From: Macrostomum lignano
Taxonomy: Eukaryota
Assembly: GCA_002269645.1 (NCBI GenBank)
Contig: NIVC01003432.1
Span: 1 to 64,000 of the forward strand
Direction of reading: 5' to 3'
DNA length: 64,000 nucleotides
The stretch's first letter is position 1; each line of letters starts with the position of its first letter. Of the stretch, positions 1 through 64,000 are shown piece by piece. Position numbers and translations under genes: made by a program. Below the pieces are notes generated by a model. That model was not told the DNA's origin. It did no database searches and saw only the letters and a program-made list of their open reading frames with translations.

Positions 1-47
1 TAGTACAAGTCATTGGGGATGATGCCATAATTGAAGGAAAATCTCAT

Positions 48-93
48 AGGGGATGAGGTATTGAGGAAAAAGCCACTCAATACCTCATCCCCT
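48..93. repeat. Perfect 18-bp inverted repeat with 10-nt loop
   Basis: AGGGGATGAGGTATTGAG (48-65) and CTCAATACCTCATCCCCT (76-93). Confidence 0.9.
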
Positions 94-320
94 CAGTCAA
101 TCAGTTGCGCCTGATCCTCGAGAACGCGCCTCACTGTTTTATGCTATTACTTTTTGCAGCTGGCAGGAATAAATAACGAGGCCTGTTGCGGAGCCAAAAT
201 TCTAGTCTGATATTTCGCGTCACAAAGGATTCTAATTTTAAAACCTATGCAGTCTGCAAAAATCTGCTTGGAGAGGACACGCAACGTTTTTAACGTATTT
301 CAAAATCATAATTCAACATG

Positions 321-905
321 CTCCCTTTTGTCTCCCTCACTCTCTCCCACTCTCTCCGTCACTCCCTTCTGTCTCCCTCACTCTCTCCCTCACTGTCTCC
401 GTTACTCCCTTCTGTCTCCCTCACTCTCCCTCACTCTCTCCCTCACTCTCTCCCTCACTCTCTCCCTCACTCTCTCCCTCACTCTCTCCGTTACTCCCTT
501 CTGTCTCCCTCACTCTCTCCCTCACTCTCTCCCTCACTCTCTCCGTTACTCCCTTCTGTCTCCCTCACTCTCTCCCTCACTCTCTCCCTCACTGTCTCCG
601 TTACTCCCTTCTGTCTCCCTCACTCTCTCCCTCACTGTCTCCGTCACTCTCTCCGTTACTCCCTTCTGTCTCCCTCACTCTCTCCGTTACTCCCTTCTGT
701 CTCCCTCACTCTCTCCGTTACTCCCTTCTGTCTCCCTCACTCTCTCCGTTACTCCCTTCTGTCTCCCTCACTCTCTCCCTTAATCACTTCCGTCTCCCTC
801 ACTCACTTCTGTCTCCCTCACTCACTTATATCTCCCTCACTCACTTCTATCTCCCTCACTCACTTTTATCTCCCTCACTCACTTCTATCTCCCTCACTCT
901 CACTC
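321..905. repeat. CT-rich minisatellite (CTCCCTCACTCTCT core with a CCGTTACTCCCTTCTGT variant; about 19-bp unit at the 3' end)
   Basis: Directly visible tandem units. Confidence 0.9.
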
Positions 906-1498
906 AATGCCTCTCTCTACCGCATTCACACCCATGACGGCCAACTCTTCCAAGGTGTGAAATTGTTTGAGACTCAGGCCCCTTATACACTTTGTTTTTT
1001 AGCATGTGTCTGCGTAAAAACTCAAATAAATAAGCCATATCTATATGACTGCCGATATGTATCGAAAAATAACTTTCCACATTGCTAAAACAAACTACGA
1101 AATAAGAAAAAGTTTGATAAGCCGGATTTGAGAGGGAAAAGTGCTAAGGAATTAACTCTATCTAGGAAAGTGTTCAGCCAGTGCAGAAGTTGACTCTCTT
1201 TATTGTGTGTACTAAGATAATTTGAAGGCATAAGTCTGTCACCTGTCAATTATTTAATAGGTGATTGCGTGACTGGGGCAAACAGGGGCTCCTACTAAGC
1301 CACTAAGACGCTAAGCCACAAACACAGACTTCGGCTTCCAATCTGGCCGACTAATTAGGGATGACATTTTCGATCAAATGAAGCACACTATGTATCTGTC
1401 GGTTGTTTCACATTTCTCTACAAATTCCGCTATTATTTTCCTTATATTCCTACTCCTACTAAGTAAGTAGTATGATTCATACATATTTTTCATTTTAG

Positions 1499-1708
1499 GC
1501 CTTACTGCGACCAGCAGCAGCAGCAGTTCCAGCGTGGCTCCGACAGCCGCATCAGCCGCCGCGACTTTCAGCATCCCGGAGGAGTCAGCGACTGCCGATC
1601 CAGCGCCTGCTGGAGAGCTTCTTGGAGGTGCCGCGGCCGGCATGGGATTGAGGAAGCGAGCCCAGAGCCTCGCTGCCACAATGTTCAACTTGCAGGACCT
1701 GCAGCTGG
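1499..1708 (+). CDS. Synaptotagmin-like gene, first visible internal exon (Ser/Ala-rich linker ...LRKRAQSLAATMFNLQDLQL); upstream exons lie outside the window or are unresolved
   Basis: Acceptor ttttcattttag|GC at 1498/1499 and donor CTGG|gtgagc at 1708/1709. Open frame, phase 1 at both ends, joins in frame to the exon at 5975. Confidence 0.7.
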
Positions 1709-1716
1709 GTGAGCAG

Positions 1717-2910
1717 GATGCTTGACCCCGATGCTTGACCCCTGATGTTTGACCCCCCCTGATGCTTGACCTCCGATGCTTGACCCCCGATGCTTGACCC
1801 CTGATGTTTGACCCCCCCTGATGCTTGACCTCCGATGCTTGACCCCCGATGCTTGACCCCTGATGCTTGACCCCCGTTGCTTGACCCCCGATGCTTGACC
1901 CCCGATGATTGACCCCGATGCTTGATCCCTGATGCTTGACCCCCGATGCTTGACCCCCGATGCTTGACCCCCGATGCTTGACCCCTGATGTTTGACCCAC
2001 GATGCTTGACCCCCCCCGATGCTTGACCGCCGATGATTGACCCCCGATGCTTGATCCCTGATGCTTGACCCCCGATGCTTGACCCCCGATGCTTGACCCC
2101 CGATGCTTGACCCCCGATGATTGACCCCTGATGCTTGATCCCTGATGCTTGACCCCCGATGCTTGACTCCTGATGCTTGACCTCCGATGCTTAACCCCGA
2201 TGCTTGACCTCCGATTCTTGACCCCCGATGCTTGACCCTGATGTTTGACCAACGATGCTTGACCCCCCTCCGATGCTTGACCTCCGATGCTTGACCCCTG
2301 ATGCTTGACCTCCGATGCTTAACTCCCGATGCTTGACGCCCCCGATGCTTAACCCCCGATGCTTGACCCCCGATGCTTGACCCCCGATGCTTGACCCCTG
2401 ATGTTTGACCCCGATGCTTGACCCCCCCGATGCTTGACCCCCGATGCTTGACCCCCGATGCTCGACCTCCGATGCTTAACCCCCGATGTTTGACCCCCGA
2501 TGCTTGACCCCGATGCTTGACCCCCGATGCTTGACCCCCGATGCTTGACCCCCGATGCTTGACCCCCGATGCTTGACCCCCGATGCTTGACCCCCGATGC
2601 TTGACCCCCGATGCTTGACCCCCGATGCTTGACCCCCGATGCTTGACCCCCGATGCTTGACCCCAAATGCTTGACCCCGATGCTTGACCCCGATGCTTGA
2701 CCCCCGATGCTTGACCCCCGATGCTTGACCCCCGATGCTTGACCCTGATGTTTGACCCCCGATGCTTGACCCCCGATGCTTGACCCCCGATGCTTGACCC
2801 CCGATGCTTGACCCCCGATGCTTGACCCAAATGCTTGACCCCCGATGTTTGACCCCAGTGTATGAACCTCAATGTGTGACCCCCTACACTTGACCCCTGT
2901 TGCTTGACCC
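1717..2910. repeat. 14-bp minisatellite (GATGCTTGACCCCC)n starting about 9 nt after a splice donor
   Basis: Directly visible. Length variation is mainly in the C run. Confidence 0.95.
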
Positions 2911-3384
2911 CCGCCCCGATACTTTCCCCTAGCTGTTTGCTTTCACCGATGCTTTTTACATCAAAGTCCCACAGTCCTGCAGTAAAGGCAATCACCTGTG
3001 ACCTAACAGCCACGTGATAGATTTTAACACAGCAGCCCCCCCCCTCATCATGGGGTCTAAGCTCTTTAAATCATGTATTTTTTCATTGAAGTCAATCTTC
3101 TTTACTTTCTTCCTGCAACAATCCATCAATTATATTACACAGCAATAATATATTGTTGAAATATGAGCGTGCATAATGCAGAGCCATTCAAGTAGATTAA
3201 CTCAGCATAAGCCTGATGACCTTCTCCATTCGCTTCCTCTCCTCACCTACCCTCTTCCCTTGTTTCCGCTCTCGCCAACAACCTTTCTTGGAAAAACAGG
3301 TCACAGTGTGCAGTGTGAGTCTGCTCTGCAAATCTCTATTTTTATCTAAAAAGTTAACAATGTCTTCCTCAGTCACTCTGTTTC

Positions 3385-4310
3385 TCTTACCCATTCACTC
3401 TCTTCCTTTTCCTCATTCACTCTCTCTTCCTCATTCACTCTCTCTTTCTCATTCACCCTCTCTTCCTCATTCACTCTCTCTTCCTCATTCACACTCTCTT
3501 CCTCATTCACCCTCTCTTCCTCATTCACTCTCTCTTCCTCATTCACACTCTCTTCCTCATTCACCCTCTCTTCCTCATTCACTCTCTCTCCCTCATTCAC
3601 TCTCTCTTCCTCATTCACTAGCTCTCTTCCTCATTCACCCTCTCTTTCTCATTTACCCTCTCTTCCTCATTTACCCTCTCTTTCTCATTCACCCTCTCTT
3701 ACTCATTCACCTTCTCTTCCTCATTCACCTCTCTTCCTCATTCACTCTCTCTCCCTCATTCACTCTCTCTTCCTCATTCACTAGCTCTCTTCCTCATTCA
3801 CCCTCTCTTTCTCATTCACCCTCTCTTACTCATTCACCCTTTCTCCCTCATTCACTCTCTCTTTCTCATTCACCCTCTCTTACTCATTCACCCTCTCTTC
3901 CTCATTCACTCTCTCTCCCTCATTCACTCTCTCTTCCTCATTCACTCTCTCTTTCTCATTCACCCTCTCTTCCTCATTCACTCTCTCTTCCTCATTCACA
4001 CTCTCTTCCTCATTCACCCTCTCTTTCTCATTCACCCTCTCTTCCTCATTCACACTCTCTTTCTCATTCACCCTCTCTTACTCATTCACCCTCTCTCCCT
4101 CATTCACACTCTCTTTCTCATTCACCCTCTCTTACTCATTCACCCTCTCTCCCTCATTCACACTCTCTTTCTCATTCACCCTCTCTTACTCATTCACCCT
4201 CTCTCCCTCATTCACACTCTCTTTCTCATTCACCCTCTCTTACTCATTCACCCTCTCTCCCTCATTCACACTCTCTTCCTCATTCAACCTCTCTTCCTCA
4301 TTCACCTCCC
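3385..4310. repeat. 18-bp minisatellite (CTCTTCCTCATTCACTCT-like)n
   Basis: Directly visible. Confidence 0.93.
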
Positions 4311-4690
4311 TATAGAGGCTTCTATTCTTTTGTTTTGCAGTCACAAACAACAGTCTAATACATTTTTTTGTGAAATTGCAAGCCTTTCAAAGAAGTCATT
4401 GTTCAGCCAGGCGCTTCCATCGCAGGTTGCACTTTTCGTTCTCAAAAAGCGGGTGCCGCAAAGCTACAGCCTCCTATCAGCTTCACTCCCCTCCTTCCAA
4501 ACGGTGCTCTAACGCTGCTTGTGAAACCCACCCACCTAGGAATGATTGTGCTTGCTTTTTTAGAGCCGCTTTTTTATGGGGCCTATGCAAATACGGCAAC
4601 CCCCATATCCTTAATAGAATATAAGGCTGTGAGCCTACCAGTGTCAGTCAGTTTGCATGCACCTGTGAAAGTTGTGCGGAAAGCTCTGTG

Positions 4691-5717
4691 CACAGGCACT
4701 CACATTTTCACTCTGCACAGGCGCTCACATTTTCACTCTGCACAGACACTCACATTTTCACTCTGCACAGACACTCACATTTTCACTCTGCACAGACACT
4801 CACATTTTCACTCTGCACAGACACTCACATTTTCACTCTGCACAGGCACTCAAATTTTCACTCTGCACAGGCTCTCAAATTTTCACTCTGCACAGACACT
4901 CACATTTTCACTCTGCACAGACACTCACATTTTCACTCTGCACAGGCACTCACATTTTCACTCTGCACAGGCGCTCACATTTTCACTCTGCACAGACACT
5001 CACATTTTCACTCTGCACAGGCACTCACATTTTCACTCTGCACAGATACTCACATTTTCACTCTGCACAGACACTCACATTTTCACTCTGCACAGACACT
5101 CACATTTTCACTCTGCACAGGCACTCAAATTTTCACTCTGCACAGGCTCTCAAATTTTCACTCTGCACAGACACTCACATTTTCACTCTGCACAGACACT
5201 CACATTTTCACTCTGCACAGGCACTCACATTTTCACTCTGCACAGGCGCTCACATTTTCACTCTGCACAGGCACTCACATTTTCACTCTGCACAGGCACT
5301 CACATTTTCACTCTGCACAGGCACTCAAATTTTCACTCTGCACAGACACTCACATTTTCACTCTGCACAGGCACTCACATTTTCACTCTGCACAGGCACT
5401 CAAATTTTCACTCTGCACAGGCACTCAAATTTTCACTCTGCACAGGCACTCAAATTTTCACTCTGCACAGATACTCACATTTTCACTCTGCACAGACACT
5501 CACATTTTCACTCTGCACAGACACTCACATTTTCACTCTGCACAGGCTCTCAAATTTTCACTCTGCACAGGCTCTCAAATTTTCACTCTGCACAGACACT
5601 CACATTTTCACTCTGCACAGGCACTCACATTTTCACTCTGCACAGGCACTCACATTTTCACTCTGCACAGGCGCTCACATTTTCACTCTGCACAGGCACT
5701 CACATTTTCACTCTGCA
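4691..5717. repeat. 25-bp minisatellite (CACAGGCACTCACATTTTCACTCTG)n, about 41 copies
   Basis: Directly visible, highly homogeneous. Confidence 0.97.
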
Positions 5718-5974
5718 ATTTTCGCACTACTCAAATTCATACCCAGCGTACTTTCGTTTTCACTCATAAGCCACTCAATGGCTGTCACTGCTTTGGATGC
5801 CCAAATCCGAATTGGGAAAATCTCTCCACCTCATCTCCCTTCAAGCTTCTTCATTGGTCGGCTAGCAACTATCTAAAATCCCACCCGATTATGAGAAACC
5901 CTGAAATGAAAAGCAGGGATCCCCCAGTCTCCTTGCTGTTATTTTTCTCAGAATTTCATTCATCGCTTTCTTAG

Positions 5975-6198
5975 CAGCCGCGGCAGCCGCAACAACAACG
6001 GAAACAATGGCATCAGCGTCTCAATCGCCAAACTGCAATGCACCGATTGGAACTGCTGTTGCTGCAGCTGGGGGTCCGGGTTCGAGTCGGGGCGTCGTAG
6101 CTTTCCCCAGCGATTTCAAGCAGCGCGAAAGAAGACGAGCCAGCATGCAGGACGCCATTGACGCCTCGAAGATCAATGCGGATCTGTACTCTAAGCTG
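5975..6198 (+). CDS. Synaptotagmin-like gene exon (AAAATTTETMASASQSPN...ERRRASMQDAIDASKINADLYSKL)
   Basis: Acceptor ctttcttag|CA at 5974/5975 (phase 1) and donor CTG|gtgagg at 6198/6199 (phase 0). KINADLY resembles the I-x-P-E-L-Y segment that precedes C2A in synaptotagmins. Confidence 0.8.
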
Positions 6199-6299
6199 GT
6201 GAGGCTGGCCGCCGCGTTGAGGGGGCTGTTTGCACTGGGTTCGACCCCCTCTCTCTTTCTCATTTTCCCCTGTGAATCTTCTTCTCATTAAGTCAACTC

Positions 6300-7090
6300 C
6301 TATCCTCATTCACATTCTTTTTTCACACTGTCTATTCCTCATTCACACTGTCTATTCCTCATTCACACTGTCTATTCCTCATTCACACTATTTCTCATTC
6401 ACACTTTTCATCCCTCATTCACACTTTTTCTCATTCACACTATCTATTCCTCATTCACACTGTTTATTCCTCATTCACACTGTTTATTCCTCATTCACAC
6501 TGTCTATTCCTCATTCACACTGTCTATTCCTCATTCACACTGTTTATTCCTCATTCACAGTCTATTTTTCATTCACACTATCTTTCACATTTTCCTATTC
6601 ACAGTCTGCCACTCTCTTTATTCTTCATTCACACTCTCATTCACACTCTTATTCACTCTCCCTCTCTCATTCAGACACCCTCATTCACGCACTCTCATTC
6701 ACGCACTCTCATTCCCTTTCTCTCTTCCTCATTCACACCCTCATTCACACACTCATTGACATTTCCTTATTCACACTCTCATTCACACTCTCATTCACAC
6801 TCTTATTCACTCTCCCTCTCTCATTCAGACACCCTCATTCACGCACTCTCATTCACGCACTCTCATTCCCTTTCTCTCTTCCTCATTCACACCCTCATTC
6901 ACACACTCATTGACATTTCCTTATTCACACTCTCATTCACACTCTCATTCACACACTCTCATTCACACACTCTGATTCACACACTCTCATCCACACACTC
7001 TCATTCACCCACTCTCATTCACACAGTCTCATTCACACACTCTCATTCACACAGTCTCATTCACACATTCGCACACTCATTTACTCTTAC
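6300..7090. repeat. Degenerate (CTCATTCACACT)-based minisatellite
   Basis: Recurrent CTCATTCACAC core with variable spacers. Confidence 0.85.
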
Positions 7091-7518
7091 ACTGTTTCAT
7101 TTACCCTCGCCCTCTCTCACTCCTCCGATCACCTTCACGCCCCAGAACTCTGTCCATCCATCCGACTGTCTGTATCCAACTCAGCACTAATTCGCCTACC
7201 CCGGAAACACAGGGGGGGGGGTAGAAAAAGCAGAGCATCTCAGCTTCTCCTTAACTCACTCTGGGCTCAGTCTCCATTTCTGCTAGCCAAGCTGGCAGAT
7301 TCTTTCCGCTCATATTGGAAATCAATCTTGCCCGATATTGACTCGGTCTGGGGGGGGGGCTCTGACCCCCATTCCTTCCCTGGTAGCCTCTCTGTTCCTT
7401 TTCTCCTCACTCTGTCATCATCTTTGCGAAAAATTAATAGATACAGGTAGGCAGACATTGCAGTATAGATAATGGAGCTTGTTAATCTCCTGCTTGATCT
7501 CACATGTAATCTTAGCAG

Positions 7519-8516
7519 AGCCTGTCTCCCTGTCTGCCTGTCTCCCTGTCTCCCTGTCTCCCTGTCTCCCTGTCTGTCTGTCTCCCTGTCTGCCTGTCTG
7601 TCTGTCTCCCTGTCTCCCTGTCTGCCTGTCTCCCTGTCTCCCTGTCTGCTTGTCTACCTGTCTCATTGTCTCAATGTCTCCCTGTCTTGTCTCCCTGTCT
7701 ACCTGTCTCCTTGTCTCAATGTCTGCCTGTCTCCCTATCTCCCTGTCTCCCTGTCTGCCTGTCTCCCTGTCTCCCTGTCTCCCTGTCTGCCTGTCTCCCT
7801 GTCTGCCTGTCTGCCTGTCTCCCTATCTCCCTGTCTCCCTGTCTCCCTGTCTGCCTGTCTGCTTGTCTACCTGTCTCATTGTCTGCCTGTCTCCCTATCT
7901 CCCTATCTCCCTGTCTCCCTGTCTCCCTATCTCCCTGTCTGCCTGTCTCCCTGTCTCCCTGTCTGCCTGTCTCCCTGTCTGCTTGTCTACCTGTCTCATT
8001 GTCTCAATGTCTCCCTGTCTTGTCTCCCTGTCTACCTGTCTCCTTGCCTCAATGTCTGCCTGTCTCCCTATCTCCCTGTCTCCCTGTCTACCTGTCTCCC
8101 TGTCTCCCTGTCTCCCTGTCTGCCTGTCTCCCTATCTCCCTGTCTCCCTGTCTCCCTGTCTCCCTGTCTGCTTGTCTACCTGTCTCATTGTCTCAATGTC
8201 TCCCTGTCTTGTCTCCCTGTCTACCTGTCTCCTTGTCTCAATGTCTGCCTGCCTCCCTATCTCCCTGTCTCCCTGTCTGCCTGTCTCCCTGTCTCCCTGT
8301 CTTCCTGTCTGCCTGTCTCCCTATCTCCCTGTCTCCCTGTCTCCCTGTCTCCCTGTCTGCTTGTCTACCTGTCTCATTGTCTCAATGTCTCCCTGTCTTG
8401 TCTCCCTGTCTACCTGTCTCCTTGTCTCAATGTCTCCCTGTCTTGTCTCCCTGTCTACCTGTCTCCTTGTCTCAATGTCTCCCTGTCTTGTCTCCCTGTC
8501 TACCTGTCTGTCTACC

Positions 8517-8588
<72 letters not shown>
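7519..8588. repeat. (CTGTCTCC)-based array ending in a (TGTC)n microsatellite
   Basis: Directly visible. Confidence 0.93.
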
Positions 8589-8967
8589 CAACAAGTTACT
8601 AACACTAAGGAACACACAAGTTACTAAGTGCATGTATGCAGATATATTTTAAGATCGTATTTTAAGTACCTGATGTTCATTCTTCAGGATTTGTCTGTTT
8701 CCTTCCCAGGCACTGTCTAGTGGAAAAAGCTATAAAACAACTGCGTTCTTATTTGCCTGCTTTCGCCAGACTTAGAAAATAATTAGGATTTTAAAGCACT
8801 GTTCAAAGTTGACTTCAGTGCAAGCGAAACTCACTTTTCAATTAAATTTTCACTCATCAAGCAATATTTTAATTAATTTTTTTGTTTGCGAGTTTGTGAA
8901 TGCAGTTGATTTTTTGTTGACTGTCTTGGGGCGTGACGGAGCGACCCGCAGTACTTATGTTATTTAT

Positions 8968-11900
8968 GAGATGAGGGGAGAAGAGGGGAGATGAGGGGAG
9001 ATGAGGGGAGATGAGGGGAGATGAGGGGAGATGAGGGGGGTGAGGGGAGATGAGGGGAGATGAGGGGAGATGAGGGGAGATGAGGGGAGATGATGGGAGA
9101 TGAGGAGAGATGAGGGGAAAGATGGGAGATGAGGGGAGATGAGGGGAGATGAGGGGAGATGATGGGAGATGAGGGGAGATGAGGGGAGATGAGGGGGGTG
9201 AGGGGAGATGAGGGGAGATGAGGGGAGATGATGGGAGATGAGGAGAGATGAGGGGAAAGATGGGAGATGATGGGAGATGAGGGGAGATGAGGGGAGATGA
9301 GGGAGAGAGGGGAGATGATGGGAGATGAGGGGAGATGAGGGGAGATGAGGGAGAGAGGGGAGATGAGGGGAGATGAGGGGAGATGAGGGAGAGAGGGGAG
9401 ATGAGGGGAGATGAGGGGAGATGAGGGGAGATGAAGGGAGATGAGGGGAAAGAGGGGAGATGAGGGGAGATGAGGGGAGATGAGGGGAGATGAGGGGAAA
9501 GAGGGGAGATGAGGGGAGATGAGGGGAGATGAGGGGAGATGAGGGGAGATGAGGGGAGATGAGGGGAGATGAGGGGAGACGAGGGGAGATGAGGGGAGAT
9601 GAGGGGAGATGAGAGGAGATGAGGGGAGATGAGGGGAGATGAAGGGAGATGAAGGGAGATGAGGGGAGATGAGGGGAGATGAGGGGAGATGAGGGGGGAT
9701 GAGGGGAGACGAGGGGAGACGAGGGGAGATGAGGGGAGATGAGGGGAGATGAGGGGAGATGAAGGGAGATGAGGGGAGATGAGGGGAGATGAGGGGAGAT
9801 GAGGGGAGACGAGGGGAGACGAGGGGAGATGAGGGGAGATGAGGGGAGATGAGAGGAGATGAGGGGAGATGAGGGGAGATGAGGGGAGATGAGAGAGAGA
9901 GAGGAGAGATGAGGGGAAAGATGGGAGATGAGGGGAGATGAGGGGAGATGAGAGAGAGAGAGGAGAGATGAGGGGAAAGATGGGAGATGAGGGGAGATGA
10001 AGGGAGATGAGGGGAGATGAGGGGAGATGAGGGGAGATGAGGGGAGATGAGGGGAGATGAGGGGAGATGAGAGAGAGAGAGGAGAGATGAGGGGAAAGAT
10101 GGGAGATGAGGGGAGATGAAGGGAGATGAGGGGAGATGAGGGGAGATGAGGGGAGATGAGGGGAGATGAGGGGAGACGAGGGGAGACGAGGGGAGATGAG
10201 GGGAGATGAGGGGAGATGAGAGGAGATGAGGGGAGATGAGGGGAGATGAGGGGAGATGAGAGAGAGAGAGGAGAGATGAGGGGAAAGATGGGAGATGAGG
10301 GGAGATGAGGGGAGATGAGAGAGAGAGAGGAGAGATGAGGGGAAAGATGGGAGATGAGGGGAGATGAAGGGAGATGAGGGGAGATGAGGGGAGATGAGGG
10401 GAGAGGAGGGGAGATGAGGGGAGACGAGGGGAGACGAGGGGAGATGAGGGGAGATGAGGGGAGATGAGAGGAGATGAGGGGAGATGAGGGGAGATGAGGG
10501 AGATGAGAGAGAGAGAGGAGAGATGAGGGGAAAGATGGGAGATGAGGGGAGATGAGGGGAGATGAGGGGAGATGATGGGAGATGAGGGGAGATGAGGGGA
10601 GATGAGGGGAGATGAGGGGAGATGAGGGGAATGAGGGGAGATGAGGAGAGATGAGGGGAAAGATGGGAGATGATGGGAGATGAGGGGAGATGAGGGGAGA
10701 TGAGGGAGAGAGGGGAGATGATGGGAGATGAGGGGAGATGAGGGGAGATGAGGGAGAGAGGGGAGATGAGGGGAGATGAGGGGAGATGAGGGAGAGAGGG
10801 GAGATGAGGGGAGATGAGGGGAGATGAGGGGAGATGAAGGGAGATGAGGGGAAAGAGGGGAGATGAGGGGAGATGAGGGGAGATGAGGGGAGATGAGGGG
10901 AAAGAGGGGAGATGAGGGGAGATGGGGGGAGATGAGGGGAGATGAGGGGAGATGAGGGGAGATGAAGGGAGATGAGGGGAGATGAGGGGAGATGAGGGGA
11001 GATGAGGGGAGATGAGGGGAGACGAGGGGAGACGAGGGGAGATGAGGGGAGATGAGGGGAGATGAGAGGAGATGAGGGGAGATGAGGGGAGATGAGGGGA
11101 GATGAGAGAGAGAGAGGAGAGATGAGGGGAAAGATGGGAGATGAGGGGAGATGAGGGGAGATGAGAGAGAGAGAGGAGAGATGAGGGAAAGATGGGAGAT
11201 GAGGGGAGATGAAGGGAGATGAGGGGAGATGAGGGGAGATGAGGGGAGATGAGGGGAGATGAGGGGAGATGAGGGGAGATGAGAGAGAGAGAGGAGAGAT
11301 GAGGGGAAAGATGGGAGATGAGGGGAGATGAAGGGAGATGAGGGGAGATGAGGGGAGATGAGGGGAGATGAGGGGAGATGAGGGGAGACGAGGGGAGACG
11401 AGGGGAGATGAGGGGAGATGAGGGGAGATGAGAGGAGATGAGGGGAGATGAGGGGAGATGAGGGGAGATGAGAGAGAGAGAGAGAGATGAGGGGAAAGAT
11501 GGGAGATGAGGGGAGATGAGGGGAGATGAGAGAGAGAGAGGAGAGATGAGGGGAAAGATGGGAGATGAGGGGAGATGAAGGGAGATGAGGGGAGATGAGG
11601 GGAGATGAGGGGAGAGGAGGGGAGATGAGGGGAGACGAGGGGAGACGAGGGGAGATGAGGGGAGATGAGGGGAGATGAGAGGAGATGAGGGGAGATGAGG
11701 GGAGATGAGGGGAGATGAGAGAGAGAGAGGAGAGATGAGGGGAAAGATGGGAGATGAGGGGAGATGAGGGGAGATGAGGGGAGATGATGGGAGATGAGGG
11801 GAGATGAGGGGAGATGAGGGGAGATGAGGGGAGATGAGGGGAATGAGGGGAGATGAGGAGAGATGAGGGGAAAGATGGGAGATGAGGGGAGATGAGGGGA

Positions 11901-12082
11901 GATGAGGGGAGATGAGGGGAGATGAGGGGAGATGAGGGGAGATGAGGGGAAAGAGGGGAGATGAGGGGAGATGAAGGGAGATGAGGGGAGATGAGGGGAG
12001 ATGAGGGGAGATGAGGGGAGATGAGGGGAGACGAGGGGAGATGAGGGGAGATGAGGGGAGATGAGGGGAGATGAGGGGAATG
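8968..12082. repeat. 3.1-kb purine-rich 10-bp minisatellite (GATGAGGGGA)n
   Basis: Directly visible. Recurrent variants GAAAGATGGGA and GAGAGAGAGAG. Confidence 0.97.
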
Positions 12083-12133
12083 GGATCAGCAGACACTGCA
12101 GTGCCGCATCCCCAACCCACGCCAATCCCGCAG

Positions 12134-12571
12134 TATAACCAGGCCAGCACGACAATCCAGAGCATTCAAGAGGAGAATTTCGGTCAGCTGAACTTCTCGC
12201 TGGAGTTCCGGGAGGAGACTGGAATCCTGAGCATTCGCATTATCCAAGCCATCGACCTGCAGCCGAAGGACAGCAGCACAGGGCTGGCCAACCCCTACTG
12301 CCGCGTGGCGGTGCTGCCGAACCGCAAGACCCAAACTACCACAAAAATTCATAAACGAACGCTGAGCCCAGAATTCGAAGAGGAATTTATCTTCGAGCTG
12401 AAGCCGCAGGATATAAACTGGAGCGTGTTGGAGATTACCGTGTTCGACTATGATCCCTGCTCGATGGACGAGTGCCTGGGTCAGGTGAAGCTGCCACTTG
12501 TTGAGGTGGACTTCAGCGAGAAGCAAGTCTTGTGGAAGGCCATCTGCTCGATGGAGAAGATCACCGACCCG
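12134..12571 (+). CDS. Synaptotagmin-like gene exon encoding the C2A domain
   Basis: Translation GQLNFSLEF..LSIRIIQAIDL..NPYCRV..KRTLSPEFEEEFIF..LEITVFDYD..CLGQVKLPL is a typical type-I C2 domain. Acceptor aatcccgcag| at 12133/12134 (phase 0) and donor CCG|gtgagt at 12571/12572. Confidence 0.92.
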
Positions 12572-12638
12572 GTGAGTACTGTCTTCTCCAATTTGAAACT
12601 TGCTTTGCTTTATGCACTTCCGCTGACTTCTGAGAGTG

Positions 12639-14004
12639 CATAAACTCGTAGATAAACTCGTAGATAAACTCGTAGATAAACTCTTGCATAAACTCGTAGA
12701 TAAACTCGTAGATAAACTCGTAGATAAACTCTTGCATAAACTCGTAGATAAACTCGTAGATAAACTCTTGCATAAACTTGTGGATAAACTCGTAGATAAA
12801 CTCTTGCATAAACTCGTAGATAAACTCTTGCATAAACTCTTGCATAAACTCGTAGATAAACTCTTGCATAAACTCGTAGATAAACTCGTAGATAAACTCG
12901 TAGATAAACTCTTGCATAAACTCGTAGATAAACTCTTGCATAAACTCGTAGATAAACTCGTAGATAAACTCGTAGATAAACTCGTAGATAAACTCGTAGA
13001 TAAACTCGTAGATAAACTCTTGCATAAACTCGTAGATAAACTCGTAGATAAACTCTTGCATAAACTTGTGGATAAACTCGTAAATAAACTCTTGCATAAA
13101 CTTGTGGATAAACTCGTAGATAAACTCTTGCATAAACTCGTAGATAAACTCGTAGATAAACTCTTGCATAAACTCGTAGATAAACTCTTGCATAAACTCG
13201 TAGATAAACTCGTAGATAAACTCGTAGATAAACTCGTAGATAAACTCGTAGATAAACTCTTGCATAAACTCGAAGATAAACTCGTAGATAAACTCTTGCA
13301 TAAACTTGTGGATAAACTCGTAAATAAACTCTTGCATAAACTTGTGGATAAACTCGTAGATAAACTCTTGCATAAACTCGTAGATAAACTCGTAGATAAA
13401 CTCGTAGATAAACTCGTAGATAAACTCGTAGATAAACTCGTAGATAAACTCGTAGATAAACTCGTAGATTAACTCTTGCATAAACTCGTAGATAAACTCT
13501 TAGATAAACTCGTAGATAACATCTTGCATAAACTCGTGGATAAACTCGTAGATAAACTCGTAGATAAACTCTTGCATAAACTCGTAGATAAACTCGTAGA
13601 TAAACTCGTAGATAAACTCGTAGATAAACTCGTAGATAAACTCGTAGATAAACTCGTAGATAAACTCTTGCATAAACTCGTAGATAAACTCGTAGATAAA
13701 CTCTTGCATAAACTCGTAGATAAACTCGTAGATAAACTCGTAGATAAACTCGTATCTAAACTCGTAGATAAACTCGTAGATAAACTCGTAGATAAACTCG
13801 TAGATAAACTCGTAGATAAACTCGTAGATAAACTCGTAGATAAACTCGTATCTAAACTCGTAGATAAACTCGTATCTAAACTCGTAGATAAACTCGTAGA
13901 TAAACTCGTAGATTAACTCGTAGATAAACTCGTAGATAAACTCGTAGATAAACTCGTATCTAAACTCGTAGATAAACTCGTAGATAAACTCGTGCATAAA
14001 CTCG
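12639..14004. repeat. 12-bp minisatellite (TAAACTCGTAGA)n with TAAACTCTTGCA variant
   Basis: Directly visible. Confidence 0.97.
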
Positions 14005-14210
14005 AAGGAATCGAACTCAGGGATCTGCCACCCCTGAATTTGAAACCCTTGCTAAAGTAGAATTTCCAATTGATGTCTCATATTTTTGTCACAACCCATG
14101 AACCCATCTGGATAAGGCTTCGTACCCAGTAATAATTACATTAATTACACACAACGAAAGCTCGGATTCATGAGGCCCTTAGACTCTAATCTCTAGTGGC
14201 TTTATCGGAG

Positions 14211-14234
14211 CACACACACACACACACACACACA
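14211..14234. repeat. (CA)12 microsatellite
   Basis: Directly visible. Confidence 0.95.
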
Positions 14235-14510
14235 GAGCTCAAGTCAGCCATAAAGACGAATGAAAAATAATGCAGGCTATATTTTATTGAGTTCCGATAC
14301 CGCGTCAACGCTCCCTTTAGCTAAACATCAACTCCGCCCCGCCTCAGGCAGAGTTAGCGTTGCTAATTCTTAGAAATGGGGGAACGCCTCGCGATAAACT
14401 CATTAGCAGGGGACTCTTTTGTGTACAACGTTTGCACAGTTCGAGTGACCATTGACTAGTGGCCCATGGCCACTTTGATAAACTATTTTGCATTTGTGCA
14501 TTTACTGTTG

Positions 14511-15395
14511 AATATCCCCTATTACTGTAGAATGTCCCCTATTACTGTAGAATGCCCTCTATTACTGTAGAAAATCCCCTATTACTGTAGAATATCCCCA
14601 GTTACTGTAGAATATCCCCTATTACTGTAGACTGTCCCCTATTACTGTAGAGTATCCCCTAATACTGTAGAATGTCCCATATTACTGTAGAATGTCCTTT
14701 ATTACTGTAGAATATCCCCTATTACTGTAGAATGCCCTCTATTACTGTAGAATGTCCCCTATTACTGTAGAGTATCCCCTAATACTGTAGAATGTCCCAC
14801 ATTACTGTAGAATATCCCCTATTACTGTAGAATATCCCCTATTACTTTAGAATGTCCCCTATTACTGTAGAATGCCCTCTATTACTGTAGAAAATCCCCT
14901 ATTACTGTAGAATATCCCCAATTACTGTAGAATATCCCCTATTACTGTAGAATGTCCCCTGTTACTGTAGAATATCCCCTAATATTGTAGAGTATCCCCT
15001 ATTACTGTAGAATTTTCCCTACTGTAGAATATCCCCTATTACTGTAGAGTATCCCCTAATACTGTAGAATGTCCCATATTACTGTAGAATGTCCCCTATT
15101 ACTGTAGAGTATCCCCTAATACTGTAGAATGTCCCATATTACTGTAGAATGTCCCCTATTACTGTAGAATATCCCCTATTACTGTAGAATGTCCCCTGTT
15201 ACTGTAGAATGCCCTCTATTACTGTAGAATATCCCCTATTACTGTAGAATATCCCCTATTACTGTAGAATGTCCCATATTACTGTAGAATATCCCCTATT
15301 ACTGTAGAATATCCCCTATTACTGTAGAATGTCTCCTATTACTGTAGAATATCCCCTATTACTGTAGAATGCCCCCCAGCAATTACTGTAGAAGA
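14511..15395. repeat. 20-bp minisatellite (ATTACTGTAGAATRTCCCCT)n
   Basis: Directly visible. Confidence 0.95.
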
Positions 15396-16164
15396 TCCTG
15401 CCTATTTTCCGTATTCATATATTTGCTGTAGGAATTCACATCGGCCCTGACTTTCTAATCGTCAAATCGTCGATTGGAACCAGGGATTGCATGGCACAAG
15501 AGTCGGGCTGCCCCTGGTGTAGAATTAGCCGCAATTGAGGTTGTATTTCTTCATCTTACTGTAAAATGTCCCTATACTGTTTCGAATAATTCCCTTTCAA
15601 GACCCCCAGAACCGACTCCCCTCTAGCAGCGAATTTTGTCTAATTAAGCCGGAAAGTTCCGGCAATTAATTTCCGCCGAAATTTTGCCAGTCGTTTTTTA
15701 CGACGGCTTGGATTTACAATCTGAGGTTTGCGCTGCCTCCTTCTCTCTCCCTCTCTCTCTCTCTCTATCTCAGTCTTGAGTAACGACTGCACAGCCAAAA
15801 TCAATCAGATTTTACTGCCTCACCTGAACTATTAATCAGAAGCTTTGCCGCCTTAGACGGGGCAAACAGTTTTCAATGCAATCTTTCCAGGAAATTGCCG
15901 CCACGCTTGGGCCCGAGTCAAAAACGGAGATTGGAAAGTTGGCTGGCTTGTGTAAAATATTGGTCGCCAGATTCGACACAATGGGAGGCGAGGTTCAGGC
16001 TGAGGGTGGGGACAGCTGCTCCCGTGGGGGAAGGTGGCTTCTGGGCTCAGCTTCTGACAGAATTTAGCTGCGAAAATTAAATGTATATTTTGAATTTTAA
16101 CGTCAGACAAAACTCGCATTGTATACTTCTCTCCTCCTCCCTCTCCTTTATCCACTCTCTGACT

Positions 16165-16850
16165 GACTCTCTCCATCTCCCTCTCCGTCTCCCTCTCCAT
16201 CTCCCTCTCTCCATCTCCCTCTCTCCCTCTTCCTCTCTCCATCTCCCTCTCTCCATCTCCATCTCACCATCTCCCTCTCTCCATCTCCATCTCACCATCT
16301 CCCTCTCTCCATCTCCATCTCACCATCTCCCTCTCTCCATCTCCATCTCACCATCTCCCTCTCTCCATCTCCATCTCACCATCTCCCTCTCTCCATCTCC
16401 ATCTCACCATCTCCCTCTCTCCATCTCCATCTCACCATCTCCCTCTCTCCATCTCCATCTCACCATCTCCCTCTCTCCATCTCCATCTCACCATCTCCCT
16501 CTCTCCATCTCCATCTCACCATCTCCCTCTCTCCATCTCCCTCTTCATCTCCGTTTCTTCATTCCTCTCTCTCCATCCTCCTCTATCCGTCTCCCTCTCT
16601 CCATCTCCCTCTCTCCATCTTCCTCTCTCCATCTCCCTCTCTCCATCTCCATCTCACCATCTCCCTCTATCCGCCTCCCTCTCTCCATCTCCCTCTCTCC
16701 ATCTCCCTCTCTCCATTTCTTTCTATCCGTCTCCCTCTCTCCATCTCCCTCTTCACCTCCCTTTCTTCATTCCTCTCTCTCTCCATCTCCCTCTCTGCCT
16801 CCCTCTCTCCATCTCCCTCTCTCTCGTCTCCATCTCCCTCCCTGCTCCTT
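16165..16850. repeat. CT-rich array with a 28-bp core unit (CCCTCTCTCCATCTCCATCTCACCATCT)
   Basis: Directly visible; degenerate at both ends. Confidence 0.9.
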
Positions 16851-17294
16851 CATCTCTCAATCTCAAGCAAGCCTCTTGCATTTCGCTTAGCTTCTAAAAA
16901 ACTGGCACAATCGTCGTCATGGCAACGAACTCTCAATTCAATCGACGCAAGGCACTTCACACGGGGCTAAGAAAATCTGCATCTTCTAAAAGCTTTACTT
17001 TGCTGTTGATCTAAGTTTGCGATCTACAACTTATTTGTCTGCTCTTCCTACGGAGCGGCTCTCTTGAAATTCTAGAAACCCGATCGGGCTAACTGTGACA
17101 ATATAGCTACTGTATATACTTTCCAAACTGGTTTTGGCTGCGTATATTTCATGCTTGCACTCTTAGCGATGGCTCTGTCTCTAGTAATGTGCTTGTATCC
17201 CAATTCACTATGTAATTATGCACTACCAGCTTAATCATGGCTTGTAGTACGAAGCATTTTGTGCAACATTGTAATCAATTTTACCTATTCTACT

Positions 17295-18390
17295 TGCCCT
17301 CTCCTTGTCCTTGTATTGTCCTTTTTTGTCCTCTTCTTGTCCCTCTACTTGTCCTCTCCTTATCCTCTCTTTGTCCTTTTGTTGTCTCCTCTCCTTGTCC
17401 TTTTCTTGTCCTCTCGCTGTCCACTCCTTGTCCTTTTCTTGTCCTCTCGCTGTCCACTCCTTGTCTTTTTCTTGTCCTCTCGCTGTCCACTCCTTGTCCT
17501 TTTCTTGTCCTCTCGCTGTCCACTCCTTGTCCTTTTCTCGTCCTCTCGCTGTCCACTCCTTGTCCTTTTCTCGTCCTCTCGCTGTCCACTCCTTGTCCTT
17601 TTCTTGTCCTCTCGCTCTCCACTCCTTGTCTTTTTCTTGTCCTCTCGCTGTCCACTCCTTGTCCTTTTCTCGTCCTCTCGCTGTCCACTCCTTGTCCTTT
17701 TCTCGTCCTCTCGCTGTCCACTCCTTGTCCTTTTCTTGTCCTCTCGCTGTCCACTCCTTGTCCTTTTCTTGTCCTCTCGCTGTCCACTCCTTGTCCTTTT
17801 CTTGTCCTCTCGCTGTCCACTCCTTGTCCTTTTCTTGTCCTCTCGCTGTCCACTCCTTGTCCTTTTCTTGTCCTCTCGCTGTCCACTCCTTGTCTTTTTC
17901 TTGTCCTCTCGCTGTCCACTCCTTGTCCTTTTCTCGTCCTCTCGCTGTCCACTCCTTGTCCTTTTCTTGTCCTCTCGCTGTCCACTCCTTGTCTTTTTCT
18001 TGTCCTCTCGCTGTCCACTCCTTGTCCTTTTCTTGTCCTCTCGCTGTCCACTCCTTGTCCTTTTCTTGTCCTCTCGCTGTCCACTCCTTGTCCTTTTCTT
18101 GTCCTCTCGCTGTCCACTCCTTGTCCTTTTCTTGTCCTCTCGCTGTCCACTCCTTGTCCTTTTCTTGTCCTCTCGCTGTCCACTCCTTGTCCTTTTCTTG
18201 TCCTCTCGCTGTCCACTCCTTGTCCTTTTCTTGTCCTCTCGCTGTCCACTCCTTGTCTTTTTCTTGTCCTCTCGCTGTCCACTCCTTGTCCTTTTCTTGT
18301 CCTCTCGCTGTCCACTCCTTGTCCTTTTCTTGTCCTCTCGCTGTCCACTCCTTGTCCTTTTCTTGTCCTCTCGCTGTCCACTCCTTGTCC
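17295..18390. repeat. 33-bp minisatellite (CCTTGTCCTTTTCTTGTCCTCTCGCTGTCCACT)n, about 30 copies
   Basis: Directly visible. Confidence 0.97.
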
Positions 18391-18590
18391 CTCCCCTTGT
18401 TATCTTCTTGTCCTCAATTTTTGTCCTCTCCTTGGCCCTCTCCCAGTCCCTCTCTCTTTTCCTTCCTCTCTCTCTCTCCCTCTATCCGTCTCTTCCCCTT
18501 TCCTTCTTACGTCAACTTGCACCAGATATTGGGAAAATCTGCTGAATAAGAATTTCAAGCATGTTCCCATATCCCACCACCGCAACCCAG

Positions 18591-18711
18591 GAGCACAGCG
18601 TCGGTGACCTGCAGTTCTCGATGTCCTATCTGCCGTCTGCCAAGCGTTTGAGCGTCTCCATCATGAAGGCCAGAAACTTGCGCGAGGCTCACAAGGACAG
18701 GCCGCTGGGAG
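18591..18711 (+). CDS. Synaptotagmin-like gene exon, N-terminal part of C2B (EHSVGDLQFSMSYLPSAKRLSVSIMKARNL...)
   Basis: GDLQFSMSYLPSAKRLSVSIMKARNL is a canonical C2B start. Acceptor caacccag| at 18590/18591 (phase 0) and donor GGAG|gtgagc at 18711/18712 (phase 1). Confidence 0.92.
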
Positions 18712-18859
18712 GTGAGCGTCCCGTGGTTACCGTGGCAACAGGAATTTGAGGACTATTGGAAAGTTCCATTGATTCTATAGATATTGGGGAGATGCTAGAT
18801 ATTTGGGAAAATTCCAAGAAAATAAAACCTACGCATTTTTCCCAACCCCATCATCCCAG

Positions 18860-19182
18860 ATTCCTCCGTCAGGGCCATCCTGACAACGCAGAGCGGTAAA
18901 AAGCAGAAGAGAAAAAAGACATCGAGTTGCAAGACACCGTCGAATCCGACCTGGGAGGAGGCTCTCGTTTTCAACGGCGTTGTCGAAGAGGATTTAAAAC
19001 GCGGCTCCTTGGAGTTGATTGTCTGTCACGATGGAGTTCTGAGCAGCACGGAGATCAGCCGAGTCTATCTGGGCCCCGACACTGGAGGCGACGAATATCA
19101 GCACTGGTGGAACATGGTGAAATCGAAGAGCGCCTCGGCTCGATGGCACAAGCTACATCCGATGAATCACTGTCATAAATAA
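18860..19182 (+). CDS. Synaptotagmin-like gene terminal exon, rest of C2B (...KKQKRKKTS..NPTWEEALVF..HWWNMVKSKSASARWHKLHPMNHCHK*)
   Basis: Acceptor catcccag| at 18859/18860 (phase 1). Polybasic KKQKRKKT, NPxWxE and the W-x-x-M...WHxL C2B signature are present. Stop TAA at 19180-19182. Not in the ORF track in this frame. Confidence 0.92.
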
Positions 19183-19183
19183 A
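19178..19183 (+). promoter_or_regulatory. AATAAA overlapping the stop codon; candidate poly(A) signal (another at 19471-19476)
   Basis: Hexamer seen directly. The region is AT-rich, so chance occurrence is possible. Confidence 0.3.
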
Positions 19184-20700
19184 CTATTTATAACAAATTT
19201 ATGAAATAATTTTACCGAGTTGAAAAAGTCCAACGAACTTTTACTTAAAAATAAGCGTATAAACTTCAAATCTTAAAATGACAACCAATTTAAATTACTA
19301 TGAATTAAATTATTAAATTACTATTATTTAAAGTATGTTTTACTTTAAAACATACGCATTTCAACTTCAAATCCGAAAAAAACTTAAAATGACACCAAAT
19401 TAAATTACTACGAGTATGTCACTGTCATGAATTATCTTATAACAAAATATTTAGAAAGACGAAGAAATTTAATAAAACTCTATTATTCTAAAAAGTGTAA
19501 TTTTCTGCAGAAAGAAAATGTTCATGCTATCGTCTCGAAATGCTACGTAAGAGAATTCAAGGCCTAATTTGGTTTAACAAACAGTGGCGACAATTAAAAA
19601 TATTATTTTTAATAAATTAATTAACAAAGTATGAGAAAAGTATGCGTGTCGATGCAAAATTATTTTTATTTTGTCAGTGTAGTTTTCTTGCTTATATTTA
19701 AAAAAGTGCACGTGTTTGTTCGAAAAGCTACTTCAGAGAAGATCAGTGGAGCTCAGTATGATTAAACAAAATAATGGTAGCAATTTAAACAACTAATTGT
19801 GCGTAAGACGGTAAAAATATTTAAGAAACCAGTTAAAAAATGTGTCAAAGTTTTTGTTTCATTCAATTAATTTGAAGATTTTTATTGAACAAATATCTCG
19901 AAAACCAAGTTGGCATGAATTTTAAATAAATATAATATTCACTCAGTCAAAAATTTGTCAATTTTCACAAGAAAATTATTAACCGCGAATTCCGTTAGAA
20001 ACCTGTTTATCGCAGCAAAATGCATTGGCAAGATGTTTTAAGTTTTCAGTTTTTTAACCCAAAAATCCCTTTTTTTATTCAATTCCCTCCCTGTTTTGTC
20101 TAAGGTGCACTCACAGAAACTAAGTTATCAAGCCATTATTTTCATGAAATGCTGGCCAAAACTGGCAAGCAAAGTCCTGGCGAAAGTTCAGCTTTTTCTT
20201 TGTCTCTTTACTTCGTAGTGTATTTTTTCCATACCAAAAATACTTTTCTGGAACAATTTGTCTATGGTAAAACCCCATTCAGCGCTATGCTTAAACACAG
20301 CAAATCTTTGCGAAATCTGTTTAAATCACACACAACCGTATTCTAAGCATAGCCGCTCTACGATTTTGTCTCGCTTTCAACAATGTATTTATCCAGCAAC
20401 AATTAAATAATATGAAGCACTTTAAATGCAGTGTACATTGTAGTCAATCCCCATTGTTTAACAGTATAAGTTTCAAAGTATTGAAATGTTATTTTGTAAT
20501 CGAGAACCACCGAGGCAACTCAGTCGAAATAATTCTTTTTCAGAGCAGTTTGTTGCGCCAGGTGACATGCTTGAGATGACAATAAAGTATAAAAATAAAT
20601 TTTAAAAAGGCGCTTAGAAGAAAATTTTCTTGATTTGTACTGACTTTGCCTTTTTAATTTGGATAGAAACATATGAAATACTTGATGAGAGGAAAGGCAC

Positions 20701-22430
20701 GTTCAATGATCAGAGAGGCAGATTCAAGGATCAGAGAGGCAGATTCAGTGATCAAAGTGGCGGAGCGGATTCAAGGATCAAACAGGCAGATTCAAGGATA
20801 CTGAGGTAGATTCAAGGATCAGAGAGGCAGATTCAAGGATCAGAGAGGCAGATTCAGTGATCAAAGTGGCGGAGCGGATTCAAGGATCAAACAGGCAGAT
20901 TCAAGGATACTGAGGTAGATTCAAGGATCAGAGAGGCAGATTCAAGGATCAGAGAGGCAGATTCAGTGATCAAAGTGGCGGAGCGGATTCAAGGATCAAA
21001 CAGGCAGATTCAAGGATACTGAGGTAGATTCAAGGATCAGAGAGGCAGATTCAAGGATCAGAGAGGCAGATTCAGTGATCAAAGTGGCGGAGCGGATTCA
21101 AGGATCAAACAGGCAGATTCAAGGATACTGAGGTAGATTCAAGGATCAGAGAGGCAGATTCAAGGATCAGAGAGGCAGATTCAAGGATCAGAGAGGCAGA
21201 TTCAAGGATCAGAGAGGCAGATTCAGAGATCAGAGAGGCAGATTCAAGGATCAGAGAGGCAGATTCAAGGATCAGAGAGGCAGATTCAAGGATCAGAGAG
21301 GCAGATTCAATGATCAGAGAGGCAGATTCAAGGATCAGAGAGGCAGATTCCAGGATCAGAGAGGCAGATTCAAGGATCAGAGAGGCAGATTCAAGGATAC
21401 TGAGGCAGATTCAAGGATCAGAGAGGCAGATTCAAGGATCAGAGAGGCAAATTCAAGGATACTGAGGTAGATTCAAGGATCAGAGATGCAGATTCAAGGA
21501 TCAGAGAGGCAGATTCAAGGATACTGAGGTAGATTCAAGGATACTGAGGTAGATTCAAGGATCAGAGATGCAGATTCAAGGATCAGAGAGGCAGATTCAT
21601 GATCAGAGAGGCAGATTCAAGGATCAGAGAGGCAGATTCAGAGATCAGAGAGGCAGATTCCAGGATCAGAGAGGCAGATTCAAGGATCAGAGAGGCAGAT
21701 TCAGTGATCAAAGTGGCGGAGCGGATTCAAGGATCAAACAGGCAGATTCAAGGATACTGAGGCAGATTCAAGGATACTGAGGTAGATTCAAGGATCAGAG
21801 AGGCAGATTCAAGGATCAGAGAGGCAGATTCAAGGATCAGAGAGGCAGATTCAAGGATCAGAGAGGCAGATTCAAGGATCAGAGAGGCAGATTCAGAGAT
21901 CAGAGAGGCAGATTCCAGGATCAGAGAGGCAGATTCAGAGATCAGAGAGGCAGATTCAGAGATCAGAGAGGCAGATTCAAGGATCAGAGAGGCAGATTCA
22001 AGGATCAGAGAGGCAGATTCAGAGATCAGAGAGGCAGATTCCAGGATCAGAGAGGCAGATTCAGAGATCAGAGAGGCAGATTCAAGGATCAGAGAGGCAG
22101 ATTCAAGGATCAGAATGGCAGATTCAAGGATCAGAGATGCAGATTCATGATCAGAGAGGCAGATTCAGTGATCAAAGTGGCGGAGCGGATTCAAGGATCA
22201 AACAGGCAGATTCAAGGATCAGAGAGGCAGATTCAGTGATCAAAGTGGCGGAGCGGATTCAAGGATCAAACAGGCAGATTCAAGGATCAGAGAGGCAGAT
22301 TCAAGGATCAGAGAGGCAGATTCAAGGATCAGAGAGGCAGATTCAAGGATCAGAGAGGCAGATTCAAGGATCAGAGAGGCAGATTCAGAGATCAGAGAGG
22401 CAGATTCAAAGATCAGAAAAGCAGATTCTA
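20701..22430 (+). repeat. 20/21-bp minisatellite family (GATTCAAGGATCAGAGAGGCA)n with a 109-bp higher-order repeat
   Basis: Directly visible. The marker GATTCAGTGATCAAAGTGGCGGAGCG occurs at 20742, 20851, 20960 and 21069. Confidence 0.95.
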
Positions 22431-23008
22431 TAAAAGACAGCTGAAAAAGCATTGTAGCTCGTAAAAAGCATTATTGCTTGTTGGCAATATTGCATCTGGT
22501 TCTTGCCTGCATCCAATCAACTGCACAATTGCTCATACATTCAGAATTCGGATAGCAAGGGTGTGGCCTGTTGAGTCTAATATTACCAATCCATTACTGT
22601 AGTCGTAGTGTCAAGGCAGTGTCTCTCTCTCATTCATCATTAATCCCCACCCGATTCAATTTTAATCCATCTGAAATGAAGATTGAATTTCCTGCAATGG
22701 GATAAAATGCAATGCAAAATTCTTTCTTTGATTGAGCAAATTTTCTATTGTTGCAAAACAAGAGGTTGACTATAAAATAAAACTGACAGAGCTATCTAGC
22801 TATAGTCTTGTGCAGAGTCAAAGGCAGTTTTAGGCAGTTAATGCTGTTTTTGTTTCAGTGCGTTGAATTTCTGCTATTCAATATCAATCTCGGAGTCTAA
22901 AACTGGAGCAACAATAAGCAGCTTAGATGGCTTTTGTTAGCAGATATAAATAAAACAAATGTTGCAGTTATTGTTGGATTGCAGAAATTCAGCGGCTAAA
23001 TCACCATT

Positions 23009-23430
23009 GATCAGAGAGGCAGATTCAAGGATACTGTGGCAGATTCAAGGATACTGTGGCAGATTCAAGGACACTGAGGCAGATTCAAGGACACTGAGGC
23101 AGATCCAAGGATCAGAGAGGCAGATTCAAGGACACTGAGGCAGATTCAAGGACACTGAGGCAGATTCAAGGACACTGAGGCAGGTTCAAGGATACTGAGG
23201 CAGATTCAAGGATACTGAGGCAGATTCAAGGATACTGAAGGCAGATTCAAGGATACTGAAGGCAGATTCAAGGATACTCAGGCAGATTCAAGGATACTGA
23301 GGCAGATTCAAGGATACTGAAGCAGATTCAAGGATACTGAAGCAGATTCAAGGACACTGAAGCAGATTCAAGGATACTGAAGCAGATTCAAGGACACTGA
23401 GGCAGATTCAAGGATACTGAGGCAGATTCG
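23009..23430 (+). repeat. Same family, (GATTCAAGGATACTGAGGCA)n
   Basis: Directly visible. Confidence 0.95.
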
Positions 23431-23919
23431 ATGATTAAAGAGTTAAGAGGTCGATTAATGCAAGATGTGATTCGTGTAAATGGGCCTTAAATTTAATTGT
23501 GATGAAACATCAGTTCAGCACTACTAAATACTATAAGTAGTAAGCAAAGAACATGAAGTATATTTTAATTCAGCAACACTGGCTGAGTTCCAAGCAATCT
23601 TGAAAAAACTTTCGATGGATGAGAATCACCGATATGTTGCTGTTTCTGAAGCATATAAGCGGAAAATTATAATGATAATTGTTTTATTTTAAATTCTATT
23701 TACAAAAATATCTGTATATTTTGCACACTCCAAAGACTCAGTAAAACAAACGTATTCACGTGTTAACAAGTTTCTGACAATAAAAAAACAGTAGCAAATT
23801 TAATTACTCGTAACAGATAACAGGAATGACGCAAAAAACCAACAATCACTATTCAGTATTCATATACTCATTTCTGAGGATGAGTTTACGTTATTCTTGC
23901 GCATGCGTCGTTATTTGGC

Positions 23920-24207
23920 GCTGTCCAATAAGAGACTAGTACTCAAGGTCGAGGAGTGAGGGGGGTTCGCCTCCTTCGACGCTGTCCAATTAGAAACTAG
24001 TATTCAAAGTCGAGGAGTGAGGGGGTTTCGCCCCCTTCCACGCTGTCCAATTAGAGACGATATATTCAAGGTCGAGGAGTGAGGGGGTTTCGCTTCCTTC
24101 CACGCTGTCCAATTAGAGACGATATATTCAAGGTCGAGGAGTGAGGGGGTTTCGCTTCCTTCCACGCTGTCCAATTAGAGACGATATATTCAAGGTCGAG
24201 GAGTGAG
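23920..24207. repeat. 61-62-bp tandem repeat, about 4.7 copies, each with GTCCAAT
   Basis: Unit starts at 23920, 23981, 24042, 24104 and 24166. Confidence 0.93.
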
Positions 24208-24627
24208 GTGGGTGCACATTGAGGGCAAAAGCTTATGGCGTCGACAAAAACGAATGCCTAACACTGACAGGGTCGAATTAAAGATTTTTTTGAATAATTA
24301 TTTAAATTGTTGGCTATGTACGTACATATGTATGGCAAGTTAACTAAAGCACTACACGCGGTTCCTATTTACGAGTATATTCGTTATATACCAATTCACA
24401 AATGTTTTTGTTCACAGAGACACGGATTAGCCACAAAGAATATAGTATAGAGATTGTGTGTACAAATGGTTTCAGAGACCAATGTAGCAAATGGGGAATG
24501 GCTTAAGCTATTGTTTGTGATAGATTATTTATATTTGTAGTCTATGACTCGCTTAATACAGCTGTACTCTCTCAATTGAAGCAGGTACAGAATGTCTTAA
24601 TTAGTAGTGTCTCAATTTAGTACCATG

Positions 24628-25070
24628 AAGTGTCTCAATCAGTACCCTAGATTGTGTCTCAATCAGTACCCTAGATTGTGTCTCAATCAGTACCCTAGAT
24701 TGTGTCTCAATCAGTACCCTAAATTGTGTCTCAATCAGTACCCTAAATTGTGTCTCAATCAGTACCCTAGATTGTGTCTCAATCAGTACCCTAGATTGTG
24801 TCTCAATCAGTACCCTAGATTGTGTCTCAATCAGTACCCTAGATTGTGTCTCAATCAGTACCCTAGATTGTGTCTCAATCAGTACCCTAGATTGTGTCTC
24901 AATCAGTACCCTAGATTGTGTCTCAATCAGTACCCTAGATTGTGTCTCGATCAGTACCCTAGATTGTGTCTCAATCAGTACCCTAGATTGTGTCTCAATC
25001 AGTACCCTAGATTGTGTCTCAATCAGTACCCTAAACTGTGTCTCAATCAGTACCCTAAACTGTGTCTAAA
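24628..25070. repeat. 24-bp minisatellite (TGTGTCTCAATCAGTACCCTAGAT)n
   Basis: Directly visible. Confidence 0.96.
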
Positions 25071-25224
25071 TACCCGAATTTTTGTCTAAATTTTTAGACA
25101 TTTTAAGATTAAGAAGTCAAGAAGGTGAAACAGTAAGTAATTAAGTTACACCACGATCAACAAGACCCGCTGGCCACAGGCCACTGTCAGAGGTCTCTGC
25201 CGAGTTTAATCTGCAGCCGAAGGC

Positions 25225-25718
25225 TCACACAAAGCTGCTGGTCAGATAGGGACTGCCATAGACAAAACCGCCGCGACCGCCGCCCTCAGCCGTGCGACCG
25301 CTGCCAGCGCCTGTCGATGAAGTATTGGACGAGTCAACCAAGTAGCGAACCGTTTGAAACTTCTGACTGGGAATCGCTGCTGCTGATGGCATTTCTTCTA
25401 GTAGCAAAGTTTGCTGCTGCTGTTCCTGCGAGCCGGGCCATCTGCGTCTTGTAGGCTCCGTTGATGGAGGTCGCAGACTCTTGTAGTAACTCTCCGGAAA
25501 GCTGCCGTTTTTAGCGCCCTCTGAGCTCATCGAGTTCAGTCGGCCCAGGCCGCCTCGGAAGAAGCTGGTTTTTGAATTGGCGCCAATTTCCAAGTCGGTG
25601 TCGGAGGCATCGACAGCCGCGGCGGCGTACTGCGGCAGCATCGCGGAGGCAACGTCGCTGTCCTCGCTGTTGCGACGATGCATTTGATTCTGCTGATAGC
25701 GCGGTCGCTGATAGTAGC
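25225..25718 (-). CDS. Protocadherin-like gene terminal exon 8: cytoplasmic tail ending ...GSPYLTSSFV*
   Basis: Acceptor ctccttccag| at 25719/25718 (phase 1). Open frame that includes track ORF 25225..25683. C-terminal S-F-V matches a class I PDZ ligand. Confidence 0.82.
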
Positions 25719-26165
25719 CTGGAAGGAGTTTTTAACCAGAATTTTTTGTGGGTGTGCGCTAAAATTTCTGAGCGTTAAATTACAGCTTTAAAAAATTTGC
25801 CTTATTTATTTTGATGTCTGAAAGTGTCTTAATAGGCTTGCTAAAATGTACCAAAAAGATTTGTTTAAATGCGTCACAATTATTTGTTCGAATTAATCAA
25901 AATTGTTTGTCTAATATGCGTTCTATTTTTAAAAGATCTCTAAAGTATTTGGTAACATGTGTGTTAAATATTTGTTTAAATGTGTCTCAATCGTTTGCTC
26001 TGATTTGTTTTAATTGTAGTTGTTTAACTGTGCCAAATTATTTAGTTATTTGTTTCAAATGAATCTGTATTGTGGAGCTAAGTGCTGTGTATCAGATATA
26101 TTATGATCTCTAGAATAACTTTCAATTAATAGCTATTCGATAGTTTGGATTGTAAATTTTCTCAC

Positions 26166-26223
26166 CTGACTGTTTTACAGATGAGTGCCTGTTTGCAAAA
26201 TACTGCAGTCCCGCGGTGGCGAA
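26166..26223 (-). CDS. Protocadherin-like gene exon 7: 58-nt small exon (FATAGLQYFANRHSSVKQSG)
   Basis: Acceptor aaaattcag| at 26224/26223 and donor CAG|gtgaga at 26166/26165. Open frame, and it converts phase 0 to phase 1 exactly as needed to join exons 6 and 8. Confidence 0.75.
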
Positions 26224-26316
26224 CTGAATTTTTAATTGGGAATTGCCCTGATTAAACTGACCTGACAAGTTGCGAAAAATATGGAAAGGCTTCGAGTTTG
26301 GAAATTATCGAATTGA

Positions 26317-26926
26317 GGGAAATCTCGGGGAAGGATGGGAAATCTCGGGGAAAGATGGGAAATCTCGGGGAAAGATGGGAAATCTCGGGGAAAGGTGGGA
26401 AATCTCGGGGAAAGATGGGAAATCTCGGGGAAAGATGGGAAATCTCGGGGAAAGGTGGGAAATCTCGGGGAAAGATGGGAAATCTCGGGGAAAGGTGGGA
26501 AATCTCGAGAAAGGATGGGAAATCTCGGGAAAGGATGGGAAATCTCGGGGAAAGATGGGAAATCTCGGGGAAAGATGGGAAATCTCGGGGAAAGGTGGGA
26601 AATCTCGGGGAAAGATGGGAAATCTCGGGGAAAGATGGGAAATCTCGGGGAAAGGTGGGAAATCTCGGGGAAAGGTGGGAAATCTCGGGGAAAGATGGGA
26701 AATCTCGGGGAAAGATGGGAAATCTCAGGGAAAGATGGGAAATCTCGGGGAAAGATGGGAAATCTCGGGGAAAGATGGGAAATCTCGGGGAAAGATGGGA
26801 AATCTCGGGGAAAGGTGGGAAATCTCGGGGAAAGATGGGAAATCTCAGGGAAAGATGGGAAATCTCGGGGAAAGATGGGAAATCTCGGGGAAAGATGGGA
26901 AATCTCGGGGAAAGATGGGAAATCTC
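26317..26926. repeat. 20-bp minisatellite (AATCTCGGGGAAAGATGGGA)n, about 30 copies, filling protocadherin intron 6
   Basis: Directly visible. Confidence 0.96.
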
Positions 26927-26939
26927 TCGTTAAAAGCAC

Positions 26940-27127
26940 CTCATCGTCGCTTTCGTCGGTGGCAGCTGACTTCAGCAGCGCCTGCGGCGGCGGCACTGGC
27001 ATGGAGATGAACCCCCGACCGCCCATCGCCCTGTCGGAGCGGTGCTCAGCCGTCGGGGATGTGGAGTCGTCGAAATTACCGCCGTTGTTGCTGGGGACGC
27101 CGCCAAGTCCCAGCTTCGCCAGCCATC
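26940..27127 (-). CDS. Protocadherin-like gene exon 6: cytoplasmic (GWLAKLGLGGVPSNNGGNFDDSTSPT...KSAATDESDDE)
   Basis: Acceptor aatcatcccgcag| at 27128/27127 gives the required phase 1. Donor GAG|gtgctt at 26940/26939 is phase 0. GC-rich open frame. Confidence 0.75.
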
Positions 27128-27309
27128 CTGCGGGATGATTCGGGATGAGCTGGATGGAGTTGGTGATGCTAATGACAGCCCAGACAAGCTACTGAAACTT
27201 ATTCAGTAGTATTTAAGGCATATAATATTATAATTGTAACAAATTAGTAAATTTATGCAACTTGAATTAATTTTAGATAACCTGATCGCATCCAGTCCAA
27301 TGCTGTCTG

Positions 27310-27620
27310 ATCTTATCCAATCCAATCTAATCCAATCCAATCAAATCCAATCTAATCCAATCCAATCCAATCCAATCAAATCCAATCAAATCAAATATAA
27401 TATAATCAGTTATACTAAAATATAATTTAATATTATTCAATCCAATCTAATCGACTCTAATGCAATCAAATCAAATCAAATCAAATCTAATCTAATCTAA
27501 ACTAATCTAATCTAATCTAATCTAATCTAATCTAATCTAATCTAATCTAATCTAAACTAATCTAATCTAATCTAATCTAATCTAATCTTATCTTATCTTA
27601 TCTTATCCAATCCAATCAGA
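27310..27620. repeat. Pentanucleotide microsatellite (AATCT/AATCC)n
   Basis: Directly visible. Confidence 0.9.
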
Positions 27621-28433
27621 TGCAACTAATGCAATCCGATTTAATCTAGTCTTATCTGATCGAAATTATTTGATTTAATTTAAAAAATTCACTCATATCC
27701 AATCAAACAAATTTTCAACTAATCTAAATATAAGGAATCTAATCTAACCCAAACTATTCTGATCCAATCTGATGTAATGTAGTAATATATGTTATATAAT
27801 ATACATAATTCCAGTACTAAGGCAAAAATAAATGCACTCGTATATCATTATTAATGCGGGAGAAAATAGCTTTAGTTAACGATCTAGTTAGTCATTTCGT
27901 GTCTGTGTATTACAGTATTATTTACTCTTCCATCTCTTGTCAAATTTTCACGCCTATCACCCTTGGCTTCAGTTTGTAGGAAATTGTAGCCAGGCCCTGC
28001 TAACCTGCACAGCTAACCCGAGGCCTCTAAACTCTCTTTCTCTCTCTCTCTCTCTCTACCTCTCTCTCTGCTTTGCGGTCGCTAGTTTCAGCGGATATTA
28101 AGTCGCGGTGAAGGGAAGTTACGAGTATAGGAGAGGACAGCACTTGTGTGTGCATAAGATTTGTGTGAAAAGCTGCCATGTTAGTTAGCCTGACCATTTT
28201 TTCAATTAATTTGTTGCATTCAACACCGACTCTGCTGACTCTGGTTGACGAGTTGAAATATCCCATTTCCTGTTTAAAGAGTATGTAGAAAACTACAAAC
28301 ACACAAAATTCGTGACAAGTGGGAGCTTTGTGACACGTTTGCATATTGGGAATGGCTTGGCAGTGTTAAGTGTGCTTGCACTCAGGATATTTTCATGGCT
28401 CATAGAAATTGATTTGCACAGATTTTAAAAACG

Positions 28434-29170
<737 letters not shown>

Positions 29171-29181
29171 TCAAATCTCAC

Positions 29182-29896
29182 CCCGCCGTTTCTTCCTCCC
29201 TCTCGCCAGTCCGTCCCCGGTCGCACGTCGGGACCCTCCGACGCCACGGGCCGCCCCGTCCTGCGAATTCTCGGCCGCCGCCTGGCCCGGCAGCTGCAGG
29301 TAGTAGCAGAAGTACGCCAGCAGCAGCACAACGCACAGCAGCACCAGGAATGACAGGCCGACACAGACTGTCACCACCACGAGGTCGTGAGCGCCGCTGT
29401 CGCTGCCGCCGCCGTCCAGTCCGCGGTTTCGACCTGCGTCCCCTGCAGGCTGCCCGTCGCTGACGCCCTCGCCGCCTTCCCCCCTCCTGGGCTGCTGTCC
29501 AGTGAACCTGACCGTCAGACTCTGCTGGCTGCTCCGTCGAGCCGAAGCCAGCGGCCCGGCGTCCTCGGCGCGCACCGTCAGTTTGCAGACGCGACTGTCG
29601 GCAAAACGAATTGGTGGCGATTGGCGAAGCACCAGCAAGCCGCTGCTGGGGTTCAGGTGGAACAGGCTGACGTCGCAGAACGGCATCGAGACTGCGTTAG
29701 TTGTCGAAGCAATGACGTTGGTGTCAGCGGCGCCCAGGAGGCTGTACACCAGCCGGCCGTTGTCGCCGAAGTCGGCGTCATCGGCGCTGATCATGGCGAG
29801 CTCCGCGCCTGGCCGCTCGTGGACGCTGACGTTCAAAGTTGAATTGCGATTGGAGGGGAACAGAAATCTGGGGGAGTTGTCGTTCTCGTCCAGGAC
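29182..29896 (-). CDS. Protocadherin-like gene exon 5: EC7, transmembrane helix and juxtamembrane tail
   Basis: [24 protein letters not shown] and AEDAG motifs. Hydrophobic stretch [29 protein letters not shown]. Acceptor cgcccag| at 29897/29896 and donor CGGG|gtgaga at 29182/29181 (phase 1). Confidence 0.93.
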
Positions 29897-29934
29897 CTGG
29901 GCGGCGAAGATGGGATTGGTTGGTTAGGTTGCCT

Positions 29935-30547
29935 CCACACTTCCCCACACCGGACCCACACTTCCCCACACCGGACCCACACTTCCCCATACCGGACCCA
30001 CACTTCCCCATACCCAACCCACACTTCCCCACACCGGACCCACACTTCCCCATACCCAACCCACACTTCCCCATACCGGACCCACACTTTCCCATACCGG
30101 ACCCACACTTCCCCATACCGGACCCACACTTTCCCATACCGGACCCACACTTCCCCATACCGGACCCACACTTCCCCATACCGGACCCACACTTCCCCAT
30201 ACCCAACCCACACTTCCCCATACCGGACCCACACTTCCCCATACCCAACCCACACTTCCCCATACCGGACCCACACTTCCCCATACCGGACCCACACTTC
30301 CCCATACCGGACCCACACTTCCCCATACCCGACCCACACTTCCCCATACCGGACCCACACTTCCCCATACCGGACCCACACTTCCCCATACCGGACCCAC
30401 ACTTCTTCATACCGGACCCACACTTCCCCATACCTGACCCACACTTCTTCATACCCGACTCACACTTCCCCATACCGGACCCACACTTCTTCATACCCGA
30501 CCCACACTTCCCCATACCGGACCCACACTTCCCCATACCGGACCCAC
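29935..30547. repeat. 21-bp minisatellite (CACACTTCCCCATACCGGACC)n
   Basis: Directly visible. Confidence 0.96.
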
Positions 30548-30585
30548 AATAGCTCACAGAGCGAACACAAAACCCATTTAACAAA

Positions 30586-30829
30586 ACTCAACCACCGGAA
30601 TCACTCTAAATCACCTGAGCCTCACCTGAATCACACTCAACCACCGGAATCACTCTAAATCACCTGAGCCTCACCTGAATCACACTCAACCACCGGAATC
30701 ACTCTAAATCACCTGAGCCTCACCTGAATCACACTCAACCACCGGAATCACTCTAAATCACCTGAGCCTCACCTGAATCACACTCAACCACCGGAATCAC
30801 TCTAAATCACCTGAGCCTCACCTGAATCA
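30586..30829 (-). repeat. 49-bp x5 tandem repeat that contains the exon-4 splice donor
   Basis: Unit starts at 30586, 30635, 30684, 30733 and 30782. Each unit contains GATTCAG|GTGAGG on the minus strand. Confidence 0.95.
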
Positions 30830-31304
30830 GCACCTCGGCAGTAGTCCACCTCGGTGGACTGCCGTGATCCATGGCCTTCACAAACAGCCTGTGACTGTTG
30901 CTTCTTTCCCTATCCAACTGCCTGGCAACCAGCTTGATTCCTCCGTCGGGCAAAACTCGAAACATCGAGTTCGGCTTAGCCAACGAAAATGTCACCCGAC
31001 CATTGACGCCTTCGTCGTTGTCCTTGGCAACCAACTGCCCAATCAGCGAACCGAACTGCGAGTTCTCGGGCACTTTGAATGTAAAATTTCCGGATTGAGT
31101 GCCCAGGAAAACGGGCGAACAGTCGTTCTGATCTTTGATGTCGATTCGAACTCCGATGGCAGCGGACAGCTCCGGTTTTCGGGCATCGTGAGCTGTTACT
31201 GTGCAGGCGATGCTGGAGTTGAGCTCTCGGTCGAATGAGACTCGAGTGTACAGGCTGCCGTTTCGTGGCCCGATGCCCAGGTAGGGGAAGCACTGGTCTG
31301 ACAC
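30822..31304 (-). CDS. Protocadherin-like gene exon 4: end of EC5 and most of EC6
   Basis: FDRE, KDQNDCSP, VPENS, AKDNDEGVNG, LDRE and AMDHGSPP motifs. Acceptor acctcag| at 31305/31304 and donor CAG|gtgagg at 30822/30821. 483 nt, phase 0-0. Confidence 0.95.
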
Positions 31305-31324
31305 CTGAGGTAGTAGGAGACAAG

Positions 31325-32905
31325 CTTAATATTCGATTCTGGAGCTTAATCCTCAATTCTGAAGCTGAATATTCGATTCTGGAGCTGAATATTCGATTCT
31401 GATTCGGAATATTCGATTCTGGAGCTGAATATTCGATTCTGGAGCTGAATATTCGATTCTGGAGCTGAATATTCGATTCTGGAGCTGAATATTCGATTCT
31501 GGAGCTGAATATTCGATTCTGGAGCTGAATATTCGATTCTGGAGCTGAATATTCGATTCTGGAGCTGAATATTCGATTCTGGAGCTTAATATTCGATTCT
31601 GGAGCTGAATATTCGATTCTGGAGCTGAATATTCGATTCTGGAGCTGAATACTCGATTCGGGAGCTGAATATTCGATTCTGGAGCAGAATTTTCGATTCT
31701 GGAGCTGCATTTTCGATTCTGGAGCTGAATATTCGATTCTGGAGCTTAATATTCAATTCTGGAGCTGAATATTCGATTCTGGAGCTGAATATTCGATTCT
31801 GGAGCTGAATATTCGATTCTGGAGCTGAATATTCGATTCTGGAGCTGAATATTCGATTCTGGAGCTGAATATTCGATTCTGGAGCTGAATATTCGATTCT
31901 GGAGCTGAATATTCGATTCTGGAGCTGAATATTCGATTCTGGAGCTGAATACTCGATTCGGGAGCTGAATATTCGATTCTGGAGCAGAATTTTCGATTCT
32001 GGAGCTGCATTTTCGATTCTGGAGCTGAATATTCGATTCTGGAGCTGCATTTTCGATTCTGGAGCTGAATATTCGATTCTGGAGCTAATATTCGATTCTG
32101 GAGCTGAATATTCGATTCTGATTCGGAATATTCGATTCTGGAGCTGAATATTCGATTCTGGAGCTAAATATTCGATTCTGAAGCTGAATATTCGATTCTG
32201 AAGCTGAATATTCGATTCTGGAACTTAATATTCGATTCTGAAGCTGAATATTCGATTCTGAAGCTGAATATTCGATTCTGGAGCTGAATATTCGATTCGG
32301 GAGCTGAATATTCGATTCTGGAGCTGAATATTCGATTCTGGAGCTGAATATTCGATTCTGGAGCTGCATTTTCGATTCTGGAGCTGAATTTTCGATTCTG
32401 GAGCTGAATATTCGATTCTGGAGCTGAATATTCGATTCGGGAGCTGAATATTCGATTCTGGAGCTGAATATTCGATTCTGGAGCTAATATTCGATTCTGG
32501 AGATGAATATTCGATTCTGGAGCTGAATATTCGATTCTGGAGCTGAATATTCGATTCTGGAGCTGAATATTCAATTCTGGAGCTGAATTTTCGATTCTGG
32601 AGCTGAATATTCGATTCTGAAGTTGAATATTCAATTCTGGAGCTGAATATTCGATTCTGGAGCTGAATATTCAATTCTGGAGCTTAATATTCGATTCTGG
32701 AGCTGAATATTCGATTCTGGAGCTTAATATTCAATTCTGGAGCTGAATATTCGATTCTGGAGCTGAATATTCAATTCTGAAGCTGCATATTCGATTCTGA
32801 AGCTGCATATTCGATTCTGGAGCTGAATATTCAATTCTAAAGCTGAATATTCGATTCTGGAGCTGAATATTCGATTCTGGAGCCTAATATCCGATACTGG
32901 AACTT
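31325..32905. repeat. 20-bp minisatellite (TTCGATTCTGGAGCTGAATA)n filling intron 3
   Basis: Directly visible. Confidence 0.97.
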
Positions 32906-32942
32906 AATTACTGTACTTAGGTTTCATAGTTTACCTACTTAC

Positions 32943-33452
32943 CTGATACACCGTCAGCGCATTTTCCCCTTCGTCCTCATCCTGAGCCAGCAAGCTGCCA
33001 ATCACAGTGCCAGCTGGTTGGTTCTCTGACACCTGCATCGTCTCGTGGCTTTTCAAAAATCTCGGCGGCGAATCGTTGACGTCCTGGACTCGAATCGGGA
33101 TGTTGCTAGTCGCACTCAACCCGGCCGAATCGTGGCAGACGAGCCGCAGGCTGTACTCGGAGACCCGCTCCCGGTCCAATGGGCGGATGTTCCTCAGGAT
33201 GTACCGCAGTCGGCTGGGATTGTCCCGGTGGCCGCCGGAGGCTGCATCCGGTTGCAGAGCGAACGCGTCCTGCGCCTGGTTGAACTCGCTCACCTCGCAG
33301 TCGAGGCGTCGGTTCCGTTCGTCGACATCCTTGTCGGTGATGTCGATCAGAGCCAGAATGGTCGGTGGCTGATTCTCCAACACCGACACGACGGGAGCTG
33401 ATGGCACTGGCGACACCTTGATATCAGGAGCATTGTCATTGACGTCCTCCAC
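32943..33452 (-). CDS. Protocadherin-like gene exon 3: EC4 and start of EC5
   Basis: VEDVNDNAP, VLENQP, DKD, LDRE, QDVNDSPP, VSENQP and QDEDEGEN motifs. Acceptor cccgtag| at 33453/33452 and donor CAG|gtaagt at 32943/32942. 510 nt, phase 0-0. Confidence 0.95.
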
Positions 33453-33472
33453 CTACGGGTCGTTCGGGATAG

Positions 33473-36400
33473 AGCATCACTCACTCTAGCATCACTCACT
33501 CCAGCATCACTCACTCCAGCATCACTCACTCCAGCATCACTCACTCCAGCATCACTCACTCCAGCATCACTCACTCCAGCATCACTCACTACAGCATCAC
33601 TCACTCCAGAATCACTCACTTCAGCATCACTCACTCCAGCATCACTCACTTCAGCATCACTCACTTCAGCATCACTCACTCCAGCATCAGTCACTCCAGC
33701 ATCACTCACTACAGCATCACTCACTCCAGCATCAGTCACTCCAGCATCACTCACTTCAGCATCACTCACTCCAGCATCACTCACTTCAGCATCACTCACT
33801 CCAGCATCACTCACTCCAGCATCACTCACTCCAGCATCACTCACTCCAGCATCAGTCACTCCAGCATCACTCACTACAGCATCACTCACTCCAGCATCAC
33901 TCACTCCAGCATCACTCACTCCAGCATCACTCACTACAGCATCACTCACTCCAGCATCACTCACTCCAGCATCACTCACTCCAGCATCACTCACTACAGC
34001 ATCATTCACTCCAGCATCACTCACTCCAGCAACACTCACTACAGCATCACTCACTCCAGCATCACTCACTCCAGCATCACTCACTCCAGCATCACTCACT
34101 CCAGCATCACTCACTCCAGCATCACTCACTCCAGCATCACTCACTCCAGCATCACTCACTACAGCATCACTCACTACAGCATCACTCACTACAGCAACAC
34201 TCACTACAGCATCACTAACTCCAGCATCACTCACTCCAGCATCACTCACTCCAGCATCACTCACTCCAGCATCACTCACTCCAGCATCACTCACTCCAGC
34301 ATCACTCACTCCAGCATCACTCACTCCAGCATCACTCACTCCAGCATCACTCACTCCAGCATCACTCACTCCAGCATCACTCACTCCAGCATCACTCACT
34401 ACAGCATCATTCACTCCAGCATCACTCACTCCAGCATCACTCACTCCAGCATCACTCACTCCAGCATCACTCACTCCAGCATCACTCACTCCAGCATCAC
34501 TCACTCCAGCATCACTCACTCCAGCATCACTCACTCCAGCATCACTCACTCCAGCATCACTCACTCCAGCATCACTCACTCCAGCATCACTCACTCCAGC
34601 ATCACTCACTCCAGCATCACTCACTCCAGCATCACTCACTCCAGCATCACTCACTCCAGCATCACTCACTCCAGCATCACTCACTCCAGCATCACTCACT
34701 CCAGCATCACTCACTCCAGCATCACTCACTCCAGCATCACTCACTCCAGCATCACTCACTCCAGCATCACTCACTCCAGCATCACTCACTCCAGCATCAC
34801 TCACTCCAGCATCACTCACTCCAGCATCACTCACTCCAGCATCACTCACTCCAGCATCACTCACTCCAGCATCACTCACTCCAGCATCACTCACTCCAGC
34901 ATCACTCACTCCAGCATCACTCACTCCAGCATCACTCACTCCAGCATCACTCACTCCAGCATCACTCACTCAGCATCACTCACTCCAGCATCACTCACTC
35001 CAGCATCACTCACTACAGCATCACTCACTCCAGCATCACTCACTCCAGCATCACTCACTCCAGCATCACTCACTCCAGCATCACTCACTCCAGCATCACT
35101 CACTCCAGCATCACTCACTCCAGCATCACTCACTCCAGCATCACTCACTCCAGCATCACTCACTCCAGCATCACTCACTCCAGCATCACTCACTCCAGCA
35201 TCACTCACTCCAGCATCACTCACTCCAGCATCACTCACTCCAGCATCACTCACTCCAGCATCACTCACTCCAGCATCACTCACTCCAGCATCACTCACTT
35301 CCAGCATCACTCACTCCAGCATCACTCACTCCAGCATCACTCACTCCAGCATCACTCACTCCAGCATCACTCACTCCAGCATCACTCACTCCAGCATCAC
35401 TCACTCCAGCATCACTCACTCCAGCATCACTCACTCCAGCATCACTCACTCCAGCATCACTCACTCCAGCATCACTCACTCCAGCATCACTCACTCCAGC
35501 ATCACTCACTCCAGCATCACTCACTCCAGCATCACTCACTCCAGCATCACTCACTCCAGCATCACTCACTCCAGCATCACTCACTCCAGCATCACTCACT
35601 CCAGCATCACTCACTCCAGCATCACTCACTCCAGCATCACTCACTCCAGCATCACTCACTCCAGCATCACTCACTCCAGCATCACTCACTCCAGCATCAC
35701 TCACTACAGCATCACTCACTCCAGCATCACTCACTCCAGCATCACTCACTCCAGCATCACTCACTACAGCATCACTCACTCCAGCATCACTCACTCCAGC
35801 ATCACTCACTCCAGCATCACTCACTACAGCATCATTCACTCCAGCATCACTCACTCCAGCAACACTCACTACAGCATCACTACTCCAGCATCACTCACTC
35901 CAGCATCACTCACTCCAGCATCACTCACTCCAGCATCACTCACTCAGCATCACTCACTCCAGCATCACTCACTCCAGCATCACTCACTCCAGCATCACTC
36001 ACTCCAGCATCACTCACTCCAGCATCACTCACTCCAGCATCACTCACTACAGCATCACTCACTCCAGCATCACTCACTCCAGCATCACTCACTCCAGCAT
36101 CACTCACTCCAGCATCACTCACTACAGCATCACTCACTCCAGCATCACTCACTCCAGCATCACTCACTACAGCATCACTCACTACAGCATCATTCACTCC
36201 AGCATCACTCACTCCAGCAACACTCACTACAGCATCACTACTCCAGCATCACTCACTCCAGCATCACTCACTCCAGCATCACTCACTCCAGCATCACTCA
36301 CTCCAGCATCACTCACTCCAGCATCACTCACTCCAGCATCACTCACTACAGCATCACTCACTCCAGCATCACTCACTCCAGCATCACTCACTACAGCATC

Positions 36401-38738
36401 ACTCACTACAGCATCACTCACTCCAGCATCACTCACTCCAGCATCACTCACTCCAGCATCACTCACTCCAGCATCACTCACTCCAGCATCACTCACTCCA
36501 GCATCACTCACTCCAGCATCACTCACTCCAGCATCACTCACTACAGCATCATTCACTCCAGCATCACTCACTCCAGCATCACTCACTCCAGCATCACTCA
36601 CTCCAGCATCACTCACTCCAGCATCACTCACTCCAGCATCACTCACTCCAGCATCACTCACTCCAGCATCACTCACTCCAGCATCACTCACTCCAGCATC
36701 ACTCACTCCAGCATCACTCACTCCAGCATCACTCACTCCAGCATCACTCACTCCAGCATCACTCACTCCAGCATCACTCACTCCAGCATCACTCACTCCA
36801 GCATCACTCACTCCAGCATCACTCACTCCAGCATCACTCACTCCAGCATCACTCACTCCAGCATCACTCACTCCAGCATCACTCACTCCAGCATCACTCA
36901 CTCCAGCATCACTCACTCCAGCATCACTCACTCCAGCATCACTCACTCCAGCATCACTCACTCCAGCATCACTCACTCCAGCATCACTCACTCCAGCATC
37001 ACTCACTCCAGCATCACTCACTCCAGCATCACTCACTCCAGCATCACTCACTCCAGCATCACTCACTCCAGCATCACTCACTCCAGCATCACTCACTCCA
37101 GCATCACTCACTCCAGCATCACTCACTCCAGCATCACTCACTCCAGCATCACTCACTCCAGCATCACTCACTCCAGCATCACTCACTCCAGCATCACTCA
37201 CTCAGCATCACTCACTCCAGCATCACTCACTCCAGCATCACTCACTCCAGCATCACTCACTCCAGCATCACTCACTCCAGCATCACTCACTCCAGCATCA
37301 CTCACTCCAGCATCACTCACTCCAGCATCACTCACTCCAGCATCACTCACTCCAGCATCACTCACTCCAGCATCACTCACTCCAGCATCACTCACTCCAG
37401 CATCACTCACTCCAGCATCACTCACTCCAGCATCACTCACTCCAGCATCACTCACTCCAGCATCACTCACTCCAGCATCACTCACTCCAGCATCACTCAC
37501 TCCAGCATCACTCACTCAGCATCACTCACTCCAGCATCACTCACTCCAGCATCACTCACTCCAGCATCACTCACTCCAGCATCACTCACTCCAGCATCAC
37601 TCACTCCAGCATCACTCACTCCAGCATCACTCACTCCAGCATCACTCACTCCAGCATCACTCACTCCAGCATCACTCACTCCAGCATCACTCACTCCAGC
37701 ATCACTCACTCCAGCATCACTCACTCCAGCATCACTCACTCCAGCATCACTCACTCCAGCATCACTCACTCCAGCATCACTCACTCCAGCATCACTCACT
37801 CCAGCATCACTCACTCCAGCATCACTCACTCCAGCATCACTCACTACAGCATCATTCACTCCAGCATCACTCACTCCAGCAACACTCACTACAGCATCAC
37901 TAACTCCAGCATCACTCACTCCAGCATCACTCACTCCAGCATCACTCACTCCAGCATCACTCACTACAGCATCACTCACTCCAGCATCACTCACTCCAGC
38001 ATCACTCACTCCAGCATCACTCACTCCAGCATCACTCACTCCAGCATCACTCACTCCAGCATCACTCACTCCAGCATCACTCACTCCAGCATCACTCACT
38101 CCAGCATCACTCACTCCAGCATCACTCACTCCAGCATCACTCACTCCAGCATCACTCACTCCAGCATCACTCACTCCAGCATCACTCACTCCAGCATCAC
38201 TCACTACAGCATCACTCACTCCAGCATCACTCACTCCAGCATCACTCACTCCAGCATCACTCACTCCAGCATCACTCACTCCAGCATCACTCACTTCAGC
38301 ATCACTCACTCCAGCATCACTCACTCCAGCATCACTCACTCCAGCATCACTCACTCCAGCATCACTCACTCCAGCATCACTCACTCCAGCATCACTCACT
38401 ACAGCATCACTCACTCCAGCATCACTCACTCCAGCATCACTCACTCCAGCATCAGTCACTCCAGCATCACTCACTCCAGCATCACTCACTCCAGCATCAC
38501 TCACTCCAGCATCACTCACTCCAGCATCACTCACTCCAGCATCACTCACTCCAGCATCACTCACTCCAGCATCACTCACTCCAGCATCACTCACTCCAGC
38601 ATCACTCACTCCAGCATCACTCACTCCAGCATCACTCACTCCAGCATCACTCACTCCAGCATCACTCACTCCAGCATCACTCACTCCAGCATCACTCACT
38701 CCAGCATCACTCACTCCAGCATCACTCACTCCAGCAAC
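33473..38738. repeat. 5.3-kb 15-bp minisatellite (CCAGCATCACTCACT)n, about 350 copies
   Basis: Directly visible, very homogeneous. Confidence 0.98.
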
Positions 38739-39164
38739 ATTCAAATAGTTAAATAAATCAAACTTTCTGCATTTTCATAATTTTCTATCTTTATTGCAGC
38801 AATTAGCGATACCGATATTTGTCCGGAACAAAGCAAAAAAAATCTTTCTGCTTCAGCAAATCGGCTTAGCGAACCGTGATCTCCCGAGCCTTGGGAGCTA
38901 ATGCTAAAATCTATAATCTTCCCAACACTGGGAGTCAGGTAATCCTATCACGTTTAACTGGATCTTTTCGACATCTGTGGCTAAAAAAGTTTTACAATTC
39001 AACTCCCAATGCTTTGCTGTGAAAAATCTGATTTTTTACGCATTAAAAATTTCTTGGATTGTCAAAGGATATGGTTGATCTTATGGGATTTAACAGCATT
39101 GGATTTTCGCTTCGTTTAGTGTCAGCTGTGGATAAAATTGTTTACAGAACTTCCGACTTATGAG

Positions 39165-40875
39165 TGCCTCAGTATCCTTGAATCTGCCTCAGTATCCTTG
39201 AATCTGCCTCAGTATCCTTGAATCTGCCTCAGTATCCTTGAATCTGCCTCAGTATCCTTGAATCTGCCTTAGTATCCTTGAATCTGCCTTAGTATCCTTG
39301 AATCTGCCTCAGTATCCTTGAATCTGCCTCAGTATCCTTGAATCTGCCTTAGTATCCTTGAATCTGCCTTAGTATCCTTGAATCTGCCTTAGTATCCTTG
39401 AATCTGCCTCAGTATCCTTGAATCTGCCTCAGTATCCTTGAATCTGCCTCAGTATCCTTGAATCTGCCTCAGTATCCTTGAATCTGACTCAGTGTCCTTG
39501 AATATGCCTCTCTGATCCTTAAATCTGCCTCTCTGATCCTTGAATCTGCCTCTCTGATCCTCGAATCTGCCTCTCTGATCCTTAAATCTGCCTCTCTGAT
39601 CCTTGAATCTGCCTCTCTGATCTCTGAATCTGCCTCTCTGATCCTTAAATCTGCCTCTCTGATCCTTGAATCTGCCTCTCTGATCCTCGAATCTGCCTCT
39701 CTCTGATCCTTGAATCTGCCACAGTATCCTTGAATCTGCCTCAGTGTCCTTGAATCTGCCTCTCTGATCCTTGAATCTGCCACAGTATCCTTGAATCTGC
39801 CTCAGTGTCCTTGAATCTGCCTCAGTATCCTTGAATCTGCCTCAGTATCCTTGAATCTGCCTCAGTATCCTTGAATCTGACTCAGTGTCCTTGAATATGC
39901 CTCTCTGATCCTTAAATCTGCCTCTCTGATCCTTGAATCTGCCTCTCTGATCCTCGAATCTGCCTCTCTGATCCTTAAATCTGCCTCTCTGATCCTTGAA
40001 TCTGCCTCTCTGATCTCTGAATCTGCCTCTCTGATCCTTAAATCTGCCTCTCTGATCCTTGAATCTGCCTCTCTGATCCTCGAATCTGCCTCTCTCTGAT
40101 CCTTGAATCTGCCACAGTATCCTTGAATCTGCCTCAGTGTCCTTGAATCTGCCTCTCTGATCCTTGAATCTGCCACAGTATCCTTGAATCTGCCTCAGTG
40201 TCCTTGAATCTGCCTCAGTGTCCTTGAATCTGCCTCAGTATCCTTGAATCTGCCTCAGTATATTTGAATCTGCCTCAGTGTCCTTGAATCTGCCTCAGTA
40301 TCCTTGAATCTGCCTCAGTATCCTTGAATCTGCCTCAGTATCCTTGAATCTGCCTCATTATTCTTGAATCTGCCTCAGTATCCTTGAATCTGCCTCAGTA
40401 TCCTTGAATCTGGCTCAGTATCCTTGAATCTGGCCCAGTGTCCTTGAATCTGGCTCAGTATATTTGAATCTGCCTCAGTATCCTTGAATCTGCCTCAGTA
40501 TCCTTGAATCTGCCTCAGTGTCCTTGAATCTGCCTCAGTATCCTTGAATCTGGCTCAGTATCCTTGAATCTGACTCAGTATCCTTGAATCTGCTTCAGTG
40601 TCCTTGAATCTGCCTCACTGATCCTTGAATCTGCCCCACTGATCCTTGAATCTGCCCCACTGATCCTTGAATCTGCCCCACCGATCCTTGAATCTGCCTC
40701 ACTGATCCTTGAATCTGCCTGTGTCTTTAAATCTGCTTCAGTGGCCTTGAATCTGGCTCAGTCTCCTTGAATCTGGCTCAGTATCCTTGAATCTGCCTCA
40801 GTGTCCTTGAATCTGGCTCAGTATCCTTGAATCTGCCTCAGTATCCTTGAATCTGCCTCTGATAATTAAATCTGC
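39165..40875 (-). repeat. 20/21-bp family array (TCAGTATCCTTGAATCTGCC)n, reverse complement of the 20.7-23.4 kb arrays; includes a 393-bp internal duplication
   Basis: Same unit on the opposite strand. Identical track ORFs 39469..39783 and 39862..40176 are offset by 393. Confidence 0.95.
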
Positions 40876-40920
40876 CGAATATTTTGTCTACTTCAGTTCC
40901 CAAAGAAATTAACTCCTCAC

Positions 40921-41192
40921 CTTAACGCTGATCGTCATGCTGGCAGTCCTGGGATCGGGCTGGTGACCATCGACAGCCCGAACCTCCAGACTGAAGACCT
41001 GTTGCCTCTCTGCATCCAAACTGCTGGCCAGCCGGATCTCTCCGCTGACTGAATCGATTCTGAACGGCTGCTGCAGGGGTCGCCAACTGAGCGAAGACTG
41101 TAACGCAGTCTGCTCAGCTGGCCTTCCTGCTCGTCTGGGTCCGTGGCTCGAACCCTGTACACCACTGAGTTCACGGTGGCGTTTTCCGGGAT
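40921..41192 (-). CDS. Protocadherin-like gene exon 2: EC3, with a 1-nt frameshift
   Basis: Acceptor ccacag|ATC at 41193/41192 and donor AAG|gtgagg at 40921/40920. IPENATVN..ATDPDEQEG..LRYSL reads in one frame and QQPFRIDSVSGEIRLASSLDAERQQVFSLEVRAVDG..TASMTISVK in another. Length is 272 nt, one short of 273. Confidence 0.88.
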
Positions 41193-41244
41193 CTGTGGCC
41201 GGATTGGGATATGAGAGACGCTATTAGGGTGGGAAATTTTCAAC

Positions 41245-41980
41245 TACACCCTCCTCACTTGCACTCTCCTCACCTGCACCTCGAAGTCGGCACCCTCCTC
41301 ACCTGCACCCTTCTAACCTGAACCCTCCTCACCTGCACCCTCCTCACCTGCACCCTCCTCACCTGCACCCTCCTCACCTGCACCCTCCTCACCTGCACCC
41401 TCCTCACCTGCACTCTCCTCACCTGCACCCTTCTCACCTGCACCCTCCTCACCTGCACCCTCCTCACCTGCACCCTCCACACCTGAACCCTCCTCACCTG
41501 CACCCTCCTCACCTGCACTCTCCTCACCTGCACCCTCCTCACCTGCACCCTCCTCACCTGCACCCTCCACACCTGAACCCTCCTCACCTGCACCCTCCTC
41601 ACCTGCACTCTCCTCACCTGCACCCTCCTCACCTGCACCCTCCTCACCTGCACCCTCCTCACCTGAACCCTCCTCACCTGAACCCTCCTCACCTGCACCC
41701 TCCTCACCTGCACCCTTCTCACCTGCACCCTCCTCACCTGCACCCCGAAGTCGGCACCCTCCTCACCTGCACCCTTCTCACCTGCACCCTCCACACCTGA
41801 ACCCTCCTCACCTGCACCCTCCTCACCTGCACCCTCCTCACCTGCACCCTCCTCACCTGCACCCTCCTCACCTGCACCCTCCTCACCTGAACCCTCCTCA
41901 CCTGAACCCTCCTCACCTGCACCCTCCTCACCTGCACCCTTCTCACCTGCACCCTCCTCACCTGCACCCCGAAGTCGGCA
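41245..41980. repeat. 15-bp minisatellite (CTCCTCACCTGCACC)n with three CGAAGTCGGCAC interruptions
   Basis: Directly visible. Confidence 0.95.
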
Positions 41981-42559
41981 CGCACACAAATATTGTTATA
42001 AATACATATAAAGACATATAAACTTTATAAAAGAGCAATTAAACTTTTTTAAATGCGATTTAATTAACAAAAAAATTGCTCTCAGTTGGACACCTAGAGC
42101 CGGATGCAAAATAGCAGAACTAACAATTTGATGTTAAAAGTTTTCTTCTATTTTCTCTTGACATTGACTACGAGTGGAGCAGCTTCAACACTCCATTCGG
42201 GTGTGAGAAGCATTAGGCTCAGCTCTTTTCTCTTATGCCCTTATCTTCCTCCGGCTGACTCTCGCGAAAAAGGTCATTCAAAACGACACTCGACCGTAAC
42301 TTGACACTTGGCCCTAAAACTGACGCGCGCATCGTGCCAAAAAACTTATTTTATTATTTCGTCACCTCATCTGTATGGAGCAAGTGTTTAGCCTTGGCTA
42401 CAGGTGATTTTCCTATCTAACAGGGTGAGTTTAATGGTTATAAGAAGTCTAAGTGCGTCTGAGTTCTCCCACACTTCCTTTCTGCAGCTAATTGTTGCTG
42501 TCGGAACTGAATCTCTGATTTTCATTGGTGATAACTGTCTCTGCAAACCAATCTCTCCG

Positions 42560-43140
42560 ACTCTCCATCTCCCTCTCTCCCTCTTCCTCTCCTTATATCC
42601 ATGTCTCCCCATCTCCCCGTCTTCCTCTCCCTGTCTACCTATCTCCCTGTCTCCCTCTCCCTGTCTGTCTGTCTGTCTCCCTGTCTCCCTGTATCTTCTC
42701 TTCCTCTCTCCCTCTCTCCCTCTCTCCCTCTCTCCCTCTCTCCCTCTCTCCCTCTCTCCCTCTCTCCCTCTCTCCCTCTCTCCCTCTCTCCTCTCTCCCT
42801 CTCTCCCTCTCTCCCTGTCTCTCTGTCTCCCTCTCTCCCTCTCTCCCTCTCTCCCTCTCTCCCTGTCTCTCTGTCTCCCTCTCTCCCTGTCTCCCTGTCT
42901 CCCTCTCTCCCTCTCCCTCTCTTCCTCTCTCCCTCTCTCCCTCTCTCCCTGTCTCCCTGTCTCCCTGTCTCCCTCTCCCTGTCTGCCTGTCTCCCTGTCT
43001 CTCTGTCTCTTCTCTTCCTGTCTCCCTCTCTCCTTCTCTCCCTCTCTCCCTCTCTCCCTCTCCCTGTCTCCCTGTCTCCCTGTCTTCCTCTCACCCCTCT
43101 CCCTCTATCCCTCTTTCTCTGTCTGCCACTCTCCTTCTCC
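42560..43140. repeat. (CTCTCTCC/CTGTCTCC)n 8-bp array
   Basis: Directly visible. Confidence 0.9.
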
Positions 43141-43161
43141 CCCTCCAGCCCAGCCTCTCAC

Positions 43162-43989
43162 CGACAGCGGAACCAGCCGCCTCCCATTCTCAAACTGTGG
43201 CTCAAAATCGTTGGTGTTCTCCACTGCCAGTCGCACTGTGAGATTCGAATGCAGCCTCCTCGGCTCGCCCTCATCGCTGGCCTGGACCGTCAGCTCAATG
43301 ATCCTGACTCCGCGCTCTTCGCCCTCCAGATCGATGTCGCCGACCACCCTCAGCTCCGGCGTGCCTTCGTCTCCATTGACCAGCGAGAACTTTGAGTACG
43401 GGCTGGAGTACCGCAGGCCGTCAGGGAAACTGTAAGTCACGGAGCCGTTCCGCCCCGCATCCGGGTCCGTGGCTCTGGGCAGCAGGACCCTGGCCTGCCT
43501 GTCGTGCTCCCGAATCAAAGAATGAAACACGCCGCGACTGCTCAAGGTTAAAAACTCTGGCGGATTATCGTTGATATCCTCGATTAGCACCTGCACGTTG
43601 ATCAGCCGCATCCCGGCGGCGTCTTTTGGATTCGGCTGGAACATCGCCGTCACCTCAACTTGACAAACTCGATTAGGATTGGTTCGACAGCCTCTGATTG
43701 ATTCTCTGTCGATTGGCTGGTTGACAACCAGCAGGCCGGTGCTGCGGTGCAGCTCGAACAGGTTCGCTGCCGGGTCACTTGACTGCTGCTCGATCAGCTG
43801 GTAGAGTCCAGTTGAAGATGCCGGAGGTGGTGACTGGACTCTCAGGTTGCAGACTAGGCTGCCCTTCGGCTGCTCCTCAACCACCGAACAGCGAGCCTGC
43901 TCGCTTGAGCATCTTATTGAATGAGGCCGGAGAAGCAGTAGAAGCAGCAATAGCGGAAACTGGTAGAGATGAGGCAAGAAAACTGACAT
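43162..43989 (-). CDS. Protocadherin-like gene exon 1: signal peptide, EC1, EC2
   Basis: ATG at 43989 followed by a Leu-rich signal peptide. Cadherin motifs VEEQP, DRE, DINDNPP, ATDPDAGRNG and NTNDFEP. Donor TCG|gtgaga at 43162/43161, phase 0. Confidence 0.93.
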
Positions 43990-44121
43990 TTGACTTCTGT
44001 GTGAAACAGTCTCTGATTGAGTCTCACAGTACTTATGGCTGGCCTTAGAACAACTGCAATATGGATTAAAGGGGATGAGGATATTAGCTTGATACTTGCT
44101 GCAATCCAGAGTTTAACTTTA

Positions 44122-46259
44122 TCCCATCCCACACTCTATCCCACACTCTATCATCCCACACTATCATCTCACACTCTATCATCTCACACTCTATCCCACA
44201 CTGTATCTTACACTCATCCCACACTCTATCATCCCACACTCTATCATCCCACACTCTATCCCACACTCTATCATCCCACACTCTATCATCTCACACTCTA
44301 TCATCTCACACTCTATCCCACACTGTATCTTACACTCATCCCACACTCTATCATCCCACACTCTATCATCCCACACTCTATCCCACACTCTATCATCCCA
44401 CACTCTATCATCCCACACTCTATCCCACACTCGATCATCCCACACTCTATCCCACACTCTATCATCCCACACTCTATCATCTCACACTCTATCCCACACT
44501 GTATCTTACACTCATCCCACACTCTATCCCACACTATATCCCACACTCTATCATCCCACACTCTATCATCCCACACTCTATCCCACACTCTATCATCCCA
44601 CACTCTATCCCACACTCTATCATCCCACACTCTATCCCACACTCTATCATCCCACACTCTATCATCCCACACTCTATCATCCCACACTCTATCCCACACT
44701 CGATCATCCCACACTCTATCCCACACTCTATCATCCCACACTCTATCATCTCACACTCTATCCCACACTGTATCTTACACTCATCCCACACTCTATCCCA
44801 CACTATATCCCACACTCTATCATCCCACACTCTATCATCCCACACTCTATCCCACACTCTATCATCCCACACTCTATCCCACACTCTATCATCCCACACT
44901 CTATCATCTCACACTCTATCCCACACTGTATCTTACACTCATCTCACACTCTATCCCACACTATATCCCACACTCTATCATCCCACACTCTATCCCACAC
45001 TCTATCATCCCACACTCTATCCCACACTCTATCATCCCACACTCTATCCCACACTCTATCCCACACTCTATCATCCCACATTCTATCATCCCACACTCTA
45101 TCATCCCACACTCTATCATCCCACACTCTATCCCACACTCTATCATCCCACACTCTATCATCTCACACTCTATCATCCCACACTCTATCATCCCACACTC
45201 TATCATCCCACACTCTATCCCACACTCTATCATCCCACACTCTATCATCTCACACTCTATCCCACACTGTATCTTACACTCATCCCACACTCTATCCCAC
45301 ACTATATCCCACACTCTATCATCCCACACTCTATCCCACACTCTATCATCCCACACTCTATCATCCCACACTCTATCATCCCACACTCTATCATCCCACA
45401 CTCTATCATCCCACATTCTATCATCCCACACTCTATCATCCCACACTCTATCCCACACTCTATCATCCCACACTCTATCATCCCACACTCTATCATCCCA
45501 CACTCTATCCCACACTCTATCATCCCACACTCTATCATCCCACACTCTATCATCCCACACTCTATCCCACACTCTATCATCCCACACTCTATCATCTCAC
45601 ACTCTATCCCACACTGTATCTTACACTCTATCATCCCACACTCTATCCCACACTCTATCATCCCACACTCTATCATCCCACACTCTATCATCCCACACTC
45701 TATCATCCCACATTCTATCATCCCACACTCTATCCCACACTCTATCCCACACTCTATCCCACACTCTATCATCCCACACTCTATCCCACACTCTATCATC
45801 CCACACTCTATCCCACACTCTATCCCACACTCTATCATCCCACATTCTATCATCCCACACTCTATCATCCCACACTCTATCATCCCACACTCTATCCCAC
45901 ACTCTATCATCCCACACTCTATCATCTCACACTCTATCCCACACTGTATCATCCCACACTCTATCATCCCACACTCTATCATCCCACACTCTATCATCCC
46001 ACATTCTATCATCCCACACTCTATCATCCCACATTCTATCATCCCACACTCTATCATCCCCCACTCTATCCCACACTCTATCCCACACTCTATCCCACAC
46101 TCTATCATCCCACACTCTATCCCACACTCTATCATCCCACACTCTATCCCACACTCTATCATCCCACACTCTATCCCACACTCTATCATCCCACATTCTA
46201 TCATCCCACACTCTATCATCCCACACTCTATCATCCCACATTCTATCATCCCACACTCT
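44122..46259. repeat. 12/15-bp minisatellite (CCCACACTCTAT[CAT])n upstream of the protocadherin ATG
   Basis: Directly visible. Confidence 0.96.
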
Positions 46260-46607
46260 AAGCGGACTTTAACTTAAATTAATATGAATTAATGTGACAT
46301 TTCAACGGACGCTATCTGACAGCTTTTATCTGGCACAACCGCTCAAGTCTCTATCTAAGAAGCAAAAAATATTTTCAACTCAACATCTCTGCTTATGAAT
46401 CGCCAGCCCTGCAAAAAATGGAGAAAAATTGTACAAAAAAACCTGCCACCTCTTTTTTATTGACCTGTCGAATTTGATGTGGGCGCTCACGCGAGCGGCC
46501 TCTGCCCTTCATTGGGACGATTAAAAATGAGTAAAGCCTACAATGTGCAATTAGTGAATGAAATTCTCAAGGAAGACTGAAAACTCTCCCTCTAGCCAGC
46601 CAGAGAT

Positions 46608-46690
46608 TGACGTCAGCTGGAGGGCCTCGTATTTCTAAGAAATTATAGGACTTAAAAATATATAGTGAGAAGACTGAGAGACCGGGGCGG
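46608..46690. promoter_or_regulatory. Possible regulatory patch upstream of the protocadherin: CRE palindrome TGACGTCA (46608-46615) and GC box GGGGCGG (46684-46690)
   Basis: Motif matches only, in unique DNA about 2.6 kb upstream of the ATG. Confidence 0.2.
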
Positions 46691-46904
46691 TTGGGCGAAG
46701 TGAATTATTGATTTTGAGAGGCCCGCGAGAACTGAGTAGAACGGGGGAGCATTTCGCTACTCATTATTGGATGGAGACAGACGATTCGATTAAATTGGGA
46801 ATATTCGGTCTTTATAGAGGGAGTTAATTTTTTATGTCAAATTATTCCAGTGCTATCTCAGTCTCTGATGATGCCACAGTTCTTTTATTTTTTTCATAGT
46901 CTTC

Positions 46905-48430
46905 TACCAATCTGTCTCATATTCTACCAATCTGACTCATATTCTACCAATCTGTCTCATATTCTACTAATCTGACTCATATTCTACCAATCTGTCTCAT
47001 ATTCTACCAATCTGACTCATATTCTACCAATCTGTCTCATATTCTACCAATCTGTCTCATATTCTACTAATGTCTCATATTCTACCAATCTGTCTCATAT
47101 TCTACTAATCTGTCTCATATTCTACCAATCTGTCTCATATTCTACCAATCTGTCTCATATTCTACTAATGTCTCATATTCTACCAATCTGTCTCATATTC
47201 TACTAATCTGTCTCATATTCTACCAATCTGTCTCATATTCTACCAATCTGTCTCATATTCTACCAATCTGTCTCATATTCTACTAATCTGTCTCATATTC
47301 TACCAATCTGTCTCATATTCTACTAATCTGTCTCATATTCTACCAATCTGTCTCATATTCTACCAATCTGTCTCATATTCTACTAATGTCTCATATTCTA
47401 CCAATCTGTCTCATATTCTACTAATCTGTCTCATATTCTACCAATCTGTCTCATATTCTACCAATCTGTCTCATATTCTACCAATCTGTCTCATATTCTA
47501 CCAATCTGTCTCATATTCTACCAATCTGTCTCATATTCTACCAATCTGCCTCATATTCTACCAATCTGTCTCATATTCTACCAATCTGTCTCATATTCTA
47601 CCAATCTGTCTCATATTCTACCAATCTGCCTCGTATTCTACCAATCTGTCTCATATTCTACCAATCTGTCTCATATTCTACTAATCTGTCTCATATTCTA
47701 CCAATCTGCCTCATATTCTACCAATCTGTCTCATATTCTACCAATCTGTCTCATATTCTACCAATCTGTCTCATATTCTACCAATCTGTCTCATATTCTA
47801 CCAATCTGTCTCATATTCTACCAATCTGTCTCATATTCTACCAATCTGTCTCATATTCTACCAATCTGCCTCATATTCTACCAATCTGTCTCATATTCTA
47901 CCAATCTGTCTCATATTCTACCAATCTGCCTCATAATCTACCAATCTGCCTCATATTCTACCAATCTGTCTCATATTCTACCAATCTGTCTCATATTCTA
48001 CCAATCTGTCTCATATTCTACCAATCTGTCTCATATTCTACCAATCTGTCTCATATTCTACCAATCTGTCTCATATTCTACCAATCTGCCTCATATTCTA
48101 CTAGTCTAACTCATATTCTACCAATCTGCCTCATATTCTACCAATCTGCCTCATATTCTACCAATCTGTCTCATATTCTACCAATCTGCCTCATATTCTA
48201 CCAATCTGCCTCATATTCTACCAATCTATTCGAATACCTTCTACTTTTTCAAACCACATTCTACTATACCAATCTTCCTTCTACTACTCTACAAATCTAC
48301 CTTCTACTCTACAAATCTACCTTCTACTTTACTAATCTACCTTCCACTCAACCTATCTACCTTCTACTCTACCAATCTACAGTCTACTCTACCAATCTAC
48401 TTCTACTCTACTAATTTACTTTCTACTCTC
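46905..48430. repeat. 20-bp minisatellite (TCTACCAATCTGTCTCATAT)n with a degenerate tail
   Basis: Directly visible. Confidence 0.96.
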
Positions 48431-49077
48431 TCACAGTCTGCCTGCCACCTCACCCTAAGTCCCTCTCAAAATGTCATTCGCATTTTTTCATATCAAAGCG
48501 AATGCCAGAGAGGCCGTGCAGACGAAAACATTGCGTGTCTTGGAGGCAGAGACAGAGAGATGGAGAGAGAAATGCGCAGCCTTGCCAACTGACACTCAGT
48601 GCATTGAGTCAGCAGCGCTCCCAGACACCAGAGAGGGACTTTGAGCTTGTTAATCTAGTGCGGCACGATAGAGTATCATCAAAGTCAGGGCGCGGGCCCT
48701 TTATCGGTAAAAACAGACAGACAAGGGGAGTCGCTGTTTCCAAGCAGGCCTTGTTGCTGCTTCGGCCCCTTTGATGTTTTCTGGAGAGTGGAAAATGATG
48801 CTTGCAGTTGAATGCTTACTCGCTTCACTGATCAGTTTTATGGTTTAGTCTTGAAATAATCTCAAAAAACAGTATTTGGGATTAGCTCATTTTGAAGAAG
48901 CCAAATTTAATATAAAATCTTATCTGAATTAAAGAATAATGATTAGGCATGGAAAATATGAGAAAGTAGGACAATATGAGATGAAGAAGGAAGCTGAAAT
49001 GAGGCTCGACTTCTAGTATTGAAGAATATGATTAGAAAAGAAAAGAAGAGAGATTCGAGAAGAAGACAGTGGGTAGG

Positions 49078-49705
49078 AGAGAGTGAGAAGGAGAGGGAGG
49101 AGAGGGAGAGGGAGAAGGAGAGGGAGGAGAGGGAGAGGGAGAAGGAGAGGGAGGAGAGGGAGAGGGAGAAGGAGAGGCAGATCCGAGTAGGAGGCACAGT
49201 GAGGGTCAGGGAGAAGGAGAGGCAGATCCGAGTAGGAGGCACAGTGAGGGTCAGGGAGAAGGAGAGGCAGATCCGAGTAGGAGGCACAGTGAGGGTCAGG
49301 GAGAAGGAGAGGCAGAGTCGAGTAGGAGGCACAGTGAGGGTCAGGGAGAAGGAGAGGCAGAGTCGAGTAGGAGGCACAGTGAGGGTCAGGGAGAAGGAGA
49401 GGCAGATCCGAGTAGGAGGCACAGTGAGGGTCAGGGAGAAGGAGAGGCAGATCCGAGTAGGAGGCACAGTGAGGGTCAGGGAGAAGGAGAGGCAGAGTCG
49501 AGTAGGAGGCACAGTGAGGGTCAGGGAGAAGGAGAGGCAGAGTCGAGTAGGAGGCACAGTGAGGGTCAGGGAGAAGGAGAGGCAGATCCGAGTAGGAGGC
49601 ACAGTGAGGGTCAGGGAGAAGGAGAGGCAGATCCGAGTAGGAGGCACAGTGAGGGTCAGGGAGAAGGAGAGGCAGAGTCGAGTAGGAGGCACAGTGAGGG
49701 TCAGG
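49078..49705. repeat. GA-rich repeat grading into a 45-bp minisatellite (GGGAGAAGGAGAGGCAGATCCGAGTAGGAGGCACAGTGAGGGTCA)n
   Basis: Directly visible, about 12 copies. Confidence 0.95.
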
Positions 49706-50324
49706 CTGCAGTTGAGAAGACTCAGCGCAGCAAGTCGGAGTGAACGCCAAAAGTAACAGCAGCAGCAGCAGTGGCAACAGTCAGAGCCAGACAGGAAGCA
49801 ACAAAATTAACAAAAGAAAGAGAAAAAATGTGCATTTCTACGGTCCAAAATAGTTTTGGAGTAAAAATACGCTCGTACTAGCAATTTTGTTGCTATCAGG
49901 AGCTTTGATAGACATACATTCTGCATAACGTACTGAAGCCAGGGTTGATAATGTAGCCACTTCCTGTGCGAGTATGTTTCCAGTTATTGAAACTGAATAT
50001 AAATTAGTAACCATATAAGCTAAGGCTGGAGAAGATATGGTCTGTTTATTCTAAGCCCCTTGGCTGAAGTTTTGACTGGAATTATGCCAACTGTTTGTGT
50101 CATCTACATGTAGCAATGCAAAGTAATTAGAGCGAAATTCTATTTGAACCGCATGGCTAACATTGGTTTTCTATAGGCATTTCTAACCAGACTTATGCTT
50201 CTATAAATATTATTAGTCATTGCTGATTACTCAATATTTGTTTAGACAAAGTTGAATGCTTTAAGTTGCATCTGTGAGGCCTTAAGGAGTCATTTGTTGC
50301 TGGTTTGCCCAAATTTATACTCAG

Positions 50325-51325
50325 GATAGAGTCTATGACCGCTCTATGATCTTTTGGATAGAGGCTATGACCGCTCTATGACCTTTTGAATAGAGGCTAT
50401 GACCGCTTTATGATCTTTTAGATAGAGTCTATGACAGCTCTATGATCTTTTAGATTAAGTCTATGACAGCTCTATGATCTTTTAGATAGAGGCTATAACC
50501 GCTCTATGATCTTTTGGATAGAGTCTATGACAGCTCTATGATCTTTTAGATTGAGGCTATGACCACTCTATGATCTTTTGGATTGAGACTATGACCGCTC
50601 TATGATCTTTTAGATAGAGGCTATGACCGCTCTATGATCTTTTAGATTAAGTCTATGACAGCTCTATGATCTTTTGGATAGAGGCTATGACCGCTCTATG
50701 ATCTTTTAGATAGAGTCTATGACAGCTCTATGATCTTTTAGATTGAGGCTATGACCACTCTATGATCTTTTGGATTGAGACTATGACCGCTCTATGATCT
50801 TTTAGATAGAGGCTATGACCGCTCTATGATCTTTTAGATTAAGTCTATGACAGCTCTATGATCTTTTAGATAGAGGCTATGACCGCACTATGATCTTTTA
50901 GATTGAGTCTATGACAGCTCTATGATCTTTTGGATAGAGGCTAAGACCGCTCTATGATCTTTTAGATAGAGGCTATGACCGCTCTATGATCTTTTAGATT
51001 GAGTCTATGACAGCTCTATGATCTTTTGGATAGAGGCTATGACCGCTCTATGATCTTTTAGATATAGACTATTACCGCTCTTTTAGATAGAGGCTATGAC
51101 CGCTCTATGATCTTTTAGATAGAGGCTATGACCGCTCTATGATCTTTTAGATTGAGGCTATGACCACTCTATGATCTTTTGGATTGAGACTATGACCGCT
51201 CTATGATCTTTTAGATAGAGGCTAAGACCGTTCTATGATCTTTTAGATAGAGGCTATGACCGTTCTATGATCTTTTAGATAGGCTAAGACCGTTCTATGA
51301 TCTTTTTGATAGACTATGACCTATT
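50325..51325. repeat. 32-bp minisatellite (GATAGAGGCTATGACCGCTCTATGATCTTTTA)n
   Basis: Directly visible. Confidence 0.95.
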
Positions 51326-52502
51326 TCTACCATCTTATACTTAAGCTTGACCAATTTCTATCATTTAGACCGAGGCAGGACTACCTGACTTCAGACCTCT
51401 CAAATGTGAAAAAAGCAAAGAATGCAAAAAATGAAATTACTTACTGGAACCGTTGCTATCATTTAGTAGTTAAGCCGACAAATTCTTTTATAAAGCCGAG
51501 CCTTCTCTGTAATGACAAGCTGCTTTTAAGTTTTTTTTCTCTACTTTTCTGCCAGCTGGAAAACCTGTGTGAGGTCCTTAACTCCAAACCCTCACCAGGC
51601 GCGTCAGCGCATGTTTCAACTAGTGGTCAACGCTGATTGGCTGGGCTACGAACCAGCCAATGAGAGTCGACTAACTGTGTTATACAGATTTCAATGAATG
51701 ATAAGCGATGCCTCCAGTGTGTGGCCTGTCATGGAGTGTTCGATAAAAGTGTATGGACAAGAGCCGTTGATTGCTACTACAAAATACTGTTTGACCTAAA
51801 AAGCGAAATGCAACCAAAACTCTTGATTGTCTATGGTAAATCCATGGCGGATGGCGGGCACCCTGGCGCAACATACCTGCGCGCAAATACTGTACGCATT
51901 CACGCACTCACATACACGTTCACACAGTGTGTACATCGGTCCTGACTGTCTAATCGTCAGGCACGTACACTCCTGACTCTCGGTAGCTCTCTTGTGGTCG
52001 TGGCCAGAGAGTCAGACGCTTCCAAAGTTTCCTTTTCATATTAGGCAATTTTAGTACTCCCTGAACTACTATGCGACCTACAGCACAGCTTTGGTAGTAA
52101 CAGTGGCCAGTGCAATTAATAACTTTTGACTTCTATCTCTTCTGCAGAAGACAGCGAAGCAACATGCTGCGCCCCTGTCAGGGGCTTTGGTGGCCGACTT
52201 AAAATTTTTTTCAGTTCTGTTTCTATGTGTCGCCAAAAACTAAGTTTCTGCTTTCGCAAAACCGCGCGGTGACTTCTGGGGGGAGCCGGGGCACAGTGAG
52301 AGAGAAGAATGATTAGGGTGAGGATTTACTAAGCTTGCCTCCAGGCTGTTGGATGGCCCACCGGGGAGTGTGGAGACTGGGTAGGGTCGAGCCCCATAGA
52401 CAGACAGATGGCGGAATTCACATCGCTGCCCGTGACACGTCATAAATCAATCTAGGGGCGCTTGGTCGTGGCAAGCAGATGGGTACTGTTGAAAGATTCT
52501 CT

Positions 52503-53706
<1,204 letters not shown>

Positions 53707-54243
53707 CGATGGACGAATGAACAGCAGGAGCCACTGACCCTCTTAAAGTGAGTTTTTACTGCTCCCTCATTCGAGTTTCTTATTTTACTGCTTCCACAAG
53801 AGCTGCTTCGAGTTTCTGGCTGGAACATCAGGGCAGGCAAGTCAGTCCGCTAGTAAAAAATGATTCCGCAGACATTTTTGGCACAGATTTTTGTCCAGTT
53901 CGTCCCAACTCGCTTTTTTTTGCCTGGCTGGACGATGCAGAGAGGCGGGCGGGGGCAGCAAAGTGGGTGAAACTCGCCGCGCAGTTCGGCTTTTAGGGGG
54001 GGGTGGCAGAGATGCTTAGGGATGGCACACTGCACTGCAGCAATGGGATATTGACAATTAAGCCTGTGGCTTCGATTCTTTTCGCAATAATTTACGTCAG
54101 TAGCTTCCGCCGTTGCGGTATTGGCGCAATCTGCCGCTAGTGTGCATGTTTTTGCCATGTTTTCGTTAGTGGGAGTTGGAGATCAAAGTATGCGGTATCA
54201 TTTTGAAATTGTGTAAGCTTTTCCATTGGACTGTGCAGTGATA

Positions 54244-54444
54244 GACTGACTGACTGACTGACTGACTGACTGACTGACTGACTGACTGACTGACTGACTG
54301 ACTGACTGACTGACTGACTGACTGACTGACTGACTGACTGACTGACTGACTGACTGACTGACTGACTGACTGACTGACTGACTGACTGACTGACTGACTG
54401 ACTGACTGACTGACTGACTGACTGACTGACTGACTGACTGACTG
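54244..54444. repeat. (GACT)n microsatellite, about 50 units
   Basis: Directly visible. Confidence 0.98.
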
Positions 54445-54482
54445 AAAGACACGAGACCTCAGACAGATGCTAGGACGCAAAC

Positions 54483-55140
54483 TATACAGACACTTGTACA
54501 GACAATACAGACACTATTACAGACAGTATACAGACACTAATACAGACAATACAGACACTAATTTAGACATTACAGACACTAATTCAGACAATACAGACAC
54601 TGATACAGACAATACAGACACTGATACAGACAATACAGACACTGATACAGACACTACAGACACTGATACAGACAATACAGACACTGATACAGACACTACA
54701 GACACTGATACAGACAATACAGACACTGATACAGACACTACAGACACTGATACAGACAATACAGACACTGATACAGACAATACAGACACTGATACAGACA
54801 CTACAGACACTGATACAGACAATACAGACACTGATACAGACACTACAGACACTGATACAGACAATACAGACACTGATACAGACACTACAGACACTGATAC
54901 AGACAATACAGACACTGATACAGACACTACAGACACTGATACAGACAATACAGACACTGATACAGACACTACAGACACTGATACAGACAGTATGCAGACA
55001 CTGATTCAGACATTACAGACACTGATACAGACAGTATGCAGACACTGATTCAGACATTACAGACACTGATACAGACAGTATGCAGACACTGATTCAGACA
55101 ATACAGACACTGATACAGACACTACAGACACTGATACAGA
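54483..55140. repeat. (ACAGACACTGATACAGACAAT)-type minisatellite
   Basis: Directly visible. Confidence 0.93.
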
Positions 55141-55963
55141 TTCTATCACTAAAACAGGCATAATTATTGCAGCTACGGCTAATTCAGTTCAGCAGGCAAT
55201 AATCTTTACTTTTACTATTTCTACTGCAGTTTAGTAAGCAATAATTGACAATTATACACGCCAGTTCCGGGTGCAAAAGTACACCTAATTGGGTGAAGAG
55301 CAGGTGCAGTTGCACATCTGTCTGTCCAGATTGCTTCAATCTGTTCCCAGCAGACGAGAATGCGGTATTCGAATTTCGAATCCCTTTATAAACCAAAGCA
55401 AGTCTGTGTAGAAGAAGGTCAAAAAGTAAATGTAAATATTAACCCAGCTTCGCATTTTACTGTTGCCATGCAAGATGAAGCTTGCTTGCGAGAAAAACTC
55501 GAAAAAACCCATCTCTAAAACTGCACAGCTTCAGAAATATTTTCAATTTATGTTTACGCTTGTACAAACTTTTAAAGTAACATGATTTTCAACGTTTTCA
55601 TGGGGTCCTCCGTAACAGCTGGCAAAGTTTGGGTAAACAGGCGAAAAATTATGAAACTAAAAAAATCCTATAGGATGAACCTCCCTGCCGTGGCTGCCTG
55701 ACTGAGGGAAAACACCAAAACTGTAGCATTTTTTTCGCATTGGAAATGCCGAGCCAATACACAGTTTGTAAGCCAATTTCCTCAACCTGCACACTTTGCA
55801 AGGTAAAAAATTGCATTGGCTGAAATTATGCACGGTTTCCTGTGCTTCCGGTTTGTAAGCGACGCTTTTAGGTGCAGTGGCTAAGGTTTTATTGCAGCTG
55901 CGAATTGCTGCTACTTGTGCCATTAAATCATTGACTGAGGGCTAAAGCTGGATTACGAATATT

Positions 55964-56990
55964 ATGGATTGCTAATCTATAGACTGGATTGCTAATCTAT
56001 AGACTGGATTGCTAATCTATAGACTGGATTGCTAATCTATAGACTGGATTGCTAATCTATAGAATGGATTGCTAATCTATAAAATGGATTGCTAATCTAT
56101 AGAATGGATTGCTAATCTATAGACTGGATTGCTAATCTATAGAATGGATTGCTAATCTATAGAATGAATTGCTAATCTGTACATGCTAATCTATAGAATG
56201 GATTGCTAATCTATAGAATGGATTGCTAATCTATAGAATGGATTGCTAATCTATAGAATGGAGTGCTAATCTATAGAATGGATTGCTAATCTATAGAATG
56301 GATTGCTAATCTATAGAATGGATTGCTAATCTATAGAATGAATTGCTAATCTGTACATGCTAATCTATAGAATGGATTGCTAATCTATAGAATGGATTGC
56401 TAATCTATAGAATGAATTGCTAATCTATAGAATGGATTGCTAATCTATAGAATGAATTGCTAATCTGTACATGCTAATCTATAGAATGGATTGCTAATCT
56501 ATAGAATGGATTGCTAATCTATAGAATGGATTGCTAATCTATAGAATGGAGTGCTAATCTATAGAATGGATTGCTAATCTATAGAATGGATTGCTAATCT
56601 ATAGACTGGATTGCTAATCTATAGAATGGATTGCTAATCTATAGAATGGATTGCTAATCTATAGAATGAATTGCTAATCTGTACATGCTAATCTATAGAA
56701 TGGATTGCTAGTCTATAGAATGGATTGCTAGTCTATAGAATGGATTGCTAATCTATAGAATGGATTGCTAGTCTATAGAGCAGATTGATAATCTATAGAA
56801 TGGATTGCTAATATATAAAATGGATTGCTAATCTACAGAATGGATTGCTAGTCTATACAACGGATTGATAATCTATAGAATGAATTGCTAATCTGTACAT
56901 GCTAATCTATAGACTGGATTGATAATCTATAGAATGAATTTCTAGTCTATAGACTCGATTGCTAGTGTATAGAACATCAAATCTATAGCA
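55964..56990. repeat. 20-bp minisatellite (TGGATTGCTAATCTATAGAA)n with periodic TGTACA-containing variant
   Basis: Directly visible. Confidence 0.96.
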
Positions 56991-57829
56991 ACTATAATGA
57001 CTCCCGTCTCAGTGTTACTCCTACAGCCACAACAGAGCCGTCAAACAGTAAATAAGTTGGTTTTGCATCACCGCCTCAACCCGCCATCTCTAAACACAGC
57101 ATCGCAAAGCTGCACTGCAGACACTGAGGGACAGAGAGACATGCTGAAACAAAACGAATCAAGCGAAAAGTATCGGGACTTTGTCCTTCGATTCCCACGC
57201 TTCTTTTTCCCTCTCTGCCAGAAAGAAATTCTGTGGGGTAATTGTGCAATCATGTTTCCTGGGTAGCAACCCCGACCCCCCTCAGCCTGGCCTAATGGAT
57301 CATGGCGCCTCACCCTGGACACCGGATGGGAGAGGCAGCAACAGGCGCTGCAGACACTGCCACAAAATGCTTTGACAGTTTTCCAAGTCGCTTTCAGCTG
57401 ATTTCGAGAAACAACACAACTCCTGTGTTGATGAAATCTGAGAGGGGGGCAGCGCAGATGGAAGGGGCTTCTGCTGCTTCTGCTGCTGTTTCAACATTGG
57501 CCCCACTATCATTTTTCTAAGGCAGATGCCAATGCGGAATAAGAAGAATTTGAATGAGAAAATGCGCAGCTCGGGGGCGCCTCCACTCAGTGGGCCAGGA
57601 AGAAAAGTATGGCTTAAAGCGCAGCTACTGATGGATTTGCAAAAAAAGCAATATAATTCAATTTTTGCATAGCTTTGCAACTGTGCAGTAAGAATTGCTG
57701 GGCAGATTCCATTGGGGGCATTTTTTAATGGTCTGTTTTTAATGCATGCCATTCCCATTGTTGAGCCGCGTTCCAGTCTTGCAGTAAAATTATCTACCTG
57801 ATTTCATTTCGTAGCTTGTTTCCTCCATC

Positions 57830-58410
57830 TCTCCCAGGCTCTCTCCTGTTCCATATACCATACTCTCTTCTCCATCTCCAAGACTCTCTCCTACCCCATC
57901 TCCCAGAGTCTCTCCTGCCCCATCTCCCCGATTTTCTTCTGCTCCATCTTCCAGACTCTCTCCTGCCCCATCTCCAAGACTCTCTCCTGCTCCATCTCCC
58001 AGAGTCTCTCCTGCCCCATCTCCCCGATTTTCTTCTGCTCCATCTCACAGACTCTCTCCTGCCCCATCTCCCAGACTCTCTCCTGCTCCATCTCCCCTAT
58101 TCTCACGTGCTCCATCTCCCAGATTATCTTCTCCATTTCCCAGACTCTCTCCTGCTCCATCTCTTAGAGTCTGCTTCATCTCCCAGACTTTCTCCTGCTC
58201 CATCTCCCATACTCTTTTCTCCGTCTCCAAGACTCTCTCCCGCTCCATCTCTCAGACTCTCTCCCGCTCCATCTCCCAGACTCTGTCCTCAATCTCCCAG
58301 ACTCTCTCCTGCTCTATTTCTCAGAGTCTCCCCTGCTCCATCTGTCAGACTCTCCTGCTTTATCTCCCCGATTTTCTCCTGCTCCATCTCTCAGACTCTC
58401 TCCTGCTTCA
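57830..58410. repeat. Degenerate 24-bp minisatellite (CTCTCTCCTGCTCCATCTCCCAGA)n
   Basis: Directly visible, diverged. Confidence 0.85.
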
Positions 58411-58662
58411 TCTTTCAGTCTACCCAATCGCAAAGAATGAATAAAAAGCTAAAACGCTTTTATTTCTACTTACAAGCTAGCTATTAGTAGCGCATTACGA
58501 GACATATTGCATAATTTAAATTTATAAAATCTGTAAACTTTAAATTTCATAGGTTCAGACAGCCGCTCAAAAATTGCATATAAAATCACCGACAAATCCG
58601 AAGGCAAGTCGCCTATCTCAAATAATCTCAGTCCAAAATCTCACCTTCTTTCTAACAAACAG

Positions 58663-59161
58663 TCGAAGCCTCATGCATTTCAGCGGCGCCCGAGGAGGCG
58701 GCTCCCGCTCTGTCAGCGATGTTGGCAGCGACAATCGCCAAGAAACTCCGTCGACATCCGCAATGTCTAAAATTCGACAACATCAGCAAATTCAATTTGG
58801 CGGCGGCGGCGGCGCGTCGCGCGACTCCAGCCTGGAGCGTCACGTGACCTTCTCGCCGGCCACACGCAGCCCCACGGCCGGGCACCGACGCCCGCCGCCA
58901 TCGCCGGTGCCACCGTCGATGAGTCGTCGATTTGGCGCCGATGACGGCAGCGACGATGACGAGGAAGGAGAAGAAGACGATTATAGAGCTGATGAAGCCG
59001 AGCGTCGGGAAGCTGGGCATCTTCATCCGGCCAGCTTGCTGCAGTTCCCCGGTAGCTCGCTGGTCATCCCGTGCCCGCTGCCGCAGTCCTGCCCGGCGAC
59101 GCCGCTGCGTCGTTCGCGCGAGTCGACGGCGGCATCGAAGCAGCCGAGATCAACGCCGGAG
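58663..59161 (+). CDS. Exon encoding a low-complexity/disordered region (Gly, Ser, Pro, acidic stretch, RHVTF motif); possible start ATG at 58673
   Basis: Acceptor ttctttctaacaaacag| at 58662/58663 and donor GAG|gtgaga at 59161/59162 (phase 0). GC-rich open frame. The true 5' end is unresolved. Confidence 0.78.
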
Positions 59162-59329
59162 GTGAGAGATTCGATTGCGGTGTGAGATCTCAGAGAGTGA
59201 GACTCTGAGAATAGATTCCAAAAATGGATGCTCACTTTAGTGAGACTTTGCAAATTCAATCTAAAAGTGAAAATCCTTGAATGAGGCTTTCAGCAGAGTA
59301 AGATTCCTAGGATTGAGACTTTCGTAGTG

Positions 59330-59858
59330 AGATTTTCATAGCGATTTTCTCAGGGTGAGATTTTAAGAGTGAGATTTTCATAGCGATTTTCTCAGGATGA
59401 GATTTTAAGAGTGAGATTTTCATAGCGATTTTCTCAGGGTGAGATTTTCAGAGTGAGATTCCGGCAGTGAGATTCCTCAACTGCCACTACCAGAGTGAGA
59501 TTGCCAGAGTGAGATTCCCAGAGTGAGATTTCCAGAATGAGATTCCCAGAGTGAGATTCCCAGAGTGAGATTCCCAGAGTGAGATTCCCAGAGTGAGATT
59601 CCCAGAGTGAGATTCCCAGAGTGAGATTCCCAGAGTGAGATTCCCAGAGTGAGAGATTCCCAGAGTGAGATTCCCAGAGTGAGATTCCCAGAGTGAGATT
59701 CCCAGAGTGAGATTCCCAGAGTGAGATTCCCAGAGTGAGATTCCCAGAGTGAGATTCCCAGAGTGAGATTCCCAGAGTGAGATTCCCAGAGTGAGATTCC
59801 CAGAGTGAGATTCCCAGAGTGAGATTCCCAGAGTGAGGTTCCTGGAGTGAGATTCCAG
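59330..59858 (+). repeat. 14-bp minisatellite (GAGTGAGATTCCCA)n, left arm of an inverted pair
   Basis: Directly visible; degenerate copies extend back toward the donor at 59162. Confidence 0.95.
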
Positions 59859-60354
59859 CCACCTTAAGAGACAGATTTCATCCGATGAGTTTCAGGGTAT
59901 AGGAATCTTTGACTTACAAAAGTCTTGACATTGCGTGTCACAGGTAATTAAATATTTTTCTACATTTTTAATAATTAATGCAAATATTGATTTCATCTGG
60001 CAATCCTCGTAACCCAATGACTTCCGTGGACAGAACCTTCCCATAGATTCCCATGGAGCTTCCCCAAGCTAATCTCCTCGTCTCCAGTGGGCACGTGGGC
60101 TTCGTTTTCTGATGTTTCATGAGATGGGGAAAACGCAAACTAATCTTCATCAGTCAGTCACGCTGAATTTGGGTGAGGCTGAATTGGGATTCTGTTGTTT
60201 TAAAAGGGGAGATTGGGAGCAAATGACAAATCCAAGCTTTCTGAGGTCTAATCTGAGGGACACGGAAACTCTGTACGGATTCGAAATCTCCCTCCTTAAA
60301 TTGAATTTTTTAGAATGTCAGTTCAGGAGTCTCAATCTAGCAATTTCAGCCGGA

Positions 60355-61082
60355 GAACCTCACTCTGGGAATCTCATCCTAGGAATCTCACCATGAAAAT
60401 CTCACTCTGGGAATCTCACTCTGGGAATCGAACTCTGGGAGTCTCACACGGTGAATATCTCTCTGGGAACCTCATTTTGGGAATCTCACTCTGGGAATCT
60501 CACTCTGGGATCTCACTCTGGAAATCTCACTCTGGAAATCTCACTCTGGAAATCTCACTCTGGAAATCTCACTCTGGAAATCTCACTCTGGGAATCTCAC
60601 TCTGGTAAGAGAATCCCAGTCTGGGAATCTCACTCTGGGAATCTCACTCTGGGAATCTCACTCTGGGAATCTCACTCTGGGAATCTCACTCTGGGAATCT
60701 CACTCTGGGAATCTCACTCTGGGAATCTCACTCTGGGAATCTCACTCTGGGAAAATCACTCTGGGAATCTCACTCTGGGAATCTCAGTCTGGGAATCTCA
60801 CTCTGGGATCTCACTCTGAAAATCTCACTCTGGAAATCTCACTCTGGAAATCTCACTCTGGAAATCTCACTCTGGGAATCTCACTCTGGAAATCTCACTC
60901 TGGAAATCTCACTCTGGGAATCTCACTCTGGGAATCTCATTCTGACAATCTCACTCTGGGAATCTCATTCTGGGATCTCAGTCTGTGAATCTCACTCTAT
61001 GAATCACAATTTGGGTATCTCACGACGGTAATCACACCCTGTGAATTTAACTCTGGAAAACTCACTCTGAGAATCTCACTCT
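60355..61082 (-). repeat. 14-bp minisatellite (TGGGAATCTCACTC)n, right arm of an inverted pair
   Basis: Exact reverse complement of the left-arm unit. Confidence 0.95.
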
Positions 61083-61469
61083 AAGTTTAAGTACATCAGC
61101 TAGCAAAGTTTCTCTCCGGCACTGGTGTACTAATTGTGCAAGTTTCAACAACATGCAATGGCCTCCGTTAAAATGGGAGCAGATGTGAGCCCCTGTGACA
61201 GCCGCAGTCTCCCTATCCATTGATGTTTTTGTGGGAAACACGACTAAAAACCTGGATGGACGGGGGCCGACTTCCCGTGTTGAAAAGAATTGTCGAAGTT
61301 TCTTTTTAATTAAAAAAAAATTCAGCGTATACCTTACCTGCATGAGGATTAGGGCTGAAGCAATAATGCCTACTTATAATACAGTTATTGTCAGGATGAG
61401 GGCATTGTTAACTCTCTGTAGTGCTCAGTCTCGGGGGTGAGAGGCATGCAATGGACACATGAAGGGTAT

Positions 61470-61755
61470 GAGAGTCACGGGAGAGTGGGGTGAGGGTTGC
61501 AGACATCAGAATCTCATATAAGAGTCACGGGTGAAGGCATCAAACTCTCATATGAGAGTCACGGGTAGAGGCATCAGAATCTCAAATGAGAGTCACGGGG
61601 AGAGGCATCAAAATCTCATATGAGAGTCACGGGGAGAGGCATCAAAATCTCATATGAGAGTCACGGTGGTGCAATCAAAATCTCATATGAGAGTCACGGG
61701 TAGAGGCATCAAACTCTCATGAGAGTCACGGGTAGAGGCATCAGAATCTCATACG
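61470..61755. repeat. 34-bp minisatellite (TGAGAGTCACGGGGAGAGGCATCAAAATCTCATA)n
   Basis: Unit starts at 61553, 61587 and 61621. Confidence 0.9.
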
Positions 61756-62184
61756 AGAGGCACCGAGAATCTTAGCAATAATTCGAAAAGAAAACAAGAA
61801 TACCTTTTTGTACTTTCAGGTTGCCAAATTATCCGTTGTCTTCGGGCACTTTGGCTCATTAAAGGCCGTCAATTGATAATTAATGCTCATTTTTCATCTC
61901 AGATTCCTCCTCTTCGATGAGGATGTTTCAGGATATTTTTAGATAAAAACTTCGCAAATTAAGTGAATTATGTAAAACTCATAAATCAACTGAATACGTG
62001 ATCTGGAATCCTGCTATTGAAATCAGATGGTTAGATTAGTGAAATTTTATACCATAAGTAGCGAAGAAAGAAATTGGATTATTTCATAATTGAGTGCGAC
62101 AAAACCATGAATAAATCGCTGAGGAGATAGGAGGGTGAGAGAGTAGGAAGAGAAGGAGGAAGGCTTGAAATGAAGGTGGGAAAA

Positions 62185-62718
62185 GAGAGAATGAGGGAGG
62201 GAGGGAGAGGGAGACACGGAGAGAAGGAGAGAGTGAGAGAGAGGGAGAGAGGGAGAGAGGGAGAGAGGGAGAGAGGGAGAGAGGGAGAGAGAGGGAGAGA
62301 GAGAGAGAGAGGAGGGCGCCTCCAATCTCGGGCACTGACACGGTAGAAAGTCAGAAAGGACTGAAAAAAGTCAATTTAAATTGAGTAGCCGATATTTCGA
62401 AATTAAATTTCTTCGTCAGAGCTGTAAGAGAAGGAGAGAGTGAGAGAGAGGGAGAGAGGGAGAGAGGGAGAGAGGGAGAGAGGGAGAGAGGGAGAGAGGG
62501 AGAGAGGGAGACACGGAGAGAGGAAGAGAGAGAGGGTGAGAAGGAAAGATGGAGAGAGGGAGAGAGGGAGAGAGGGAGAGAGGGAGAGAGAGAGGGTGAG
62601 AAGGAGAGAGGGAGAGAGGGAGAGAGAGGGAGGGAGGGAGGGAGGGAGAGAGGGAGATAGGTAGAAAGGGAGAGGGAGAGAGGGAGACGGGGAGACAGGG
62701 AGACAGGGAGAGATGGGA
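62185..62718. repeat. Two (GAGAGGGA)n 8-bp arrays (about 62185-62312 and 62430-62718)
   Basis: Directly visible. Confidence 0.9.
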
Positions 62719-62763
62719 GAACTCCTACAGCAATAGCTGTTCATCATTATCACCATTTCACAG

Positions 62764-63294
62764 CAGGATCAGCTGAAGAGGACCGTCAGCAGTTCGGCTG
62801 GGATCCCCAGACCGGGTGAAATTTTCCCGAGCATCGCGGCTCCGGCTCGACTGCCACAGGATGGGGCCGAGGTCGATCACCTGCTCCTGACTGACTGCTT
62901 CGATGCCCAGCATCCATTGCTGCTTTTTATCTTGCCGCCATCGAAGCGGACCCAGCGCGATCATCTAGCAAACTCGGTGTTGCAAACTTTCTCCAATCGA
63001 GTTGACGAATTTACCAACTGTCGCCTGATTGGTCGACTCTGTAGTCATGGTGACACCGAGGAACTCGGTGCGGTAGCTTTTCCAATACTGGTGGACCTGT
63101 CGGGTCGTGTTGATGGAGCCTGCGGACTCGGTGATAACTCGACTGTCTGTGGAATTTTCGCTCTGAGCTGCGTGGATTTTGGAGGCGACAAGCGGGCGAT
63201 TCTGCAGTGGTCAGCGCTGTTTGCCGCTGTTGATGGAGCTCTGAAACAGCCTGATGGATGGGTGGAGCTTGCGCTGAAGATGCTTTCTGGATGA
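62764..63294 (+). CDS. Terminal exon encoding a peroxiredoxin (AhpC/TSA)-like domain lacking the catalytic residues
   Basis: Acceptor catttcacag| at 62763/62764 (phase 0). Open frame to TGA at 63292-63294. Segments GEIFPSI, LLLFILP, FSNRVDEF, FPILVDLSGRV, CGIFAL and VELALKML are collinear with recalled 2-Cys Prx motifs (GKPAPDF, VVLFFYP, FSNRAEDF, IPLLADVTRRL, RGLFII, VDEALRLV). Confidence 0.75.
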   Translation, partial: QDQLKRTVSSSAGIPRPGEIFPSIAAPARLPQDGAEVDHLLLTDCFDAQHPLLLFILPPSKRTQRDHLANSVLQTFSNRVDEFTNCRLIGRLCSHGDTEELGAVAFPILVDLSGRVDGACGLGDNSTVCGIFALSCVDFGGDKRAILQWSALFAAVDGALKQPDGWVELALKMLSG

Positions 63295-63485
63295 CAGCAC
63301 AGCGAATTCGAAAAAGGTACAAATCGACTTTTGAGTTTTTGACGTCTTACAACTGAAGTTTGTGTCTTCAGTGGAATGATATTACGAACAAATTGTCTGC
63401 ATATTTTATGTGCACAATAGTCAGCGGAGCCTGCAGCCCTCCTGCGTATTTTTAATTTATTCTGTGTGGTGGTTTCTCGTCTCAA

Positions 63486-63491
63486 AATAAA
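63486..63491 (+). promoter_or_regulatory. Candidate poly(A) signal AATAAA for the Prx-like gene (another at 63631-63636)
   Basis: Hexamer about 190 nt downstream of the stop. Confidence 0.35.
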
Positions 63492-64000
63492 TCGATAGTT
63501 AAACAGTTCGATTTCTTTTCCAGGGTGAACTGGGCTGCTCACACCAAGAAGAAACAAACCAAGGATTCACAGCTAGTGAAACCACTGCCTATACCGATCA
63601 GTCCCAGACAATACCTATTGTACGTACTTGAATAAACGTTAAATTATCGAAGAGAGCTTATGAATTACACAATACATTTTCCTAGATGTGTTAGTCATGC
63701 GAGTAACTGAAGTCATTCCATTTTCATAAATTTTTCAAGTAGTTAGTCGGATTTAGAAAATATCAAGTAAGCAAAATGTGCATCAGCTTTCTTACCGCGC
63801 ACTTTTATCGAATAATAGTCTATGTTTCATGCTAGAATTTCTCTCACGGATGGGCCGCATAGTGCCATAGACTAAAAAAATACACTTTAACAAACTTAGG
63901 TAAGGAACAGCTATAATAAGCTGTTTTTTAATTAGCGTTGACCCCTCCATGCATAAAGTTGACGATGACTTGTTTAATTTGGTTGGAGCGATTAAGGCGA

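What the first reader, a model, noticed from the sequence alone, without database searches (positions are those of the whole stretch)
58663..63294. Candidate pseudo-peroxiredoxin fused to a disordered region carrying a PP1-type RVxF motif
Seen: exon 58663-59161 (phase-0 donor) joins exon 62764-63294 (phase-0 acceptor), giving at least 339 aa if the ATG at 58673 is used. The second exon follows the order of AhpC/Prx1 motifs as I recall them from PRDX2: GEIFPSI~GKPAPDF, LLLFILP~VVLFFYP, QTFSNRVDEF~IAFSNRAEDF, FPILVDLSGRV~IPLLADVTRRL, CGIFAL~RGLFII, VELALKML~VDEALRLV. The peroxidatic PxxxTxxC loop is replaced by PPSKRTQRDHLANSVLQT (62935-62988, no Cys, about 4-residue insertion), the catalytic Arg position reads Cys, and the resolving-Cys tail is absent. 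The first exon has RHVTF (58838-58852), matching [RK]-x-V-x-F, plus an acidic tract DDGSDDDEEGEEDD. Knowledge: Prx catalysis needs that Cys and Arg, and RVxF motifs dock PP1. Inference: a catalytically dead Prx fold reused as a scaffold or PP1 regulator. I know of no described family with this architecture.
Basis: partly seen in the sequence, partly recalled or inferred. Interest (0 to 1): 0.78.

Follow-up and report, generated by a model that had tools for sequence, protein, structure and literature searches.

The report
Possible cysteine-less peroxiredoxin-like flatworm ORF
In a very repeat-rich stretch of a Macrostomum-type flatworm genome, one open reading frame shows a reproducible but borderline resemblance to peroxiredoxin enzymes and lacks their catalytic cysteines; nothing I could run shows that it is expressed, joined to the upstream exon, or linked to protein phosphatase 1.

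Summary
The only database relative is a chimeric UniProt model from Macrostomum lignano. It contains exon 1 (168/168 aa identical) but splices it to a different terminal exon at 61821-61877.

The exon 2 product has no hit in Pfam, NCBIfam, PDB sequences or 1.84 billion protein representatives. AlphaFold gives pLDDT 38-41, and Foldseek finds no thioredoxin or Prx fold.

- probability is 69-79% and P is 1.5-4.4e-5;
- none of 700 shuffles reaches the score;
- it is the lone outlier among 262 window ORFs (37.8 against 20.3 for the next best).

HMMER without filters is weaker (P about 3e-4). The aligned peroxidatic and resolving Cys positions hold no Cys.

ORF length and codon usage do not establish coding. 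The flatworm spliced leader ends in ATG and would be in frame at 62764, so a stand-alone 177-aa protein is a rival gene model.

RHVTF fits the RVxF consensus, but no other evidence points to PP1.

Verdict: probably (about 55%) a lineage-specific, cysteine-less Prx-derived domain. The fusion and PP1 ideas are untested. Interest is modest.

The parts
58663..59161 (+). Candidate exon 1. It is an open frame with ATG at 58673, AG acceptor at 58661-58662 and GTGAG donor at 59162. It encodes a 163-aa low-complexity, disorder-type sequence.
   Evidence: It is 168/168 aa identical to residues 788-955 of UniProt A0A1I8ILH9. There is no Pfam hit. Codon-usage LLR is -0.05 bits/codon, against 0.19-0.37 for proven exons. 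GC shows no 3-base periodicity. ORF openness has P about 0.07.
58838..58852 (+). RHVTF, a match to the RVxF-type PP1-docking consensus.
   Evidence: It fits both the loose and the strict consensus. At least one loose match occurs in 2.7-5% of exon 1 shuffles. No SILK or MyPhoNE companion motif was found.
58940..58981 (+). Acidic tract DDGSDDDEEGEEDD.
59162..62763 (+). Putative 3.6-kb intron, or outron if exon 2 is trans-spliced. It consists mostly of satellites: 14-mer arrays at 59347-59856 and 60355-61082 in inverted orientation, a 34-mer array at 61504-61763, and GA-rich repeats at 62185-62720.
61821..61877 (+). Alternative terminal mini-exon (VAKLSVVFGHFGSLKAVN*) behind a T-rich CAG acceptor. 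The public M. lignano model joins this exon to exon 1.
   Evidence: tblastn, 16/19 aa identical to the end of P0001.
62764..63294 (+). Candidate exon 2, 176 codons plus TGA. It is a peroxiredoxin-like (AhpC/TSA-type) ORF without catalytic cysteines.
   Evidence: hhalign gives probability 69-79% and P 1.5-4.4e-5. Shuffles and decoys score far lower. HMMER --max gives 6.6 bits, with 0/5000 shuffles reaching it. Negative results: Pfam, NCBIfam, PDB sequences and the large libraries; AF2 pLDDT 38-41; Foldseek. Codon LLR is 0.048.
62938..62988 (+). Remnant of the PxxxTxxC active-site loop. PSKRT keeps the Pro and Thr. QRDHLANS follows with a 3-4 residue insertion and no Cys.
   Evidence: Alignments; coordinates.
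62989..63012 (+). FSNRVDEF, aligned to the FS(N/D)R(A/V)E(D/E)F helix that follows the active site in typical 2-Cys peroxiredoxins.
63079..63111 (+). FPILVDLSGRV, aligned to the (I/F)P(L/I)L(A/S)D motif of the family.
63250..63261 (+). PDGW, aligned to the PAGW that follows the resolving Cys (VCPAGW) of typical 2-Cys peroxiredoxins. The Cys position is a gap.
   Evidence: This part of the alignment is low confidence.
63486..63491 (+). AATAAA, a possible polyadenylation signal 192 nt after the stop codon.

Best explanation
The window comes from a Macrostomum lignano-type flatworm genome. The ORF at 62764-63294 most likely encodes a lineage-specific, extremely diverged member of the peroxiredoxin (AhpC/TSA thioredoxin-fold) family, with exon boundaries that coincide with the domain boundaries.

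It keeps the family's hydrophobic core strands, the Pro and Thr of the active-site loop, the FSxRxxEF helix and the FPxLxD motif. It has lost both the peroxidatic and the resolving cysteine. It therefore cannot work as a thiol peroxidase. Any function would be non-catalytic, such as binding, scaffolding or a chaperone-like role (inferred).

The ORF has no usable ATG of its own, so it needs one of two arrangements:
- (a) cis-splicing to the 58663-59161 exon, which adds a 163-aa disordered N-terminus carrying RHVTF;
- (b) trans-splicing of the M. lignano spliced leader at 62764. The leader's terminal AUG is in frame there and would give a 177-aa stand-alone protein.

Shown: the sequence anatomy, the profile similarity and the absence of the Cys residues. 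Inferred: that the ORF is expressed, which 5' arrangement is used, and any function.
For: **Organism.** The only library hit is UniRef100_A0A1I8ILH9 from M. lignano, identical over exon 1.

**Prx similarity by hhalign.**
- Six-sequence profile: probability 70.5%, P 3.9e-5.
- 49-sequence profile: 69%.
- 43-sequence profile built only from database sequences: 79%, P 1.5e-5.
- The register is always the same, Prx residues about 3-120 against exon 2 residues 7-123.
- Four of five single-subfamily profiles align in that register too.

**Controls.**
- 500 global shuffles reach at most 23.0 and 200 block shuffles at most 23.2, against 36.5-38.3 for the real sequence.
- The reversed sequence scores 9.4.
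- Cadherin, C2, junk ORFs, E. coli thioredoxin and CheY all score 14.4 or less.
- Among all 262 window ORFs of at least 70 aa, this one scores 37.8 and the next best 20.3.

**HMMER --max.** With the verified profile the score is 6.6 bits, P about 3e-4, and 0/5000 shuffles reach it. It is the top of 1168 six-frame fragments.

**Other points.**
- MAFFT finds the same register unaided.
- The aligned Cys positions are non-Cys.
- The flatworm SL AUG can initiate translation (PMC12582326, citing Cheng et al. 2006).
- 30-39% of genes are trans-spliced.
Against: - Pfam and NCBIfam hmmscan give nothing at E<=10. PDB sequences give nothing relevant.
- No relative of exon 2 was found in 1.84 billion representatives, in the 5.8-billion library even at E<=10, or in metagenome contigs.
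- AlphaFold2 is unconfident both alone (pLDDT 38) and with a 25-sequence Prx1 alignment (pLDDT 41). Foldseek finds no thioredoxin or Prx fold.
- The HH signal depends on profile composition. Leave-one-out probabilities range from 3.5% to 81%, and single-subfamily profiles give only 0.3-6%.
- Corrected for a Pfam-sized library, P of 2e-5 corresponds to an E-value of about 0.4.
- MAFFT identity (23%) is only 2 sd above shuffles.
- Codon usage (0.048 bits/codon) lies between proven exons (0.19-0.37) and junk ORFs (-0.43 to -0.08).
- ORF length is not significant.
- The public M. lignano protein set contains exon 1 but not exon 2.
Confidence: 0.5

Rival explanations
1. Neither ORF is a gene. They are chance open frames in GC-richer unique islands between satellite arrays, and the peroxiredoxin resemblance is a sub-threshold false positive picked out by eye.
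For: - ORF openness is reached in 4-7% of composition-matched simulations.
- Antisense ORFs of 103-170 aa overlap exon 2, and one of 124 aa overlaps exon 1.
- Exon 1 has no codon-position GC periodicity and a negative codon score.
- There is no Pfam or NCBIfam hit and no homologue anywhere.
- AF2 fails twice.
- The HMMER E-value is 0.37 even within the window.
- The family-wise corrected HH E-value is about 0.4.
Against: - The HH score is about 10 sd above 700 shuffles and above the other 261 window ORFs.
- The alignment spans the whole domain in order, and its ends coincide with the splice acceptor and the stop codon.
- Exon 2 shows coding-like GC1>GC3>GC2 and the best codon score of the unannotated ORFs, apart from a likely cadherin tail exon.
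- Exon 1 is 168/168 aa identical to the second M. lignano copy, while neighbouring segments differ at 4-16% of residues.
Confidence: 0.3
2. Exon 1 and exon 2 are cis-spliced into a 339-aa protein, in which a dead Prx fold serves as a scaffold and the disordered N-terminus docks PP1 through RHVTF.
For: - Donor and acceptor are consensus and both phase 0.
- RHVTF satisfies even the strict RVxF consensus. It lies in a disorder-type segment with 68% disorder-promoting residues and sits near an acidic tract.
- A strict match arises in only 0.55% of exon 1 shuffles.
Against: - There is no junction evidence.
- The public model uses the 61821 acceptor.
- An in-frame SL-AUG start at 62764 makes exon 1 unnecessary.
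- The putative intron is 3.6 kb, against a genome mean of 1.1-1.4 kb.
- No SILK or MyPhoNE motif is present.
- RVxF was one of hundreds of short motifs that could have been noticed after the fact.
- Conservation is uninformative, because the only relative is identical throughout.
- Exon 1's coding status is itself weak.
Confidence: 0.07
3. Exon 2 is a non-functional relic: a decaying duplicate or retro-copy of a canonical 2-Cys peroxiredoxin gene that happens still to be open.
For: - Both catalytic cysteines are lost, and there are internal deletions relative to Prx1 of about 11 aa and about 13 aa.
- Codon bias is weak.
- No orthologues were found.
- AF2 cannot fold it.
Against: Divergence to about 23% identity without a single stop or frameshift in 185 codons is unlikely for a neutrally decaying sequence. 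No further Prx-like fragments appear in other frames or elsewhere in the window. The ORF is also bounded by a good acceptor and followed by AATAAA.
Confidence: 0.1

Closest known systems
Typical 2-Cys peroxiredoxins (AhpC-Prx1 subfamily; human PRDX1/PRDX2, bacterial AhpC)
   Same: The order of core elements is the same: an N-terminal G-x-x-a-P-x-F hairpin, the hydrophobic strand ending in Pro, the Thr of the active-site loop, the FS(N/D)Rx(E/D)(E/D)F helix, (F/I)PxLxD, a beta-hairpin, and a C-terminal P-x-G-W.
   Different: - There is no peroxidatic Cys and no resolving Cys.
- The active-site loop carries a 3-4 residue insertion.
- About 11 and about 13 residues are deleted.
- The position aligned to the conserved Arg reads Cys, in a low-confidence part of the alignment.
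- Identity is only about 23%.
- It is undetectable by Pfam or HMMER with default filters.
- The Prx1-only profile gives only 24% probability.
BCP/PrxQ, Prx5, Prx6 and Tpx peroxiredoxin subfamilies
   Same: Its size of about 160-180 aa is that of a compact Prx core. Profiles of BCP-, Prx5- and Prx6-type sequences align in the same register.
   Different: Each subfamily alone gives only weak scores (P 0.01-0.19). The signal comes from the family consensus, so no subfamily assignment is possible.
RVxF-type PP1-interacting proteins (e.g. NIPP1 with RVTF; recalled from memory)
   Same: A [RK]-x-V-x-F motif lies in a disordered, partly acidic segment.
   Different: There are no auxiliary docking motifs, no homology to any known PP1 regulator and no binding evidence. 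Whether the motif-bearing exon belongs to the same protein as the Prx-like domain is unknown.
UniProt A0A1I8ILH9 (M. lignano 'RNase H domain-containing protein', 972 aa)
   Same: It contains exon 1 with the same acceptor (58663) and donor (59161), and is 168/168 aa identical.
   Different: It is an evidently chimeric prediction. It strings together retroelement RT/RNase H, the antisense of a cadherin exon, exon 1 and the 61821 mini-exon. It does not contain the Prx-like ORF.

Membership tests
Peroxiredoxin (AhpC/TSA, Pfam PF00578/PF08534) | Significant sequence-profile match to the family domain | tested here: inconclusive
   Pfam and NCBIfam hmmscan give no hit at E<=10. hhalign gives probability 69-79% and P 1.5-4.4e-5. 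HMMER --max gives 6.6 bits, P about 3e-4. Corrected for a Pfam-sized library, the E-value is about 0.4.
Peroxiredoxin (AhpC/TSA, Pfam PF00578/PF08534) | PxxxTxxC motif with the peroxidatic cysteine | tested here: not met
   Pro59 and Thr63 are retained (PSKRT). The aligned Cys position is Ala or Asp, and there is no Cys between residues 46 and 85.
Peroxiredoxin (AhpC/TSA, Pfam PF00578/PF08534) | Conserved active-site arginine (Arg127 of PRDX2) | tested here: inconclusive
   MAFFT puts Cys129 opposite the Arg. hhalign confidence in this segment is low.
Typical 2-Cys (AhpC-Prx1) subfamily | Resolving cysteine in the C-terminal VCP motif | tested here: not met
   ALKQ-PDGW is aligned to GEVCPAGW with a gap at the Cys.
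Peroxiredoxin (AhpC/TSA, Pfam PF00578/PF08534) | Thioredoxin-fold three-dimensional structure | tested here: inconclusive
   AF2 gives pLDDT 38 (single sequence) and 41 (with a Prx1 alignment). Foldseek against PDB finds no thioredoxin or Prx hit, best E about 0.8-2. Models of this confidence cannot decide.
Peroxiredoxin (AhpC/TSA, Pfam PF00578/PF08534) | Thiol-dependent peroxidase activity | not testable with these tools
   This needs recombinant protein and an assay. Absence of activity is expected from the missing Cys.
RVxF-type PP1-interacting proteins | RVxF consensus in an accessible or disordered region | tested here: met
   RHVTF at residues 56-60 fits both the loose and the strict patterns. 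The segment is 68% disorder-promoting residues.
RVxF-type PP1-interacting proteins | Auxiliary PP1-docking motifs (SILK, MyPhoNE) | tested here: not met
   A regex scan found none.
RVxF-type PP1-interacting proteins | Physical binding to PP1 that depends on the motif | not testable with these tools
   This needs a pull-down with wild type against an RHATA mutant.
   GAG|GTGAG donor, CAG| acceptor, both phase 0.
   No flatworm transcript data are reachable. Exact-protein look-ups found nothing. The public model uses 61821 instead.
   Exon 1 scores -0.05 and exon 2 0.048 bits/codon. Cadherin and C2 exons score 0.19-0.37, and junk ORFs -0.43 to -0.08.

The most novel reading that the evidence does not exclude
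A Macrostomum-specific protein in which a peroxiredoxin fold stripped of both catalytic cysteines is fused to a disordered arm whose RHVTF motif recruits PP1. This would be a previously undescribed pseudo-peroxiredoxin phosphatase-regulator architecture.
Probability: 0.05. Interest if true: 0.6.

Novelty: new variant of a known kind. Interest (0 to 1): 0.3.

Why it matters
If the ORF is real, it would be an example of an antioxidant enzyme fold turned into a non-catalytic protein in a regenerating flatworm model. It is so diverged that standard annotation (Pfam, AlphaFold, homology search) misses it. It would also be a small case study of how lineage-specific 'orphan' genes can be extreme derivatives of old families. 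As it stands, the locus mainly shows how easily long ORFs arise in this satellite-rich genome, and that a public model of the locus is chimeric. The finding does not open a long-standing question.

Tried and rejected
**Searches and look-ups that found nothing**
- Pfam and NCBIfam scans of the spliced protein and of exon 2: no hits.
- phmmer against PDB sequences: only a chance cyanovirin match, E 1.4.
- Word-indexed library search of the whole protein, and of exon 2 at E<=10: nothing.
- Exhaustive search of 1.84 billion representatives: only the M. lignano chimera, covering exon 1.
- Exact-protein contig look-ups for P0001 and three window ORFs: nothing.
- Metagenome scan with exon 2: none.
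- Self-BLAST: both exons are unique in the window.
- A search for further Prx-like fragments in other frames, to test for a frameshifted pseudogene: none.
- Literature searches for cysteine-less peroxiredoxin pseudoenzymes or for Macrostomum peroxiredoxins: nothing relevant.

**Tests that were not significant or not informative**
- BLASTP against PRDX2, and single-sequence hhalign or blastp against six Prx: not significant.
- AF2 on the single sequence and with a Prx1 alignment: low confidence. Foldseek on both models: uninformative.
- MAFFT identity as a statistic: rejected, because shuffles reach 19.5% against 23% for the real sequence.

**Attempts to widen the Prx profile**
- The genome-contig scan rejected the alignment query.
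- Diversity was obtained instead from plasmid-borne peroxiredoxins.
- One hhalign leave-group-out run crashed, so the 'without Prx5/Tpx/Prx6/Prx1' profiles were not obtained.

Full report
**What is in the sequence.** The window is eukaryotic and dominated by tandem repeats.

- 58673-59161 is an open frame of 163 codons. It begins with ATG, follows an AG at 58661-58662 and ends GAG|GTGAGA.
- 62764-63294 is an open frame of 176 codons plus TGA, after ...tttcacag|.
- Both junctions are phase 0 and give 339 aa.
- RHVTF (58838-58852), the acidic tract (58940-58981) and the Cys-free loop PPSKRTQRDHLANSVLQT (62935-62988) are all present.
- The 3.6 kb between the two ORFs is almost entirely satellite DNA.

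**Organism and the only known relative.** An exhaustive HMMER search of 1.84 billion representative proteins with the 339-aa product returned one hit, P0001. This is UniRef100_A0A1I8ILH9 of Macrostomum lignano.

That 972-aa prediction is a chimera of four pieces:
- retroelement RT/RNase H;
- the antisense of a cadherin exon (window 43151-43510);
- an 18-aa terminal exon corresponding to window 61821-61877.

So the window is from M. lignano or a very close relative, and the one public model containing exon 1 does not join it to the Prx-like ORF. Exon 1 is identical between the two copies, whereas the other two shared segments differ at 4% and 16% of residues. This is a weak hint of constraint on exon 1. 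It is not conclusive, because the two copies may simply be differently assembled duplicates.

**Is either ORF demonstrably coding?** Not by intrinsic measures.
- Composition-matched simulations give a fully open frame in 7% (exon 1 region) and 4% (exon 2 region) of trials.
- A codon-usage log-likelihood was trained on the Pfam-supported cadherin and C2 exons of the same window. Those exons score 0.19-0.37 bits/codon in leave-one-out tests. Exon 2 scores 0.048, exon 1 scores -0.05, and evident junk ORFs score -0.43 to -0.08.
- Exon 2 has coding-like GC1>GC3>GC2. Exon 1 has no periodicity.
- Both ORFs are unique in the window.

**Is exon 2 peroxiredoxin-like? Standard tools say no.**
- Pfam and NCBIfam give no hit at E<=10.
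- PDB sequences give nothing relevant.
- The 5.8-billion library gives nothing even at E<=10, and metagenomes give nothing.
- BLASTP against PRDX2 gives E 1.3.
- AlphaFold2 gives pLDDT 38 without an alignment and 41 with 25 Prx1 sequences. Foldseek against PDB finds no thioredoxin or Prx fold for either model.

**Profile-profile comparison says probably yes.**
BCP and Tpx were later verified as 100% identical to database sequences, and PRDX2 as 92-94% identical to mammalian PRDX2.
- To remove dependence on memory I collected 28 diverse plasmid-borne peroxiredoxins, three BCPs and twelve Prx1 proteins.

**Controls on the hhalign result.**
- 500 global shuffles have mean 12.8, sd 2.3 and maximum 23.0. 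The reversed sequence scores 9.4.
- 200 block shuffles that keep local composition reach at most 23.2.
- Window cadherin and C2 exons, junk ORFs, E. coli thioredoxin and CheY all score 14.4 or less.
- Among all 262 six-frame ORFs of at least 70 aa in the window, this ORF is the lone outlier: 37.8 against 20.3 for the next best, with a mean of 9.5.

**HMMER and MAFFT.** HMMER with filters off gives 6.6 bits (P about 3e-4; 0/5000 shuffles) with the verified profile, and weaker results with narrower profiles. Within the window this is the top of 1168 fragments, but at E 0.37. MAFFT alone reproduces the register and adds ALKQ-PDGW opposite GEVCPAGW. However, raw identity (23%) is only 2 sd above shuffles.

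**Weaknesses of the Prx signal.**
- It is profile-dependent. Leave-one-out probabilities run from 3.5% to 81%, and single-subfamily profiles give 0.3-6%, although four of five are in the same register.
- After correction for a Pfam-sized family library, the E-value would be about 0.4.

I put the chance that this is a true Prx-family derivative at about 55-60%.

**Catalytic residues.** In every alignment the Pro and Thr of PxxxTxxC are kept (PSKRT). The peroxidatic Cys position is Ala or Asp after a 3-4 residue insertion. The resolving-Cys position is a gap, and the conserved Arg is opposite Cys129 in a low-confidence segment. If the protein exists, it is not a thiol peroxidase.

**Gene model.** The donor GTGAG and acceptor CAG match the M. 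lignano consensus (PMC8629364).
- the 61821 acceptor used in the public model;
- SL trans-splicing.

On trans-splicing, the facts are these. 30-39% of M. lignano genes receive a 35-nt leader ending in ATG. The flatworm SL AUG can serve as initiator (citing Cheng et al. 2006). Joined at 62764, that ATG is in frame (ATG|CAG GAT...). The result would be a 177-aa protein whose ends coincide with the Prx-like domain. The sequence before 62764 (TCACAG) fits the reported trans-acceptor motif [T/C]TNCAG at five of six positions. None of the three models can be tested without transcript data.

**PP1 idea.**
- RHVTF fits the loose and strict RVxF patterns and sits in a disorder-type segment.
- A loose match arises in 3-5% of exon 1 shuffles and 13-21% of whole-protein shuffles. 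A strict match arises in 0.55% and 1.9%.
- There is no SILK or MyPhoNE motif, no homology to known PP1 regulators and no informative conservation.
- The motif was chosen after reading the sequence, from among many possible short motifs, so it is a lead and not evidence.

**Verdict.** The Prx resemblance is real but borderline, and the loss of the catalytic cysteines is clear. The exon join, the expression and the PP1 role are unsupported.
- Best reading (0.5): a lineage-specific, cysteine-less, highly diverged peroxiredoxin-derived ORF with an unresolved 5' end.
- Main rival (0.3): chance ORFs with a false-positive similarity.

Novelty, if real, is a new variant of a known kind. Interest is modest (0.3).

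Noticed in passing
window 25225-43989, minus strand (ORFs 43105-43989, 32931-33452, 30807-31304, 29171-29836; possibly 25225-25683): A multi-exon cadherin gene. Pfam Cadherin gives E 1e-24 to 7e-5, and Cadherin_2 matches at the 5' exon. Its introns are filled with minisatellites. The 25225-25683 ORF has no Pfam hit but has coding-like codon usage (0.085 bits/codon), so it may be the cytoplasmic tail exon.
   Followed up: partly
window 12071-12643, plus strand: An exon encoding a C2 domain (Pfam PF00168, E 7e-24). It probably belongs to a synaptotagmin- or rabphilin-like gene and is flanked by long tandem repeats.
   Followed up: partly
window 59347-59856 and 60355-61082: Two arrays of the same 14-nt satellite (TTCCCAGAGTGAGA) in opposite orientation flank about 500 bp of unique sequence inside the putative intron. 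This is a large inverted-repeat structure that could form a hairpin in pre-mRNA or DNA.
   Followed up: no
UniProt A0A1I8ILH9 (P0001) against window 43151-43510, 58663-59161 and 61821-61877: The public M. lignano protein model covering this locus is a chimera. It joins a retroelement RT/RNase H, the antisense strand of a cadherin exon, exon 1 and a mini-exon. In the window the antisense-cadherin frame carries a stop where P0001 has Tyr.
   Followed up: partly
window 63524-63621, plus strand: A 98-nt segment bounded by ...ttttccag| and |gtacgt is open in two frames (e.g. VNWAAHTKKKQTKDSQLVKPLPIPISPRQYLL). It could be an exon of a downstream gene or a 3'-UTR exon. A good donor (AAAAAG|GTACAA) also lies at 63317, just after the exon 2 stop.
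   Followed up: no
whole window, e.g. 8869-12165 (-), 44017-46272 (+), 33347-38744 (-), 52418-53734 (-): Tandem repeats generate very long spurious ORFs of up to 1098 aa in several frames and on both strands. ORF length is therefore a poor guide to genes in this genome. This is consistent with the report that simple and tandem repeats make up 15% of the M. lignano assembly (PMC5730564).
   Followed up: partly
window 62185-62720: About 500 bp of GA-rich (GAGGGAGA)n microsatellite ends only about 40 nt before the exon 2 acceptor. In the exon 2 frame it would read as Arg/Glu/Gly repeats, but it is separated from the ORF by stop codons.
   Followed up: no
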